The position numbers and the translations under genes are program-made. A model generated the notes under the pieces. That model had not been told where the DNA came from, made no database searches, and was given only the letters and a program-made list of their open reading frames with translations. A stretch of DNA of 64,000 nucleotides from an uncultured Solirubrobacterales bacterium (GTDB taxonomy: Bacteria > Actinomycetota > Thermoleophilia > Solirubrobacterales > 70-9): the NCBI GenBank assembly GCA_963717495.1, contig OY970339.1:2551798-2615797 (forward strand), in the 5' to 3' direction. Below, piece by piece: positions 1 through 64,000 of this stretch (position 1 is its first letter; every line of letters begins with the position of its first letter).

Positions 1-117
1 GGCGCCGGCGTCGAACTGGACCACCCCGTCCCCGTCCTCGAGGAAGTAGACGTTCATCCCGCCGCGGAGGTCCCCCCGCAGCAGCCAAACCCCGTCCGCG
101 ACCTTCTCCAGCGCCAT
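1..117 (-). CDS. MBL-fold (beta-lactamase-like) hydrolase, 5' end only; gene runs off the left edge
   Basis: The reverse strand reads ATG (115-117) then MALEKVADGVWLLRGDLRGGMNVYFLEDGDGVVQFDAGA, a typical MBL-fold N-terminus. The RBS ggtggagg lies just upstream (118-125 on the + strand). It is absent from the ORF track because it is truncated. Confidence 0.4.
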   Translation of the reverse strand, partial: MALEKVADGVWLLRGDLRGGMNVYFLEDGDGVVQFDAGA

Positions 118-339
118 GCCTCCACCTTAATAGGGTTCGACCGTGCCCTGGATCTGGAAAGCGGGAATGCTGGTGCTGATCATCTGTCTCGTCGCCTCGA
201 TGGCGATCGCGATCGTGCGCCTGGCGACGACGCCGACCGAGATCCTCGGCGACGACTTCCACGGGCTCCCCCAACGGCCCGCCGTGGATCGCGGCCGTTA
301 GTATCGGCCTCGTTCAGCGACCGGAGCAGAGGAGGCGGC

Positions 340-783
340 GTGTTCACTCGCATCGTGGTTGGAACCGATGGGTCCGAGACCGCCGCCGAGGCGGTGCGCC
401 AGGCGGTCGACCTCGCCAAGCTGGCGGGCGCGACGCTCAGCATCGTCAGCGCCTATGCGCCGGTCCCGAGCCGGCGCGTGCAGGGGGAGCAATCCGCCGC
501 CCCGGCCGACGTCCAGTACGAGATCGGCCCGCGCGAGGACGTCAACCTGGTCCTCGACGCCGCCGCCGCGTCGGCGCGCAAAGACGGCATCGAGGTCCAG
601 ACCCATCCGGTCGAGGCCGACCCGGCCGAGGCGATCCTCAGCGTCGCCGAAGAGACCAAAGCCGACCTGATCGTGGTCGGCAACAAGGGGATGACCGGCG
701 CCCGCCGCTTCCTGCTCGGCAGCGTCCCCAACAACATCTCCCATCATGCGCCCTGCTCCGTGATGGTCGTTCGCACTACTTAG
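340..783 (+). CDS. Universal stress protein (UspA family)
   Basis: GTG start preceded by ggaggaggcgg. 147 aa with 'IVVGTDGSETA' at the N-terminus and the ATP-binding tail 'VVGNKGMTGARRFLLGSVPNNISHHAPCSVMVV'. Confidence 0.9.
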   Translation: MFTRIVVGTDGSETAAEAVRQAVDLAKLAGATLSIVSAYAPVPSRRVQGEQSAAPADVQYEIGPREDVNLVLDAAAASARKDGIEVQTHPVEADPAEAILSVAEETKADLIVVGNKGMTGARRFLLGSVPNNISHHAPCSVMVVRTT

Positions 784-2191
784 GGCGCGCGATCCTCGGC
801 AGGGTTGCGAGGCCGGCGTCGATCAGGCCGGCTCCCTGCTGGACGGAGGGCAGGCCGAGGTCGCGGGCGGTGCGGCGGAGCTGTTTGGCGACCCCGTTCA
901 CGCGCGGTTTGGCGCCGTTCCTCGTTTCCGGGAAGAAGCGCGGGCCGGCGTAGGTGTCGGCGGCGAGGATCATCGCGGCGACGGCGCTGACGTGGGCGGC
1001 GGCCATCGAGGTGCCGACGTAGCTGGAGGGGATCGCGAAGACCCTGGTGCTGCCCGGCTGCAGCGTCACCTGGTAGATCGGCCGGGCGGAGACCGACGGG
1101 CATCCGGGCAGCGGCATGCCGCCGCCGGGCGCGACGACGTCGATCCCCCTGCCGGCCAGTGAGTAGTCGCCGAGGCAGCCGCCCTCGGTGGTGCCGCCGA
1201 CGCCGATCACCCGCGGTCCCGTCGCCGGCTCCGAGACGCACGTCTCCGAGCCGAGGTTGCCGGCCGAGGCGACCGCGACGACGCCGCGATCGTAGGCTTC
1301 CCGCAGCGCTTCGTCGACCAGCGGCACGCTCTTGCCGCAGCCGAAGTTGAAGCTCATGTTGATCACCTGCGCGTGGTGGGCGACGGCGAAGCGGATGCCT
1401 TGGGCGATGTCGGTCGCCTGCCCGCGGCCGTGCCTGTCGAGGACCCGCACCGGCATTAGCTTCGCCCGGTAGGCGAGCCCGGTGACCGCGATCGCGTTGC
1501 CGGTCTTCTCGCCGATCGTGCCGGCGACGTGGGTCCCGTGGCCGTTTTCGTCCAGCGGCAGCCGGTCGCCGTCGATGAAGTCGTACCCGCGGACGAACTG
1601 CCCGGCGGCGAAGTCGGGGCTGCGGACGAAGTCGGCGCCCTCGTCGCGGTAGGCGATGCCGGTGTCGAGCACGGCGACGGTCACCCCTTCGGCCCCAGGC
1701 CGTCCGGCTTCGTCGAGGTTGCGCCAGGCCGTGACCGCGTCGATGCCCCCCGGGGAGACCGGCAGGTGGGTCGTCGCGTTCCCTTCCCAGGGCAGGAAGT
1801 TCCACTGCTTGAAGGCCCAGTCGCCGGCCGAGGCGGCCGCTTCAGAGGCGCCTTCCAGGGTGCCGGGGTCGTTGGGGAGCGCGGTGGGTTCGGTCGGGCT
1901 CGCCGCCGCGGCGACAGCTGGACGGGCGCTGGAGGCGGTGGCGACGTAGTCGGGCTCGGCGTAGGCGACGTCGGGGTTCTGCCGCAGCGCCACGGCGGCC
2001 TCCCGCACCCCGACACCGGCCGGCAGCGGCACCGCGCGCCCGCGCGGCTCCCCCGCGAACTTGACCACGAGCTGCCGCGGGGCGAATTCGCGAGCGGGGG
2101 AGAGCCCCGTCGAGGCCGCGGCCGGGGCGGCGCCCCCGGCAAACGCGGCAAGCAGGGCCAGGACGGCGATTATCGGCAGCAGTCGTTTCAT
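776..2191 (-). CDS. Secreted subtilisin-like serine protease (peptidase S8)
   Basis: Signal peptide MKRLLPIIAVLALLAAFAGGAAPAAA. Catalytic motifs are VAVLDTGI (Asp), HGTHVAGTI (His) and GTSMAAAHVSAVAA (Ser). An N-terminal propeptide-like region is present. Confidence 0.9.
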   Translation of the reverse strand: MKRLLPIIAVLALLAAFAGGAAPAAASTGLSPAREFAPRQLVVKFAGEPRGRAVPLPAGVGVREAAVALRQNPDVAYAEPDYVATASSARPAVAAAASPTEPTALPNDPGTLEGASEAAASAGDWAFKQWNFLPWEGNATTHLPVSPGGIDAVTAWRNLDEAGRPGAEGVTVAVLDTGIAYRDEGADFVRSPDFAAGQFVRGYDFIDGDRLPLDENGHGTHVAGTIGEKTGNAIAVTGLAYRAKLMPVRVLDRHGRGQATDIAQGIRFAVAHHAQVINMSFNFGCGKSVPLVDEALREAYDRGVVAVASAGNLGSETCVSEPATGPRVIGVGGTTEGGCLGDYSLAGRGIDVVAPGGGMPLPGCPSVSARPIYQVTLQPGSTRVFAIPSSYVGTSMAAAHVSAVAAMILAADTYAGPRFFPETRNGAKPRVNGVAKQLRRTARDLGLPSVQQGAGLIDAGLATLPRIARPK

Positions 2192-2288
2192 CTGATCGGT
2201 TGGCGCGCTCGAATCCCCCGGAGCGAGCGAGCCTTAGAGCTAACACCGGCAGGCCGGCGAAGTTGTAGGGGGACATACTCCCGGATCG

Positions 2289-2759
2289 ATGGGCGAAGGC
2301 AACCCCGCAGCCAGGCACGAGAACGGGATGGACCAGGCGCTCGTGCAGGCCCGCCGGGCGGAGGCCCACGGCGACGTCCCGATCGGCGCCGCGATCCTGC
2401 GCGACGGCGAGCTCCTCGCCGCCGCCGGCAACGAGCGCGAGCTGCGCCGCGACCCCACCGCCCACGCCGAGATCCTCGCCATACGCGCCGCCGCCGAGGC
2501 CCTCGGCGGCTGGCGCCTGCCGGGCACGACCCTCTACGTCACCCTCGAGCCCTGCGCGATGTGCGCCGGCGCGATCGTCCTCGCCCGCATCCCCACCGTC
2601 GTCATCGGCACCCCCGACCCCAAGGCCGGCGCCGCCGGCAGCGTCCTCGACGTTCTCGCGGAGCCCGCCCTCAACCACCGCCCGGAGATCATTTCCGACG
2701 TGCGTGGGGAGGAGTGCGCCGCGTTGCTGCGCGCATTCTTCAGCGCCCGCCGAGGCTGA
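2289..2759 (+). CDS. tadA: tRNA adenosine(34) deaminase
   Basis: Zinc/CDA motifs HAEILAIR and TLEPCAMCAGAI. 156 aa. The start could instead be the internal Met (MDQALV). Confidence 0.9.
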   Translation: MGEGNPAARHENGMDQALVQARRAEAHGDVPIGAAILRDGELLAAAGNERELRRDPTAHAEILAIRAAAEALGGWRLPGTTLYVTLEPCAMCAGAIVLARIPTVVIGTPDPKAGAAGSVLDVLAEPALNHRPEIISDVRGEECAALLRAFFSARRG

Positions 2760-2786
2760 GAGCCAATACTCTTGAGCGAGCACCCT

Positions 2787-2876
2787 GGAGAGGTGTCCGA
2801 GCGGCTTAAGGAGCGCGATTGGAAATCGCGTGGGCGGGGTTAACCCGCCTCGAGGGTTCGAATCCCTCCCTCTCCG
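2787..2876 (+). tRNA. tRNA-Ser (anticodon GGA)
   Basis: Hand-folded cloverleaf. Acceptor GGAGAGG/CCTCTCC, anticodon stem CGCGA/TCGCG with loop TTGGAAA, long variable arm (class II), T-arm GAGGG-TTCGAAT-CCCTC. CCA is not encoded. Confidence 0.9.
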
Positions 2877-2887
2877 TTACCGGCCGG

Positions 2888-3232
2888 TTATTTCCCGTCC
2901 CCACTCGGTTCCGATTCGAGTGCGCTTTCGACCTGTTCGGTGACTTCTTCGGACACCTGGTTTGCCGCTGCTGAGGCGGCCTGTGGCGCTACTTCCTTGG
3001 CGGCGTTGTCGGCCGCGGTTTCTGCTGCCTTGGTGGCAAACAGCCCCCCAAGCCCGCCGGCGGCGAGCAGCCCGAACAACACCCCAACGGCGGTGAACAC
3101 CTGCTTCGAGGTTGCTTCCGGGGTGTTCGTGAGGAGGACGAGGGCGATTAACCCCACCCCTGCCGCGAGGACGAGGACGGCGAGGATGAGCGTGGCGAGA
3201 GTCGGATCGATCGATGCGAGGGGGAGCTCCAT
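2888..3232 (-). CDS. Hypothetical small membrane protein (two TM segments, acidic Ala/Glu-rich tail)
   Basis: 114-aa ORF with the strong RBS aaggaga upstream of its ATG, inside an AT-rich leader. TM-like stretches are LATLILAVLVLAAGVGLIALVLL and VFTAVGVLFGLLAAGGLGGLF. I do not recognise the family. Confidence 0.6.
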   Translation of the reverse strand: MELPLASIDPTLATLILAVLVLAAGVGLIALVLLTNTPEATSKQVFTAVGVLFGLLAAGGLGGLFATKAAETAADNAAKEVAPQAASAAANQVSEEVTEQVESALESEPSGDGK

Positions 3233-3349
3233 CTGTTCTCCTTAGTAAGAAAATTAACTAAGCAGAAAACCCTTATTGATAACTGTTAGATAAGCAACTA
3301 GAGGTGTCCTTATTTGGCACTCACTTGGAGTGCTCGACATGGGGAGGGT

Positions 3350-5281
3350 TCAGGCTGCCGCTGCCTGTGGAACCGGAAGCCCGATTGGGATCACGATCGA
3401 CTCCGACTCGGGCAGCGGCGCGGCGTTGGGGCGGTGGCCGCGCAGGCGCTCGTGGCTGCAGACGACGTAGCACCACTCCATCAGCCGCAGGCGGGAGTCG
3501 GGGTCGATCTCGGCGATCGTGGCGCCGACCAGGAAGCGCCCGTCGACCTCGCGGCAGCTGCGCACCTCGACCTGGGCGGTCACCTCGTGGACGGCGCCGG
3601 TGGCGTCGGACAGCTCCAGCAGGACCGCCGGGCGCATCCCGACCTCGATCGGCGCCTCGGCGACCAGGCCGACCCCGGAGGCGCTGGCGTCGACGAGCCG
3701 CGCCGGCACGTGACTGTCGGTGGAGAAGCAGTGCGCCTCGGCGTCGCCCTCGAAGCGGTAGACGAGCCGGCGCTGGCGTCGGCGCCCGACCGCGAACACG
3801 GTTTTCAGCAGCCGCCGCAGCTCGAACAGCCCCAGCAGCGGCACGATCACCGCGGCGATCCCGGGCAGGTCCGGCAACGGCCCGGCGCCGGCCAGGTCGA
3901 GCAGCCGCAGCAGCGTGCCCGTGGCGAGCAGGAAGGTGCAGAAGAGCACCAGGCGCAGCTTGCGCACGGCGTCGAGGCCGCCGCCGTCGCGGCCCTGCTT
4001 CGGCGTCACCACGAAGGCGGTTTTTCCTGGTCGCACGATGCAGCGCAGGGCGCGGGTGTAGATCTCCATCGTCAGCAGCTCGTAGTGGGCGGTCTCGGGG
4101 ATCCGCATGTAGCCGCGCGCCAGCGCCGCGCCGGCGCCGAGGTTGAGCAGCAGCGAAGGTAACCAGAGCGCGGCCAGCGCCACGATGCTGATCTTCATCG
4201 GCAGCTCGCCGGTCCACAGCACAAGCCCCAGGGTGAGTAGCAGCAGCAGCCGCATCGGCGGCGCCAGGTAGGCGAGCAGGCTGGCGAGGTAGGAGAGGCG
4301 CTGCAGCGGCCGCAGCTCGCGGGCGCGCAGGGGGGACTCGGGCAGGGTGAAGACGGCGAGGTTGCCGCGCGCCCAGCGGTCGCGCTGCAGCAGGTAGCCG
4401 TCGAGGTCGTGCGGGGCGAGGCCCTGGACCAGCACCTCGTCGTGGTAGCGGCTGCGCCAGCCCGCGCGCAGCAGCCGGATCGTCGTGTGGAAGTCCTCGG
4501 CGATCGTCTCGGTCGCGACGCCGCCGATCTCCAGCAGGGCGTGGCGGTTGATCAGCGCCGCCGAGCCGCACCAGTAGGCGGCGCCGTGGCGGTCCTTGCC
4601 GGGACAGACGACGCGGTAGAAGAGCGACTGCTCGTGGCGACCGACCGCGTAGTGCTGGGCCGAGTCGTGGTTGAAGAAGTCGTGCGGGGTCTGGACCAGC
4701 GCCATCCGCTCGTCGTCGAAGTAGCCGACCAGGGCGTCGAGCGCGTCGGGCATCGGCACGTGGTCGGCGTCGAGCATCAGGAGCAGGTCGCCCTCGGTGC
4801 GCGGCAGCGCCGCGTTGAGGTTGCCTGCCTTGGCATGGGAGTTGTCGGGGCGGGTCAGGTAGCGGGCCCCGGCCAGCTCGGCGATCTCCTTCATCTCCGG
4901 CCGGCGCCCGTCGTCGAGCAGGTAGGTCGTGTGCGGATAGGTGAGCGCGCGGCAACCGGCCAGCGTCGCCATCACCACCTCGTAGGGCTCGTCGTAGGTG
5001 CAGACGTAGACGTCGACCGAGCGCCCCGGCGTCGTCGCCGGCCGTACCGCCGCCGGCCGCGACCAGGAGAACCAGGTGAGGATCGCCAGCGCGTAGATCC
5101 CGTAGATCTCGGTCGCCAGCAGCATCACGAAGAGGACGGGGCTCGCCCCTTCGCCGCTCCAGCCGACCCGCCAGGTCAGGTAGCCGAGCCCCCAGATCAG
5201 GGCGCTCAGCGCCAACGTCCGCAGCAGGCGGGGATGGCGGTCGAAGAACCGCCCGGCTCTGGTCTGCTCGCCACTGGCCAC
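3350..5281 (-). CDS. Processive family-2 glycosyltransferase, cellulose-synthase (BcsA)-like, with C-terminal PilZ c-di-GMP-binding domain
   Basis: GT2 motifs YVCTYDEP, LLMLDADHVP, IAEDFHTT (TED-like) and LQRDRWARGN (QxxRW), with multiple TM helices. The C-terminus carries PilZ motifs RRRQRR ... DASASGVG. Confidence 0.85.
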   Translation of the reverse strand: MASGEQTRAGRFFDRHPRLLRTLALSALIWGLGYLTWRVGWSGEGASPVLFVMLLATEIYGIYALAILTWFSWSRPAAVRPATTPGRSVDVYVCTYDEPYEVVMATLAGCRALTYPHTTYLLDDGRRPEMKEIAELAGARYLTRPDNSHAKAGNLNAALPRTEGDLLLMLDADHVPMPDALDALVGYFDDERMALVQTPHDFFNHDSAQHYAVGRHEQSLFYRVVCPGKDRHGAAYWCGSAALINRHALLEIGGVATETIAEDFHTTIRLLRAGWRSRYHDEVLVQGLAPHDLDGYLLQRDRWARGNLAVFTLPESPLRARELRPLQRLSYLASLLAYLAPPMRLLLLLTLGLVLWTGELPMKISIVALAALWLPSLLLNLGAGAALARGYMRIPETAHYELLTMEIYTRALRCIVRPGKTAFVVTPKQGRDGGGLDAVRKLRLVLFCTFLLATGTLLRLLDLAGAGPLPDLPGIAAVIVPLLGLFELRRLLKTVFAVGRRRQRRLVYRFEGDAEAHCFSTDSHVPARLVDASASGVGLVAEAPIEVGMRPAVLLELSDATGAVHEVTAQVEVRSCREVDGRFLVGATIAEIDPDSRLRLMEWCYVVCSHERLRGHRPNAAPLPESESIVIPIGLPVPQAAAA

Positions 5282-5338
5282 ATGAGTTGATCGGCCAGGA
5301 ACGGGCGGGTCTTTAAGCGTGGGCGGCCCGTGGGCGAT

Positions 5339-5770
5339 CTACAGGTTGCGGACTCGCCTGCCGATCGCCTGATCCAGCGGATAGCCCGCCGCCGCCCAGA
5401 ACGCTCCCGCGACCTCGTCGTCATGGGCGACGAGCGCCGTTACGCGACGGCCTCCGCGCCCTCGCAGGTAGTCCTCGCCTGCCCGGACCAAGGCGAGCCC
5501 GATTCCCTGCCGACGTTGCCCATCGCGAACGGCGAGTCGGTACATGTTCCCTCGCCAGCCGTCCCAGCCGGCGATCAGGGCGCCGAAGATCACTCCCTCC
5601 CGCTCGGCGACCAGGAGGGTGGCCGGCGAATCGGCGGCGACCAGGCGCTCGACATCGTCGAGGCGGTCAGGCGTGCTCGCATGCCCGCTTCGAGCCTCTC
5701 TCCAGAGCTCCAAAACGGCCATGACATCGGTCTCTTGGCACTGACGCACTGTGATTCGCTCGCCCGCCAA
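5339..5770 (-). CDS. GNAT family N-acetyltransferase
   Basis: 143 aa with the acetyl-CoA motif region 'LAVRDGQRRQGIGLALVRAGEDYLRGRG'. Confidence 0.85.
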   Translation of the reverse strand: MAGERITVRQCQETDVMAVLELWREARSGHASTPDRLDDVERLVAADSPATLLVAEREGVIFGALIAGWDGWRGNMYRLAVRDGQRRQGIGLALVRAGEDYLRGRGGRRVTALVAHDDEVAGAFWAAAGYPLDQAIGRRVRNL

Positions 5771-5904
5771 GTCCGAAGCCTATTGCGATTCCGAACGCAC
5801 AGGTTCTACACGGCCGATCCTGGGGCAGCCGGATAGAGCTGCTCGCCATCAGCTGACGTTCCCTGCAGATTCGGCCTCGCTAGGATTCCGCTTGCTGAAG
5901 CCCT

Positions 5905-5991
5905 GGAGGGGTGCCGGAGTGGTTGAACGGGGCAGTCTCGAAAACTGTTGGCGTCGCAAGGCGCTCGTGGGTTCGAATCCCACCCCCTCCG
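5905..5991 (+). tRNA. tRNA-Ser (anticodon CGA)
   Basis: Acceptor GGAGGGG/CCCCTCC, anticodon loop CTCGAAA, long variable arm, T-arm GTGGG-TTCGAAT-CCCAC. CCA is not encoded. Confidence 0.9.
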
Positions 5992-5998
5992 CTTGACA

Positions 5999-6445
5999 TC
6001 AGTCCGAATGTACCAGCGAGATTCCCCAGATCGCGACGGGCGGTGGCGCCAGCAATAGCGCCAGGGTGAAGATCTCGGCGATCGCGTCGGCGGTGCCGAA
6101 GCCTGCCAGGTGGCCGGAGTGGAAGATCAGGTGGAGCGTGGCGGTCAGCAGCCAGGCCACGCAGACGGCCCGCACCAGCGTGCGCTCCAGCGTCCAGGCC
6201 GCCCAGGCGAAGAGGACGGCGAAACCGAGGTAGAGGCCGCCGACGTCGGTGACCAGGTGCTCGTTGTAGGGCGGCAGCAGCTCGACCCAGTGGGCGACGA
6301 AGGGGAAGTCGTCGTAGAAGGTCTGTGGCAGCACCGCTGCGGTCAGCCCGATCACGGCTGCTGAGGCGAAGAGGAAGCCCAACGCGGCTCGGGCTGTTGT
6401 CGGCGACCTCACCATCGCAGCATAAAGCTCCCTGCAAATCACCAC
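5999..6445 (-). CDS. Hypothetical integral membrane protein (4 predicted TM)
   Basis: 148-aa hydrophobic ORF. I do not recognise the family. Confidence 0.6.
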   Translation of the reverse strand: MVICRELYAAMVRSPTTARAALGFLFASAAVIGLTAAVLPQTFYDDFPFVAHWVELLPPYNEHLVTDVGGLYLGFAVLFAWAAWTLERTLVRAVCVAWLLTATLHLIFHSGHLAGFGTADAIAEIFTLALLLAPPPVAIWGISLVHSD

Positions 6446-6473
6446 CTTCTGTGCTCCATACCAGTCTCGTACC

Positions 6474-6503
6474 TTGACAATTACAAACCAGTATGTTTAC
6501 CTT
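6474..6503 (+). promoter_or_regulatory. Candidate sigma-70-type promoter for the giant secreted-protein operon
   Basis: TTGACA (6474-6479), an 18-nt spacer, then TACCTT (6498-6503, fits TANNNT), in a low-GC intergenic region. It is flanked by the related motifs ACCAGTctcGTACC and ACCAGTatGTTTACC, a possible operator. Confidence 0.3.
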
Positions 6504-6646
6504 CTCGCGACGCTTTAGGAACCAAAGTGTCAGTTCAGGGAACGCTCTCGTTTAGAGCGGGCAGCACAACAGGGAAACCGAGCCTCGAGATAGCGCCGCT
6601 CTAGGGAAGTGGCCGACAGGGGCTCAAGGGACAAGGAGAGCATTAC

Positions 6647-9600
6647 GTGAGACGCCCCACGAAGGCATCGGCTGCGGGATCGACCTCGAGCCGAGCAAGC
6701 TACTTCGGCTCGGTCCTCGATGGAGCCTTCGCTACCCCCAGGCTCTCCTCTGACGTTGATGGGAGTGGTGTGTCCTCATATCGAGGTGCCCGCCTTCAGA
6801 TTCTCCTCCTCTGTTTCGCCGTCGTTGCCGCGATGGCGCTCACAGCCGTCCCCGCCTCCGCCGATCTCACCCACCCCTACACAGGTCTCTCTTTCGGCCC
6901 GGACGGAACCTCAGCGACCAGCTTCGACAGCGTCCAAGGCGTTGCCGTAGACCAGGCGAGCGAAGATGTCTACGTCTATGACACCGGCGCCGGCGGCAAG
7001 GTCTACAAATTCGACTCCAGCGGTGCCCCGGTCAGCTTCTCGGCCCTTACCGGCAACGCGATCGAAGGCGTTGGCGGCACCAGCGGTGCCGAAAATGAGA
7101 TCGCCATCGCGCCCGCCGGAGCGAGCGGAGGTACCGCCGGGGACATATACGTCGCAAACAACGTCGCGGTCAAAATCTATGACCAAAGTGGCACCCAGCT
7201 TGGCGAACTGACCGCTTCGGAGCCCTGCGGCGTCGCGACCGACCCGGCCGGCCACGTCTTCGTCGGCGTCTATCCGTCAGAAGTCATCGAATACACACCC
7301 AGCGCCGACCCCGTCACCAACGCCGATCAAACCGCCATCTCCTCGGGGGTCGTCCAAGGAATCTGCAATGTCGCCGCTGACGGTCTCGGCAACATTTACG
7401 CTGCCAAATACAACGGCGAAGTCAGCAAGCTCGAAGGTCTGGGGGACTCCAGCGCCTCGCTCTTGGACTCAAGCGCCACCACCCTGGCGGTCGACCCCGC
7501 CACCAACGACGTCTATGCCAACCGGGAAGTGGCTGTCAGGCAGTACGATTCCTCCGGCACGCTGCTGGGCAGCTTCGGTTCCGACCGGCTCGTCGGATCG
7601 CGTGGGATAGCAGTGAATGCCGCCAAAGGTGAAATCTACGTCGGCAACGCCGCAACGAACCGAGTCGAGATCTTCGGTTCAGGGGTTGTTCTTCCCGGCC
7701 TCACTCCGGAACCAGTCACGGCGATCACCGGGACCAAAGCGACCCTGAACGCCAGCGTCAACCCCGACGGGGTTGCCGTCAGCGAATGCAAGTTCGAATA
7801 CGGTCTCACCACTGCCTACGGCAGCTCCAAACCCTGTGAAGGAGCGATTCCACCCGACTCCAGCGACCACTCCGTCAGCGCTTCACTGGCTGGCCTGAGT
7901 CCCGCCACTATCTACCACTTCAGGATCGTTGCCACCAACACCAACGGAACTAACGAAAGCGCGGATCAAAGCTTCGAAACCAGTGCGACGGTAGTCACGG
8001 GATCCGCGACCGCGCTTGTCGGTTCTACTGCCACTCTCAATGGCACCGTGAGTCCCGAAGGCGTCCCGTTCACCGATTGCAGCTTCGAATTCGGCCTGAC
8101 CAACGCTTATGGCTCGGTGGCCCCCTGCGCCGAGACCCCGGCGACGATCGGCGCAGGCTTCGGCCCGGTTGGCGTTCACGCCGACCTCAGCGGCTTGACT
8201 CTCGGCTCCGTCTATCACTACCGCCTCAGCGCGACCAATACCGACGGCACCGTTCAAGGCAGCGACCAAAGCTTCAAGACTCCTGGCGCTTCCATCGAAG
8301 CAGAGTGGGTGGCGAGTGTCGCTGCCAAAGAGGCGACCCTGAAGGCCATCATCAATCCCGAAGGCTCGGCGACGACCTACCACCTCGAGTACGGGACCGA
8401 CACCTCTTATGGCAACAGCACGCATGAGGCCGTCGTTGGCTCCGATGAAGTCGGACACACGGTGACCTCCCTGGTAGAGGGTCTGGCGCCGGGGGTTACC
8501 TACCACTGGCGCGTTGTCGCGACCAACTCGGTTGGCGCTTCCGAGGGACCCGACCGCACCTTCACGACCCATGCCATCTCATCGGAAGGGGAGCCGGGAT
8601 GTCCCAACCAGGAATTCCGCACCGGCTCCTCCGCCCATCTTCCTGATTGCCGCGCCTACGAGATGGTCTCTCCGGTGGACAAAAGCAACGGGGATATCAT
8701 CACGCGCCTCAATCTCACCGGGTTTTTGACCGCTCTGGATCAGAGCTCGGTCGACGGCAATGGCTTTACCTACTCCTCGTACCGCGCCTTCGCCAATCCC
8801 GAAGGCGCTCCCTACACCAACCAGTTTCTCGCTCGCCGTACTCCGGGAAACGGTTGGCAGACCAAAGCCATAGATCCGCCCCGGTTTGGCGACACCTTCA
8901 TTGCCAAGGTCGAACTTGAGAACGACTACAAAGCATTCTCGGGCGACCTCTCCAGCGCTTGGCTGGTTCACGAATCGGAACCAACTCTCTCGCCATGTGC
9001 GCCGGCGGGTTTTGCCAATATTTATCGACGGACTGAAGCGTCGGACACCTATGAGGCACTGAACTGCGCCACGCCCATGTTGGAAGCAAGGGGCTTCAGC
9101 CCTGAACTTCAGGGGTTTTCTGCCGATGGCAGCGCCGCGGTTTTCCGCGCCGATGACAAGCTCACGGCGAATGCCTCTGAAGCGACGACGTTCACTGAAC
9201 TTGGGCTTCGGACGAATTATCAAGTCTATGAGTCAATAGAGGGTGACCTACGATTGATTAGTGTCTTGCCCAATGGTATTGCCACTACCGCGAATGCTTC
9301 GGCGGGAACCGCCCTTAGCAATGACTTCACGAATCACAATCGCGAACAGAGCGTGAGTCATGCCGTCTCATCAGATGGAACCAGGGTCTTTTGGAGTACG
9401 GGACTCAGCGCTGGACCAATCTACCTACGCCTTAACACCAACGAGGAGCAGAGCGCTAGCGGGGCTTGCGACGAAGCAGATAAAGCGTGCACGATGGAGG
9501 TCTCTGGTTCCGTCACTTCCGAACCCGCCTACTTTCAAACGGCAAACTCGGAGGGAACCAAAGCTCTCTTTACCGTTATCGAAGGTCCACTTGCCGGTAA

Positions 9601-10777
9601 TCTCTATGAGTTCGATGCAACCGCCGAGCCACCCGCTTCGCACCTCATCGCCGAAAAGGTGCAAGTTCCCATTCCGGGTGGTAATGGAAGTAAGGCGTAC
9701 GGAAGTATTCTTGGCGCCAGCAATGATCTCTCTCGAATCTTCTTTGCCTCCGAAGAAGCTTCCTCCGCCGCAGAAGCTGAAGGGGCTGAGAAAGGCGAAG
9801 CAAATATCTACTTCTATAATGCTGGCGCCACCCGCTTTGTCGGTGCCCTCTCGACTGCGGACCTGGGCACCACCAACAACTACGGGAGTTCAATAAGGGC
9901 TCAGCCATTTAAGCGTACTGCACGGGTCAGTGCGGATGGCTGGTCGGCGGTATTCATGTCGAGCAGTAAAAGCACGAGCGAATCGGTGGGTTACGACAAC
10001 ACGGATGCGCTGAGCGGCGAACCCGATGCAGAGGTCTATCTCTACGATGCGAGGGCGGAAGGGCAAGCGGGGAAACTGCGTTGCGTGTCATGTAACCCTA
10101 CGGGTGCGCGGCCTCAGGGACGAGAAATTGCCAGTGGCCTTAATGGCCTACCCGGTCCCTGGGGTGCTGCCACTGTTCCCCCGTTCGAGACCCAGCTTTA
10201 CCAGTCTCGCTATCTATCTGACGATGGTAACCGAGTCTTTTTCAACAGCGTCGATGCTCTGGTTCTAGGCGATACCAACGGTAGGGAGGATGTCTATCAA
10301 TGGGAGTCGCCGGGTTCTGGGAACTGCAGTCTCCAACACTCCTCCTACACCGCTTCTTCGGAAGGCTGTCTCAACCTGATCTCCTCTGGGCAAAGCCCTG
10401 CCGACTCCCATTTTCTCGACGCTAGCCCAACCGGATCGGACGTCTTTTTCACCACCGTCGAGAGTCTCTTAGTCCAGGACTACGGCCTGATTGACGTCTA
10501 TGACGCCCGCGTTAACGGCGGTTTCCCGCCGCCACCGAACTCCGCGGCGGCCTGCGAAGGTGAAGCCTGTCAAGGCCCGCTTGAAGCGCCCAACGATCCG
10601 ACTCCAGCGTCGGCCGCCTTCCGGGGTGCCGGCAACGTCAAGGAGCCGGATAAGGCCCGCTGCGCCAAGGGCAAGGCCCGGCGCAAAGGTCGCTGCGTTG
10701 CCAAAAAACGCCACAAGCGCTCTAACGGGAGCGCTACTAAGCATCGAGCCAACGACACCCGGAGGGTAGGACGATGA
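6647..10777 (+). CDS. Giant secreted protein: NHL-type beta-propeller, 3 tandem FN3/Ig-like modules, PD40/TolB-like repeat region and a basic Cys-flanked tail
   Basis: - 1376-aa ORF with RBS aaggagag before the GTG. A signal-like segment [23 protein letters not shown] is present; GTG 6770 is an alternative start.
- Six NHL-like blades (e.g. '[18 protein letters not shown]', '[17 protein letters not shown]').
- Three ~95-aa repeats (nt ~7706-8569), each ending in YH[FYW]R[ILV]VATN.
- Repeated '[LV]S.DG..V[FV]F' PD40-like motifs.
- C-terminal '[20 protein letters not shown]'. Confidence 0.8.
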   Translation: [1376 protein letters not shown]

Positions 10778-13719
10778 GCAAGCGACTCGCACGAGTGGTG
10801 TTTTTGGCGAGCCTCTCCCTCGCAGCGAGCGCCGCCCTTTTCGCGGGCACGGCCTTGGCGGCCTTTGGCATTGAAGACTTCGATGTCGCCTACACCAACG
10901 CGGATGGCTCACCTGCGACCCAGGCAGGGTCCCATCCCTTCCAGATGACCACCTCGGTGCATTTCAATCTGCGCGACTCCGAACATGCAGAGGGAGCGTT
11001 TAAGGATGGGACCTTCGAACAGATCGCAGGTTTGGTCGCCGACCCCACCGCAGCTCCGCGTTGCTCGGCCGTTGATTTCGTCACCCTGATAAAAGGGGAA
11101 CGTGTCACCCTCTGTCCCAATATGACTGCGGTTGGAGCGGCCGCGACCGAATTAAACCCGGGTGGAAAGCAGTACAGTGCTGTCTATAATCTCGAGCCAC
11201 CGCCTGGTGTGGCCCTGAAACTTGGCTTTATCGCTTACAACACCCCGGTCACGATCGAAGTAGGGCTCAAGCAGTCCTACCCATACAACGGCACCGCTGT
11301 TGTTGTCAACCTTCCTCAGACCGCTAACATTCTCAATTCGATTATTACTCTTTGGGGGAATCCAGCAGATCCCGCTCACGACCCTTTCCGAGGAGCGTGC
11401 GTACAGGCTGCCGAAGCCAGCGGCCCACAGCAGAACCAAACCGAATATCCGGAACTTCCTTCGTTTGGGGAATGCCATATCAATACTCCAGCAGTGCCCT
11501 TCCTCACCCTGCCCCGTGCCTGTGAGGGCCCCCTCGCCACCACCTTCGCCGTTGACTCCTGGGAAAATCCCGGTGCGAGCTTGCCCAATGGCGAACCGGA
11601 CCTTGCCGACCCCGCTTGGGTCTCGGGCTCGGTCGTCACCCATGACGACGCCACCCCACCCAACCCCCAAGGCATGACCGGCTGCGCCAAACTCGGCTTC
11701 AGCCCGACTATCAAGGCGCAACCCACGACCAAAGCCGCCCAGTCGCCCTCCGGCCTCGACTTCTCCCTCGACGTCAAGGACGAAGGCCTGACCAGCCCTA
11801 CCGGCCTGGCCAACTCCGACATCAAGAAGACCGTCGTCACCCTCCCCGAGGGCTTCTCCACCAACCCCTCCCTGGCCGAAGGCCTGAACGTCTGCTCTGA
11901 AGCCGACCTGGCCAAGGAGACGCCCTTCTCAGATCCCGGCGCTGGCTGCCCCAATGCCTCCAAGATCGGCACGGTCGAAGTCGAAACGCCGCTGCTGGAT
12001 GAAAACGTCAACGGCTCCCTCTTCATCGCCACCCCCTACGAGAATCAGGCAGGGAGCCTGATCGCCCTCTACCTCGTGATCAAGAACCCGAAGCTCGGCA
12101 TCATCGTCAAGCAGGCGCTGAAGGTCGAAAACGACCCGCTCACCGGCCGCATCACCACCGTCGCCGACAACCTCCCCCAGCTCCCCTTCTCCCACTTCAA
12201 GCTGCACTTCCGCGAGGGAACGAGAAGCCCCCTGGCGACCCCACCCGGCTGCGGCACCTATAACGCCTCCGCCGTCCTGACCCCCTGGGCCGGAGGCTCT
12301 CCGATAACCACCAACTCCGCCTTCCAGATCATCACCGGCCCCAACGCCGGCCCCTGTCCCTCCGGCGGCACCCCGCCCTTCAAACCAGACCTCACCGCCG
12401 GCACGATCAACAACGCCGCCGGCACCTATAGCCCCTTCAACCTCCGTCTCTCCCGCGACGACGGCGAACAGGAGTTCACCCACTTCTCGATCAAGCTGCC
12501 CCCGGGCATCGTCGCCAAGCTGGCCGGCGTGCCCTTCTGCCCCGACACCGCAATTGCCGCGGCCAAAGCAAGGACCGGCCCCCACGGCGGCGCCGAAGAG
12601 CTGGCGAGTCCTTCCTGCCCTGCGGCAAGTGAGATCGGCCGCACCCTCGTCGGCGCCGGCGTCGGTCCAAGCCTCGCCTACGCCCCCGGCAAGGTCTACC
12701 TCGCCGGCCCCTATAACGGCTCCGCTCTAAGCATCGCGGCAATCACCGCCGCCAAGGTCGGCCCCTTCGACCTCGGCACCGTTGTCGTCAGAGAGGCGAT
12801 CAAGATCAACCCCGAAACCGCCGAAGTCTTCATCGACGCCACCGGCTCAGACCCGATCCCCCACATCATCAAAGGCATCCCCGTCCACGCCAGAGACATC
12901 CGCGCCTACGTCGACAAGCCCCAGTTCACGCTCAACCCGACCAGCTGCGAAAGAACCTCGACCGCTTCGACGGTCCTCGGCTCGGGCCTGAACTTCGGCT
13001 CCGAGGCCGACGATCAGCCGATCACGGTCACCTCGCCCTTCCAGGCCGCAGACTGCGCCAGCTTGGGCTTCAAGCCCAAGCTGGCCCTAAACCTCAAAGG
13101 CGCCTCGGGAAGAGGAGGCCACCCGCGCTTCAAAGCGGTCTTGACCCCAAGGAAAGGCGATGCCAACTCCGCCTTTGCCCAGGTCACCCTGCCCCACTCG
13201 GTCTTCCTCGACACCGAACACATCAAAACCATCTGCACCCGGGTCCAGTTCAACTCCGGGGCTTTCCCCGGCGCCAACTGCCCGGCCCAGAGCGTCTACG
13301 GCTACGCCAAAGCGATCACCCCGATCCTCGACGAAGCAGTTCAAGGCCCCGTATTCCTCAGATCCTCCAGCCACAACCTGCCCGACCTGGTCGCCGCCTT
13401 GCACTCCGGCAAGATCGACTTCAACCTCGTCGGCAGAATCGACTCGGTCAAGGGCGGGAGGATCCGCAACACCTTCGAGCTCGTCCCCGACGCCCCCGTC
13501 ACCAAGTTCACCTTGGAAATGCAGGGCGCCAAGAAGGGCTTGCTGGTCAACTCCACCGATCTCTGCAAATCGACCAACCGGGCGATCTCCGACTTCCGGG
13601 GGCAAAACGGGAAGCGCTCGCTGACTCATCCGGAGCTTGTGCCGGATTGTGGGAAGGGACGGAAGGGCAAGGCGAAGGCCAAGCGCTCCTCGGTTCGGCG
13701 GGTCCTTAGCTCCTGGTAA
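10774..13719 (+). CDS. Large secreted protein of unknown function, translationally coupled to the preceding giant
   Basis: ATGA overlap with the upstream stop, with RBS ggaggg. Signal peptide LASLSLAASAALFAGTALAAF. 981 aa and I do not recognise the family. Basic tail 'DCGKGRKGKAKAKRSS'. Confidence 0.8.
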   Translation: MSKRLARVVFLASLSLAASAALFAGTALAAFGIEDFDVAYTNADGSPATQAGSHPFQMTTSVHFNLRDSEHAEGAFKDGTFEQIAGLVADPTAAPRCSAVDFVTLIKGERVTLCPNMTAVGAAATELNPGGKQYSAVYNLEPPPGVALKLGFIAYNTPVTIEVGLKQSYPYNGTAVVVNLPQTANILNSIITLWGNPADPAHDPFRGACVQAAEASGPQQNQTEYPELPSFGECHINTPAVPFLTLPRACEGPLATTFAVDSWENPGASLPNGEPDLADPAWVSGSVVTHDDATPPNPQGMTGCAKLGFSPTIKAQPTTKAAQSPSGLDFSLDVKDEGLTSPTGLANSDIKKTVVTLPEGFSTNPSLAEGLNVCSEADLAKETPFSDPGAGCPNASKIGTVEVETPLLDENVNGSLFIATPYENQAGSLIALYLVIKNPKLGIIVKQALKVENDPLTGRITTVADNLPQLPFSHFKLHFREGTRSPLATPPGCGTYNASAVLTPWAGGSPITTNSAFQIITGPNAGPCPSGGTPPFKPDLTAGTINNAAGTYSPFNLRLSRDDGEQEFTHFSIKLPPGIVAKLAGVPFCPDTAIAAAKARTGPHGGAEELASPSCPAASEIGRTLVGAGVGPSLAYAPGKVYLAGPYNGSALSIAAITAAKVGPFDLGTVVVREAIKINPETAEVFIDATGSDPIPHIIKGIPVHARDIRAYVDKPQFTLNPTSCERTSTASTVLGSGLNFGSEADDQPITVTSPFQAADCASLGFKPKLALNLKGASGRGGHPRFKAVLTPRKGDANSAFAQVTLPHSVFLDTEHIKTICTRVQFNSGAFPGANCPAQSVYGYAKAITPILDEAVQGPVFLRSSSHNLPDLVAALHSGKIDFNLVGRIDSVKGGRIRNTFELVPDAPVTKFTLEMQGAKKGLLVNSTDLCKSTNRAISDFRGQNGKRSLTHPELVPDCGKGRKGKAKAKRSSVRRVLSSW

Positions 13720-13754
13720 GCGTTAGATGAGAGGGCGGGGGAGGCCCGATTCGC

Positions 13755-14513
13755 TTAGCCGACCCCGACCGCCAGCTCCTCGCTGGCCGCCTCGTGACCC
13801 TCGAAAGGCAGCACCAGGAAATACATCATCGACGGCAACAGGGAATCGAGATCGTCGAGTTCACCTTTGCAGAGCCGCGAGTAGAGAAGGGCTTCCACTC
13901 CGCCGACGATTCCCGCCGCGGTGATCGCCGAGTAGGAGGGGGCGTCGGGACAGAGCTCGCGAACCTGCGCGTCGATGCAGGCGCCGAAGTGGTCGAGCAG
14001 CTCGTCGCGACGCTGCACGGCGTCGGGGCTGGCGGCGCGCGCCTCGACGACGAGGGTGCGGGCGGCGTCGGGTTCGCTGGAGGCGAAGTGAAGGAGGGTT
14101 TCCAGACCGAAACGGAGTCGGTCCCGGAGGTTGTCGCCTCCCTTACCGGCGGCGGTGGCCATGCGCTCGCGCAGGCGGGTGGCGGTGACGTCGAAGGCTG
14201 TCAGGAAGCAGTCTTCCTTGTTGGCGAAGTGCTCGTAGAAGGTTGGGCGGGAGACGCCGGCGCGTTCGATCACGTTCTGGACGTTGGCATCCCGGTAGCC
14301 GAGTTCGGAGGCGGCCCGCAGCATCGCCGCGATCAGTCGCTCCCGTTGCACGGCGCTGACCAGGTCGGAGGGAAGCTTGCGAACACCGGACGGGAACTTG
14401 CCGTCGCTGGCGCGCAGCAGCTCGAGGGCGGCGTCGACCTGGGCCGGCGGCCAGTTGTCGCCGATGGCGTCGAGCAACTTTTCCTGACTCAGTTGAATCC
14501 GATCGAATGGCAC
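13755..14513 (-). CDS. TetR family transcriptional regulator (paralog 1)
   Basis: HTH 'ELGYRDANVQNVIERAGVSRPTFYEHFANKEDCFLTAF'. Confidence 0.9.
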   Translation of the reverse strand: MPFDRIQLSQEKLLDAIGDNWPPAQVDAALELLRASDGKFPSGVRKLPSDLVSAVQRERLIAAMLRAASELGYRDANVQNVIERAGVSRPTFYEHFANKEDCFLTAFDVTATRLRERMATAAGKGGDNLRDRLRFGLETLLHFASSEPDAARTLVVEARAASPDAVQRRDELLDHFGACIDAQVRELCPDAPSYSAITAAGIVGGVEALLYSRLCKGELDDLDSLLPSMMYFLVLPFEGHEAASEELAVGVG

Positions 14514-14619
14514 CGAGAAACCTGCCCGTTTCTAATAAGAACGATACGAGTTTCCTTACGGTACCAGAAGAGTCGCTGGCTGGCGGTCACTTTTGTAGCA
14601 CGCCGGTATTCTCTAACCG

Positions 14620-15282
14620 ATGCCATCCCCATCGGCGAGGGGCACGCAGACGAAGCCGGCGCGAGTAAAACCTACCCGGCCACTGCTGCCCAGAGAGTTC
14701 GTCGCGGTGCATAAGCGCCGTCGTGTCATGGATGCGATCGCCGAGCTCAGCGCCGAGCAGGGCTATGAGGCTACATCGATCGCGGACATCGTCCGTCGTG
14801 CCGGCATCGCCCGCAAAACTCTGTATGACAACTTCGAGGGCAAGGAAGAGGTTTTCCTGACGGCGCTCGATGGTGGGATAGAAGAGGCGCTGAGTAGAGC
14901 CGAAGCGGCCTGCGACGCCGCCGGCAACGACTGGCGCGAACGGATCGAGGCCGGCCTCGGCGCCCTTCTCACCTACATCGCCGAGCAGCCGGCCTATGCA
15001 CGGATGTGCATGATCGAGTCGCTCTCGGCGACACCGGCCTCGTCCGCCCGCTACGACCACGCGATCCAGCAGTTCATCGAGCTGCTGCGCCTCAATGCCC
15101 CTTCGGGCAGCGGCCGGCCGGACACGACAGAGGAGACGGTGGTGGGCGGAGCGGCCTGGATCATCAATCAGAAGATCCGTCGCGGCGAAGCCGAGCAGGC
15201 GCTGGATCTATTACCCGAACTCTCCGAGTTCGTCCTCTCTCCGTACCACGGTGTAGAGAATTCAGATTCGGGTACGAGCTGA
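14620..15282 (+). CDS. TetR family transcriptional regulator (paralog 2)
   Basis: HTH 'EQGYEATSIADIVRRAGIARKTLYDNFEGKEEVFLTAL'. The C-terminus is similar to the two neighbours. The start is uncertain. Confidence 0.85.
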   Translation: MPSPSARGTQTKPARVKPTRPLLPREFVAVHKRRRVMDAIAELSAEQGYEATSIADIVRRAGIARKTLYDNFEGKEEVFLTALDGGIEEALSRAEAACDAAGNDWRERIEAGLGALLTYIAEQPAYARMCMIESLSATPASSARYDHAIQQFIELLRLNAPSGSGRPDTTEETVVGGAAWIINQKIRRGEAEQALDLLPELSEFVLSPYHGVENSDSGTS

Positions 15283-15318
15283 CGAAACTGACAGTACGGT
15301 GGCAGACTCCATTCTCAG

Positions 15319-15963
15319 ATGGAGCGCCTTCCCCGCGGACGCCACGGTCTTTCCCCCGAGTTTGTCGCACGAAATCAGCGCGAAAGGCTGATCGCCGGGC
15401 TGACCGAAGTCCTCTACGAGGTGGGTTATCAGAAGACCACTGTGTCGCTGATTGGTCAGCGAGCAGCCGTCTCGAAGAGTGACTTCTACAAGCATTTCGA
15501 GAGTAAGGATGACTGTTTCTTCGCCGCCTACGAAGCGGCGATCGAGCAAATTCGCGAGCAGGTGACCACGGCCTGCTCGCAGCACGATCCGGAGGAATGG
15601 TCGTCGCGGGTGCGGGACGGCATCGCCTCCCTCCTCACCTTTCTTGCCGGCGACCCCGCCCTGGCCAGCCTCTCGCTGGTCGAGGGCCTGCGCGCCGGCC
15701 GCGGCGTCTACGACCGCTACCAGGCAGCGGTCGAGAGCTTCGTGCCTTACCTCCGCGGCGGCGCCCCGACCGCGCCGGACGGCGACGCGGTGCCGGCGGC
15801 GACCGACGAGGCGGTGGTCGGCGGCATCGCCTCGCTACTGGGGCGACGCATCCTCGCCGGCGAGGCGGAGCGGATCGACCAGCTGCTCCCCGACGTGCTC
15901 GAGTTCGCGCTGACGCCTTACCTGGGCGCCGCCCAGGCAAGGCGAATAATCTCTGCGGGATGA
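15319..15963 (+). CDS. TetR family transcriptional regulator (paralog 3)
   Basis: N-terminal 'LPRGRHGLSPEFVARNQRERL' and HTH 'EVGYQKTTVSLIGQRAAVSKSDFYKHFESKDDCFFAAY'. Its stop overlaps the next start (ATGA). Confidence 0.9.
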   Translation: MERLPRGRHGLSPEFVARNQRERLIAGLTEVLYEVGYQKTTVSLIGQRAAVSKSDFYKHFESKDDCFFAAYEAAIEQIREQVTTACSQHDPEEWSSRVRDGIASLLTFLAGDPALASLSLVEGLRAGRGVYDRYQAAVESFVPYLRGGAPTAPDGDAVPAATDEAVVGGIASLLGRRILAGEAERIDQLLPDVLEFALTPYLGAAQARRIISAG

Positions 15964-17135
15964 GCGAGCCGACCCCGGGCGTCTTCCCATCGCAGGAGCT
16001 GAACCGGGCGATCGAGGCGGAGTGGGTCAGCTCCGGCGACTACCGCATCCGTCCTGAGGCAATTCAGCCGGCCAGCATCGACCTCCGCCTCGGCGATTTC
16101 GCCTGGGCCCTGCGCTGCTCCTTCCTGCCGGACGTCGACTCCAGCGTCGAGGAGAAGATCGAGGGGATCGCCTTCCAAAAGGTCGATCTGCGCGACGGTG
16201 CCGTGCTCGAGCGCGACCGGCCCTACCTGGTGCCGCTGATCGAGGAGCTGGCGCTGCCCGAGGACGTGCGGGCCAAGGCCAACCCGAAGAGCTCGACCGG
16301 CCGCCTCGACGTCTTCACCCGCGTCATCACCGACCGGCATCACCGCTTCGACGACATCCGCGCCGGCTATCGCGGCCGGCTCTACCTGGAGATCGTCCCG
16401 CGCTCCTTCGCGATCCAGGTCAAGACCGGCCTCTCGCTCAACCAGCTGCGGCTCTCGCGCGGCGCCGTCCGCCTCGGCGACGCCGAGATCCTCGACCTCC
16501 AAGACTCCTCGCCGCTGCTCTTCCTGGACGCCGAGCCGGTGCCGCGCTCGGACCTGGCGATCTCCGACGGCCTCTTTCTCAGTCTCGACCTCTCCGGCCC
16601 CGCCGACCGCACCGTCGGCTACCGGGCGAAGAAGAACAGCCTGCCGGTCGACCTTTCGCGTGTCCGCGCCTACCGCTGGAGCGACTTCTGGGACCCGGTC
16701 TACCCCGAGCCCGGCGGTCGGGTGGTGCTGGAGCCGGAGATCTTCTATCTATTGCTCTCCGCCGAGGGGGTTTGCATCCCGCCCCGGATCGCCGCCGAGA
16801 TGATGGCCTACGACCCGACCGCGGGCGAGCTGCGCACCCACTACGCCGGCTTCTTCGATCCCGGCTTCGGCTACGACCCCCAGGGCGGCCGCCACGGCAG
16901 CCGCGCCGCGCTGGAGGTGCGCGCCCGCGACGTCTCCTTCATGGTCGAGCACCGCCAGCCGGTCTGCAAGCTCGGCCTCGAGCGCATGGCCGCCCCGGCC
17001 GAGCGCCTCTACGGGGCCAGTCTCGGCTCCAATTACCAAGGCCAGGTGACCATGCTCAGTAAACACTTCGAGGAGCAGATGGCGGGAGGAGGAGGGGGCA
17101 CCCCCTCCGAAACGCTCGGCGGGAGCCTCGCTTGA
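15960..17135 (+). CDS. 2'-deoxycytidine 5'-triphosphate deaminase-like protein (long, two-domain DCD family)
   Basis: Internal ATG at 15960 of track ORF 15597..17135; the upstream part is Arg/Pro-rich read-through of the TetR gene in another frame. 391 aa with 'QPASIDLRLG', 'NPKSSTGRLDVF' and 'HYAGFFDPGFG' (dUTPase-fold/DCD-like motifs). Confidence 0.8.
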   Translation: MSEPTPGVFPSQELNRAIEAEWVSSGDYRIRPEAIQPASIDLRLGDFAWALRCSFLPDVDSSVEEKIEGIAFQKVDLRDGAVLERDRPYLVPLIEELALPEDVRAKANPKSSTGRLDVFTRVITDRHHRFDDIRAGYRGRLYLEIVPRSFAIQVKTGLSLNQLRLSRGAVRLGDAEILDLQDSSPLLFLDAEPVPRSDLAISDGLFLSLDLSGPADRTVGYRAKKNSLPVDLSRVRAYRWSDFWDPVYPEPGGRVVLEPEIFYLLLSAEGVCIPPRIAAEMMAYDPTAGELRTHYAGFFDPGFGYDPQGGRHGSRAALEVRARDVSFMVEHRQPVCKLGLERMAAPAERLYGASLGSNYQGQVTMLSKHFEEQMAGGGGGTPSETLGGSLA

Positions 17136-17626
17136 GTGTTTCGGAGGGGGCGCCCGCCCCCACTCCTCGAACCTGGCTGGTGTATCTGGCTGGGGAGATT
17201 CACTCGGATTGGCGGGAGCGGATCGAAGTGGGGGTGCGGGAGGCTGGCCTGCCGGTCTCCTTCTCGGCTCCGGTCACCGACCACGCCGCCTCCGACGACG
17301 CCGGCACCGGCACCCTGGGCGAGGAGCTTGACCCATTCTGGCGTGACCACAAGGGCGCCGGGGTCAACGCGATCCGTACCCAGACCCATATCCGCGAGGC
17401 CGACCTCGTCGTCGTCCGCTTCGGCGACAAGTACCGGCAGTGGAACGCGGCCTTCGACGCGGGCTTCGCGGCCGCCCTCGGCAAGCCGATCGTCACCGTC
17501 CACGACCCCGATCTGGACCACGCCCTGAAGGAGGTCGACCGTGCCGCCCAAGCGACGGCGCGCGAGTCCGAGCAGGTGGTCGACGTCCTGCGCTACGTCA
17601 TCCGCGGCGAGCTGCCCATCGCCTAG
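17132..17626 (+). CDS. YtoQ family protein (nucleoside 2-deoxyribosyltransferase-like fold)
   Basis: TTGA overlap with the DCD-like stop. 164 aa with 'WLVYLAGEIHSDWRE', 'DHKGAGVNAIRT', 'DLVVVRFGDKYRQWNAAFDAGFAAALGKPIV' and 'ALKEVD', typical of YtoQ. Confidence 0.75.
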   Translation: MSVSEGAPAPTPRTWLVYLAGEIHSDWRERIEVGVREAGLPVSFSAPVTDHAASDDAGTGTLGEELDPFWRDHKGAGVNAIRTQTHIREADLVVVRFGDKYRQWNAAFDAGFAAALGKPIVTVHDPDLDHALKEVDRAAQATARESEQVVDVLRYVIRGELPIA

Positions 17627-17642
17627 GGCATAGGGTGGGCGC

Positions 17643-18131
17643 ATGCCCGCCGACGCAAACCGCGCCACGATCGAGCGCCTCTACGAGGCGTTCGGCCAGT
17701 GCAACGGCGCCGCGATGACCGCCTGCTACGCCCCCGGTGCCCACTTCCGCGACCCCGCCTTCGGTGACCTCGAGGGCGACGACGTCGGCGCGATGTGGCG
17801 GATGCTGACCGGCCGCGCCACCGATCTGAAGATCGAGCTGCACGAGCACGAGGCGGGGGAGGAGACCGGCTCGGCCCACTGGATCGCCCGCTACACCTTC
17901 TCCACCGGCCGCCCCGTCGTCAACGACATCCAGGCCAGCTTCCGCTTCGCCGCCGACGGCAGGATCGCTGACCACATAGACGACTTCGACTTTCGCGCCT
18001 GGGCCAAGCAGGCTCTTGGCCCAGGCGGCCACCTGGTCGCCCTGCTGCCGCCCCTGCGCCGCAAAGCTCGCGCCAAAGCCCTCGAGCAGCTCGAGGCCTT
18101 CAAGCGCGACGAGACCGGCTCCAGCATCTGA
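17643..18131 (+). CDS. SnoaL-like / NTF2-fold protein
   Basis: 162 aa starting 'NRATIERLYEAFGQCNGAAMTACYAPGAHFRDPAFG', an NTF2-like signature. It starts 16 nt after ytoQ. Confidence 0.75.
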   Translation: MPADANRATIERLYEAFGQCNGAAMTACYAPGAHFRDPAFGDLEGDDVGAMWRMLTGRATDLKIELHEHEAGEETGSAHWIARYTFSTGRPVVNDIQASFRFAADGRIADHIDDFDFRAWAKQALGPGGHLVALLPPLRRKARAKALEQLEAFKRDETGSSI

Positions 18132-18211
18132 GCGCATCTGCAGATTGAGCGATTGATGCCCCTCCAGGGGTGTCGAGCGCTCAACCTTGCCGCCGTTCGG
18201 TATGCGAACGT

Positions 18212-19273
18212 ATGTTCGTGCGCTGGGACGAACAGCGAGTCGAGAACGACCTGCGGTTGCCGGGAGTCGGCGACGGCACGGTCACCCGCACCTTCGACGC
18301 CCCCGAGGCGATGGGGGTCAACTTCCACGAGGTCCGGGCCCGCTCGGCGCTGAATCACGTGCCCGGCGGTCGCTACGGGTTCAGCTACACGGTCAACCAG
18401 TACAGGGGATGCACTCATGCCTGTGTTTTCTGTTTTGCTCGAAAAACTCACACCTACCTAGATTTCAACGCCGGTCGCGACTTCGAGCGGGAGATCGTGG
18501 TCAAGGTCAACGTGCCGGAGCTGCTGCGGGCGGAGCTGGCGCGGCCGAGCTGGAAGCGGGAGCTGGTGGCGCTGGGGACCAACACCGACCCCTACCAGTG
18601 GGTCGAGAGCCGCTACCGGATGATGCCGGAGATCCTCGAGGCGCTGGAGGCGGCGGAAACCCCCGTCTCGGTCCTGACCAAGTCGCCGCTGGCGATGCGC
18701 GACGTAAAGATCTTCGAGCGGATGGCGAAGAAGCTGCCGGTCTCGGTCAACCTCTCGGTGCCGACCCTGGACGAGGACGCCTGGCGGGCGACCGAGCCGC
18801 ACACGCCGAGCCCAGCCGCCCGCCTCGACGCGGTCGCCGAGCTGCGCCGCCGCGGCATCGACTCCGGCGTTCTCATCGCGCCGCTGATGCCCGGCATCAA
18901 CGACTCCCCCGACCAGGTCCGCCCGATCGTCGAACGGGCGAAAAAGGCAGGCGCCACGTTCCTGGGAGGCGTGGCTCTGCATCTGCGAGGAGAGGTGAAG
19001 GATGTTTTTTTCGCTTGGCTAGAGGAAAAACGCCCCGACCTCCTCCCTCGCTACGAGGCCCTCTACAACGATCGCGCCTACCTGCAGCCCGCCCAGCGAA
19101 AGCAGGCCACGAGAGCCGTCCCCGGCTGGGGCCGCACCCGCCTCCGCAAATCCCTAGCCGACCGCTCCGAGCCTGTCTCAGCTCACGCAGCCCAATCCGG
19201 CGCCGGGCCTTCGCCACCATGGCCTGCTCCTGCCTCTGCTCTCGAAGACCCACCCCAGCGCGCCCTCTTCTAA
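18212..19273 (+). CDS. Radical SAM protein, SplB/Rv2578c-like (DNA-repair-photolyase-type)
   Basis: CxxxCxxC cluster 'YRGCTHACVFCFARKT'. 353 aa from the internal ATG 18212 (track ORF starts at 18170). Confidence 0.8.
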   Translation: MFVRWDEQRVENDLRLPGVGDGTVTRTFDAPEAMGVNFHEVRARSALNHVPGGRYGFSYTVNQYRGCTHACVFCFARKTHTYLDFNAGRDFEREIVVKVNVPELLRAELARPSWKRELVALGTNTDPYQWVESRYRMMPEILEALEAAETPVSVLTKSPLAMRDVKIFERMAKKLPVSVNLSVPTLDEDAWRATEPHTPSPAARLDAVAELRRRGIDSGVLIAPLMPGINDSPDQVRPIVERAKKAGATFLGGVALHLRGEVKDVFFAWLEEKRPDLLPRYEALYNDRAYLQPAQRKQATRAVPGWGRTRLRKSLADRSEPVSAHAAQSGAGPSPPWPAPASALEDPPQRALF

Positions 19274-19307
19274 GCCACTGGCCGGAGCCGCTTATCCGGG
19301 TGGGTGA

Positions 19308-19361
19308 CTCGGGGGGAGGTGCCGAGAACGAATACTTCGCCCGCAGGCGCCTCCCCCCGAG
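19308..19361. repeat. G-rich palindrome (16-bp arms, 1 mismatch, 22-nt loop); possible bidirectional terminator
   Basis: Arms ctcggggggaggtgcc (19308-19323) and ggcgcctccccccgag (19346-19361). It lies between the convergent radical-SAM and ligase genes. Confidence 0.5.
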
Positions 19362-19376
19362 GCAGGCCCCGCCCGG

Positions 19377-20327
19377 CTAAGTGCCTTCGTCGAGCTGCTC
19401 GAACTTGCACTCCGCCGGCTCTTTGTCATCCCGAAATCGATGGAACCGAGCTCCATGCCTGATCCGTCCCGACGCCGCATGGTCGTACCCGACCTCGATC
19501 ACCAGCTCCGGCCGCAGCTCCACCCACTCGAGGTCGCGCCCACCCGTCCACCGGCTCGGCTCCGCGCTGCCGCTCTCGCCCGTCTCCAGCGGCGCCAGCA
19601 TCGTCCGCATGCTCCGTTTCGCCGCCGCCGAGAAGCCGGAGATGTGGCCGACCGAGCGCAGCTCGCCGTCGTCGTAGAGGCCGAGGATCAGCGAGCCGAC
19701 GGTGCCCTCCTCTTTGCCCGGCCGCCAGCCCATCACCACGCAGTCGATCGTCCGCTCGCGCTTCACCTTCGCCATGCCTTTGCGCTTGCCGGGTATATAG
19801 GGCGCGTCGAGCCGCTTCGCCATCACGCCCTCGATGCTGGCCAGCCAGCGTTCGGCCTGGGCGGCATCGGGGGTCAGCGGCGTCAGCTCCAGCCCGGCCG
19901 CCGGGGCGATCGCCTCCAGCCGCGCCCGTCGCTCCGACAGCGGCGCCTCCAGCAGCGACTCGTCGCCCTCGGCCAGGAGGTCGAAGACGATGAGGCCGGC
20001 CGGGATCTCCTTGGCGAGCAGATCGATCCGCGACTGGGCGGGGTGGATGCGTTCCTGCAGCGAGTCGAATTCGAGGTTGCCGTCGGCGTCGCGGATGACC
20101 AGCTCGCCGTCCAGCACCCAGCGCCCCGGCGCGAAGCTCAGCTCCGGGAAGTAGCGAGCCAGCTCTTTGCCGCCGCGCGACTGGATGTACGCCTCGTCGC
20201 CGTCGACGAAGACGATCGCCCGGAACCCATCAAGCTTCGGCTCATAAGCCCACCCCTCGCCCTCCGGCAGCGCTTTACGGGTCAGCGCCAACTGCGGCTT
20301 GATCGGTGGCGACAAAGGTAAACCCAT
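19377..20327 (-). CDS. ATP-dependent DNA ligase (stand-alone LigC/LigD-ligase-domain type)
   Basis: 316 aa with the adenylation motif 'EPKLDGFRAIVF' (KxDG) and an OB-domain C-terminus. Confidence 0.9.
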   Translation of the reverse strand: MGLPLSPPIKPQLALTRKALPEGEGWAYEPKLDGFRAIVFVDGDEAYIQSRGGKELARYFPELSFAPGRWVLDGELVIRDADGNLEFDSLQERIHPAQSRIDLLAKEIPAGLIVFDLLAEGDESLLEAPLSERRARLEAIAPAAGLELTPLTPDAAQAERWLASIEGVMAKRLDAPYIPGKRKGMAKVKRERTIDCVVMGWRPGKEEGTVGSLILGLYDDGELRSVGHISGFSAAAKRSMRTMLAPLETGESGSAEPSRWTGGRDLEWVELRPELVIEVGYDHAASGRIRHGARFHRFRDDKEPAECKFEQLDEGT

Positions 20328-20357
20328 CTACCCGCGACCTTACGCAACCTGCGGATA

Positions 20358-20436
20358 GGGGAGGCGGGCACCCCTCCCCAGACACTCAACATCGAGCCAT
20401 AGCGAGATGTGTCTGGGGAGGGGTGCCCGCCTCCCC
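20358..20436. repeat. Perfect 28-bp-arm palindrome with 23-nt loop (strong hairpin/cruciform; possible opp-operon terminator)
   Basis: Arms ggggaggcgggcacccctccccagacac (20358-20385) and gtgtctggggaggggtgcccgcctcccc (20409-20436). I checked them base by base. Each arm is itself partly self-complementary (ggggagg...cctcccc). Confidence 0.7.
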
Positions 20437-20437
20437 T

Positions 20438-21274
20438 TCACCGCCGCATGCGACGCTCGCGACTGCGCCGCGGGTCCGGGACCGGCACCGCGGCGAGCAG
20501 CTGCTTGGTGTAATCGGCGCTCGGCCGCTCGCAGACCTGGTCGGCGCTGCCCTGCTCGACGATGCGGCCGTTGTGCATGACCGCGATCCGGTCGGCGATG
20601 TGGCGGACGACGCCGATGTCGTGGGCGACGAAGAGGTAGGTGAGGCCGAGCTCGTCCTGGAGGTCGTCGAGCAGGTTGACGATCTGCGCCTGGATCGAGA
20701 CGTCGAGGGCGGAGACGGGCTCGTCGGCGACGACCAGCTTCGGCTTCAGCGCGATCGCCCGGGCGATCCCGATCCGCTGCCGCTGCCCGCCGGAGAACTC
20801 GTGCGGGTAGCGGTCGTAGTGCTCGGGGGAGAGGCCGACCCGCTCTAGCAGCTCCTGGACCTGGGTACGCAGCTGCGCGCCGGAGGCCGCGCCCTGCAGC
20901 TTCAAGGGGTTGCCGACGATCTGGCCGACCCGCTTGCGCGGGTTCAGCGAGGCCTGGGGATCCTGGAAGACCATCTGCATCTGGCGCCGCAGCGGCCGCA
21001 TACGGCGGCGCGAGAGCCCGGCGATCTCCTCGCCCTCGAAGCGGACCGAGCCCGAGGTCGGCTCGAGCAGCTGCAGCACCGCCCGGCAGGCGGTCGACTT
21101 GCCGCTGCCGGACTCGCCGACCAGGCCCAGCGTCTGCCCGCGCGGGATGCCGAAGCTGATGCCGTCGACCGCGCGCACCTGGTCGACCTCGCGCTCGACC
21201 AGGATCCCTCGCTTGAGCGGGAAGTGCTTGACGAGGTCGGTGACCTCGAGCAGGGGCTCGCCGGCGTCGCTCAT
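20438..21274 (-). CDS. Peptide ABC transporter ATP-binding protein (OppF/DppF-like)
   Basis: Starts at the internal Met '[18 protein letters not shown]' (ATGA overlap with the upstream stop). Walker A 'GESGSGKST', signature 'FSGGQRQR', Walker B 'LVVADEPVSALD'. Confidence 0.9.
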   Translation of the reverse strand: MSDAGEPLLEVTDLVKHFPLKRGILVEREVDQVRAVDGISFGIPRGQTLGLVGESGSGKSTACRAVLQLLEPTSGSVRFEGEEIAGLSRRRMRPLRRQMQMVFQDPQASLNPRKRVGQIVGNPLKLQGAASGAQLRTQVQELLERVGLSPEHYDRYPHEFSGGQRQRIGIARAIALKPKLVVADEPVSALDVSIQAQIVNLLDDLQDELGLTYLFVAHDIGVVRHIADRIAVMHNGRIVEQGSADQVCERPSADYTKQLLAAVPVPDPRRSRERRMRR

Positions 21275-22308
21275 GGCGCCGGTGCCTCCAGCCCGATCCG
21301 CCCTTCGACCTGGCGCATCTCGCGCTTCTGATCCGGGCCCAGCCAGCAACGATCGCAGTGCCCGGGAGCGTCCGCCAGGCGCGCCTCGAGCGGCGGCACC
21401 TGCACGCATTTGGCGAACTCGTGCGGGCAGCGCGGCCGGAAGGCGCAGCCCTGGGGCAGGTCGAGCAGCGAGGGAGGGGCACCGCCGATCAGCGGCAGCC
21501 GCCGCGGCCGCGGCTGGTCGAGCCGCGGTAGGGAGCCGAGCAGACCCCAGGTGTAGGGGTGCTGGGGGTCGTAGAAGATCTCGTCGAGGACCCCTTCCTC
21601 GACCACCCGGCCCGCGTACATGACCAGCACCCGGTCGGCCACTTCGGCGACGACGCCGAGGTCGTGGGTGATCAGGATCGTCGCCAGGCCGCGCTCGCGA
21701 TTGAGGTCCTGCAGCAGGCGCAGGATCTGCGCCTGGATCGTGACGTCGAGGGCCGTGGTCGGCTCGTCGGCGATCAGCACCTCCGGATCCAGGGCCAGGG
21801 CCATCGCGATCATCGCTCGCTGCCGCATGCCGCCGGAGAACTCGTGCGGGTAGTCGTCGACGCGCCGCTCGGCCTCGGGGATCCCGACCGAGTCGAGCAG
21901 CTCCACCGCGCGGGCGCGGGCCGCGGACTTGGAGACGTCGCGGTGGGCCCGGATCGCCTCGGCGATCTGGGCGCCGACCCGGTAGACCGGGTTGAACGAG
22001 GTCATCGGGTCCTGGAAGACCATCGCCACCCGGTCGCCGCGCACCTTCGTCAGCGCCGCCTCGTCGGCGTCGATCAGCTCGTCCCCCCGCAGCGTCACCG
22101 AGCCCTCGATGTGGGCGTTGCGCGACCGGGTCAGGCCGACGATCGTCTGCGCGGCGGCGCTCTTGCCGGCACCGGACTCGCCGACGATCGCCAGCACCTC
22201 GCCCGGCGCGAGCTCGAAGCTGACGCCGTCGACCGCCTGCAGCAGGCCGGCTTCGGTGGCGAACCCGACCCGCAGGTCCCGAACCGCGAGCAGCGGGGCC
22301 GCGCTCAC
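21271..22308 (-). CDS. Peptide ABC transporter ATP-binding protein (OppD/DppD-like)
   Basis: 'GESGAGKS', 'FSGGMRQR', '[11 protein letters not shown]' and a C-terminal oligopeptide-type extension with Cys residues. Confidence 0.9.
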
Positions 22309-23264
22309 CGCGCCACCGTCCCCAGCCGCACCCGCGGGTCCAGGTACGCGTAGGCGATGTCGACCAGGGCGTTGAAGAGGACGACGAAGAAGGCGGCGTA
22401 CAGGGTCACGCCCATGACCGGGGGGAGTTCCGAGCTGGCGACCGCGTTGGCCAGGTAGGCGCCGACCCCGTTGATGTTGAAGAGTTTTTCGGTGATGATC
22501 GCGGTGCCGCCGAGCAGCGCCCCGACGTCAAGCCCGAAGAGCGTCACGATCGGGATCAGCGAGTTACGCAGGACGTGCCGCGTCATCACCTGGCGCTCAC
22601 TCAACCCCTTTGCCCGCGCCATACGGACGTGGTCGTCGTCCATCGCGTCGAGCATGTTCGCGCGCAGGACGCGGCTGTAGAAGCCGATCGAGAGGACCGC
22701 GACCGTGATCCAGGGCAGGATCAGGTGGTACGCCCAGTCCGCCGGGTCTTCGCTCAGCGGCACGTAGCCACCGCTGGGAAAGAGTTCGAGCTTGTAGCTG
22801 AGGAGGTAGAGCAGGACCGGGGCGAGCAGGAAGACGGGGATCGAGATGCCGGCGATCGCGACCCCGGTCAGCAGCCGGTCGAGCAGGCCCCCCGCCCGCA
22901 CCGCCGCCAGGTAGCCGAAGAGGATGCCGAAGCAGAGCCAGAGCACGGCCGCGCCGATGCACAGCGAAGCGGTCGCCGGGATCCCGTCGAGGATCTGTTC
23001 GTCGACCGGGATCCGCGGTTCGTAGGAGGTCAGCTCGCCGCTGAAGGTCTTCTCCATCATCGTCAGGTACTGCTGCGGCAGCGAATCGTCGAAGCCCCAT
23101 TCTTCTTCGATGCTCTTGACCAGCCGCGGGTTGGCGTTCTTCCCCGCCAGCCGCTCCGCCGGCGGCGAGTTCGGAATCACGTTGAAGATGGCGAAGACGA
23201 TCAGCGAGACCGCGAAGAGGACGCCGGCCATCCCGACCAGCCGCTTGAGGGCGAAGCGGGCCAT
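22305..23264 (-). CDS. Peptide ABC transporter permease (DppB/OppB-like)
   Basis: 319 aa with the N-terminus 'MARFALKRLVGMAGVLFAVSLIVF'. BPD-transporter fold. Confidence 0.9.
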   Translation of the reverse strand: MARFALKRLVGMAGVLFAVSLIVFAIFNVIPNSPPAERLAGKNANPRLVKSIEEEWGFDDSLPQQYLTMMEKTFSGELTSYEPRIPVDEQILDGIPATASLCIGAAVLWLCFGILFGYLAAVRAGGLLDRLLTGVAIAGISIPVFLLAPVLLYLLSYKLELFPSGGYVPLSEDPADWAYHLILPWITVAVLSIGFYSRVLRANMLDAMDDDHVRMARAKGLSERQVMTRHVLRNSLIPIVTLFGLDVGALLGGTAIITEKLFNINGVGAYLANAVASSELPPVMGVTLYAAFFVVLFNALVDIAYAYLDPRVRLGTVAR

Positions 23265-24247
23265 CAGACCGCGGTGCCCTCCGGCTCGACCATGCCGGTG
23301 TGTGCCTCCAGCCGCACCTTCGCCCGCGGGTCGAGGGCGTCGCGGAGGCCGTCGCCGACGATGTTCAGCGAGAGCGCGGTCAAGAGGATCATCAGCCCGG
23401 GGGCGATCGCCAGGGCGGGGGAGGTGTTGAGCAGTTCGACCCCGGTCGAGATCATCGTCCCCCAGGAGGAGTTGGGCGACTGCACCCCGGCGCCGAGGAA
23501 CGAGAGCCCCGCCTCGAAGAGCATGTTGTTGGCGACGCTGAGGGTGAAGAAGACGATGATCGTCGAGCCGAGGTTGGGCAGCAGCTCGGCGAGCATCACC
23601 CGCAGCGGCCCGGCGCCCTGGGCCACCGCCGCCTCGACGAACTCCTTCTCGCCCAGCGAGAGGACCTGGCCGCGAAGCGGACGCGCCATGTAAGGGACGG
23701 AGACGACGCCGATGACCAGGATCGGGATCCAGAGCGAGCCGCCGGAGATTTCGACCGGCCCGAGCTTGAGCCCGCCGATCGCCAGCGAGATGCCCAGCGC
23801 CAGGCCCAGCAGGAACACGGGGATCGACCAGAGCACGTCCAGCACCCGCGAGACGAGCCCGTCGACCCAGCCCCGGTAGTAGCCGGCGAGCAGCCCCAGG
23901 GCGATCGCCAGGAAGGTGGTGATCAGCGCCGCCGAGACGCCGATCAGGAGCGAGGTGCGGCCGCCGTACATCAGCCGCACCATCTCGTCGCGGCCGAGCC
24001 TGCTGTCGGCGCCGAGGAAGAATTCGCCGCCGGCGTCGAACCAGACGGGCCCGATCGGCTGGCCTTCGACGTTGACCACGTCGCGCTTCTCGCCGTCGAT
24101 CGTCAGCTTTTGCAGCGTGTGGGTCTGGTTCGGTCCGCTGTGGGCTACGTGGTCAGCCCACAGCGGCGCCGCCAGTACGAAGAGCACGATCAGGACGAAG
24201 AGGCCGAGAAAGGCCATCGTCACCCGGTTGCGGAAGAAGCGCTGCAC
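23264..24247 (-). CDS. Peptide ABC transporter permease (DppC/OppC-like)
   Basis: 327 aa with an OppC-type N-terminal segment and the EAA-like region 'EFVEAAVAQGAGPLRVM'. Confidence 0.9.
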   Translation of the reverse strand: MQRFFRNRVTMAFLGLFVLIVLFVLAAPLWADHVAHSGPNQTHTLQKLTIDGEKRDVVNVEGQPIGPVWFDAGGEFFLGADSRLGRDEMVRLMYGGRTSLLIGVSAALITTFLAIALGLLAGYYRGWVDGLVSRVLDVLWSIPVFLLGLALGISLAIGGLKLGPVEISGGSLWIPILVIGVVSVPYMARPLRGQVLSLGEKEFVEAAVAQGAGPLRVMLAELLPNLGSTIIVFFTLSVANNMLFEAGLSFLGAGVQSPNSSWGTMISTGVELLNTSPALAIAPGLMILLTALSLNIVGDGLRDALDPRAKVRLEAHTGMVEPEGTAV

Positions 24248-24290
24248 CCCGCCTATCTTGCAAGCCGCACCGGGCGTCTCCGCCGCGGCG

Positions 24291-25919
24291 CTACTTGAGC
24301 TCGAAGCTGGTCAGGTCCTGGCCGTAGGTCGGGTTGAAGATCACCTTGTCGAGGTCGATCGCGCTGGAGACGAAGGTCGACGTGGTCCGCGTCCCGTAAG
24401 GAGCCCACGGGGCCAGTTCCATGTAGGCCTTGTCGAGGGCGGCGTATTCGGCTTCCTGCTCGGGCCCGAGCTCTTCCGCGCCGAGTTCGGCGATTTTCGC
24501 GTTCAGCTTCGGCACGTCGATTTCGGCCAGGTTCGTGTTGTTGTTCGGCTGGATGCTTTCGCCGTCCAGCAGCGGCTGGAAGAAGTCGTTCGGGTGGGGG
24601 TAGTCCTCGAACCAGTCGACCCAGCCGGTGTCGAGATCCGGCGTCGACTGGTTGCCGAGCACGGTGAAGTAGTTGGCGGCGTTGATCACTTTCAGCTTCG
24701 TGTCGAAGCCGAGTTTCTGCAGGACGTCGTCGTAGTATTCGCCCGCTTCCCTGTTTTCCGGTTCGCTGTTGGTCCAGACCGTGATGTCGCGGTCGCCGGG
24801 ATTTGCCTTGGCGATCATTTCCTTCGCTTTCGCCATGTCGTGCGGGTAGAGGTCGAGCTTGACGTGGCCCGGCATCCCCGGTGGCAGGATCTGCTGGTTG
24901 GCGGCGAGCTGGCCGGTGTAGATCCGTTCCAGCGCGTCCGTGTCGATCGCGTAGTTGACCGCCTTGCGGACTTCGAGGTCGTCGAACGGGGTGTGCGTCG
25001 TGTTCATCCAGAAGTAGTAGTTGCTGATCGTTTTCTCGACGCGGAACTGGCTGCCCTCGTATTTGGCCTTGACTTCTGGGTAGCGGTCCGGTGGGGGCGG
25101 TGGCTGCATCCAGTCGATCCTGCCCTGTTCGACGTCGTTGACCGCGGTCGAGTCGTTGCTGACGACGTTGATCTTGATCTTGTCGAAGTGGCCGGGTTCG
25201 AGGTCCGGCATCGCCTTGCCGTTGACCTTGGCCCACTGCGGGTTGCGGGCGTATTCCCAGCCGCGGCCCGGCTGGGACTTGGTGATCATGTAAGGGCCGG
25301 TGCCGGGCGGGGGGTTGGCCGAGAGGTCTTCGTCCGGAGTGCCGGCAGGCAGCGGCGCCACGAACAGCATCCCCAGCTCGTTGCTGAAGGTGCCCCGCGG
25401 CTGCAGCAGGTGGATGACGATCTCGCCGGTCTTGTCGTCGGCTTCGATCCCGGAGATGCTGTCGCTCTTCTTTTCGGCGAACTCCGTCGCCCCGACGATG
25501 GCTTCGTAGAAGGGCGAGCCGGGGGAGCTGACCTTGAAGGTGCGCTCGAGCGTGCGGGGAAAGTCGGAGGCCTTGACCGGCTGACCGTTGGAGTATTTGA
25601 GCCCCGGGCGCAGCTGCAGCGTGTAGGTCTTGCCGCCGTCGCTGATCTTCGGCAGGCTCTTGGCTAGGCCGGGTACGACCTTGCCGCCCTCGCTGCCGTT
25701 GGCGTGGGCGTAGGTCAGCAGCGGGATGTAGGTGTTGTACATCGCCGTCCAGCCTTCCTGCGTGTAGGAGAGAGCCGGGTCGAGGAAGTCGGGGAAGGCG
25801 GAGTAGGTCCCCGTCAGGGTGCCCCCGTCGCTGGAGTTGCCGCCACCGCAGGCAGCGAGCCCAAACACCGCTACCGCTGTAGATCCGAGCACTGCCGCGA
25901 AAATGCGAACCTTCTTCAA
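24291..25919 (-). CDS. ABC transporter substrate-binding protein, family 5 (peptide/nickel)
   Basis: 542 aa with the lipoprotein-like N-terminus 'AVFGLAACGGGNSS'. TTG start overlapping the upstream MFS stop (TTGA). Confidence 0.9.
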   Translation of the reverse strand: MKKVRIFAAVLGSTAVAVFGLAACGGGNSSDGGTLTGTYSAFPDFLDPALSYTQEGWTAMYNTYIPLLTYAHANGSEGGKVVPGLAKSLPKISDGGKTYTLQLRPGLKYSNGQPVKASDFPRTLERTFKVSSPGSPFYEAIVGATEFAEKKSDSISGIEADDKTGEIVIHLLQPRGTFSNELGMLFVAPLPAGTPDEDLSANPPPGTGPYMITKSQPGRGWEYARNPQWAKVNGKAMPDLEPGHFDKIKINVVSNDSTAVNDVEQGRIDWMQPPPPPDRYPEVKAKYEGSQFRVEKTISNYYFWMNTTHTPFDDLEVRKAVNYAIDTDALERIYTGQLAANQQILPPGMPGHVKLDLYPHDMAKAKEMIAKANPGDRDITVWTNSEPENREAGEYYDDVLQKLGFDTKLKVINAANYFTVLGNQSTPDLDTGWVDWFEDYPHPNDFFQPLLDGESIQPNNNTNLAEIDVPKLNAKIAELGAEELGPEQEAEYAALDKAYMELAPWAPYGTRTTSTFVSSAIDLDKVIFNPTYGQDLTSFELK

Positions 25920-27223
25920 GGCTTTACCTCCGAGTAGGACTGGTTGGCGCCCCTCCCGGGGATCAACTCCAACACAACGTCGTTATAGCGGTCAGGTTCG
26001 TCGGAATCGTCTGTTTCCCTCCGATCTGGCCATCTGTTGCCCAGAAGCGGGGCCATCAAGGCGACGATCACGAGGATCCCGATGCCGGCGAAGAGAAAGG
26101 TCGCGCGGGGGGCGAGGAGCGTGGCGATCAGCCCGCCGGCGACGAAGCCGATCCCGGGCATCGCGGTCGCGATCGACTCCAGCACGCTCATCACGCGGAC
26201 CTGCATCTCCGCCGCCGTCAGCTCCTGCACGGCGCTGACGACTGAGACCCACTGGACTCCGTTGCCGGCGCCGCCGAGCACCGCGGCAACACAGGCGACG
26301 GCGAGCGTCGGCGCCGCGGCGAGCCCGAGGTAGCCGGCCCCGATCACGATCGTGCTGAAGAAGAGCAGTCGCGGCAGGGGAGCGCGACGCGCCACCGCGA
26401 AGATGAGGCTGCCGAGGACCATCCCGGTGCCCCAACTGGCGAGCAGCAGGCCGTAGCCGGAGTCGCTGCCGCCGAGGGTCTCACGCACGTAGACGACCTC
26501 GACTGGGATCACCGCCGAGAAGAAGATGAAGGCCGCGCCCTGGGCAATCAGCAGCAGGCGCAGGGTCGTCCTTTCGCGCACGTAGAGGATGCCGGCGCGG
26601 ATGCGCTCGCGCATGCGCCCCGGTTCGGGTTCGGCTCGTGGCAGTGGCCCGGCGGTGATCAGGACCCAGCCGACGGCGTAGAAGGAGATTGCGTCGAGCA
26701 GCAGGGCCGACTGGACGCCGAAGCCGGCGACCACCAGACCGGCGACCGCGGGGCCCACGGCGGCGCCGCCGGTGAAGGCGACGTTGAGGATCGCGTTGCC
26801 GGCCCGCAGTTCGCCGGTCGGCTCCAGCAGCGAGGCCGCGACCCCGCGGGTCAAGGCCCGGGCGGCCAGCGCCAGGGTGCCGTCGACCACCGCGAGCGCG
26901 ATCACGCCCGGCAGCGAGAAGTCGCCGGCGAGCAGAACCAGGCCCGCGAACGCCGCCGCCTCGCCGCAGTAGATGACGGGCAGCGAGAAGCGGGGCGGCG
27001 GCTTCTCGACGCTGGCCACGAACAGGGGGGCCAGGGCCGCCGGCGCGAAGCCGGTCCCGATGAACAGCGCCGTCGTCGCCAGCGCGCTCCCGGTCTGGTC
27101 GTAGACGAGCACCGAGAGGGCGACGACCCCCATCCAGTCGCCGAGCTCGTTGATCGCGTAGCTGGCGGCCAGGCGCCGAAAGACGGGCCTTCTCAGGGGT
27201 GCTCTGAGGCTGGAGCTACGCAT
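25916..27223 (-). CDS. MFS transporter (EntS/MFS_3-like exporter)
   Basis: 435 aa, about 12 TM, N-terminal 'FRRLAASYAINELGDWMGVVALSVLVY'. Confidence 0.85.
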   Translation of the reverse strand: MRSSSLRAPLRRPVFRRLAASYAINELGDWMGVVALSVLVYDQTGSALATTALFIGTGFAPAALAPLFVASVEKPPPRFSLPVIYCGEAAAFAGLVLLAGDFSLPGVIALAVVDGTLALAARALTRGVAASLLEPTGELRAGNAILNVAFTGGAAVGPAVAGLVVAGFGVQSALLLDAISFYAVGWVLITAGPLPRAEPEPGRMRERIRAGILYVRERTTLRLLLIAQGAAFIFFSAVIPVEVVYVRETLGGSDSGYGLLLASWGTGMVLGSLIFAVARRAPLPRLLFFSTIVIGAGYLGLAAAPTLAVACVAAVLGGAGNGVQWVSVVSAVQELTAAEMQVRVMSVLESIATAMPGIGFVAGGLIATLLAPRATFLFAGIGILVIVALMAPLLGNRWPDRRETDDSDEPDRYNDVVLELIPGRGANQSYSEVKP

Positions 27224-27453
27224 CTCTCGCCCCCCTCTCTACTTGATTTCCGCACAAGTTTTCCTGCAGATGCACAAGTTTTGACAAGGTTGTGCTACAA
27301 AGTCTCCAGGCAGAAGGACTGTTTGCACAGGAAAGCGCTAGTTGCGCACCAGTTGATGCGGGCTTCAATGACGATGAAAGGGGAATGAACATGGGCTACA
27401 AATTCCACTAGACAGAACAGGCGAAGCTGAGCTTCGCCGACAAAAGCTTCTTT

Positions 27454-27485
27454 GAAGGGCGCCCTGGGGGCGCCCTTCTTGTTTT
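27454..27485 (+). terminator. Rho-independent terminator
   Basis: Perfect 10-bp GC stem gaagggcgcc/ggcgcccttc with loop ctgg, followed by ttgtttt. It lies about 245 nt upstream of the HD-GYP gene, just after a micro-ORF. Confidence 0.65.
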
Positions 27486-27729
27486 AGGGCTCCCTCGGCT
27501 CCTTCCCCATGGGCCGTCGCGGGCCTTCATTCGGGAGCGAGGATCGCGGCGGAAGGGTTATTGCAATGCGTCCAAGCGCCTTGCCAGCCCATTTGCTTGC
27601 GCTACCTTGCTAATGCGTAGATCGCACTGGCGACCCGCGCTTTCATGCGCAAAGCAGGGTAAAGGGCCGGGACTTTGAACTCAGACCAGAACATGTCCGT
27701 GTCCCAAATTCCGCAACTCTGCCAGCGCG

Positions 27730-29142
27730 ATGACTGAGGCCAGTCCGCTGCCCGAACGCAAACGCCGAACCGGCCCGGTGGTCGCGGCGATCTGCGTCAC
27801 CGCCGCGGTGGCGATCTGGGAGGCGCCGGAAGGCGACTGGAACCTGGCCCTGCTCGGGATTCTGCTTGCCTTCTCTGTCTTCAGCGACCTCACGGCGGTC
27901 CGCGTCGAAACCGGCCTCTCCGTCTCCGGCAGCTTCCTGGCCCTGGTCGTGGCGATGGTCTTCCTCGGCGGCACGCCGGCGGCGCTGATCGGGGTCCTCA
28001 CCCTCCTCGCCGGCTGGCTGCGCTGGCGCACCGAGTGGCACCTCCTGGTCGACAACCTGCTCGTCTATACGGTCTTCCCGCTGGTCGGGGGGATCGTCTT
28101 CCACCAGGTGATCGAGAGAACTGGATTGACCACGGCCGATCCGTCCTTCTACCTCTGCGTCTTCGGCCTCTTCGTGCTGGCGCTGACGGTCAACTTCACG
28201 ATGATCGCCGCCTACGCCTGTTACCTGGAACGCTCCTCCTTCGCCGAGAAAGTGCGCACGAGCCTGTTCCCGCTGCTGCCCTCGGAGCTGATGGCGGCGC
28301 TGATGACGGTCGGGGTCGCCTTCCTCTACGTCCAGGTCGGCCTCGCCGGGGTCGCCCTGTTCGGCATCGTCCTGGTCATCTTCCAGTACCTGCTCGGCGC
28401 CCTGCTGGTCTCGCAGCAGCGCGCGGCCGAGCTCGAGAAGCGCAGCAAGCAGCTGGCCAGCTTCCAGGTAGGGATGTTGAGCGCGATGCTGCGCACGCTG
28501 GACCTGCGGGATCAGATGACCGCTCGGCACTCGGCCGCCGTCGCCCGCTACTCGCGGGCGATCGCCCAGCGCGCCGGCTACTCGCGCCGCGAGGAGGAAC
28601 TGGTCCACATCGCGGCGCTGCTGCACGACATCGGCAAGTTCATCCTCCCCGACCGCATCCTCAAGGCCAACGTGCCGCTCACCGACGAGGACTGGATGCT
28701 GATCCGCCGCCACCCCCAGCAGGGTGCGCGCGTGGTCTCCTCGCTGGACGGCTACGGGCCGGTCGCCGAGATCATCCTCGCCCACCACGAGCGGATCGAC
28801 GGCAAAGGCTATCCGCGCGGTCTGGCCGGGGACGACATCCCCGAGCTCTCGCGGATCATCTCCGTCGCCGACACCTACGACGTGATGACCGCCCGCGACT
28901 CCTACCGCACGCCGATGTCCAGCCACGACGCGATCGTCGAGCTGCGCCGCGTCGCCGGCAAACAGCTGGACGCCCGCTTCGTCGAGGTCTTCATCGAGCT
29001 GCTCGAGGGCAAGGACGTCTCCTTCGCCCACGGCGAGGCGGCCGACTTCGAGAAGGAGCTGGCGCTGGAATCGCGGATCGCCGAGACCGCCAGCCCTGAT
29101 GGCGAGGCCAACCGCTTCCAGGTCGCCGGCGTCAACGTCTAA
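27730..29142 (+). CDS. Membrane-integral HD-GYP domain protein (c-di-GMP phosphodiesterase type)
   Basis: About 7 N-terminal TM helices, then 'AALLHDIGKFILPD' (HD) and 'HHERIDGKGYPRGL' (GYP). Confidence 0.9.
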   Translation: MTEASPLPERKRRTGPVVAAICVTAAVAIWEAPEGDWNLALLGILLAFSVFSDLTAVRVETGLSVSGSFLALVVAMVFLGGTPAALIGVLTLLAGWLRWRTEWHLLVDNLLVYTVFPLVGGIVFHQVIERTGLTTADPSFYLCVFGLFVLALTVNFTMIAAYACYLERSSFAEKVRTSLFPLLPSELMAALMTVGVAFLYVQVGLAGVALFGIVLVIFQYLLGALLVSQQRAAELEKRSKQLASFQVGMLSAMLRTLDLRDQMTARHSAAVARYSRAIAQRAGYSRREEELVHIAALLHDIGKFILPDRILKANVPLTDEDWMLIRRHPQQGARVVSSLDGYGPVAEIILAHHERIDGKGYPRGLAGDDIPELSRIISVADTYDVMTARDSYRTPMSSHDAIVELRRVAGKQLDARFVEVFIELLEGKDVSFAHGEAADFEKELALESRIAETASPDGEANRFQVAGVNV

Positions 29143-29152
29143 GCGCGGCGGT

Positions 29153-29223
29153 GAGAGAGGGTCGGGTGGGACTCGCCTGCGCGAACTGCGGGAGGCTTGG
29201 CGAGTCCCACCCGACCCTCTCTC
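29153..29223. repeat. Perfect 25-bp-arm palindrome with 21-nt loop (terminator-like hairpin after the HD-GYP gene)
   Basis: Arms gagagagggtcgggtgggactcgcc (29153-29177) and ggcgagtcccacccgaccctctctc (29199-29223), checked base by base. It overlaps the track start of the next ORF, which argues for the downstream GTG start. Confidence 0.7.
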
Positions 29224-29238
29224 GCGGGGCGGTATACG

Positions 29239-30282
29239 GTGAAACCCGTGCGCGCTGTCACTTTTCAGGGTCCCGAGCAGGTGCGGATCGAGGAGAAGGA
29301 CGATCCTGAGATCGTTGCCGCCGACGATGCGGTGGTGCGGGTCGAGGCGAGTGGGATCTGTGGGTCGGATCTGCATATCTACCACGGGAGGGTGCCGGTC
29401 GAGCCGGGGTTCACGATCGGGCACGAGTTCGTCGGCACGGTGCTGGCGGCGGGGGACGAGGTCGAGCGGGTCGCCGTCGGCGATCGCGTCCTCGGGACCT
29501 TCCACACCGCCTGCGCGACCTGCGCCTGCTGCTTGCGCGGCGACTACCACCGCTGCCGCAAGGGCCAGACCTTCGGCCACGGCGCCAACCTCGGCGACCT
29601 CCAGGGCGCCCAGGCCGAGCAGCTGCTGGTGCCGCGCGCCAACCTCACCCTGCGCCGCGTGCCGGAGGGGATGTCGAGCGACGTCGCCCTTTTCGCCGGG
29701 GACGTGATGGGGACCGGCTACCACGCCGTCGCCCACGCCGGGATGCGCTCCGGCGACACGGTCGCGGTCCTCGGGCTGGGGCCGGTCGGCCTCTGCGCCG
29801 TGCAGGCGGCGCTGGCCGGCGGCGCCGTCACGGTGTTCGCGATCGACTCGGTGCAAGAAAGATTGGAGATGGCTGCTTCCTTTGGCGCTACGGCGCTTCA
29901 CCTTGAAGAGCAGGAGCCGAAGCGGGCGATCCGCGCGGCCACCGACGGGCTGGGGGTCGACGTCGTCGTCGACGCAGTCGGCGATCCGGGCCCGCTGGCG
30001 CTGGCAATCAGCCTCGCCCGCGACGCCGGCACCGTCTCCGGGATCGGCGCCTACGCCGGCAAGGGGGAGGTGCCGCTGGGGCTGGCCTGGCTCAAGGGGC
30101 TCGACCTGCGGCTCGGCCTCGCCAACGTGATCGCCCACGTCGACCGTGTCCTCGCCCTGCTCGAGGCCGGCAAGCTGGATCCGGCGCCGCTGGTCAGCGA
30201 CCACATGCCGCTCGACCGGGTGGCCGAGGCCTACGAGATCTACGACCGCCGCGAAGCGCTGAAGATCGTCCTCACGCCCTGA
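29239..30282 (+). CDS. Zinc-dependent alcohol dehydrogenase (MDR family, formaldehyde-dehydrogenase-like)
   Basis: 'GICGSDLHIY', 'GHEFVGTV', structural-Zn Cys cluster 'CATCACCLRGDYHRC', NAD motif 'VLGLGPVG'. I chose GTG 29239 because the track start at 29197 lies inside the palindrome. Confidence 0.85.
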   Translation: MKPVRAVTFQGPEQVRIEEKDDPEIVAADDAVVRVEASGICGSDLHIYHGRVPVEPGFTIGHEFVGTVLAAGDEVERVAVGDRVLGTFHTACATCACCLRGDYHRCRKGQTFGHGANLGDLQGAQAEQLLVPRANLTLRRVPEGMSSDVALFAGDVMGTGYHAVAHAGMRSGDTVAVLGLGPVGLCAVQAALAGGAVTVFAIDSVQERLEMAASFGATALHLEEQEPKRAIRAATDGLGVDVVVDAVGDPGPLALAISLARDAGTVSGIGAYAGKGEVPLGLAWLKGLDLRLGLANVIAHVDRVLALLEAGKLDPAPLVSDHMPLDRVAEAYEIYDRREALKIVLTP

Positions 30283-30386
30283 GCTCTGCCGCGCGGTTCC
30301 TTATTCGCCTATCTGGTCGGTTTGGAACCGCGGAACGAGCGACGACGCTGTTTGTAAATGCGCGCGTTCCTCTCTAGGCTGGACCG

Positions 30387-30836
30387 GTGCCCGGGGGGCG
30401 CGTCGCCATCGCAGCGGTACTCGCCGTGCTGTCCGGCCTGGTCTTCGCCGGTAGCGCGCTCGCCTGTTCCTGCGCCCCTTCGCCGCCCTCGGAAGCGCTG
30501 GCCGGCTCCGATGCCGCGATCGTCGGGCGCCTGCTCGGGGTGACGCCGCACGGCGCCACGCAGGCGAAGTACCGCTACGAGGTCCTACGCGTATACCGCG
30601 GGCGTGGGTCGATCGAGAGCGGGGCGGGGCTGACCGTGCTGAGCCCGCGAGGCTCGGCGGCGTGCGCTCTCCCCGACCGGGTTGGTAGGCGCTACGGGCT
30701 CTTCCTGCTAGTCGATCGCGGCCGTTGGGCGTCGGGGCTCTGCGGGGTCATCTCGCCACGGCGACTGTGGTCGGTGGCGCGGCGCCCGGCCGGCGCCCGT
30801 GTCAGTGATCCTGGCGGTTCCAGCTGTACTAGTTGA
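30387..30836 (+). CDS. Small secreted protein with TIMP/NTR-like N-terminal 'C-x-C' architecture
   Basis: Signal peptide ending 'GSALA', then mature 'CSCAPSPPSEALAGSDAAIVGRLLG...YRYEVLRVYRG...SAACALP...YGLFLLVDRGRWASGLCGVISP'. See the finding for the comparison with TIMP-1. Confidence 0.5.
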   Translation: MPGGRVAIAAVLAVLSGLVFAGSALACSCAPSPPSEALAGSDAAIVGRLLGVTPHGATQAKYRYEVLRVYRGRGSIESGAGLTVLSPRGSAACALPDRVGRRYGLFLLVDRGRWASGLCGVISPRRLWSVARRPAGARVSDPGGSSCTS

Positions 30837-30869
30837 CTAGGACAGTAGGCCGAGTTACTGTGCCCATCG

Positions 30870-31604
30870 ATGGCACAGCAAGACACGGCCGCGCGGACAG
30901 CTCTCAACCCCTTCGCCACCGATCCCAGCGACGAGCTGCCGGTCGGTCTGCAGCTGACCTGGCGGCTGCGGGCCCTGATCTCCACCGGTCAGCTGCGCAG
31001 CGGCGAGCGGCTGCCGAGCTTCCGTGGCTTGGCCGTGTGGGCGGGGGTCAATCTCAACACCGTGCGGGCGGTCTACGAGGGACTCGAGGCGGACGGCCTC
31101 GTGGTCAGCCGCCAGGGCCAGGGCACCTTCGTGGCCGAGGGCGTCGAGGCGGCCCCCGAGCTGGAAGAGATCGCCACCGAGGCCCTGCGCCGCGCCGGCG
31201 AGGCGGGCCTCGGGCCCCGCGACCTGGCGATCGTCGCGCTGGCCTGCGCGAGCATTCCCGGCAATGCCGGAGGGGAGGTTCCGGCGCCACTGCCGCCGGG
31301 CCTCCCCGATCCCGGCGAAGAGAGCGAGGCGATCGAGGTGCGGCAGGAGCTGCGCCGCCAGATCGGCCGGCTCGAGGCCGAGCTGGCCAGCTACACCCGT
31401 TACCTCAGCGCCGGCGAGATGCCGACGGCGCCGCGGCGGGCGGTCGCCCACGTCGCCGGCGTCGAGGAGCTGGAGGAGACCCGCGACACGCTGATCGCCC
31501 AGCTCTCCGAGGCGCAGCGGGCGGCCGAGCGGCGGGTGCGGCAGGAAGCGAAGTCCCGCGGTCCCCTCGGCAGGGCGATGAGCCGGTGGCGCTCGAAGCC
31601 GTAG
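30870..31604 (+). CDS. GntR family transcriptional regulator
   Basis: wHTH 'LPSFRGLAVWAGVNLNTVRAVYEGLEADGLVVSRQGQGTFV' with a coiled, acidic/basic C-terminal half. Confidence 0.85.
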   Translation: MAQQDTAARTALNPFATDPSDELPVGLQLTWRLRALISTGQLRSGERLPSFRGLAVWAGVNLNTVRAVYEGLEADGLVVSRQGQGTFVAEGVEAAPELEEIATEALRRAGEAGLGPRDLAIVALACASIPGNAGGEVPAPLPPGLPDPGEESEAIEVRQELRRQIGRLEAELASYTRYLSAGEMPTAPRRAVAHVAGVEELEETRDTLIAQLSEAQRAAERRVRQEAKSRGPLGRAMSRWRSKP

Positions 31605-31621
31605 TACGCAAAGCCGGCCCC

Positions 31622-32392
31622 GTGGGCGAGTTCTTCGTCGAGGTGGGGACGATGGTGATCCTCACCCTGAAGACGATCGTCTCCGCGATCAGGGCCCCCT
31701 ATCCCTACGGCGAGGAGCTCGTCTGGCAGTTCCTCTTCGTGCTGAAGCTCTCCTGGTTCCCGCTGCTGATCTCCACCTTCGCCCTCAACCTCGGTGCCCC
31801 CGGGCTGCAGGCGGCCGGGGTGCTCTCGCTGTTCGGAGCGCTCGACCGGCTCGGCGGCTTCTTCGTCGTGATCGCGATTCGCTGGATCGCGCCGTTGGTC
31901 ACCGCGGTCGTGGTGGCGGGAGTGGCCGGCACCGCGATCACGGCCGACCTCGGGGCCCGCAAGATCCGCGAGGAGCTCGACGCTCTGCAGGTGCTCGGCG
32001 TCGACCCGGTCAAGAACCTGGTGGTGCCGCGATTCCTGGCGCTGATGATCGTCACCGGGCTGCTGGACATCTTCGCGATCGTCTTCGGCCTCGGCGCCGG
32101 GATCGCTGCCGAGCTCCTGTACAACCAGTCGCTCGGCGGCTTCTTCGCGACGCTCTTCACCAACGCCACGATCACCGACCTCTGGTCCTCGGTCCTGATG
32201 TGCACGATGTTCGGCGCGATCGTCGCGGTCGTCTGCTCTTACAAGGGGATGTCGGCTTCGGGCGGGGCCGCTGGAGTGGGACGCGCCGTCAACCAGGCCG
32301 TGGTCATCTCCCTCGTCGCGGTCTTCTTCTTCCAGTTCGTCGTCAGCTCGGTCCTGCTCGCCACCAACCCCGAGCTGCAGGCGGTCCGTTGA
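31622..32392 (+). CDS. MlaE/YrbE-family ABC permease (YrbEA-like)
   Basis: This is the hydrophobic C-terminal 256 aa of track ORF 30833..32392; the upstream part is another frame of the gntR region. 'DALQVLGVDPVKNLVVPRFLA' is the typical MlaE motif. The start (GTG 31622 or ATG 31652) is uncertain. Confidence 0.75.
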   Translation: MGEFFVEVGTMVILTLKTIVSAIRAPYPYGEELVWQFLFVLKLSWFPLLISTFALNLGAPGLQAAGVLSLFGALDRLGGFFVVIAIRWIAPLVTAVVVAGVAGTAITADLGARKIREELDALQVLGVDPVKNLVVPRFLALMIVTGLLDIFAIVFGLGAGIAAELLYNQSLGGFFATLFTNATITDLWSSVLMCTMFGAIVAVVCSYKGMSASGGAAGVGRAVNQAVVISLVAVFFFQFVVSSVLLATNPELQAVR

Positions 32393-33186
32393 TCGGCTGG
32401 CTCGACGTCCCGCGGAGCTGGTTCGACTCCTTCGGTGAGATCATCCGCTTCGGCCTGCAGGTATCGGGTCAGGTCTACTCGGGCCGGGTGCTCAAATTCT
32501 TCGGCGAGAGCCTGCGCCAGGCCGGGATCCTGATCTTCGGCTCAGCCCTGATCATCCTCGCCTTCGTCTTCATCCTCGGCCTCCAGTGCGGCCTCCAGGG
32601 CGCCTACTTCAATCGCTCCATCGGCGCCCCCTCCTTGGCCGGCCTTTTCTCGGCCTATTGCGATCTGCGCGAGGGGCTGCCCTACGCCTTCGGCTACATC
32701 CTCTCGGCCAAGGTCGGGACGGGGATCGTCGCCGAGATCGGCGCGATGCGGATCTCCGACGAGATCGACGCCCTCGAGGTGATGGGGATCCAGCCGGTGA
32801 CCTTCCTCTGCGCAACCCGCCTGCTCGCCGCCTGGATCGCGATTCCCTTCCTCTACCTGATCGGGATCGTGGTCGTGTATGCCGCCAGCTACCTGGCGGT
32901 GGTCAACCAGGTCGGTGACGTCTCCTCCGGCGGCTATCTGCTGATCTTCTGGATGTACCAGAGCCCGCCCGACCTGATCTTCAGCCTGGTCAAGGGGATG
33001 GTGATGGCGACCACGATCATCCTCGTCGGTTGCTACTACGGCTACACCGCCTCGGGAGGCCCCGTCGGCGTCGGTACGGCGACGGCCCAATCGATGGTGG
33101 TCAACATCGTCATGGTCCACATCATCGGCATGCTCGGGACGGTGGTCTTCTGGGGGGCGAACCCCCGGGCGCCGATCGGCGGCTGA
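32389..33186 (+). CDS. MlaE/YrbE-family ABC permease (YrbEB-like)
   Basis: TTGA overlap with the previous stop. 'DALEVMGIQPVTFLCATRLLA' motif. 265 aa. Confidence 0.75.
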   Translation: MIGWLDVPRSWFDSFGEIIRFGLQVSGQVYSGRVLKFFGESLRQAGILIFGSALIILAFVFILGLQCGLQGAYFNRSIGAPSLAGLFSAYCDLREGLPYAFGYILSAKVGTGIVAEIGAMRISDEIDALEVMGIQPVTFLCATRLLAAWIAIPFLYLIGIVVVYAASYLAVVNQVGDVSSGGYLLIFWMYQSPPDLIFSLVKGMVMATTIILVGCYYGYTASGGPVGVGTATAQSMVVNIVMVHIIGMLGTVVFWGANPRAPIGG

Positions 33187-33187
33187 G

Positions 33188-33985
33188 CTAGGGCCTCGCG
33201 CCCGCTGCTGCGACCGGCCGGGCCGGGTGGCGATGGCGGCGGAACGTCTCTTCGACCCAGAGGTAACCGGGGCGGTCGCCGATCTCGGCACGGAAGCGTT
33301 CGAGGGCTGGGGGAGTGGGGATCTCGGCCGGCAGTGGTCCCTCGTCCGGGCCGACCACGGGGTAGAAGAGAGAGGCCGCGGTGAGGTCGGCGACGCTGAA
33401 GTTGCCGCCGACCAGGAACTCGCCGTCGGTCGCGGCCAGCTCGGCCTCCAGCCGGTCCAGTGCGGCAACGATCTTCTCCCGCGCCGTCGCCGCTGCCGCC
33501 TCGTCGCCGACGCCGAAGCGCAGGCCGGTGTAGGCGCGGGCATAGAGCCCGACCAGGCCCCTGGCCTTGCCGAGTGGGCCCGGCACCGCCGCCGCCGCGA
33601 CCTCGGCGAACATCGCCGGCTCGTTGGTCAGCTCGTGGAAGGGGAGCAGGCGGGCGTGCGGCCCCAGCTCCTCGTCGAAGAAGTCTTCCAGCTCGAGGGC
33701 GCGGCGGCGCTGCTCGGGGTCGGCCGGGTAAAGGGGCGGGTCCGGGTAGCGCTGCTCGAGCGCGGCGAGGATCGCGGTCGAGTCGGAGATCGTGCGGCCG
33801 TCCATCTGCACCAGCGGCAGGTAGACGCTCTCGCCCCGCGTCAGCGCGAAGGAGATCGGGATGTGGGTCCCCGGCAGAGGGGAGCGGCGGGTGTGGGGGA
33901 CCCGCTTGTAGTCGAGTGCCCAGCGCACCTTCTCGCTGTAGTGCGAGATGTCGAGCTGGATCAGGGTCGGTTTACCGTTGCTCAT
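33188..33985 (-). CDS. Glutathione S-transferase family protein
   Basis: Start 'MSNGKPTLIQLDISHYSEKVRWALDYK' with a GGAGG RBS; thioredoxin-like N-domain followed by a helical C-domain. The track ORF extends further upstream (to 34096). Confidence 0.8.
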   Translation of the reverse strand: MSNGKPTLIQLDISHYSEKVRWALDYKRVPHTRRSPLPGTHIPISFALTRGESVYLPLVQMDGRTISDSTAILAALEQRYPDPPLYPADPEQRRRALELEDFFDEELGPHARLLPFHELTNEPAMFAEVAAAAVPGPLGKARGLVGLYARAYTGLRFGVGDEAAAATAREKIVAALDRLEAELAATDGEFLVGGNFSVADLTAASLFYPVVGPDEGPLPAEIPTPPALERFRAEIGDRPGYLWVEETFRRHRHPARPVAAAGARP

Positions 33986-34020
33986 TGCGCCTCCTCGGTG
34001 GTCCTGGCAGCATAGGCGCG

Positions 34021-34299
34021 ATGGCGCTCCTGAGCGATGGCGAGATCGAGGCGAAGCTGGCCGGAATGAGCGGCTGGGAGCGCTCGGGCGGGGCAATCGT
34101 CAAGCGCTTCGGACGCGGCGACTTCGTCGGCTCGGTGAAGTTCGTCGAAAGCCTGGTCGAGCCGGCCGAGGGGATGAACCACCACCCCGACTTGGAGATC
34201 TCCTGGGACGAGGTGAAGGTGACCCTCTCGACCCACTCGGAAGGCGGTCTGACCGTGGCCGACTTCGAGCTCGCCGCCAAGATCGACGCCCTGGCCTGA
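34021..34299 (+). CDS. phhB: 4a-hydroxytetrahydrobiopterin dehydratase (PCD/DCoH)
   Basis: 92 aa: 'LSDGEIEAKLAGMSGWE', 'MNHHPDLEISWDEVKVTLSTH'. Confidence 0.85.
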   Translation: MALLSDGEIEAKLAGMSGWERSGGAIVKRFGRGDFVGSVKFVESLVEPAEGMNHHPDLEISWDEVKVTLSTHSEGGLTVADFELAAKIDALA

Positions 34300-34306
34300 G
34301 CGTCCG

Positions 34307-34657
34307 ATGGCGAAGGGCAAGAAGCGGCGCCGGCCTCGCCAGAAGGCGCCGACCGTCGACTACGCCGATCCCGAGGGCAACGTCCTCACCCTGCGGCAGT
34401 CGCTCAGCGCCGCCACGATCGCCAAGGTCGGCGAGCCGCCGGCCGGCGACGCGGCCTCGCTGGAGGATGCCTGGCGGCGGCGCTCGGAGGCGCTCTTCGA
34501 GCGTCTCGCCGTGCGCTGGGAGATCGCCGGCCTGCCACTCGACGACCAGAAGATGCTGCTCGGCCGCTACCGCATGGCCGACGCCGAGACCCAGCGCTGG
34601 GTGCGGCAGACCTTGACCCAGCACGTCGAGCGCCACATCCCCGAGCTGGCGGGCTAG
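34307..34657 (+). CDS. Hypothetical protein with basic N-terminus (MAKGKKRRRPRQK)
   Basis: 116-aa ORF packed between phhB (8-nt gap) and arfB (2-nt gap). I do not recognise the family. Confidence 0.55.
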   Translation: MAKGKKRRRPRQKAPTVDYADPEGNVLTLRQSLSAATIAKVGEPPAGDAASLEDAWRRRSEALFERLAVRWEIAGLPLDDQKMLLGRYRMADAETQRWVRQTLTQHVERHIPELAG

Positions 34658-34659
34658 CC

Positions 34660-35076
34660 GTGGCCGACGAGCTGAGGATCGACGACCGCCTGGCGATCCC
34701 GCTGGCGGAGATCGAGCTGCGCACCAGCCGCTCCTCCGGACCGGGGGGCCAGCACGCCAACGTCACCGCCTCCCGGGTCGAAGCCGTCTTCGATGTCGCG
34801 GCCTCGCGGGCGCTGGACGAGACGCAGCGCGAGCGCCTGCTCGCTCGTACCGGCGCCACGGTCACCGCCGTCGCCCAGGACGCCCGCGGCCAGTCCCGCA
34901 ACCGCGAGCTGGCCCTGCGGCGCCTGGCTCAGAAGATCGCGGCCGGCCTCGCGACCCCGCGCCGCCGCCGTCCGACCAAGCCGACCAGGGCCTCGCGCTA
35001 CCGCCGCCTCGAACAGAAGCGCCGCCTCGGCGAACGCAAGCGTGGGCGGCGGCGACCGGGTGGGGAAGGGGAATAG
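34660..35076 (+). CDS. arfB: Alternative ribosome-rescue factor / peptidyl-tRNA hydrolase ArfB
   Basis: 138 aa with the GGQ motif 'SSGPGGQHANVTASRVE' and a basic C-terminal tail 'RRRRPTKPTRASRYRRLEQKRR'. Confidence 0.9.
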   Translation: MADELRIDDRLAIPLAEIELRTSRSSGPGGQHANVTASRVEAVFDVAASRALDETQRERLLARTGATVTAVAQDARGQSRNRELALRRLAQKIAAGLATPRRRRPTKPTRASRYRRLEQKRRLGERKRGRRRPGGEGE

Positions 35077-35140
35077 CGACGGTCGCCGATGAGTTCGGAT
35101 CGCTCCACGGGTCTAACGGGTAGAGAGGAATCCAAGAGCT

Positions 35141-35542
35141 ATGAAAGGACCCGACATGCTCGCCGACTCAAAAGCATTCAGCGGTTTCGCGGTTGACGAT
35201 CTCGACCAGGCCCGCCAGTTCTATGGCGAGACCCTGGGACTGAACGTAGAGCTGCTCGACGAGGAGAACGGCCTGATCACCCTCCACCTCGCCGGCGACC
35301 GCGACACCCTGGCCTATCTCAGCCCGGGAATGACCCCGCCCAGCTACACGATCCTCAACTTCCCGGTCGACGACATCGACGCGGCGGTCGACGGCCTCGC
35401 CGCCCGCGGCGTCAGCTTCGAGCGCTACGGCAACGACGAGCTGCCCCAGGACGAGAAGGGCGTGATGCGCGAGGGCGGACCCCTAATCGCCTGGTTCAAA
35501 GACCCGGCGGGAAACACGCTGTCGGTGCTGCAGGAGCGTTAG
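35141..35542 (+). CDS. VOC (glyoxalase/bleomycin-resistance fold) family protein
   Basis: 133 aa: 'FSGFAVDDLDQARQFYGETLGL' ... 'AWFKDPAGNTLSVLQ'. Confidence 0.8.
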   Translation: MKGPDMLADSKAFSGFAVDDLDQARQFYGETLGLNVELLDEENGLITLHLAGDRDTLAYLSPGMTPPSYTILNFPVDDIDAAVDGLAARGVSFERYGNDELPQDEKGVMREGGPLIAWFKDPAGNTLSVLQER

Positions 35543-35570
35543 CGCGACGGCATGCGGCTCCCGGTCCCAA

Positions 35571-35642
35571 TGGGCACGGCTGGTTTCGAACCAGCGACCT
35601 CTCGCGTGTGAAGCGAGCGCTCTCCCACTGAGCTACGCGCCC
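35571..35642 (-). tRNA. tRNA-Val (anticodon CAC)
   Basis: The reverse complement GGGCGCGTAGCTCAGTGGGAGAGCGCTCGCTTCACACGCGAGAGGTCGCTGGTTCGAAACCAGCCGTGCCCA folds as a cloverleaf with anticodon loop TTCACAC. Confidence 0.9.
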
Positions 35643-35772
35643 GGGAGCGCCGATCATACGACGCTCCCGGTCGTGCATCCGTCCAGGCTCCGTCTCCACC
35701 GCTAGGGCGTGGGTACCTGGGCGGCCTTAGCCTTGCCGGGCTTCGGTGGGCGGGAATCGAAAGGAGCATTCG

Positions 35773-36792
35773 ATGCGTTCCCTTAGAGGACACTCGGGAG
35801 TGGCGGCGTCCGCTTGCTGCGCGGCGTTCGCGGCGTTATGCCTGGTTGCCGGGCCGGCGACGGCCGCTGACGTCTACCCGGCCGGGGGTGGCACCTTTAC
35901 GGGCGGCGCCCAGGGCTGGGAAGCCACTGAAGCCAGCTGCAACGTGCCGGCCTCCTGCACCGCCTCGGGCGGGTACGACGGCGCCAACGGCAATCCGCCC
36001 GGCTCGATTGCGGCGAACACGACCATCGGCCTCAACCTGTTGGCGCTGTTCAAATCGACCGTGACCCTGCAGTCGCCGGACTTCAGCGTCACCGGCGCTG
36101 GCGACGCGACGCTGCACCTCGACCGCCAGTTCATCTCCGGCTCCCTGCTCGACCTGGCGCCGCAGGCGACTTACAGCGTCACACTGATCGACCGCACGGC
36201 GGGGACGAAATCGGAAGTCTTGACGGAGGCGATGCCAGCCGCGTCTGAATTCATCGGCAAGGACCATGCAGCGACGGTCAAAGCCGGGCATACCTACGCG
36301 CTCTCGATCAAAACGGAAACGAGCTCGACGGTTGCGGGGACGGCGCTGCTCGGGGGCACCACCATCCTCCGCTTCGACAACGTCTCGCTGACCGTCGACA
36401 CCTCGGGCGGGGGCAGTGGTGGAGGCTCCGGTGGCGGTTCTGGCGCAGGTGGCAACCTCACCGATCGGCAGCTGCGATCGCTGATCGGCGGCAGCCTGAT
36501 CGGGCCGGCGATCCTGAAGGGCAACACGATCACGGTCAAGGCCAAGTGCCCCACCAAGGTCGGGGTTACTTGTCGGATCGCCCTACGGGGGATGCTCAGC
36601 CGCAAGAAGGCCGCGACCTCGAGCCGCAAGGCCAAGGTGGCGAAGGGCAAGACCAAGAAGTTCGTCCTCCGGGTCAAGCCCAAGGGGCTGAAGAAGGTGT
36701 CCCAGAGCAAACGGCTCCTGTTCAAGGAGACGGTCCGCGCCGGCAAGGCGAAGGCGACTGTCTACAAGCGGCTGAAGCTAGTCCGCCGCTAG
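35773..36792 (+). CDS. Secreted protein with poly-Gly/Ser linker and Lys-rich C-terminal beta-module
   Basis: ATG 35773 after RBS gaaaggag. Signal peptide 'AASACCAAFAALCLVAGPATAADV', linker GGGSGGGSGGGSGAGG, and a tail 'TVKAKCPTKVGVTCRIALRG...KFVLRVKPKGLKKV...KATVYKRLKLVRR'. Confidence 0.75.
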   Translation: MRSLRGHSGVAASACCAAFAALCLVAGPATAADVYPAGGGTFTGGAQGWEATEASCNVPASCTASGGYDGANGNPPGSIAANTTIGLNLLALFKSTVTLQSPDFSVTGAGDATLHLDRQFISGSLLDLAPQATYSVTLIDRTAGTKSEVLTEAMPAASEFIGKDHAATVKAGHTYALSIKTETSSTVAGTALLGGTTILRFDNVSLTVDTSGGGSGGGSGGGSGAGGNLTDRQLRSLIGGSLIGPAILKGNTITVKAKCPTKVGVTCRIALRGMLSRKKAATSSRKAKVAKGKTKKFVLRVKPKGLKKVSQSKRLLFKETVRAGKAKATVYKRLKLVRR

Positions 36793-38001
36793 CGCGCCCG
36801 GAAGCTCGGCCTCGTCCTGCTCGCTCTCCTTGCGCAGGGCGAGGCCGACGAAGGGGAAGACCAAGGTCGAGAGCATCGCCGCCCCGACCAGCCCCGCCGC
36901 GGTCGAGGTTTTCATGTTGTCGGTCTCGGTCGCGATCGTCGTGATCGCGACCACGAGCGGCAGCTCCGTCGCCGAGTAGAAGGCAAGTGCGGCGCGGTCA
37001 CGGGTACTGAGCGCGCCGCGGTAGAGCAGCATCGCCGGCACCCCGCGCACGACCAGGAAGAGGACGAAGAACATCGCCAGCTTCGCCAGCGCTTCGACCG
37101 AGCCGAGCGCGGCCAGGTCGAACTCGATGCCGCTGGTGACGAAGAAGAAGGGGACGAAGAAGCCGAATCCGACGGCGGTCAGCTTCGACTCGAACACCTG
37201 CAGCTCCTGTCCCTGCAGGGCGACACGGGTGATCATGCCGGCGACGAAGCCGCCGAGCAGCAGGTCGAGGCCAAGCTTGTTGGCGAGCAGCACGAGGCCG
37301 AAGACGAGGACGACGGTGACCCGCACCGCCAGCTGACTGCTCGACTCGAAGGTGCGCTCCAGGGCCGGCCAGCCGCGCCAGGCATAGCGCACCGAGAGCA
37401 GAGCCAGGAACAGTGCCAGGGCGATGAAGGCGAGCAGGATCACCGACTCGTGCAGGGGGCTGGCGGTCGAGAGGACCAGGGTAACCAGCAGGATTGGGCC
37501 GAACTCGCCGGCGCCGCCGGCCGCCAGCAGGTAGGTGCCGAAGCGGGTCTTGAGCTCGCCATTGTCACGCAGGATCGGGATCAGGGTCCCGATCGCCGTG
37601 GTCGCCATCGCCGAGCCGGTGTAGAGGTAGGAGAGCACGATTCCCGCCGCCGCCAGGGCGCCGCCGATGCCGTAGGCCAGCGCCACCGAGAGCAGCCAGC
37701 CCAAGGCGCCGAGCTTCATCGGCTTGCCTTTGATCCGATTGAAGTCGATCTCGTAGCCGGCGAAGAAGAAGAGCATCCCGAGGCCGAGGTTGGAGAAGAA
37801 TTCGATGAACTCGTCGGCGTGCGCGAGGCCGAGGAGTTCCGGCCCGACGACGATGCCCAGCATCAACTCGACCACGACGACCGGCGGCGCGAAGCGTTTC
37901 GGCACCACCGCGACGGTGATCGCAGCAACAGCGGCAACGACGACGATCGTGAAGAAGGAACCCGTGTCGATCTCGATGGCGGCTGTCGGCAGGGCGATCA
38001 A
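36778..38001 (-). CDS. Cation:proton antiporter (Na+/H+ exchanger family, CPA2-like)
   Basis: 407 aa with about 11-12 TM, 'LGLGMLFFFAGYEIDF' and 'AGGAGEFGPILLV'. Confidence 0.85.
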   Translation of the reverse strand: MIALPTAAIEIDTGSFFTIVVVAAVAAITVAVVPKRFAPPVVVVELMLGIVVGPELLGLAHADEFIEFFSNLGLGMLFFFAGYEIDFNRIKGKPMKLGALGWLLSVALAYGIGGALAAAGIVLSYLYTGSAMATTAIGTLIPILRDNGELKTRFGTYLLAAGGAGEFGPILLVTLVLSTASPLHESVILLAFIALALFLALLSVRYAWRGWPALERTFESSSQLAVRVTVVLVFGLVLLANKLGLDLLLGGFVAGMITRVALQGQELQVFESKLTAVGFGFFVPFFFVTSGIEFDLAALGSVEALAKLAMFFVLFLVVRGVPAMLLYRGALSTRDRAALAFYSATELPLVVAITTIATETDNMKTSTAAGLVGAAMLSTLVFPFVGLALRKESEQDEAELPGALAAD

Positions 38002-38037
38002 GGATCGTGATCCTACGGCCGGCAGGGTAGGATCGTC

Positions 38038-38312
38038 AGCGGACCGTGCTAGGCGGGGAGTTAGCGGTGCCTTGTCACCCGCAATCCGCTTTAGCGGGGC
38101 CGAATCCCGTTCCGAGGGGCTGGCCGTCGGGGTCAGTGCGTCGCGGCGGCGTTGACGGCCGGGTCCTGCGCGACGTGGGCACGCGAATCAGGTCAGGTCC
38201 GGAAGGAAGCAGCCTTAAGCGGATGCCGCGGGTGCCGCAGGTGAGCCCGGCAGGAGCCAAAAACGACGGACACGCCCGGTGACCACGCTTCGAAGGCGGG
38301 CGCACGGTCCAT
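38038..38312 (+). ncRNA. ffs: Signal recognition particle RNA, long (Bacillus-type, Alu-domain-containing)
   Basis: - Domain IV core caGGTCAGGTCCGGAAGGAAGCAGCC (38189-38214).
- 5' Alu-domain block gtgctaggcggggagttagcggtgccttgtcacccgcaatccgctttagcggggccgaatccc closely parallels B. subtilis scRNA as I recall it.
- Closing helix ggaccgtgc (38041-49) pairs with gcacggtcc (38302-10).
- The ends are approximate. Confidence 0.85.
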
Positions 38313-38320
38313 ACCTTCGC

Positions 38321-38366
38321 CGTATCCAAGTTTGTCCCGGCCATAGCGGGGACAAACTTGGATACG
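38321..38366 (-). terminator. Hairpin (18-bp perfect stem, 10-nt loop) downstream of the ABC-2 operon
   Basis: Arms cgtatccaagtttgtccc and gggacaaacttggatacg. It is AT-richer than its surroundings and has no clear U-tract. Confidence 0.45.
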
Positions 38367-38375
38367 CGCCGTTCT

Positions 38376-39194
38376 CTAGTCGATCAGTCGCTTGCTCATA
38401 CGGCTGATCGCGACGCGCCAGGTCAGCACGGCGAAGGCGACGAGGAAGGCGAAGCGGGCGAGGTCGACCCACTCGAAGCCGAAGGCGCCGCCGCGGACCA
38501 GTTCGACCAGCTGGTGCAGCGGGTTCACCTGGGCGACGGCCTGGACCCCCTCGGGCAGGCCGCTGATCGGGAAGAAGGTGCCGGCGACGAGGAAGAGCGG
38601 CGTCACGAACAGTGCCGTCACGTAGTTGAACTGGTCGATCTTGGCGACGGTCGCCGCCATCGCCACGCCGAAGCCGGAGAAGCCGAGCGCGGTGACGAAG
38701 GCGAAGATCGGCACCAGCAGCATCCCCGGCGCCGGGTCCAGGCCCCAGAAGAAGGTGACGATCAGCGGCACGCAGCCGTAGACGGCGGAGCGGGCGGCGA
38801 TCCACAGCATCTCCGCGGTGACCAGCTCTTCGACGTCGACCGGCGCCGCCAGGATCGCTTCGTAGGTGTTCTGGAAGCGGTGCTTGACGAAGGTGCCGAA
38901 CATCGAGGGCAGGGCGCTGGAGAAGATCACCGCGGTGGCGACCATGCCGGTGCCGACGAACTGGATGTAGGGGACGCCTTCGACTTCGTCGACCAGCGTC
39001 GCCCCGAGGCCGAGGCCGAAGGCGAGCAGGTAGACCAGCGGTTCGAGCACGCTGGAGAAGGTCGTGCCCTTCCAGTAGGTGCGGAAGTTGGCGACCTCGC
39101 GGCTCATCACGCCGGCGATCGCGGCCGGTTCCAGCCGCCGCATCCGGCGCGGGGGCCCCGTCCTGACCGGGGCGCTTTCGGCCGTGGCGCTCAC
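38376..39194 (-). CDS. ABC-2 type transporter permease (DrrB/NodJ-like)
   Basis: GTGA overlap with the ATPase stop. 272 aa with 6 TM, 'SREVANFRTYWKGTTFSSVLEPLVYLLAFGLG'. Confidence 0.85.
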   Translation of the reverse strand: MSATAESAPVRTGPPRRMRRLEPAAIAGVMSREVANFRTYWKGTTFSSVLEPLVYLLAFGLGLGATLVDEVEGVPYIQFVGTGMVATAVIFSSALPSMFGTFVKHRFQNTYEAILAAPVDVEELVTAEMLWIAARSAVYGCVPLIVTFFWGLDPAPGMLLVPIFAFVTALGFSGFGVAMAATVAKIDQFNYVTALFVTPLFLVAGTFFPISGLPEGVQAVAQVNPLHQLVELVRGGAFGFEWVDLARFAFLVAFAVLTWRVAISRMSKRLID

Positions 39195-40099
39195 TCCGCC
39201 TCCTCGCCGGTCAGCAGGACGAAGACGTCCTCGAGCGTGGCGGCGCGGACCACGGCGTCCTCGGGGACGGCGCCGTCGCCGGCCCGCTCGGAGCCGACGA
39301 TGGCGATCGCCGGTCCGGCCGGGCGCACCCGCAGGCCCGCGGCCTCGGCGCTCGCGCGCAACTCGACGAGCCGGTCGGGGGGCGCATAGACCTCGGCCGT
39401 ATGGCTGCCGGCGTGCTCGGCGATCAGGTCGCCGGGCCGCCCGCGGCTGATGATCTTCCCCTGGTGCATCACCGCCACCTCGTCGGCGAGCCGCTCGGCC
39501 TCCTCTATGTAATGGGTCGACATCAGGATCGTCGTCCCCCGCGATTTGAGCTCGCCGATCAGGGTCCAGAGCTCGGTCCGGATCTGCGGGTCGAGCCCGA
39601 CCGTCGGCTCGTCGAGCAGGACCAGGCGCGGCTCGTGGACGAGGCCGCGGGCGAGCAGCAGGCGCCGGCGCATGCCGCCGGAGAGTTTGTCGACGGCGTC
39701 GCGGCGGCGGTCGCGCAGGCGGGCCAGGTCGAGGGCGCGGTCGACGGCGGCGCCGACGTCCCTGACCCGGTAGAGGCGGGCGTAGACGGCGAGGTTGTCC
39801 TCGACGGTGACGTCGACGTCGAGGTTGTCGAGCTGGGGGACGACCCCCATTTCGGCACGGGCCGGCTTCGACTGCGACGGCAGCTCGTAGCCGAGCACGC
39901 GCAGCTCGCCGGCGTCGGCGACCGCCTGGCCGGTCAGCAGCCGCATCGTCGTCGACTTGCCGGCCCCGTTGGGGCCGAGCAGGCCGAGGCAGATGCCCTC
40001 GGGGACGTCGAGGTCGAGACCGTTGACCGCGGCTATGGAGCCGAAGCGCTTGAACACACCGCTGAGTTCGATCGCCGCCATCGGCGCTGATGCTTGCAT
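39191..40099 (-). CDS. ABC transporter ATP-binding protein (DrrA/NodI-like)
   Basis: Walker A 'GPNGAGKST', signature 'LSGGMRRR', Walker B 'LVLLDEPTVGLD'. Confidence 0.9.
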   Translation of the reverse strand: MQASAPMAAIELSGVFKRFGSIAAVNGLDLDVPEGICLGLLGPNGAGKSTTMRLLTGQAVADAGELRVLGYELPSQSKPARAEMGVVPQLDNLDVDVTVEDNLAVYARLYRVRDVGAAVDRALDLARLRDRRRDAVDKLSGGMRRRLLLARGLVHEPRLVLLDEPTVGLDPQIRTELWTLIGELKSRGTTILMSTHYIEEAERLADEVAVMHQGKIISRGRPGDLIAEHAGSHTAEVYAPPDRLVELRASAEAAGLRVRPAGPAIAIVGSERAGDGAVPEDAVVRAATLEDVFVLLTGEEAE

Positions 40100-40117
40100 G
40101 GAGGCTCGCCGGGCGAA

Positions 40118-40164
40118 GCGTGGCTGTCATTTCCTCCGCTATCCGGGAGAAATGACAGCCACGC
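40118..40164 (-). terminator. Hairpin (16-bp perfect stem, 15-nt loop) between the membrane-protein gene and the ABC ATPase gene
   Basis: Arms gcgtggctgtcatttc (40118-40133) and gaaatgacagccacgc (40149-40164). It abuts the upstream gene's stop codon. Confidence 0.4.
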
Positions 40165-41051
40165 TAGAGAGAGGCGAGGCGCTCGGCCAGCCAGAGGTCG
40201 CAGAGCCAGTCGCGCTGCTCGCCCTTCCTGCGGGTGACGAGGACGCCTTTCGGGCCGGCCTCGATGCTGAGCCGCTTGCCCGCGACGGCGAAATCGGCGC
40301 AGGGCTCGCCGACGTAGATCTCGCTGGTCCCGGCGTCTTCATGGCCGCCCAGCCGCACCGCCACCCGGCGGCCGTGGCGCTCGCCGCTGAGCACGGTCCA
40401 GCCGCGCAGCCGGTAGTCGAAGCCCGGCGTCGCCGGCATCCGCATCTCGAAACCGCCCTGCGGCCGCTCGCTCACCTGCAGCCCGAGTGGCTTCATCGCC
40501 CGGTCGGTGCGCTCGTAGCTCTGGCTGACCTCGCCGCCGGGGCCGATCGCGCGGAAGGAGCCGTAGAGGGCGGCGATCGCGATCAGCGGCCCGCCGATCA
40601 GCAGCGGCACGAAGCTTTCGGTCAGGTAGATCGTCGGCACCGTGAGGAAGATCAGCGCCGTCACCGCCATCGCCAGGTTCTGGCTGCGGCGGCTGACGTC
40701 CCAGACTTCGTCGCGGGCGCGGACCGCGTCGGCGTCGATCGGGGCGATCGCCAGCGCCGCCCAGAGCTCGGGCTCGCTCATCGTCGTCGGGTTGTCGACG
40801 TGCCCGCCCCCTTCGGCCGCGGCGCGGCCGGTCGTGGCGGCGTCGCCGCCGGCGGCCCGCGTCAGGTCGGAGCGCTGGAGGAGGAAGAGGATCAGGCAGA
40901 AGATCGCGATCACGCCGAAGATCAGGCCCCGGGTCAGCTTCGGGTTCGCTTCGCCCTGGCCCGTGGTGGTGGCGATCGCGATCGCCAGGGCGGCGACGAC
41001 GAAGACGCCGACGATCCCGAACACCCCCGAGCGCTTGAATCCCCCGGACAC
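40164..41051 (-). CDS. Hypothetical membrane protein (4 TM plus a soluble C-terminal domain)
   Basis: 295-aa ORF. I do not recognise the family. Confidence 0.6.
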   Translation of the reverse strand: MSGGFKRSGVFGIVGVFVVAALAIAIATTTGQGEANPKLTRGLIFGVIAIFCLILFLLQRSDLTRAAGGDAATTGRAAAEGGGHVDNPTTMSEPELWAALAIAPIDADAVRARDEVWDVSRRSQNLAMAVTALIFLTVPTIYLTESFVPLLIGGPLIAIAALYGSFRAIGPGGEVSQSYERTDRAMKPLGLQVSERPQGGFEMRMPATPGFDYRLRGWTVLSGERHGRRVAVRLGGHEDAGTSEIYVGEPCADFAVAGKRLSIEAGPKGVLVTRRKGEQRDWLCDLWLAERLASL

Positions 41052-41109
41052 GCGCGGCAGGCTACTTTGCGCGGCTCAAGCCGGGCAAGCGGGTTGTCGA
41101 TGCGACGGC

Positions 41110-41592
41110 ATGCCCAATCGCGCGCGTCTCCTCAAGCTCGTCCCGCTCATCCTGATCGCCCTCATGCTCGGCGGCACGACGATTGCCGGCGCCCGCTACG
41201 TGCGGCCGGTGCCGGCCCAGGACGGGCGCTACGGCGGACTGACCCGCGCCGGCGATGAGCTGCTCGGTTTCAAGCTCCGCAACCGCGTCGTCAGCGACCT
41301 CTTCTTCAACATGCACATGGAATGCCACAACACCGACACCAACGAAGACTACGTACGCGATTTCGACGTTCGCGGCATCGGCGGTGGCCGGATCGCCTTC
41401 GACGGGCACTGGGAAAGCCGCTACACCTCGGAAAGCAACGGTCGCTACGGCGAGGGGCTGGTCGAAATCAACTTCCACCGCGATGGCCGGATCTACGCCG
41501 GGGCTACGATCACGGTGCCAGGGCGGGGCGCGGATCTCGAGGTCTGCACCGGCCTGGTGCACCTGCGCATGCAGCGCGGCCCGCTCAGCTGA
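41110..41592 (+). CDS. Small secreted hypothetical protein (paralog A of 42440..42964)
   Basis: Internal ATG of track ORF 40642..41592. Signal/TM 'LLKLVPLILIALMLGGTTIAGA'. Shares 'V.DL.FN....C' and 'LE.C.G...LR..RG' with the protein at 42440. Confidence 0.65.
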   Translation: MPNRARLLKLVPLILIALMLGGTTIAGARYVRPVPAQDGRYGGLTRAGDELLGFKLRNRVVSDLFFNMHMECHNTDTNEDYVRDFDVRGIGGGRIAFDGHWESRYTSESNGRYGEGLVEINFHRDGRIYAGATITVPGRGADLEVCTGLVHLRMQRGPLS

Positions 41593-41595
41593 GAG

Positions 41596-42384
41596 GTGGC
41601 GGCGGTGCTAGATGAGCGCTGGCTGCGCTCGCTGCACGTGGAGTCGATGCGGCGCGCCGACCTGCACGCCGAGCACCAGCCGCACGTCCTCTTCCAGGCT
41701 TCGACGATCGGCGCCCTGCTCGACGGCGCCTATGACGGTGACCTCAGCTTCGCCGAGCTGGCCGAGCACGGCGACCTCGGGCTGGGGACGCTGAACCGGC
41801 TCGACGGCGAGATGATCGCCCTCGAGGGCGAGTTCTTCCGCGCTGACGTCGACGGCGCCATCCACCCGATTCCCGCCGACGCGCTGACCCCCTTCGCGGT
41901 GGTGACGAGGTTCGCGGCGGAGCTCGACGAGCGGATCGAGGGCGCCTTCTCCCACGCGGAGCTGCTGGCCCGGCTCGACACGCTGGTGCCGGCGTACGCC
42001 TCCTCCTGCGCGATCCGCCTCGACGGCCGCTTTGAGCTGGTCCGCGCCCGCTCGGTTCCCGCCCAGAGCCCGCCTTACCGGCCGCTGGCCGAGGTCGTCG
42101 CCGACCAGCACGTCTTCGAGCTCGAGGACGTGGCCGGGACGATGCTCGGCTTTCGCTTCCCCGCCTACGCCGAGGGGATCGAGGTCGGCGGTTACCACCT
42201 GCATTTCATCGACGAGGATCGCGCCCGCGGCGGCCACGTGCTCGACTCGCGCTCGCACGACCTGCGGGTGCGGCTCGATCTCGCCAACGACCTCCACGTC
42301 GAGCTGCCGCCGCGGATCGAGCTGGCCGACCCCGATCTGGCCGCCGCCACGCACGCCGCGATCAGACGCGCGGAGGGCGGCTAG
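41596..42384 (+). CDS. budA: Alpha-acetolactate decarboxylase
   Basis: 'LFQASTIGALLDGAYDGDLSFAEL', 'GLGTLNRLDGEMIALEGEFF', 'YHLHFIDEDRARGGHVLD'. The start is uncertain (GTG 41596 or 41605). Confidence 0.85.
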   Translation: MAAVLDERWLRSLHVESMRRADLHAEHQPHVLFQASTIGALLDGAYDGDLSFAELAEHGDLGLGTLNRLDGEMIALEGEFFRADVDGAIHPIPADALTPFAVVTRFAAELDERIEGAFSHAELLARLDTLVPAYASSCAIRLDGRFELVRARSVPAQSPPYRPLAEVVADQHVFELEDVAGTMLGFRFPAYAEGIEVGGYHLHFIDEDRARGGHVLDSRSHDLRVRLDLANDLHVELPPRIELADPDLAAATHAAIRRAEGG

Positions 42385-42439
42385 CGTGGGAAATCGCGTG
42401 CAGGATTCAAGCTCCAGGCGGGGAACCCGATAGCCAGCG

Positions 42440-42964
42440 ATGCGGCGCACCCCCTCCATATCCCTGCGCGCCGTTGCCACCGCCCTGCTTGTCGCCCTCG
42501 TCGCGACGACCGCGCTGGCACCGAGCGCCGGCGCTCGTCGCACCACCGCAGTCGTCCCCAACGGCACCTACGGGGTGCAGGGCCCGCGCGGCGAGTACGT
42601 CGTCTTCGTCGTCCGCGACCGCAAGGTCCGCGACCTCAACTTCAACATCCAGGTCACCTGCCAGGCCTCCGACTCGTCGATCAGCGAACAGCGCTTCTTC
42701 ACGGCCGGCGCCGAGGCACCGCAGGGGCGCCGCATCCCCGACAGCGGGAAGCTGATCCTCAACTGGCAGGAGCGCGGCAACGGCCGCCTCGGCCAGGTCC
42801 ATGTCGAACTCAAGTTCGGCGTGCGCGACGTCGCCAACTTCGGCGTGATCGTGCCGGAGGAGCCGGGGCCGGAGCCGGTTCCCGACGAAGCGCTGGAGAG
42901 CTGCGACGGCGTCAGCTCGCTGCGCTTCCACCGCGGCTTCGAGTTGACCCCGCTGCCTTACTAG
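42440..42964 (+). CDS. Small secreted hypothetical protein (paralog B of 41110..41592)
   Basis: Signal peptide 'AVATALLVALVATTALAPSAGA'. 174 aa. See the paralog note for 41110..41592. Confidence 0.65.
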   Translation: MRRTPSISLRAVATALLVALVATTALAPSAGARRTTAVVPNGTYGVQGPRGEYVVFVVRDRKVRDLNFNIQVTCQASDSSISEQRFFTAGAEAPQGRRIPDSGKLILNWQERGNGRLGQVHVELKFGVRDVANFGVIVPEEPGPEPVPDEALESCDGVSSLRFHRGFELTPLPY

Positions 42965-44475
42965 CAGCGCCGGTAGACCTGCCAGGACTCGTTCTCGGCG
43001 ACGAGGCGGAAGCCGGTCGGTACCTCGAGGTCAAAGTCGGTCGGGTCGTTGGGGTCGAGGATGAAGTTGTGGATTACGAACTCGTCGGCGGGGGCGAGGA
43101 AGTAGCCGCGCCTGGGCACGCCTTCCTCGCTGGCGCTGACGATCCGGGTCGGCTTGACGTCGAGCCCGAAGGCGAGGCGAGGGATGGCGCGGTGGTTGGG
43201 GACGGCGATCGGTCCGCAGAGCGGATCGAAGGCGTCGGTGTCAACGAGGTCGCTGAGGTCACCCTCGATGCGGGCCTGGTTGGTGAGGTCGGTGTCGACG
43301 CGGGAGTCGAGGTCCCACTGGTTCGGCAACCAGACGAGGAACATCAGCGCGACCAGGCCGGCGAAGAGCTGCCAGCGCCGCCGCCAGGGATGGCCGACCT
43401 CCAGCAGCCGCCAGCCGAGCAGGGCAACCCCGGCGAAGATTGCCAGCACCGCGGCGGCGAGCATCGTGTAGCGGGGCAGGATGGCGAGGCCACCGCAGGC
43501 GAGCAGGGCGAAGGCGCCGAGGGCGAGGACGACCGCGACGGCGCCGAGGGCGGAGCGCCGCCGCAGGAAGGCGAGTCCCAGAGCGAGGCCGCCGAAGGCA
43601 CCGATCATCCCCGGCCACTGCAGTACCTCGCCGAGGCGCCGGGGCCCGTAGAGGACGAGGTCGACCGGCCCGGTCTGCCGTTCCAGGGTCTCGACCGTTT
43701 CTTTGGTGCCGGTCCACGAGTTGAGCGCGTCGCCGGCCGTGATCGCGTCGAAGAGGATCCAGAGGATTGGCCCGGCGAGAGCAAGCGCAATGAGCGCAGG
43801 AGAGGGTACGGAGAGGGCGCCCCTCGCTCGGACAAGTGCCGGTCTAATGAGACCGGCACTTTGAGTATCCGCCCGTTCGAGGGGCGCCCTCTCCGTACCG
43901 TCGGCATCACGATGGGGGTTCCACGCCAGGTAGACCAGATAGACGATTGAGAAGAGCCAGGCCTCGGGGCGCAGCAGCCCGGCCAGGGCCAGCAGCGCCA
44001 GCACCGGCCAGCCGGCGCGGGGGCGCTTCGCCTCGACCAGCAGGGCGGCGAGGCAGAGGGCGATGTAGGGGAGGTCGATGTAGGCGCGCAGCCCGTTGGA
44101 GAGGAAAGGGGCACGGGTGAGGACGATCGCGGCGGCGACGGCGCCGATCCAGCGGTCGAACCAGATCGCCCCGAGCCGGTAGACGAAGAAGCCGATCAGC
44201 CCCAGCGAGGCGTAGGCGAGCACCATCGTCACCGTGATCGCGCCGTTCCCGAGGGGGGTCGTCACCAGCCCGAGCAGCTCGGTCAGCGGGTGCGGGGTCG
44301 GGGGCAGCGCCGAGCCGACGTCCGGGCTCACCCCGTGCGCCAGTTCGCGTCCCCAGACGAGCGCGTAGATCGTGTCGTAGTTGGGGAAGCCGACCGGGAA
44401 GACGAGCAGCAGCACCGCCGTCACCGCGGCGACCCAGGCGGCCGGCGTCAGCCAGCTGGAGAGCCTCGATGGCAC
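42961..44475 (-). CDS. Polytopic membrane protein, GT-C (ArnT/PMT-like) glycosyltransferase candidate
   Basis: 504 aa with about 11 or more TM and a soluble C-terminal domain. The general architecture resembles dolichyl/undecaprenyl-phosphate-sugar-dependent glycosyltransferases. I did not verify any catalytic motif. Confidence 0.55.
   Translation of the reverse strand: MPSRLSSWLTPAAWVAAVTAVLLLVFPVGFPNYDTIYALVWGRELAHGVSPDVGSALPPTPHPLTELLGLVTTPLGNGAITVTMVLAYASLGLIGFFVYRLGAIWFDRWIGAVAAAIVLTRAPFLSNGLRAYIDLPYIALCLAALLVEAKRPRAGWPVLALLALAGLLRPEAWLFSIVYLVYLAWNPHRDADGTERAPLERADTQSAGLIRPALVRARGALSVPSPALIALALAGPILWILFDAITAGDALNSWTGTKETVETLERQTGPVDLVLYGPRRLGEVLQWPGMIGAFGGLALGLAFLRRRSALGAVAVVLALGAFALLACGGLAILPRYTMLAAAVLAIFAGVALLGWRLLEVGHPWRRRWQLFAGLVALMFLVWLPNQWDLDSRVDTDLTNQARIEGDLSDLVDTDAFDPLCGPIAVPNHRAIPRLAFGLDVKPTRIVSASEEGVPRRGYFLAPADEFVIHNFILDPNDPTDFDLEVPTGFRLVAENESWQVYRRC
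43805..43899. repeat. Nested palindromic element inside the GT-C coding sequence
   Basis: Outer 22-bp perfect arms ggtacggagagggcgcccctcg (43805-43826) and cgaggggcgccctctccgtacc (43878-43899). They enclose a second perfect 10-bp hairpin, agtgccggtc (43835-44) and gaccggcact (43851-60). The ORF reads through it ('GTERAPLERADTQSAGLIRPALVRARGALSVP'). Confidence 0.7.
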
Positions 44476-44602
44476 GCGCGAACGCTACCGGTGCGACCCC
44501 CGCCGGGGCGTGTCTGAGCTTGACGCCTGTATATGGCGGGTAACCTCAGACACCCCTCCTGGGGCGCCGCCGGGGCGTGGATACACTGGATCGAGTCCCC
44601 CG

Positions 44603-46435
44603 ATGACCGAGTCGACCTCTCTATATAGACGCCACCGCCCGGGCTCCTTCGACGAGGTCGTGGGCCAGCAGCACGTGGTCCGCACGCTGCGTAATGCGGT
44701 CGAGCAGGACAAGGTCCACCACGCCTATCTCTTCGTCGGCTCGCGCGGGACCGGCAAGACCTCGATGGCGAAGATCCTCGCCCGCTCGCTCAACTGCGAG
44801 CGCGATGGACCGACCATCACTCCCTGCGGCGAATGCGAGTCCTGCGTGACGATCGCCGCCGGCACCTCGATCGACGTGATCGAGATGGACGCCGCCTCCA
44901 ACCGCTCCGTCGACGACGTCCGCGACCTGCGCGAGCGGGTCGCCTACGCGCCCGCCGGCGGTCACTGGAAGGTCTACATCCTCGACGAGGCGCACATGCT
45001 GACCAAGGAGGCCTGGAACGCCTTCCTCAAGACCCTGGAGGAGCCACCCCCGAAAACGGTCTTCGTCCTCGCCACCACCGAGTCGCACAAGGTGATGGCG
45101 ACGATCGCCGACCGCTGCCAGCGCTTCGACTTCCAGCGCCCCTCGCTGGAGCAGATCTCCGAGGTGCTGAACCGGGTGGCCGCCAGCGAGGCGATCGAGG
45201 TCGACGACGGTGCCCTGGCGATGATCGCCCGCTCCGCCTCCGGCAGCTTCCGCGACGCGCTCGGCACGCTCGACCAGCTGGTCGCCTTCGGCGGCAGCCA
45301 CGTCGAACTCGGCGACGTGCTGGAGATGCTCGGCGCCGCCGACGCGGAGCTGCTGTTCGAAGCCGTCGACGCGGTGGTCGCCGAGGACCCGAAGGCGGTG
45401 CTGCTCGGGGTCGAGAAGATGGCCCGTTCCGGCCGCGATCCCTCCCAGTTCGCCCGCGACCTGCTCGCCCACTTGCGCTTCCTCCTGGTCACCCAGACGA
45501 CCGGCGAGGTGCCGACCTCCTTCGTGGTCACCGCCACCGACTCGGCCCGGCTGCAGAGCCAGGCAGCGGCGATCGGCACGGCATCTCTGATCCGGACCAT
45601 CGACGAGTTGGCGGTCGCGCTGACCGCCGTGCGCGAGGGAGACGACGCGCGCATGGCGGTCGAGATCGCCCTGCTCAAAGCGGCGCGGCCGGATCTGGAT
45701 CCTTCTACCGAGGGGCTGCTGCGGCGGATCGAGCGGCTGGAGGGACAGCTCTCCGGTGAGGGAGATAGGGCCGCGGGTCCTGTCGCGGCGGCATCCCCCA
45801 CGGTGCTCGGCGCCGGAGGCGCCTCCGCGCCGCGGGGGACCCCCGCCACCGCGCCACCCGCGGCAGATTCCGCACCGGAAGATGTTCAGCAACCGACCGA
45901 GCCGGAGGCGGAGCAGCCAAGTGAGCCCGAGGCATCTGACGAAGACGCCTCTCCGGCGGGTGGCGCGGCGGGGGGGGACCCCCGCGGCGCGGAGGATGCG
46001 GAGCATCCGGGCACCGTGGGGGTGCCCGCCGCGACAGGACCCGCCGGCCTGGCCGCCGATCTGGATTTGGAGGGGCTCACCCGAGCGTGGCCGGCGGTGC
46101 TCGAGAAGCTGGGGGAGGCGAAGGGGGCGGGGGCCCTGGCGGCGACGCTGGCGCGGGCGCGTCCGGTCGGGCTCGACGAAGGGGTCTTGGAGGTCGGCCT
46201 TCCCGCCGACGAACCCTTCAACAAACGCAAGGCGGAATCGGCGGAGCGACGCGAGGAGCTGATCGCGGCGCTGCGCTCGGTCACCGGCCAGGACCTGAAA
46301 CCCACTTACGTCCTCCTCGACAGCGAGAGTGAGGCGCCGGAGGCGCCCGCGCCTGCCCAGGGGGCCGAGGCACTTGACGAGGAAGAGCTGCTGGCGCGGC
46401 TGAAGAGCGAGTTCGATGCGGAGGAGGTCAGTTAG
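44603..46435 (+). CDS. dnaX: DNA polymerase III subunit gamma/tau
   Basis: Start 'MTESTSLYRRHRPGSFDEVVGQQHV'. Walker A 'GSRGTGKTS', 'YILDEAHML', Zn module 'CGECESC'. Low-complexity Ala/Pro/Glu tau region. Confidence 0.92.
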   Translation: MTESTSLYRRHRPGSFDEVVGQQHVVRTLRNAVEQDKVHHAYLFVGSRGTGKTSMAKILARSLNCERDGPTITPCGECESCVTIAAGTSIDVIEMDAASNRSVDDVRDLRERVAYAPAGGHWKVYILDEAHMLTKEAWNAFLKTLEEPPPKTVFVLATTESHKVMATIADRCQRFDFQRPSLEQISEVLNRVAASEAIEVDDGALAMIARSASGSFRDALGTLDQLVAFGGSHVELGDVLEMLGAADAELLFEAVDAVVAEDPKAVLLGVEKMARSGRDPSQFARDLLAHLRFLLVTQTTGEVPTSFVVTATDSARLQSQAAAIGTASLIRTIDELAVALTAVREGDDARMAVEIALLKAARPDLDPSTEGLLRRIERLEGQLSGEGDRAAGPVAAASPTVLGAGGASAPRGTPATAPPAADSAPEDVQQPTEPEAEQPSEPEASDEDASPAGGAAGGDPRGAEDAEHPGTVGVPAATGPAGLAADLDLEGLTRAWPAVLEKLGEAKGAGALAATLARARPVGLDEGVLEVGLPADEPFNKRKAESAERREELIAALRSVTGQDLKPTYVLLDSESEAPEAPAPAQGAEALDEEELLARLKSEFDAEEVS

Positions 46436-46783
46436 GTGGCTCGAGGAGGCGGACCCGGGGGCTTCGACGTGAACGCCCTGATGAAACAGGCGCAGCAGAT
46501 GCAGGACCAGATGCTGCAGGCGCAGGAGCAGCTCAAAGAGGAGACGGTCGAGGCCAGCGCCGGCGGCGGCATGGTCAAGGTCAAGATGGGCGGCGACCTG
46601 ACCCTGCGCGAGATCTCGATCGACCCGGAGGCGATCGACCCGGAGGAGGCCGAGATGCTGGCCGAGATGGTCCAGGCCGCGGTCAACGAGGGCCTGCGCG
46701 CCGCGCAGGAGCTGGCCAGCTCGAAAATGGGCGGCATCACCGGCGGTCTCGGTGGCGGCCTCGGGGGGGCCCTGGGCGGTTGA
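46436..46783 (+). CDS. ybaB: Nucleoid-associated protein YbaB/EbfC
   Basis: 115 aa with 'MKQAQQMQDQMLQAQEQL' and 'GGGMVKVKMGGDLTLREISIDPE'. Canonical position between dnaX and recR. Confidence 0.9.
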   Translation: MARGGGPGGFDVNALMKQAQQMQDQMLQAQEQLKEETVEASAGGGMVKVKMGGDLTLREISIDPEAIDPEEAEMLAEMVQAAVNEGLRAAQELASSKMGGITGGLGGGLGGALGG

Positions 46784-47382
46784 GCACGGAGGGCCCGGCC
46801 CCGCTCGCGCGCCTCGTCGCCGAGCTCTCGCGACTGCCGGGGATCGGCCAGCGGACCGCCCAGCGGCTCGCCTTCCACCTGCTGCGGGCCCCCGACGAAG
46901 AGGCCTTCGCGCTCGGCGACGCGATCCGCGAGATGAAGGAGAAGGTCGGGCTCTGCGAGGAGTGCTTCAACCTCGCCGAGGGGCCGCTCTGCCGGATCTG
47001 CGCCGACCAGAACCGCGACCGGGCCTCGATCTGCGTGGTCGAGGAGCCGGCCGACGTGATCCCGATCGAGCGCACCCACGAATATCGCGGCCTCTACCAC
47101 GTGCTCGGCGGCGCTCTCTCGCCGATCGACGGGGTCGACGCCCAGGACCTGAAGATCGCCGAGCTGCTGCGCCGGATCGAGCGCGGCGGCACCACCGAGG
47201 TGGTTCTGGCGACCAACCCGACCACGACCGGTGAGGCGACCGCCCTGCACATCGCCGACGAGCTGCGCGGCAAGGTCGCGGTCACCCGCCTGGCCAGCGG
47301 CCTGCCGGTCGGAGCGGACCTCGAGCACGCCGACGAGGTCACTCTCGGCAAGGCGCTCGCCGGCCGCCGCAGCCTCGATTAG
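46780..47382 (+). CDS. recR: Recombination protein RecR
   Basis: 'LPGIGQRTAQRLAFHLL' (HhH), the C4 zinc finger 'CEECFNLAEGPLCRIC' and a Toprim domain. Confidence 0.92.
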   Translation: MSTEGPAPLARLVAELSRLPGIGQRTAQRLAFHLLRAPDEEAFALGDAIREMKEKVGLCEECFNLAEGPLCRICADQNRDRASICVVEEPADVIPIERTHEYRGLYHVLGGALSPIDGVDAQDLKIAELLRRIERGGTTEVVLATNPTTTGEATALHIADELRGKVAVTRLASGLPVGADLEHADEVTLGKALAGRRSLD

Positions 47383-47479
47383 CTGCGAGCCGATTGAACA
47401 TCCGTCCTGGACGAAGATCTGCCCGCAAATAGCGGATTTCCGCGGCTCTTGCGTCCGCTGCTTTCGGGAAGGTCACAGG

Positions 47480-48208
47480 GTGGCGACCCAGCGGGATTCA
47501 GGCGACGGCTCAGACGGACGTTCGCCGGCGGGGCGGATCGCCCACGAGGTCTCCTCGCTGCAGGCCTCGCTGCTGGCCAAGCTGCGGCAGGAGCTGAACG
47601 GGGAGGAGCCCGAGCAGTTCGCCCTCGCGGCCGAGCGCCTGGCCACCGACTTCGGCTCGGTGGCGGCGACCGCGGTCGATGCCGCATACGAGCAGCAGGC
47701 GGCACCGGCGCAGACGAGCGACGAGCATCGCGAGCTGACCAGCCTCTACCAGCCGGGTCACATGCGCCGCCGTCTCGACCAGATGGCCGAGACCAACCGC
47801 CGTTACGGCCACCCCTTCGCGCTCGCCGTCTTCGACGCCTCCGGGCCGGGGACGCGCGACGGCGATGCCGGCGGCGGCCAGGAGACGGTGCTGGCGATCG
47901 TCGGCGCGGCGCTGCGCGACAGTATCCGCCTGGTCGACGAAGCCTTCCGCCTCGAGGAGGACGCGATCTGCGTCCTCGCCCCCAACCTGCGCACGGTCGA
48001 AGCGGTGCAGATGGCGGAGCGGCTGCTGGGCCAGCTGCAGGAGCTGGAGCGGGCGGGCGGTCTGCGGATCGCGGTCTCGGCCGGGGTCGTCGCCTGTCCC
48101 GAGCACGGCGCCGACGTCGATCTGCTCCTGCACAAGGCCGACGCGGCGATGTGGCGAGCGCGCGCGGTGGGGCAGCCGGTCGGCCTCGGCGCCTTGCAAG
48201 ATCGCTGA
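47480..48208 (+). CDS. Degenerate GGDEF-domain protein (active-site motif replaced)
   Basis: GGDEF-fold landmarks 'RRRLDQMAETNRRYGHPFALAVFD' and 'LLHKADAAMWRARAVG', but the GG[DE]EF position reads 'RLEEDAICVLAP'. GTG start 47480 inside track ORF 47231..48208. Confidence 0.65.
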   Translation: MATQRDSGDGSDGRSPAGRIAHEVSSLQASLLAKLRQELNGEEPEQFALAAERLATDFGSVAATAVDAAYEQQAAPAQTSDEHRELTSLYQPGHMRRRLDQMAETNRRYGHPFALAVFDASGPGTRDGDAGGGQETVLAIVGAALRDSIRLVDEAFRLEEDAICVLAPNLRTVEAVQMAERLLGQLQELERAGGLRIAVSAGVVACPEHGADVDLLLHKADAAMWRARAVGQPVGLGALQDR

Positions 48209-48309
48209 CAGATTCCGGAAATTTGTCCATAACCGATGTAAACCCGCGTTTGCGGTGGGAAACTGGCGTACGCGCGTCGAATGGGTCGCGCAACCACCCC
48301 TCTCTTCAG

Positions 48310-49149
48310 ATGCCAGGAATCCGAACCAACGCAGCGGCCGAAGTGCTCGGCGTCAGCCCCAACACGCTCCGCAGCTGGGAGCGTCGCTACGGCTACCCGA
48401 CGCCCAAGCGCACCGTCGGCAACCACCGCAACTACGAGCTGGTCGAGCTGCAGACCCTGCGCGATGCCCTCGCCCAGACCGGCAACATCTCTTCGGCGAT
48501 CGAGCTGGCGCGCCAGCGCCAGGAGGCCCCGGCCAGCGGTGGAGAGATCCTCGCTGCGCTCGAGAACTTCGACGAGGCCGCCGCCGACCGCGCGATCGAG
48601 GAGAGCCTGGCGCTGCGGCCGCTGGAGCGCACGGTCGAGGAGATGCTGCTGCCGGCGATCGACGAGCTCGCCGCCGACCCCGACCGCGAGGCCGAGCTCG
48701 AGTTCGCCTCGCGCTGGGCGACCGGCTGGCTGCACGGCGCCCGCCGCCTCGCCCCCGCCGCCTCGCGCCCGGCCGGGATCCTGCTGCTCGACTCGAGCGA
48801 CGGACAGGACGCCGAGGCGGTCCACACCCAGGCGCTGGACCTGGCCCTGCGCCGCGCCGGCTTCCGCGTCCTCGTCCTCTCCAACGGCCTCGGCGACGAG
48901 CGCCTCGAGCGCGCCCTCGGCGCCCTCGACCCGACCGCGATCGTCGTCTGCGGCCCCGGTGCCGACACTCAGGGCGCGGTCAAGCTTGTCCGCAAGATCC
49001 GCGAGCTCGGCTTCGTCGCTCCGCTCTTCGGCTTCCGCGCCGCCGGTCTGATCGGCGCCGCCGTACCTTCGGCGGGGGAGAGCCCCAGCCAGGTCACCGG
49101 CATGCTCAATGCCGACCTGCGCCGCCGTGCCGCCCAGGCTTTCGCCTAA
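48310..49149 (+). CDS. MerR family transcriptional regulator with C-terminal Rossmann/B12-binding-like domain
   Basis: HTH 'AAAEVLGVSPNTLRSWERRYGYPTPKRTVGNHRNY'. The C-terminus 'GILLLDSSDGQDAEAVHTQALDLALRRAGFRVLVLSNG' resembles LitR/CarH architecture, but I saw no canonical DxHxxG. Confidence 0.7.
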   Translation: MPGIRTNAAAEVLGVSPNTLRSWERRYGYPTPKRTVGNHRNYELVELQTLRDALAQTGNISSAIELARQRQEAPASGGEILAALENFDEAAADRAIEESLALRPLERTVEEMLLPAIDELAADPDREAELEFASRWATGWLHGARRLAPAASRPAGILLLDSSDGQDAEAVHTQALDLALRRAGFRVLVLSNGLGDERLERALGALDPTAIVVCGPGADTQGAVKLVRKIRELGFVAPLFGFRAAGLIGAAVPSAGESPSQVTGMLNADLRRRAAQAFA

Positions 49150-49205
49150 CTCCTCACCTTTCCCGAACCCCGTTGGTGACCCCCCTGTCACCAGCCGGAA
49201 ACGAT

Positions 49206-49260
49206 CTGGTTACGCGCTGGTAACGGTGCTGTAACGACCTCGTAGAAGTTCGGTGAACGG
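49206..49260. promoter_or_regulatory. Five phased 11-nt direct repeats (PHO-box-like) upstream of the PstS-like gene
   Basis: The units are ctGGTTACgcg, ctGGTAACggt, gcTGTAACgac, ctCGTAGAagt and tcGGTGAAcgg, in exact 11-nt register. The reverse strand of the last unit contains GTTCACC. Confidence 0.35.
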
Positions 49261-49331
49261 GCTTGACAGAGCCATATCCGGCGCACAACTCTGCCGCCGA
49301 AAGGGTTCAGTCAACGAAAGGAATCAATCGC

Positions 49332-51269
49332 ATGAGCGATACGACGAGTGCGCCGCAGAGGGGCGTGCGCGCAATCAGGGCCGGGCTTCTCGCCTTCGCC
49401 CTGGCGGCACTGGCAGCGATCGGACTTGCCTCCCAGGCGAACGCCGATTTCACCAGCGGCAAATGTGGAGGAGTGAACACGAACGCGAACGGCGCCAGCT
49501 TCGCGAAAGGCGCGCAGGAAAGCTTCAACTCCTACTTCAAAAGCTTCTATTGCGCCGGCAGCGGGCTCGGCGTCGCATACAACGCGAACGGCAGCGGCGC
49601 CGGTATCGAAGGCGCCCAGCTGCGCGAAGGCACCTCCCGTTTCTGGGGTAGCGACGATCCCCCCACGCCGGCTCAGGTGGCGCTGATGAACTCCGGCGCG
49701 AAAAAAGAAACCGTCGAAGGCAAACCGAAAGTCGTTCCGGACGGGGTTGAAGGCAACGAGGGCAAAATCCACGTATACCCGGTCGCCGCGGGGGCGATTG
49801 CCCCTCTGGTCAACTTCCCGCTGGGCTGCGACCCCGAACAGCTGGCTGACAAATACCGCACCGTCTCGGCTGCGCAGATCACCGGCAACGCCGCGCTGAA
49901 AGGCATTCTGCGCGTTCGCTTCACCAAGGTCCAATACGAGAAAGTCTGGGCCGGGGTGGAAAACGTCAAATGGAGTGAAGCTTTCCCCGAACTCACGGGT
50001 GCCCCCTGCGAAGTGCCGATCATCCGCGTCGTGCGCTTCGACAAGTCCGGCACGACCTTCGGGTTCAAGGACTACCTGCGCACGATCAACCCCGCACGGG
50101 GCTGGACCACCACCTTCGAGAGTGGGACCGGCGAAATCGGCAACCGCGAATGGCCCAACGCCGTTTTCGGCCCCCGCGCCGACTGCCCCGGCAAAGAAGG
50201 CCCCGGCTCCCAGGAAGACAGCATCGACCACCTCACCTCGGGTTGCGAAAACGGCAACGGCGAACTGGTCAAAAAAGTGATCGCCACCGATGGTTCCATC
50301 GGCTACGCGGATATCGCCACCGCCCGCAACGCGAGCCCGACCCTCGCGGTCAACGCCGCGCTGACCGAGGCCCCGACCACTCCTTACTGGACCCAGGTCC
50401 AGAACGGGTCGATCGGTGTCGGCTCCGCGCAGGAAGGGGAAGGCAAAGGGTTCACCGAGCCGACCCTCGACGAAGCCAACGGCTTCAAGACGACGGCGGC
50501 CACGACGCCGGGTCAGAAGGGAGCCAACTGCATCTCGGGGGCCATCTTCCAGAACACCCCCGCGAACAGCTTCGGCAACTGGGCGAATACCAGCGGCGTG
50601 AACGCGGCCTCGGGCTACGGGATCTGCACGCTGACCTACGCGCTCGTGTTCGACGATAACTCGGCGGTGTTCAAAAACACCCCCGAAGAGGAGAGCAAAG
50701 CTCGTACCGTCAAGGACTATGAGGAAGGCATCGTCACCGACGCGGCTCAGGCTCAGCTCCTCGCCGCGGACTATGCGCCTCTGCCCCCGTCGCTGCTGAC
50801 GCTCGCCCGGGTCGCGGTCGCACAGATCGGCTGGAACAAGGCCGGTTCCGGCGGCGGTGGTGGTGGTGGTGGCGGAACCACCCCCGCTGTCACTCCTGCC
50901 GCCGGTGGCGGTCCCGCTCCGGTGGTCATCAGCAACCAGTTCTCGGTTCCGCGCAAGACGATCTCGTCGAAAACCGGCAGCGCGACCTTCTCGGTCAAGC
51001 TGCCCGGCGCCGGCAAGCTCGACGTCGTCGGCACCGCCAAGTCCGGCAAAAAGACGATCAAAGTCGGACAGGTCGTCCTCACCGCCGGCAAAGCCGGCAC
51101 CTACTCGGTGACCCTCAAGCCCAGCGGCGCGGCAAAGCAGCTGCTGAGCAAAAACGGCTCGCTGAAGGTCAGCCTCAAGTTCACCTTCTCGCCCACCGGC
51201 GGGACGGCGAAGAGCTCGAACAGCTCGGTGACCCTGAAGCTGGTCAAAAAAGCCGGGAGCAACGCGTAG
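49332..51269 (+). CDS. Secreted PstS-family (phosphate-binding-like) protein fused to a poly-Gly linker and Lys-rich C-terminal beta-module
   Basis: ATG 49332 after gaaaggaa. Signal peptide 'LLAFALAALAAIGLASQANA'. PstS-like 'NGASFAKGAQESF', 'NANGSGAGIEGA', 'FWGSDDPPT', 'YPVAAGAIAPLVNFP' and 'GSIGYADIA'. G9 run 'GSGGGGGGGGGTT'. Tail 'FSVKLPGAGKLDVVG...SLKVSLKFTFSPTGG'. Confidence 0.75.
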   Translation: MSDTTSAPQRGVRAIRAGLLAFALAALAAIGLASQANADFTSGKCGGVNTNANGASFAKGAQESFNSYFKSFYCAGSGLGVAYNANGSGAGIEGAQLREGTSRFWGSDDPPTPAQVALMNSGAKKETVEGKPKVVPDGVEGNEGKIHVYPVAAGAIAPLVNFPLGCDPEQLADKYRTVSAAQITGNAALKGILRVRFTKVQYEKVWAGVENVKWSEAFPELTGAPCEVPIIRVVRFDKSGTTFGFKDYLRTINPARGWTTTFESGTGEIGNREWPNAVFGPRADCPGKEGPGSQEDSIDHLTSGCENGNGELVKKVIATDGSIGYADIATARNASPTLAVNAALTEAPTTPYWTQVQNGSIGVGSAQEGEGKGFTEPTLDEANGFKTTAATTPGQKGANCISGAIFQNTPANSFGNWANTSGVNAASGYGICTLTYALVFDDNSAVFKNTPEEESKARTVKDYEEGIVTDAAQAQLLAADYAPLPPSLLTLARVAVAQIGWNKAGSGGGGGGGGGTTPAVTPAAGGGPAPVVISNQFSVPRKTISSKTGSATFSVKLPGAGKLDVVGTAKSGKKTIKVGQVVLTAGKAGTYSVTLKPSGAAKQLLSKNGSLKVSLKFTFSPTGGTAKSSNSSVTLKLVKKAGSNA

Positions 51270-51297
51270 TCCACTCCCGACCCATCGCCGGCGCAAC

Positions 51298-51331
51298 GCG
51301 ACGCCCGGGCTCACCTGAGCCCGGGCGTCGC
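51298..51331 (+). terminator. Hairpin terminator after the PstS-like gene
   Basis: 15-bp perfect stem gcgacgcccgggctc/gagcccgggcgtcgc with loop acct. There is no U-tract, so it is the I-shaped hairpin type often seen in high-GC genomes. Confidence 0.55.
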
Positions 51332-51387
51332 GCCGGTGCTGGGGCTCACCGCAACTCAACGCAACCGAAACGGCAGCAAAGGGGCAG

Positions 51388-53424
51388 ATGAACGATCAGC
51401 ACGTAGACCAATCGGCGCGCAAGCGCTCGAGCCGCCTCCCTGTGCGGCCCCCCCAGGTGAACTTCAAGGACGCCGCCGGCGCCTTCGGCGAGCGACTCGC
51501 CGCGATCGGGCGGTGGTTCCTCAAAGACCCGATGAACACGATGCTGATCGCCGCCTCGATCTTCCTCTCCGCCACCTTCTTCATCCTCCTCGACCAGATC
51601 CAGCCCAGCTCGGCCGGCGAAAAGGTGCCGCTGAGCAAGATCTTCAAGCTGACCGAGGACAAGCAGGTCGAGGTCGCGACCCTGCTCGACCAGGACTCGC
51701 GGGTGGTGATCGACACCGCCAACGGGCGCACCGTCTACGCTGCCTATCCGAGCTCGGACGCGCAGACCAACTCGCTGGTCAAAGCCCTGGCCGAAAGCGG
51801 CGCCGTGGTCACGATCGACCAGCAGGCCGATATCCCCTCGAAGCAGATCATGGTCCAGTTCCTGATCCCGATCCTGCTGCTGGTCTGCCTCTTCGTCCTC
51901 TTCACCCGGCTCGGCCAGGACGGCGGCGCCGGGGCCTTCGCCGGCTTCTCGAAATTCACCGGCAAAGGGCGCAAGAAAGGCGCCGAGTCCCCCGATCGGA
52001 CCACCTTCGACGACGTCGCCGGCGCCGGCGAAGCCCTGGCCGAGCTGCGCGAGATCCGCGACTACCTGGCCAACCCGGGCAAATATGCGGCGGTCGGGGC
52101 GCGGGCGCCGAAGGGCGTGCTGCTGGTCGGCCCCCCCGGCACCGGCAAGACGCTGCTGGCGAAGGCAACGGCGGGGGAGGCCGAGGCGACCTTCTTCTCA
52201 CTCTCCGGCTCGGACTTCGTCGAGTCGCTGGTCGGGGTCGGTGCCGCCCGTGTCCGCGACCTCTTCGCCAAGGCCCGCAAACAGGCGCCGGCGCTGATCT
52301 TCATCGACGAGCTCGACGCCGCCGGGCGCAAGCGTGGCGCCGGCGTCGGCCAGGGCAACGACGAGCGCGAGCAGACGCTGAACGCGATGCTGGTCGAGAT
52401 GGACGGCTTCGGCGGCGACGCCGGCGTCGTCGTCCTCGGCGCCACCAACCGTCCCGACATCCTCGACCCGGCGCTGCTGCGACCGGGCCGCTTCGACCGC
52501 CAGGTGACCGTCGACGTGCCCGACGTCCACGGCCGCCTCGACATCCTCACCCTGCACTGCAAGGGGCGGCCGCTGGCCCCGGGCACCTCGCTCGACGAGG
52601 TCGCGAAACTGACCTCGGGCTTCAGCGGCGCCGAGCTCGCCAACGTAATCAACGAGGCGGCGCTGCTGACCGTGCGCGAGGGCCGGGTCGAGATGGACCA
52701 GGCGACGCTGGAGGAGGCGATCGACCGGGTGATTGCCGGCCCGGCTCGCAAAAACCACGTGCTCAGCGAGGAGGAACGCTGGACGATCGCGATCCACGAG
52801 TCCGCCCACGCCGTGGTGATCCGCTCCAGCGGCCAGAAGATGACCACCCAGAAGGTCTCGATCGTCGCCCGCGGGCGCCAGATGGGGACCGCCGCGAACA
52901 TGCTCACCGACCGCGACGCGGTGGTCATGCAGGAGCCCGACATGCGCCGCCACCTGATCGCGATCGTGGCCGGTTTCGCGGCCGAGCGGATCGAGTTCGG
53001 CGTCGCCTCGACCGGCGTCCACGACGACCTCCACGCCGCCACCGGCCTGGCCCGGATGATGGTCACCTCCTACGGGATGTCGCCGGCGCTGGGCCCGGTG
53101 ACGATCGGCGAGAAAGCCGGCGAGGTCTTCCTCGGCGCCTCGCTGCAGGACATGGGCCAGGTCGCGCAGGCGACGCTGGAGACGATCGACAGTGAGGTCG
53201 AGCGGCTGGTCGGCGACTCGGTCAACCAGGCCGAGGCGATCCTCAGGACCAACTGGAGCGCCGTCTACGAGACGGCCAACGCGCTGATCGAGCACGAGAC
53301 GCTCTCCGGCCACGCGCTCGACGCCGTGCTTGCCTCGGTCCAGCCGACTCTGCTCGACTTCGGCACCAAGGTCGACGCGGAGGTGGAGACGCGCGAGTTC
53401 GAGGCCCAGTCGGAAGGTGAGTAG
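51388..53424 (+). CDS. ftsH: ATP-dependent zinc metalloprotease FtsH
   Basis: '[18 protein letters not shown]' (Walker A), 'IIFIDELDA', the SRH '[19 protein letters not shown]' and the zinc motif 'HESAHAVV'. Confidence 0.95.
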
Positions 53425-55039
53425 AGCGGCGAAAACGGCGCTGGCCTCTCTCGCGGCGCTGCTGATCGCGGCGATCGGCTCAGGCTCTGCCCGCGCCGAC
53501 GCCCTGATCTGGCGCCTGGAGCAGCCGGCACCGCCGTCTGGCTCCCCCTTCAAAGTGCCGCTCGGAGCGCCGGGAGATCTCTCCTTCTGGGCCCCGAACC
53601 GCGGCTTGCTGACGGTCGAGGGCAACAGCACGATCCCGCGTGGCATCTTCAGCTGGAACGGCCAGAGCTGGCACCAGCTGGCGACCGTCTGTGGCGGGCC
53701 AGGCGACAGCGCGCGGATTGCCTGGGCCGGTCCCGACGAGTTCTGGGTGATCAGCGAACCAAGCCTGCCGCGCTCCGGCGCGGGCCTCGCCCTCTGTCGC
53801 TTCAAGGGCGGCCAGGTGGTCGGCTCCTGGAGCACCCGGGTCGACGCCGCCGACCCGTTCCGGCAGATGCTCTCGGCAACCTGCAACGGGCCGGGCGACT
53901 GCTGGTTCGGCGGTGTGGGATCTCAGGACGCCCTCGGCACCCGCATTGGCGCCTTCCACCTCCACTGGAATGGGTCCGACCTCGAATCGGTCTACGGCCC
54001 GCAGGGACGAGGGGTCAGCGACATGCAGTTCCACCAGGGCCGTCTCTATGAGTCCACCTATGTCGGGCGGGGTCCTGAAAACCGCGGCGAAGCGGTAGAG
54101 CTCGCCGAAACGGAGGCGGTGCCGAGGCTGATCCACACGGTCAGCGGCCATGCCTTCGCCAGTGATCCCTTCACGCCCGCCGCCCTGCCGGGCGTGCCCG
54201 GCGATGGCACCGAGCTGCTCGGCCTCGACAGCGACGGCACCGATCTCTGGGCGGTCGGCGGCGGGGCCGCGTCGGGGCCCTCGGCGCCGGCGGAAAAATC
54301 GGTGGCGCGTCCGCCCTTCGCCGCCAGGCTGGTCGCCGGTTCCTTCCAGGAGCTGGAGCTGACCGGCGGCGAATTCGGGCTCACCGACCGCCTCGGCGAC
54401 GTCGCCGCCATGCGCGGCAGCGAAGACGCGATCGCCACGGTGGTCCCCTTCGCCGACCGTCGCAGCACCAACAGCAAGGCGACCGTGGCCCGGATCGCGC
54501 CCGACGGCACGGCGACGACCACGCGCCTGCCGGCCTCGGGGGCGGGGCGCGGCAGCGCCGCCCGGGTCGCCTGCCCGGCCGTGAACGACTGCTGGATGGT
54601 CACCTGGGGCGGCTGGCTCTTCCACTACAGCGACGGCACTCCACTCGCGATCGACACCGACCCCAATTTCCAGGGCACGATCGATTTCCGCCCCAACGAG
54701 GCGGCCGAACAGTTCGTCCCCGATGCGCTTCCGGTCGACGATTCGCAGCTGTTCGCCCCGGCTCCGGTCGAAGACGCGAAAGCGAAGGAAGCGCGCATCC
54801 GCAAGCTGGCGCCGCTGCTGAAGCGGATCCGCTCGCGGCTTCAGGGGCTCGCGCTGACGGTCAGCTTCACCGTCACCCGGCGAGCGCGGGTCGCGCTGAT
54901 CGCCAAGCGCGGCGGCCGCACCGTCGCCCGCACGCCCAAGCGCACGTTCGGGCCCGGCCGCCACTCCCTCCTGCTCCACCTCAGCCGCGACCGCTACCCG
55001 ACCAAGCTGGCCTTCGACACCAAGGAGGTGAAGCGGTGA
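53417..55039 (+). CDS. Secreted beta-propeller-like protein with Arg/Lys-rich C-terminal module
   Basis: GTG 53417 overlaps the ftsH stop by 8 nt (start uncertain). Signal peptide 'ALASLAALLIAAIGSGSARA'. Trp/Gly-rich repeats ('FSWNGQSWHQL', 'HLHWNGSDLE', 'MVTWGGWLFHY'). Tail 'LALTVSFTVTRRARVALIAKRGGRTVARTPKRTF'. Confidence 0.7.
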   Translation: MSRAAKTALASLAALLIAAIGSGSARADALIWRLEQPAPPSGSPFKVPLGAPGDLSFWAPNRGLLTVEGNSTIPRGIFSWNGQSWHQLATVCGGPGDSARIAWAGPDEFWVISEPSLPRSGAGLALCRFKGGQVVGSWSTRVDAADPFRQMLSATCNGPGDCWFGGVGSQDALGTRIGAFHLHWNGSDLESVYGPQGRGVSDMQFHQGRLYESTYVGRGPENRGEAVELAETEAVPRLIHTVSGHAFASDPFTPAALPGVPGDGTELLGLDSDGTDLWAVGGGAASGPSAPAEKSVARPPFAARLVAGSFQELELTGGEFGLTDRLGDVAAMRGSEDAIATVVPFADRRSTNSKATVARIAPDGTATTTRLPASGAGRGSAARVACPAVNDCWMVTWGGWLFHYSDGTPLAIDTDPNFQGTIDFRPNEAAEQFVPDALPVDDSQLFAPAPVEDAKAKEARIRKLAPLLKRIRSRLQGLALTVSFTVTRRARVALIAKRGGRTVARTPKRTFGPGRHSLLLHLSRDRYPTKLAFDTKEVKR

Positions 55040-58000
55040 GCCGGGTGCAGGCGAATCGCCGCCGTCTCCTCGTCGCGACGAGCGTCTTCGCGGTCTCCAT
55101 CGCGCTCGCCTCGCTGGGGGCGCCGAGCGGTCGCGGCGAGCCATTGGCGCCCGGAGTGGGCCCGCTGCCCCTGCTTGGCACCGCCGACCCGGCGATGAGC
55201 CTGATGGGGGCGGCGCCGGCGGGCCAGCCAGGCGAGGCCTGGGGGTACAGGCAGCTGCCGGCCTCGGTCACCTCCGCCGAAGTCGGCACGCGGCCGCTCG
55301 CCTTCGGTCCTCCCCTGGAAGCGAGCAACCCGCGCGCCCAGCTCGCCTTCCTCCGCTACACCGACGCCAGCGGCTGGCAGGTCTACGAGACGCCGGTGGA
55401 CGCCTCCGGCAACCCCTACCGCGGCCCCACCCCGAACCGCCTCTCGGCGAGGATCACCCGCGAGGGCGGGGGGGTGCTCGTCGGTCGCGACCCGACCCGG
55501 CCGACGAGCGACCAGGTGGTTGTGCTCGACCACGATCCCGGCGGCCCCTGGAAAGCGCTGCAAGCGCCGCCGGCGACGGTCCTGCTCCCAGCCGAAGGCG
55601 AAAGACCGGCGGAGACCCTGGCCGCGGAGCTCGGTGCCGGCCAGATCGCCAACGCCGCCTTCGACGAAGGCGGCCACACCGGCCTCTTCTTCGCCCCAAC
55701 CGGCCGTTCGGTCGCCGACGCGGTTATCCGCTACGACGGCGCCAAAGCCGAATGGGCCCGCGAGCCGGTCAAAGTCCCGCTCGGCTCGGAGACCGAGTTC
55801 CAAATCCTCGCGATCGACGCCACCGGCCTCGGCAACGCCTGGGCGATCGCCGATGCGGCCGACGGGCTGGGGCGCTCGGTGGTCCTGTTGCAGCGGACCA
55901 TCACCCCCGAAGGCCCGCTCTGGGTCGAGCGGGGGCTGGGCGCCGCCCAGTTCGCCGACCGCGAAACGCCGGCGCTGGGAATCTCAGGACTGGCCCCGAT
56001 CGGCGGCGCCGCGCAGCCGCTGACGGTGACCGCGAGCGGGGTCTGGATTGATCTCACCGGAACGATCGGGGGCGCCAGCCGCGACGTCACGGTGTACTAC
56101 GACATCGGCGCCGGCGCCGTGACCAGCTCCTGGTGCGACGTGGAAGCGGTCTGCGGCACGCGCAGGCTCGGTGTCAAGCTCTCGCGCCAGGTCGGCTACC
56201 GCAGCTTCGCCTGGCCCGGCGCCGGCGCCGGCTCCAGGGTCGTCACCAACCCGCTCGACGTCGATGGCGGCGAGGAAACCAATCGCGGCACCTATCTGCG
56301 GCTGAGCGGGGAAAGCTTTGCGCGGATGCCCGGCGCCGGCGGCAACTTCCGCGCCGGCGGCGCTTTCTACAACGACCAGAGCGGCTGGCTGGACGGTCCG
56401 CTTGAGATCTCGGGCAAGGCCGCGCCCGACCTCCTGCGCCCCTGGCCGATCTCGCTGAGAGCGCCGCTGACCGCGGCGACGACGGCGCCGGGCTCCGCGC
56501 CGGGCTCGCTTGCCTCGGGCGCCCTGACGGTCGGAGTCGATGGCAGCGTCGCCCGCTACGCCCCCGGCAAGGGCTGGCAGCGCGAGTTCCTGCTCAGCGC
56601 CAGCGGCGCGGTCAGGAAGCCGGTCCTGCGTGGCGTCGCCTGGCCGGAACGGGGACACGCCTACGCGGTCGGGGACCTCGGGGCGATATGGGAGTGGAAC
56701 GCGAGCGACGGCCTCTGGATCGCCGATCCCGGGGTTCCGATCGGCTTCGAGGGCAACCTCACCGGCGTCGCCTTCGATCCCGCCGAACCCGATCGCGGCT
56801 TCGCCGTCGGCAAGGACGGTGTCCTGCTCCGCTTCGGCAAGAGCTGGGAGCAAGACGTCCTGCCCCCTGGTTTCGCCGGCCGCAGCTTCACCTCGATCGC
56901 CTTCGCCGGCCGCGAGGCGATCGTCGCCGCCGGCGGCGACCTCCTGGTCGAAGACGGTGGCGGCTGGCACGCCGACGCCTCGGCCCAGGCGCTGCTGCGC
57001 GGCGCCCCCGGCGCGCAGCCCTACATCTACGCGGTCGCGGGGCTGCCCGACGGCGGTGCCGTCGCGGCGGGCCGCGACGTGGTGATCGAGCGCGACGGTG
57101 GCCCCGGCACGCCCTGGCGCTTCTCCAAGCAGCCGATTCCGGGCTCGACCGCGATCGCCGCCGCCGCGGTGCGCGACGGTGGGGTCCGCGCGATCGTCTC
57201 GGTCGTTCCGCAGCTCTCCTTCCCGCCCGCCGACGATGTGCCGCCGCCCGACCCAACCGTGCCGCCGCCGATCCTGCCGCCGTTCGCGTTGCCCGGCGAC
57301 GGCTATCTGCTGCGCGAGACCGCGAACGGCTGGGAGGACGAGCAGCGGACCAGCTTCGCCGGCTCCGGAGCGGACCGGCCGCTGAAGAGCGACCCGGTGC
57401 TGGCGCTCCTGCTCGACTCCGCCGGCGCCGGCTGGGTGGTCGGCGGCTGGAGCGGCCACGCCGACATCACCGGCCGCGGCACCTCTGCCAGCGGCAGTGC
57501 CGCAAGTGCCATTCGCGCCCGGGTCAGGACCGCCTCGATCGCTCGCTTCGGCGCCGCCGCCGCCCCGGCCCCGGTCGCCGCCAGAAGCACGCCGGTCCCC
57601 CTGCCCGGCGGTCCGGTCCGTTTCGCCGTCGCCGGCAACGCGACCTGCGAGGAAGCCTGCGCCGACCTCGCCCCGCAGTCGATCGGGCCTGACAGGACCC
57701 TCAGCGCCGCCCTGCGGCTGGCCGGGGCGATGCACGGCGCGGCCGCCGGCCCCCGGGCGCTGCTTTACACCGGCAACCGGGTCGCCACGGGGCTCGGCCA
57801 GGCCGACGGCGAACGCTATGCGGTCCTGCTGGGCTCCGAACCGAGCCTTCCGGTGTTTCCCGCCGTGGGCTCCGGCGATGTCAGCAACGGCCTCGGTTCG
57901 AGCGTGTTCGCGACGTCCTTCGCCGGATTCCCGGCACCGCTGGGGACGGGCGCCGCGGCCGCGGGAATCTCGACCGCCGGCATTCCGGGCGCCCCCGCCC

Positions 58001-59511
58001 CCGCCGGCGCCCGCACCCACTACGCGTTCGACAGCAGCGGGCCGGGCGGCACCGTGCGCGTGATCGTTCTCGACAATTCGCACGGGTCGCTGGCCACCAG
58101 CGACCCCTATCAGAACCCGCCGGAGGCTCAGCTGCCCTGGCTCGAAGCGGTGCTTGCCGATGCCCGCGCCAGGGGAATCCCCACCGTGGCAATGGGCAAC
58201 CGCAGCCTCAACGCCAACTTCACGCCGAAGCTCAACGTTGCCGACGATGGCACCGAGGTGGCGCGGGTGCTGGTCGACGGCGGCGCCTCGGCCTACCTCT
58301 TCGACCGCCCTGAAGAGAACCGGACGATGCGAATCCCGGCTGGTGGCGCCACCACGATCCCCAGCTTCGGGACCGGCACGCTCGGCTATCGCTCCGAGCT
58401 CTCGGGCGTGGTCGGCGGCAGCGCCGCCGACTCCCTGTTCGGCGACAGCGGGATGATGCTGTTCGAACTCGACGCCTCCAAGCGCGATCCGGGCACGAAC
58501 CGGGCACCGGTCAACATCAGGCTGATCCCGGTGATCCAGGACCTCACGCTCGAGGCGACGGACGGGACCCTGCTGCGCCGTTCGATTCCGGCCCTGTTCA
58601 GCGGCCTCGGCCGCCGACCGCTGGGGGGCGACCGCTGGGGCGTCTCCTCAGCCGGGTCGGGGATTCCAAGCCCTTCCGGCAGCACTCCATACACCGCGTT
58701 CCCACCAGAACCGTGCCTGGTCGCGGGCTGTGCGGACCGGATCGCTCCCGAATACAGCTTCACCTCCTCGGATCCGGACATCGCCGATTTCGTGCGCCAG
58801 GATCCCGCCTCGGCCAACCTCCACAAGCCCTTCCTGGACCAGAGCGACAAGGTCGTCACCGACAACAGCTCCGGCCTGCTCTGCCCCTTCAACGCCGGCA
58901 CCACGACGCTGACGGTCAGCGCTGGCGGCTTCTCCTACTCCGAAGCGGTGACGATCCAGGGCGGCAGCGTCCGCCGTCCGTGCGGGACCCGGCCACTGCG
59001 GCCGGATCGCTTCAAACGCGCCGCCAGCGTCACCACCCCGCCGCCGCCTCCGCCGCCGCCGCCCGGATCCAGTCCGCCGGTGGATCTCGTCCCGCCCGCC
59101 CCGGCGCCGTTGACGCCCCCGGCCACCCCGCCGCCACCCCCGACCCCCGTCAACGTGATCCCGCCCGCGCCGCTGGCCCCGGCGGCGTTCATCCCCTTCG
59201 CCGGCCTCGTCGCCGCCGTGCCTGCGGCCGTGCTGCCGCCTCCGCCGCCGGTCGTGCGCCCGCTGCCCCCAGGCGGGGCGCCGGCACGGACCTACCAGGT
59301 CGAGGAAAAGCGCGAAGAGGAGGCGGCGATCGAGGAGTCCCAGGCCTTCTCCCGCTACGAAAGCGAGGACGAAGGCCTGACCGTGCCGCCCTACCTGCTG
59401 GGCCTGATCGTGATCGCCGCGATCGGCGGCGCCACGGTTCGCGGCGGCCCCCGCGACAAGCGCCGCGCGGCTCCGGCGGCCGCCAGCACGGGCCGGCGCC
59501 GACGCTACTGA
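55036..59511 (+). CDS. Giant (1491 aa) secreted/tail-anchored protein: beta-propeller repeats, metallophosphoesterase-like region, Big_2-like Ig domain, poly-Pro stalk and C-terminal TM anchor
   Basis: - GTGA overlap with the upstream stop; RBS aaggagg. Signal 'LLVATSVFAVSIALASLGAPS'.
- Ycf48/BNR-like repeats ('GNAWAIADAADG', 'HAYAVGDLGAIWEW', 'RGFAVGKDGVLLRFG').
- 'VRVIVLDNSHG...VAMGNRSL' is a degenerate GNHx motif.
- 'SSDPDIADFV...GTTTLTVSAGG'.
- Poly-Pro stalk 'PPPPPPPPPGSSPP...'.
- TM anchor 'YLLGLIVIAAIGGATV' followed by 'RGGPRDKRR'. Confidence 0.8.
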   Translation: MSRVQANRRRLLVATSVFAVSIALASLGAPSGRGEPLAPGVGPLPLLGTADPAMSLMGAAPAGQPGEAWGYRQLPASVTSAEVGTRPLAFGPPLEASNPRAQLAFLRYTDASGWQVYETPVDASGNPYRGPTPNRLSARITREGGGVLVGRDPTRPTSDQVVVLDHDPGGPWKALQAPPATVLLPAEGERPAETLAAELGAGQIANAAFDEGGHTGLFFAPTGRSVADAVIRYDGAKAEWAREPVKVPLGSETEFQILAIDATGLGNAWAIADAADGLGRSVVLLQRTITPEGPLWVERGLGAAQFADRETPALGISGLAPIGGAAQPLTVTASGVWIDLTGTIGGASRDVTVYYDIGAGAVTSSWCDVEAVCGTRRLGVKLSRQVGYRSFAWPGAGAGSRVVTNPLDVDGGEETNRGTYLRLSGESFARMPGAGGNFRAGGAFYNDQSGWLDGPLEISGKAAPDLLRPWPISLRAPLTAATTAPGSAPGSLASGALTVGVDGSVARYAPGKGWQREFLLSASGAVRKPVLRGVAWPERGHAYAVGDLGAIWEWNASDGLWIADPGVPIGFEGNLTGVAFDPAEPDRGFAVGKDGVLLRFGKSWEQDVLPPGFAGRSFTSIAFAGREAIVAAGGDLLVEDGGGWHADASAQALLRGAPGAQPYIYAVAGLPDGGAVAAGRDVVIERDGGPGTPWRFSKQPIPGSTAIAAAAVRDGGVRAIVSVVPQLSFPPADDVPPPDPTVPPPILPPFALPGDGYLLRETANGWEDEQRTSFAGSGADRPLKSDPVLALLLDSAGAGWVVGGWSGHADITGRGTSASGSAASAIRARVRTASIARFGAAAAPAPVAARSTPVPLPGGPVRFAVAGNATCEEACADLAPQSIGPDRTLSAALRLAGAMHGAAAGPRALLYTGNRVATGLGQADGERYAVLLGSEPSLPVFPAVGSGDVSNGLGSSVFATSFAGFPAPLGTGAAAAGISTAGIPGAPAPAGARTHYAFDSSGPGGTVRVIVLDNSHGSLATSDPYQNPPEAQLPWLEAVLADARARGIPTVAMGNRSLNANFTPKLNVADDGTEVARVLVDGGASAYLFDRPEENRTMRIPAGGATTIPSFGTGTLGYRSELSGVVGGSAADSLFGDSGMMLFELDASKRDPGTNRAPVNIRLIPVIQDLTLEATDGTLLRRSIPALFSGLGRRPLGGDRWGVSSAGSGIPSPSGSTPYTAFPPEPCLVAGCADRIAPEYSFTSSDPDIADFVRQDPASANLHKPFLDQSDKVVTDNSSGLLCPFNAGTTTLTVSAGGFSYSEAVTIQGGSVRRPCGTRPLRPDRFKRAASVTTPPPPPPPPPGSSPPVDLVPPAPAPLTPPATPPPPPTPVNVIPPAPLAPAAFIPFAGLVAAVPAAVLPPPPPVVRPLPPGGAPARTYQVEEKREEEAAIEESQAFSRYESEDEGLTVPPYLLGLIVIAAIGGATVRGGPRDKRRAAPAAASTGRRRRY

Positions 59512-59524
59512 GCCGGGGACCTAG

Positions 59525-59875
59525 CTACGCGATCCGTTCCGGGGTGAAGCGGTAGCCGATGCCGAAATGAGTGTGGATGTAGCGCCAGTCGGGGGCGGCC
59601 AGCTCCAGCTTGCCGCGCACCTTGCGCACGAGAACGTCGACCGAGCGGTCCCGGCGTGACATCTCCCCGCCCCACATCAGCTCGTAGACCTCGGGCCGCT
59701 GGACGACGCTGTCGAGCCGCTTCGCGAGCAGGAAGAAGAGCTCGAACTCGCGCACGGTGAAGCCGACCCGCCTGTCGCCGACCAGCACCTGCAGTTCGGC
59801 CGGCCGGATCTCGAGGTTGGCCAGGCGCATCACGCCCCCGCTGGGCGCGGCGGAGGTCGGCGGTTCGGCCAGCAT
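59525..59875 (-). CDS. Stand-alone OmpR/PhoB-type winged-helix DNA-binding protein (no receiver domain)
   Basis: 'LQVLVGDRRVGFTVREFELFFLLAKRLDSVVQRPEVYELMWGG...VDVLVRKVRGKLE...IHTHFGIGYRF' is the trans_reg_C signature. The start is uncertain (59875 or 59830; the track ORF extends to 59983). Confidence 0.75.
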   Translation of the reverse strand: MLAEPPTSAAPSGGVMRLANLEIRPAELQVLVGDRRVGFTVREFELFFLLAKRLDSVVQRPEVYELMWGGEMSRRDRSVDVLVRKVRGKLELAAPDWRYIHTHFGIGYRFTPERIA

Positions 59876-59979
59876 CGAGCCGTACCCTTTCCCGGCCGCG
59901 CGCCCAGACGGTGAAGGGCCTGTTTCGATTTGGAGAAGATTTGGTGAACCGACCCAGGAGGGCCTCCCGGGTGCGCTCG

Positions 59980-62007
59980 TCAATCGCTGGCGAAGGTGAC
60001 CGTGGTGGCGGCGTGGAGGCGCCTGCCACCGCCGGCGGGGGTGAACGTGACTTTGACCCGGGCCCGCAGCTCCTGCCCGCGCTTCAGCGCCGCCCGGTAG
60101 CGAGGGGCGGCCCGCATGACTACGTGGAAGCTTCCCTTGCCGCGAGCCCGCGTCTGGCGGGCGGCGATCTCCCGCACCCGCGGCGGTTTGCCGCGCCGCG
60201 TCGTCGCCACCGCCTTGATCGCGCCCGCCGCCGGAACCGAGATGGTCAGCACGATCACGCCACCGGCTTTGGCCTGCGCCCGAACGAAGACCCGGGCCCC
60301 CGCCCGGCTTTCCTTGACCGAGCTGGCGCCGCCAGCCGTACGCGCCGCGGTGGGCGCCCCTTCGATTGGCTGGGGGAGCCGGGTCGCGACGAAGGCGTCG
60401 GCGCGCTGGTTAGCGTCGCCGCGAAAGAGGTTGCCGGCGAAGGAGCTGAAGGCGACTCGGGACCCGTCGCCGGATATCGCGACACCGTCCTGGGCGCCGC
60501 CGTCGACGTCGCCACCGGAGATCGAGTGGGTGGCCCGCTCCAGCGTGCGGCTCTGGAGGTCGACCACGTAGAGCTCCTGGGGGCCGGGTACCGCGCGCGG
60601 GGCACCGGTCAGTTGCAGGGCGGGCAGGACAAATCTGGTGCGGCTGGTGGTCATCGCGAGAAAGCGACCACTTGACGACAGCGCGATCGAGCCCAGCGGC
60701 AGGTTGGTCGCGAGGTCGCCCGTCGAGGTATCGCGGGTCAGCTCGACGGTGCCCTGCTTACGACTCACGCCCGGCCGCATGTCGGTGAGATAGAGGTCGA
60801 GACCCGGGCCGCTCTGGACGACCGGACGGGGGCCGGCGCCGGTGAGGAAGGCGACCGTGTAGCCGTCGCCACTGAGCGCCGGCAGCTGCGAGCCGATGTC
60901 GGCGCGGTTGGCCTCCTGGTCGGTCAGCGGGCCGAGGCAGGGACCGGTCGCGCTGGGGCTGAACACGGTTTCCATGCCAGGGTTTTCCATTTCCATCTGG
61001 CGGCAGACCGGGTCATCCGGATCGGCGAGGCCGGTGATCCGGCGCGTCGGCTCCGTGGGCCCGAACGGGGCGCGGCGCCAGAGGTAGTAGTTGAAGCTGG
61101 GGTCCGGGTTCTCGCCCGCGAGGAGACGGGTCTGGACACTGGCGTTGCCGCCGGTCCAGGCGACGGTGGTGCCATCGGCGCTGAGTGCGGCGCCGATGGC
61201 ACCACCGGAGGGCTCGGCGCTCATCAGCCCCGTTTCCGCGTCGCGCACAGCGGTGACCAGGGTCGTCGTCTGCCCGGTCAGGTCACGGACGAAGATCTGC
61301 CCGGCGGCCGTTTCGACTCCCGGCCTGGCGGGCAGGTCGGAAACAGCCTCGGTGCGAAAGGCGATCCTGCCGCCGTCGGCGCTGATCGCCACCCCGGGGG
61401 ATACTTCAGCGCCAGGATCGCCCCCGGCGAGCGGGACAGCCGGAGGCGCGTAACTCGCCGGCGCTTCGCCGCCGCCGCGGGCCGAGACCAGGGTGTAGGC
61501 GCCGGGTTCGTTCGGCGAACGGCTCATATCCCTGCGGTAGACGTCGACGTTGTCGTTCCCGTCGGCGGGCACCAGCCGCTGGCCGGTCGAGAAGGCGACG
61601 AAGCGTCCGTCGGCGCTGATCGAGGGGTTCGAGGCGCCGCGGCGGAGGAAGGCGTTGTCGCTTTCGCGGAAGAGGTCCCCGTCGGCGACTTTTGCCAGCA
61701 TCCTCGTCTGCAGGTCGAAGCGGAAGACGCCGCCGACGCGGTAATCGCCGGCCGGGTCGGGATCGTCGTCGGCGAAGAAGTTGCGGGCTCGGGTCTGCAT
61801 CGCGACGTAGCGCCCGTCGGCGGAGATCGCCGCGAATTTGGTCGTGTCGTCGCCCTGTTCGAGGCGGCCGTAGTCGGCGGATATCAGCTGCGCGCCCGCC
61901 GCTCCGTCGACGGCGTTGCCGAAGAAGGCGCCGGCGCCGGCGGGCACGGCAAGCCCGAGAAGGGCCAGGACGGCAGACGTGAGATGGGCCAGTGCTTGGC
62001 GGCTCAT
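59980..62007 (-). CDS. Secreted PD40/TolB-like beta-propeller protein with Arg/Lys-rich C-terminal module
   Basis: Signal 'LTSAVLALLGLAVPAGAGA'. At least 7 repeats of '[IL]S[AG]DG..[VI]A[FWM]' (e.g. ISADGRYVAMQT, ISADGRFVAFST, LSGDGYTVAFLT, ISGDGSRVAFSS). Tail 'LTISVPAAGAIKAVATT...RARVKVTFTPAGGG'. Confidence 0.8.
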   Translation of the reverse strand: MSRQALAHLTSAVLALLGLAVPAGAGAFFGNAVDGAAGAQLISADYGRLEQGDDTTKFAAISADGRYVAMQTRARNFFADDDPDPAGDYRVGGVFRFDLQTRMLAKVADGDLFRESDNAFLRRGASNPSISADGRFVAFSTGQRLVPADGNDNVDVYRRDMSRSPNEPGAYTLVSARGGGEAPASYAPPAVPLAGGDPGAEVSPGVAISADGGRIAFRTEAVSDLPARPGVETAAGQIFVRDLTGQTTTLVTAVRDAETGLMSAEPSGGAIGAALSADGTTVAWTGGNASVQTRLLAGENPDPSFNYYLWRRAPFGPTEPTRRITGLADPDDPVCRQMEMENPGMETVFSPSATGPCLGPLTDQEANRADIGSQLPALSGDGYTVAFLTGAGPRPVVQSGPGLDLYLTDMRPGVSRKQGTVELTRDTSTGDLATNLPLGSIALSSSGRFLAMTTSRTRFVLPALQLTGAPRAVPGPQELYVVDLQSRTLERATHSISGGDVDGGAQDGVAISGDGSRVAFSSFAGNLFRGDANQRADAFVATRLPQPIEGAPTAARTAGGASSVKESRAGARVFVRAQAKAGGVIVLTISVPAAGAIKAVATTRRGKPPRVREIAARQTRARGKGSFHVVMRAAPRYRAALKRGQELRARVKVTFTPAGGGRRLHAATTVTFASD

Positions 62008-64000
62008 CCGACCCGCACCCTGCGCTCGAGCTGGACGGTGTTGCCGGCGTGGTCGCGGGCGCTGACGAGGAGGCGGTAGGTGCCGGCCTTCGCATAGGCG
62101 TGGCGGACCGTCTTGACGATCGGCTTCTTCTTGCCCTTGCCGCCCTTCTTGTGTTTGGCGGTGGAGATCACAGTGCCGCCGCCACCCTTCTCCTGGCCCT
62201 TTCCACCGCCCGTTCCGTCGCCGAAGAGGACCTTCGCCGAGCTGCTCTTGAGGCCGGAGGTCCCGAGCCTGCCACCGTCGGTAATCGAGACGGCGAGGCG
62301 CTGACCGTGCCGCCGCACAGTCACCTTCGGCGGCCGCCGGTCGATCCGTAGCACGGCATTGCGGGAGCCGGTCTGCTGGCCGGCGTCGTCGATTGCGAAG
62401 ACCTGGATGCGGTGGCGGCCGTCGCCGATCTCACCGCTGCGCAGCAGCGCGAAGAGCCGTTTCGTTTCCTTGCCGACCGGCTCGTCGTCGACGCTGACCG
62501 AGTAGTCGACGTGGCCGATCGCGTTGACCGCGGCGGCCCAGTGGATCGCGACCTCGGCCTGGCGCCTCCAGCCCGCCGGAGTCTGCACGAAGAAGGGGTT
62601 GGGAGGAGCGTTGACGATTGCGGCCGCGACCTGCGTGTTGGCGCCGCTGCCCTGGGTCCAGGCGACGATCGCGTCGCCGAGCCCGGAGCCTCCCATCCGC
62701 ACTCCGCCGACGGCACCGCCCAGCGGTGCGCTCAGCCCGGCCGGATCGACCACGCCGTCGGCCCGGCGCTCCTGGACCCCGACCGCGCCGGCGCCGCCGC
62801 GCAGTTCGCGCCAGGCGGCGACCGCGGCGCCGGTTTCGGAGAAGTCGACCTGGGGGTCGCCGGCGACGGAGCTCGCGCCTTCGTCGAGCCGCAGCACGCT
62901 GCCGACTTTGTCGTTATCACCGGTCCCGAGCAGCGTCGCCGAGTCGCTGCCGAAGCCGGCCACGAAGGCACCGTTGGGCTCGACGCCGATGCTCGGCACA
63001 CCCAGCCCGGCCCGGACGCCGCCGTCGGCCAAGCGGGCGCCGGCGAAGGCCGCGGCGCCGGTGGCAAAGGCGTCGGGCATCTCGTTGACGAAGAGACGCG
63101 GCGCGGTCAGCTTGCTCGACTGGCCCGGCTGCTGGCGCAGCGCCACGGCGGCCTGGCCGAAGCCGCCGACGTCGAGCGAGAAGGCGTCGGCGGGCCCGCG
63201 CAGCGGCACCCCTTCCAAGCTCGAGGGGCTGACCTGGAGGGGGATGCCGACGGTGGTCCCGAACAGTCGCCGAGCCCAGACGCGGTCGACGAATTCGTCA
63301 TCGGGCTCCTGCCAGGCGACGACGCCGTTGCCCTGGACGTCGATCCCGATCCGCGGTCCCGTGGCCTCGGTTGGCAGCCGCAGCGGCGCCGCCGGGTTGC
63401 GGTTGACCGGACTGCCGAGCGGCGACCAGAGCCGGTTGTTGTAGCGGGCGGCACGCACGCTGGCGCTGACGTAGCCGGGCGGGTTGGCGGCGCTGGTGTC
63501 GGTGACGACGAGATAGGCGAGATACGCCTGCCCGCCGGCATTCATCGCCAGGTCGGGAAAAGACGAGGTCGCCTCGCCGACGTTGAAGTCGACCGGCACC
63601 GGGGGCGAGAAGCCGCTCGCGCCCGGGTCGAGACCGGCCGAGAACATGCGGTCGCTGCCGACCCCGAACTCCTGCACCCAGGTGACCAGCAGGCGCCCAC
63701 GGTTGCCGGCCGCGATCCGCGGCCAGCTCGAGTCGAACGCCTGCCCAACGTCGATCCGCAACGGCGCGGTCCAGGCGTTGCCGTCGAAGCGGGTGACAAA
63801 AACATGGTTGCGCCCGTCCGCTTTTTTCAGATAGACGACACCACCGCTTCCGTCTTCGGCCATCGCCGCATCCGTCACTTCGACCAGGTCGGCACTGGGC
63901 CCCTCGATCAGGTGCGTGTCGGAGATTTCAGCACCGGCGGCAGCGGGCCAGACGAGCAGGAAGAGGCCGACCGCGGCGACTGGCAGGAAGCGAGGGCGCA
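62004..64000 (-). CDS. Large secreted protein (5' end beyond the window) with repeated Trp-containing beta-repeats, an FN3/Ig-like domain and a PKD-like C-terminus
   Basis: - The track ORF starts at 63878, but the frame stays open to 64000. I translated it by hand as ...RPRFLPVAAVGLFLLVWPAAAGAEISDTHLIEGPSADLVEVTDAAM, a signal peptide, so the true start lies beyond the window.
- The C-terminal 'VRHAYAKAGTYRLLVSARDHAGN' is PKD-like.
- There is a 4-nt overlap with the downstream gene. Confidence 0.75.
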   Translation of the reverse strand, partial: RPRFLPVAAVGLFLLVWPAAAGAEISDTHLIEGPSADLVEVTDAAMAEDGSGGVVYLKKADGRNHVFVTRFDGNAWTAPLRIDVGQAFDSSWPRIAAGNRGRLLVTWVQEFGVGSDRMFSAGLDPGASGFSPPVPVDFNVGEATSSFPDLAMNAGGQAYLAYLVVTDTSAANPPGYVSASVRAARYNNRLWSPLGSPVNRNPAAPLRLPTEATGPRIGIDVQGNGVVAWQEPDDEFVDRVWARRLFGTTVGIPLQVSPSSLEGVPLRGPADAFSLDVGGFGQAAVALRQQPGQSSKLTAPRLFVNEMPDAFATGAAAFAGARLADGGVRAGLGVPSIGVEPNGAFVAGFGSDSATLLGTGDNDKVGSVLRLDEGASSVAGDPQVDFSETGAAVAAWRELRGGAGAVGVQERRADGVVDPAGLSAPLGGAVGGVRMGGSGLGDAIVAWTQGSGANTQVAAAIVNAPPNPFFVQTPAGWRRQAEVAIHWAAAVNAIGHVDYSVSVDDEPVGKETKRLFALLRSGEIGDGRHRIQVFAIDDAGQQTGSRNAVLRIDRRPPKVTVRRHGQRLAVSITDGGRLGTSGLKSSSAKVLFGDGTGGGKGQEKGGGGTVISTAKHKKGGKGKKKPIVKTVRHAYAKAGTYRLLVSARDHAGNTVQLERRVRVG

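Follow-up and report, generated by a model that had tools for sequence, protein, structure and literature searches.

A conserved Solirubrobacterales gene cluster that joins a second ftsH to large predicted exported proteins and PHO-box-like repeat arrays

Two models are available for FtsH proteases that work with extracytoplasmic partners: Ycf48, which serves D1 in photosystem II repair, and HflK/HflC, which are placed around E. coli FtsH. FtsH has also been connected to phosphate control: in cyanobacteria, FtsH1/3 acts through PhoU to control the Pho regulon (PMC11287208). An 11-nt direct-repeat unit is what defines a PHO box, and in Streptomyces coelicolor its core is GTTCACC (PMC4415409). 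Here we describe a locus in a 64,000-nt stretch (the window, whose positions are used throughout) from an uncultured member of Solirubrobacterales. From the genes present, their overlaps and synteny, the predicted folds and the operators found in common, we favour, with somewhat better than even confidence, the reading that this conserved cluster is a putative phosphate-regulon envelope module with a second FtsH.

Gene layout and conservation

On the plus strand a gene for a PstS-like protein (49332-51269, 645 aa) is the first of the unit that contains ftsH, here a second copy (51388-53424, 678 aa), which is followed by the genes for protein A (53417-55039, 540 aa, GTG start) and protein B (55036-59511, 1491 aa). 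The minus strand carries a winged-helix gene (WH; 59525-59875, 116 aa), convergent with B at a distance of 13 nt between stop codons, and the genes for protein C (59980-62007, 675 aa) and protein D (62004-64001, 665 aa). Open reading frames recover all of the genes listed in the initial annotation, together with the junctions described there: A starts inside ftsH, its GTG lying 8 nt ahead of the ftsH TAG (an 8-nt overlap), A and B share the four nucleotides GTGA, and D and C likewise overlap by 4 nt. The minus-strand protein of more than 660 aa that had been expected to start beyond the window is D, the ATG of which the whole genome places at 64001, just one codon outside the window. A second pstS gene, starting at window-equivalent 64231, is transcribed divergently from D; pstS, a fused pstC/A and pstB lie just past the window. 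What the initial annotation overlooked is that this ftsH is a second copy, and that the whole cluster is linked with pstSCAB and with operators resembling PHO boxes.

Solirubrobacterales is a soil order, and orthologues of A were found in 418 species-representative genomes, all belonging to it. Synteny was counted in 80 loci kept out of the 418 species genomes, where the neighbours of A include FtsH (80), B (78), the PstS-like protein (75), C (72), D (65) and WH (58); ftsH is directly 5' of A in 80/80 loci and B directly 3' of A in 78/80, while the PstS-like gene stands 5' of ftsH in 75/80 and WH near B in 58/80. Eleven relatives, drawn from five families of Solirubrobacterales, also keep the order PstS-like, FtsH, A, B, and the conserved neighbourhood that had been proposed as a check is seen in these relatives as in the 80 loci. 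Overlaps recur as well, at -8 nt for ftsH/A (54 of 78 loci), -4 nt for A/B (57 of 76) and -4 nt for D/C (43 of 60), and these start/stop overlaps persist at protein identities down to 40-50%. In most genomes B is followed by a small protein E, the gene of which overlaps the B stop in 50 loci.

The commonest order is D-C-PstS-like-FtsH-A-B-E on one strand, with an orphan PhoB-type WH gene and the pstSCAB operon alongside; D-C is thus 5' of the PstS-like gene and on the same strand as ftsH-A-B in most genomes, and the convergent layout of the window was found only in close relatives of the source genome. Three gene orders are known, each keeping D-C, the ftsH string, WH and pstS together. As judged from these comparisons, the region forms one arm of a single gene cluster conserved across Solirubrobacterales, and the convergent layout is a derived, lineage-specific rearrangement. 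Of the two convergent, translationally coupled operons initially proposed, the tight strings ftsH-A-B and D-C therefore stand, and the convergence holds for one lineage, most genomes being co-directional. WH had been taken for the last gene of the D-C operon; it proves to keep its own conserved upstream region, the C/WH spacer (59876-59979, minus strand), with a phased repeat array and the motif pair GTTCACC...CTTCACC.

The second FtsH and the predicted envelope proteins of the cluster

Besides its AAA module and HEXXH protease domain, the FtsH of the cluster has two transmembrane (TM) helices and an extracytoplasmic domain, and the motifs GPPGTGKT and HESAH can be read in it. It passes the family test (TIGR01241, 645 bits vs a cut-off of 600), with Pfam matches to AAA (144 bits), Peptidase_M41 (147 bits) and, weakly, FtsH_ext. 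A canonical ftsH at 1.495 Mb scores 853 bits on TIGR01241; the cluster gene, the weaker of two full-length copies, is by these scores a divergent paralogue and a putative dedicated extra copy. The PstS-like protein, read from the ATG at 49332, passes PBP_like_2 (PF12849; 42.6 bits vs a cut-off of 27), compared with 100 bits for the true pstS beyond the window, and carries a basic C-terminal Ig-like module.

Protein A consists of a signal peptide, a propeller (~residues 30-405), a conserved linker and a basic C-terminal beta-sandwich (468-537). Its AlphaFold2 model (pLDDT 82, pTM 0.71) retrieves the Ycf48 structures 5ojp, 5ojr and 5oj5 in Foldseek (E 6e-8 to 1e-6, TM 0.60-0.65), and also matches CylK and GH74; CylK, GH74 and WD40 proteins score alike. 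A is accordingly modelled as a seven-bladed Ycf48-like beta-propeller, with no PSII_BNR (PF14870) match in the Pfam search.

Protein B begins with a signal sequence and a beta-rich N-terminal region with a Ycf48-like propeller, followed by a metallophosphoesterase-fold domain, an Ig-like domain, a Pro-rich stalk, an acidic juxtamembrane segment, a TM helix and a basic tail. A profile search of B against PDB matched Ycf48 (E 1.9e-6), and PSII_BNR was matched in 7/9 B orthologues; B itself falls under both Ycf48 cut-offs (PSII_BNR, 17.5 vs 27 bits; NCBIfam Ycf48 equivalog, 12.9 vs 326). The metallophosphoesterase-fold domain (57595-58545, plus strand) was modelled within residues 835-1335 (AlphaFold2, pLDDT 78.7, pTM 0.83), and a Foldseek search of PDB is led by the purple acid phosphatases 5uq6, 2bq8, 1war and 1qhw (E ~4e-9), with Lmo2642, Rv0805 and Mre11 next, so that residues ~855-1170 are predicted to adopt the purple-acid-phosphatase-type alpha/beta sandwich fold. 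At the level of sequence no Metallophos (PF00149) match was found by Pfam in 9 B orthologues, a six-frame PF00149 search of the genome found five other genes and not B, and hhalign of the domain against the genome's own metallophosphoesterases returned nothing. Where the motifs DxH, GD, GNH(D/E), H and GHxH are expected, the family consensus has AGHA, TGNR, GSxD, GNR and SAY, in a mapping inferred from strand ends in the model and not from superposition. The metal-ligand motifs thus appear to have been replaced or lost, which suggests a non-catalytic or re-purposed domain, and the domain may have nothing to do with phosphate.

The C-terminal end of B (59287-59511, plus strand) holds the acidic segment YQVEEKREEEAAIEESQAFSRYE, in which columns R1418-R1440 are invariant among nine orthologues of 47-78% identity, then a TM helix (~residues 1451-1468) and a 23-aa basic cytoplasmic tail. 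This terminal hydrophobic helix and basic tail agree with the tail anchor attributed to B from the start. Neither an LPXTG nor a PEP motif precedes the helix in B or in the nine-orthologue consensus, which reads ...GLTVPPYLL... at this point.

These features invite an explanation centred on FtsH, in which A and B, possibly joined by C, D and E, are extracytoplasmic partners of the FtsH paralogue that hold or present membrane-protein substrates, the phosphate link being only regulatory or a matter of neighbourhood. The 8-nt and 4-nt overlaps of ftsH, A and B kept across the order would fit such a machine, as would the Ycf48-like propellers of A and part of B, the invariant acidic segment of B at the outer membrane face together with its cytoplasmic tail, and the status of the cluster FtsH as a dedicated extra copy. 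The similarity to Ycf48 is, however, at the level of fold only, seven-bladed propellers being common and CylK, GH74 and WD40 proteins matching equally well, and the explanation leaves unaccounted for the PstS-like gene in the unit, the linkage to pstSCAB and the shared operators; as an account of the whole cluster we consider it rather unlikely.

Protein C passes the PD40 test (PF07676; 34.7 bits vs a cut-off of 20.9) and has a signal peptide, TolB-type PD40 propeller repeats and a basic C-terminal module, while D has a signal peptide and a 470-aa N-terminal domain followed by basic Big_13 and PKD Ig-like domains, found in 25/27 and 24/27 of its orthologues respectively. The initial annotation had assigned signal peptides and propellers to all four large proteins. 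Putative signal peptides can indeed be read directly from the N-termini of A, B, C and D, each with a basic stretch, a hydrophobic stretch and an AxA-type site; propellers are supported in A (model), C (PD40) and partly B (Ycf48 profiles), and not in the N-terminal 470 aa of D. WH, described as a receiver-less OmpR-type winged-helix protein, was confirmed as such: its sole Pfam match is Trans_reg_C (PF00486; 59.1 bits vs a cut-off of 26.2), with no match to Response_reg, and its best NCBIfam matches are the C-terminal effector parts of RpaB, YycF, PhoB and MtrA. The longest reading frame is 152 aa and the likely protein 116 aa, with orthologues of 103-126 aa.

Acidic bodies joined to basic C-terminal parts occur in A, C, D and the PstS-like protein, with body net charges of -15 to -18 (measured for A, C and D) and basic parts of +18 to +21. 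Homology is demonstrated for one pair of these modules, those of C and the PstS-like protein (hhalign 97.6%, E 3.5e-12), and a narrow HMM of the module matches only these two proteins in this genome; the basic modules of A and D have no detectable homology to this family. The basic C-terminal module, which the initial annotation gave to two of the large proteins, holds as a basic end in four proteins, and as homology in C and the PstS-like protein only. An all-vs-all hhalign comparison covered A, B, C, D, the PstS-like protein, the 10774 protein and the 6647 protein, the last of which carries NHL-propeller and fn3 domains; this C/PstS-like module was the only significant result. In a BLAST search of the genome, A, B and D had no paralogues.

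These comparisons bear on an alternative in line with the initial annotation, in which two independent operons encode paralogous giant secreted propeller/Ig proteins of adhesin or S-layer type, ftsH being merely upstream and the cluster one of several paralogous envelope systems in the genome. All four proteins are predicted to be exported and beta-rich with Ig-like parts, and the 6647 protein is likewise built of propeller and fn3 domains. The lack of profile-profile homology among A, B, C, D and the 6647 and 10774 proteins, the missing genome paralogues of A, B and D, the derived rather than ancestral convergent layout, and the presence of ftsH within the unit in 80/80 loci make this alternative very improbable, and the suggested kinship with the 6647-13719 cluster is not borne out.

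Repeat arrays and a probable shared phosphate regulon

Ahead of the PstS-like unit, at 49207-49261 on the plus strand, lie five to seven phased 11-nt direct repeats of the CTGGTWACG type, the last of which stops 2 nt short of a TTGACA hexamer (49263-49268). The TTG at 49263 belongs to this conserved hexamer, and a conserved AAAGGAA and then the ATG, ~69 nt on, follow. Over 75 aligned loci the phased 11-nt units of this upstream region are conserved. When a matrix was built from other genomes, with the window left out, this array gave the genome's best score (39.0 vs a background of -7.1 +/- 2.1), the array upstream of WH the second best (35.0 at 59908), and the D/pstS spacer 29.7 at window-equivalent 64116. 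The top five arrays (29.7-39.0 vs a 99.99th percentile of 11.4 in the 2.72-Mb genome) are at the promoters of the PstS-like gene, WH, the canonical pstS and a second orphan WH, and in the D/pstS spacer; all are at this cluster and the two pst loci. Weaker matches precede an alkaline-phosphatase-like gene and a glnA-like gene. Of 164 strong arrays in the 80 loci, 154 stand 5' of the PstS-like gene, WH, D or pstS, and the seven genes themselves contain none. The region upstream of WH has its conserved counterpart between pstS and WH in genomes that show the commoner order.

With at least two 11-nt direct-repeat units at a promoter, in common with pst genes, the arrays are PHO-box-like as far as their sequence can tell. 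Relative to its gene, the array of the PstS-like unit is opposite to those of pstS and WH, and given this inversion and the adjoining consensus TTGACA, control there could be repression. Since the same phased operators stand at the two units, at the orphan regulator and at both pst operons, all of these probably form one regulon, and cluster and phosphate transporters appear to be under common control.

Within-order synteny is partly due to common descent, and it might be argued that in a young, little rearranged order the gene order has been kept by descent without shared function, the arrays serving only the pst genes and the regulator. All 418 loci do come from a single order, and the arrays of the D/pstS and WH/pstS spacers could act on pstS alone. 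We think this improbable, given three rearrangements that keep the parts together, overlaps conserved at such low protein identities, and a strongest array that precedes the PstS-like/ftsH unit and has no pst transporter gene next to it.

In the phosphate-regulon envelope module that we prefer, ftsH, A and B would come from one transcript with its promoter upstream of the PstS-like gene, and D and C would form a second transcription unit, both in a regulon controlled by an OmpR/PhoB-type regulator, which would be the phosphate regulon. The proteins would then constitute a cell-surface programme for phosphate limitation, with D, C, A and the PstS-like protein held on the anionic wall by their basic C-terminal modules and B held in the membrane. 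The FtsH paralogue would be co-produced with A and B and could act with or on them; it might also turn over a regulator, like cyanobacterial FtsH1/3 with PhoU.

Comparison with known systems

The fold of B at ~855-1170 is the same sandwich as in purple acid phosphatases and calcineurin-like metallophosphoesterases (PF00149), from which B differs in having no sequence-level match and in metal motifs that appear replaced in the inferred mapping. As with HflK/HflC of E. coli, FtsH here is accompanied by single-pass membrane proteins whose extracytoplasmic parts are large and which could modulate it; unlike HflK/HflC, A and B have no SPFH domain (no Band_7 match in Pfam), B is anchored by its C-terminus, and the association with FtsH is read from gene overlaps only.

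The likeness to Ycf48/HCF136 and FtsH2/FtsH3 of photosystem II assembly and repair, where Ycf48 binds D1, lies in an extracytoplasmic, predicted seven-bladed propeller encoded or working with an FtsH complex, with A resembling Ycf48 in structure (TM 0.60-0.65) and B in sequence profile (E 1.9e-6). Yet A adds a basic beta-sandwich and lacks a PSII_BNR match, and B has more than four times the size of Ycf48 and scores below the cut-off (17.5 vs 27 bits). To our knowledge Solirubrobacterales have no photosystem, and we know of no Ycf48 gene translationally coupled to ftsH.

From the Pho regulons of E. coli (PhoB), Bacillus subtilis (PhoP) and Streptomyces coelicolor (PhoP) the cluster departs in a unit that holds an FtsH paralogue and large propeller proteins, neither known to us as Pho-regulon members, in a neighbouring regulator that lacks a receiver domain, and in the inverted array of the PstS-like gene relative to those of pstS. 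The resemblance in sequence is threefold: tandem direct repeats with an 11-nt period at the promoter, the same motif before pstS, an alkaline-phosphatase-like gene and a regulator gene, and a PstS-type binding protein and pstSCAB within the locus.

A divergent ftsH and the conserved genes around it

The region (~72% G+C) carries ftsH as a long ORF on the plus strand (51388-53424), followed on the same strand by the genes for two large proteins, A (53417-55039, 540 aa) and B (55036-59511, 1491 aa). On the minus strand are WH (59525-59875), a PhoB-type winged-helix gene encoding 116 aa without a receiver domain, C (59980-62007, 675 aa), and D (from 62004), a protein of more than 660 aa whose start the initial annotation placed outside the window; in the whole genome, a single 2.72-Mb contig, its ATG is indeed found one codon past the window end, preceded by GGGAGG, making D 665 aa long. 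The tight spacing described for these genes is borne out, with the GTG of A lying 8 nt before the ftsH TAG, A and B overlapping in GTGA, and D and C overlapping by 4 nt. Read directly from the sequence, all four large proteins have the expected signal-peptide-like starts, and the C-terminus of B consists of a TM helix and basic tail, in agreement with its description as tail-anchored. The stops of the convergent B and WH are 13 nt apart (59511-59525) with no terminator-like hairpin found between them, and the 3' ends of their transcripts may overlap. Across 49000-64000, a simple promoter scan came up empty for the sigma-70 consensus, and hairpins resembling terminators did not exceed their frequency in shuffled sequence; nothing pointed to a terminator within the ftsH-A-B string, which would be expressed from one message.

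The genome contains three ftsH-like genes. The FtsH encoded in the window has the AAA, Peptidase_M41 and FtsH_ext domains of Pfam, with Walker A and the HEXXH site intact, and scores 645 bits against TIGR01241 (cut-off 600); a short third gene scores 517 bits, and the canonical ftsH at 1.495 Mb scores 853 bits. Given this higher-scoring canonical copy elsewhere, the window ftsH is a divergent extra copy and not the housekeeping gene.

Synteny in relatives, which had been suggested as a check, is kept. All close homologs of A are unnamed proteins from Solirubrobacterales metagenome-assembled genomes. A strict first look at 41 related genomes found B in 13, with four other families of the order represented. 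All 11 fetched loci have PstS-like (a binding protein gene upstream of ftsH), FtsH, A and B arranged in that order. In a scan of species-representative genomes, relatives of A are encoded at 418 loci, and the gene-order and array counts that follow rest on the best 80 of these, all from Solirubrobacterales or Thermoleophilia bar one mislabelled record, and including the cultured Solirubrobacter deserti. FtsH directly precedes A in 80/80 and B directly follows it in 78/80; of the same 80 loci, 75 carry PstS-like, 72 carry C, 65 carry D and 58 carry WH. The overlaps are frequently kept as well (ftsH/A, -8 nt, 54/78; A/B, -4 nt, 57/76; D/C, -4 nt, 43/60). The exceptional record (L094, CAMCVN010000007.1), titled as a Bifidobacterium breve MAG, carries a Solirubrobacterales FtsH-A-B-C-D cluster with 55% identity to A, and is probably mislabelled or mis-binned. 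At two loci of a same-genus genome (L012/L020), the A and B orthologs are fragmented by in-frame TGA stops and frame changes next to a nearly intact ftsH; these breaks could be decay of the A/B pair or indel errors of a long-read assembly.

Three layouts occur across genomes. Most have a MerR-type gene, D, C, PstS-like, FtsH, A, B and a small gene, E, on the same strand, then WH on the opposite strand with pstS-pstCA-pstB divergent from it; in more distant families pstS is directly divergent from D, as in S. deserti CPCC 204708 (locus L102), where D-C-PstS-like-FtsH-A-B-E lies next to pstS; and the window shares with its nearest relatives a D-C pair placed between WH and pstS. The two convergent operons of the initial annotation are therefore not the usual arrangement, being limited to this third layout. 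That the same parts stay together through three rearrangements argues for selection on their linkage. E encodes a small exported protein (242 aa) without family match, and overlaps the B stop by 4 nt in 50 loci; its homolog in our genome lies ~7 kb beyond the window behind a pst operon, at window-equivalent positions (window numbering continued past 64000) 70936-71850 (L104:7734-8648).

Folds of the large proteins

A, B, C and D fall in large families labelled only 'hypothetical protein'. The AlphaFold2 model of A (pLDDT 82, pTM 0.71) has an all-beta propeller at residues 30-405, a linker, and a beta-sandwich at 468-537. Its Foldseek matches include structures of Ycf48 (E 6e-8 to 1e-6, TM 0.60-0.65) as well as CylK, GH74 and WD40 propellers, and no solved structure matches it at the sequence level. 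The propeller architecture proposed for all four large proteins is thus confirmed for A by structure prediction; it is supported in part of B by a Ycf48 profile and in C by PD40 repeats (Pfam), and it stays putative in D, whose N-terminal 470 aa have no assigned fold. No solved structure matches C at the sequence level, and D gives weak PKD-type matches only; the first Pfam search returned weak Ig matches for D, and Big_13 and PKD domains are supported.

In B, Pfam reports Ycf48 (PSII_BNR) below threshold only, with the domain detected in 7 of 9 orthologs; at the profile level residues ~536-693 match Ycf48/HCF136 (E 1.9e-6), the only solved structures matched by B at the sequence level. Residues 835-1335 were modelled from 41 orthologs (pLDDT 78.7, pTM 0.83). 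By Foldseek, the first domain of this model matches purple acid phosphatases (5uq6, 2bq8, 1war and 1qhw, E ~4e-9) and then Lmo2642, Rv0805 and Mre11, and it is followed by an Ig-like domain. No sequence method detects a metallophosphoesterase in B, and no solved structure matches this region at the sequence level. After the corresponding strands the B-family consensus reads AGHA, TGNR, GSxD, GNR and SAY, where DxH, GD, GNH, H and GHxH are expected. The motifs do not support an active phosphatase, and, judging from strand positions rather than superposition, the dinuclear metal site appears to have been lost. Only B-like proteins contain the domain (593 representatives in 1.84 billion proteins), and among the 150 matches listed most full-length proteins containing it are ~1450-1570 aa. 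Immediately outside the C-terminal TM helix of B is an invariant acidic segment.

The C-terminal parts of A, C, D and the PstS-like protein are all basic (net +18 to +21), and where the charge of the body was measured, in A, C and D, it is acidic (-15 to -18). A basic module common to A and C is rejected at the sequence level, as the module of C matches that of the PstS-like protein (97.6%, E 3.5e-12) and not that of A; C/PstS-like is the sole homologous pair among these modules, and in this genome the C/PstS-like module occurs in those two proteins only. Nor are A, B, C and D mutual paralogs, having no detectable relation, and BLAST found no paralogs of A, B or D within the genome. The initial annotation had further proposed a family of paralogous envelope systems that included the giants of the first cluster in the window (6647/10774), and this is rejected: in an all-against-all profile comparison hhalign probabilities were at most 8%, and in-genome BLAST was empty.

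Phased repeat arrays and two pst loci

A second pst operon, divergent from D and 13 kb from the PstS-like gene within one conserved cluster, starts at window-equivalent 64231 (64231-67959; L104:1029-4757) and encodes PstS (270 aa), a fused PstC/A-like permease (661 aa) and PstB. The canonical pst-phoU locus (genome 291338-297101) consists of a response-regulator-like gene, an orphan PhoB-type WH (110 aa), pstS, pstC, pstB and phoU, so that both pst operons have an orphan WH neighbor whose own upstream region carries a repeat array.

These arrays were recognized upstream of the PstS-like gene, in a region conserved across 75 loci, as six to seven phased 11-nt units with a core of G at 4, T/A at 5, A at 7 and A/C at 8. 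In the window the units span 49207-49261, with TTGACA beginning 2 nt after the last of them, and ~69 nt past TTGACA comes a conserved AAAGGAA followed by ATG. Since TTGACA is conserved with AAAGGAA-ATG downstream, TTG 49263, which had given a 668-aa ORF, is the beginning of a promoter-like hexamer (49263-49268), with the start at ATG 49332 and a PstS-like protein of 645 aa.

A matrix was built from units in other genomes, omitting the window, and the whole genome was scanned for four phased units (background -7.1 +/- 2.1; 99.99th percentile 11.4). Of the five highest-ranking arrays, the first (39.0) precedes the PstS-like gene and the second (35.0), at 59908-59951, occupies the C-WH spacer; the third (33.2) and fourth (33.1) precede, respectively, the canonical pstS at 292.6 kb and the second orphan WH beside it, and the fifth (29.7) is in the D/pstS spacer. 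Over the 80 loci, 154 of the 164 arrays scoring at least 22 are upstream of PstS-like, WH, D or pstS, and none of the 164 is inside the seven genes; 71 of them precede the PstS-like gene and are circular as evidence, having trained the matrix. Weaker phased arrays at genome positions 869137 and 354392 precede, respectively, an alkaline-phosphatase-like gene (NVIFLLGDGMG) and a glutamine-synthetase-like (glnA-like) gene, both candidates for further regulon members. The exact 9-mer CGTWACCAG was rejected as the operator in favor of the phased-unit matrix, having 13 copies in the genome, four of them in the two spacers of this locus, and no overall enrichment.

PHO boxes are defined by repeats with an 11-nt period, with GTTCACC as the Streptomyces core (PMC4415409). 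The 70 nt adjoining WH contain GTTCACC and CTTCACC and are conserved between the two layouts, which indicates that WH has a promoter region to itself and is not necessarily last in the D-C unit. WH is a receiver-less OmpR-type gene as annotated, with Trans_reg_C its sole Pfam domain. The PstS-like gene's array runs in the opposite orientation to those before pstS and WH, so control could be of either sign.

A probable phosphate regulon and possible partners of FtsH

The best-supported reading is that these conserved, clustered envelope genes share one regulon with the two pst operons. Their products may be wall-tethered binding or scavenging proteins, with B a membrane-anchored giant carrying a re-purposed phosphatase fold and the FtsH paralog acting with or on them. 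The main rival casts A and B as genuine accessory proteins of the FtsH paralog, comparable to Ycf48 or HflKC, and is compatible with membership of the regulon; the conserved ftsH/A/B overlaps and the Ycf48-like matches of A and B can be read in its terms, and of the two links it is the regulatory one that was tested in silico and that the evidence favors over a physical link between FtsH and A/B.

Solirubrobacterales are abundant in soil and almost without experimental genetics. Tying A-D to a dedicated FtsH paralog, two pst transporters and one operator motif gives these proteins a testable physiological context, phosphate limitation, and gives the order a candidate operator motif. If they are only wall proteins under Pho control, they are a useful, ordinary addition to the Pho regulon.

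There is precedent for FtsH in phosphate control, as cyanobacterial FtsH1/3 lowers PhoU (PMC11287208). Exported Ycf48-like propeller genes overlapping ftsH appear to be undescribed, and the literature searched yielded no paper describing the cluster or linking a Solirubrobacterales FtsH to one like it. The association could be relevant to the acquisition of extracytoplasmic partners by FtsH proteases and to where Ycf48 came from. It is conceivable, though we consider it improbable, that the FtsH paralog, A and B parallel the Ycf48-FtsH partnership in a non-photosynthetic setting: a phosphate-regulated membrane protease whose extracytoplasmic Ycf48-like propellers would select or hold substrates, with the cytoplasmic tail or conserved membrane-adjacent segment of B docking on FtsH. 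If true, such a system would show the role of Ycf48-type propellers before photosystem II, and would add a class to the known FtsH accessory proteins.
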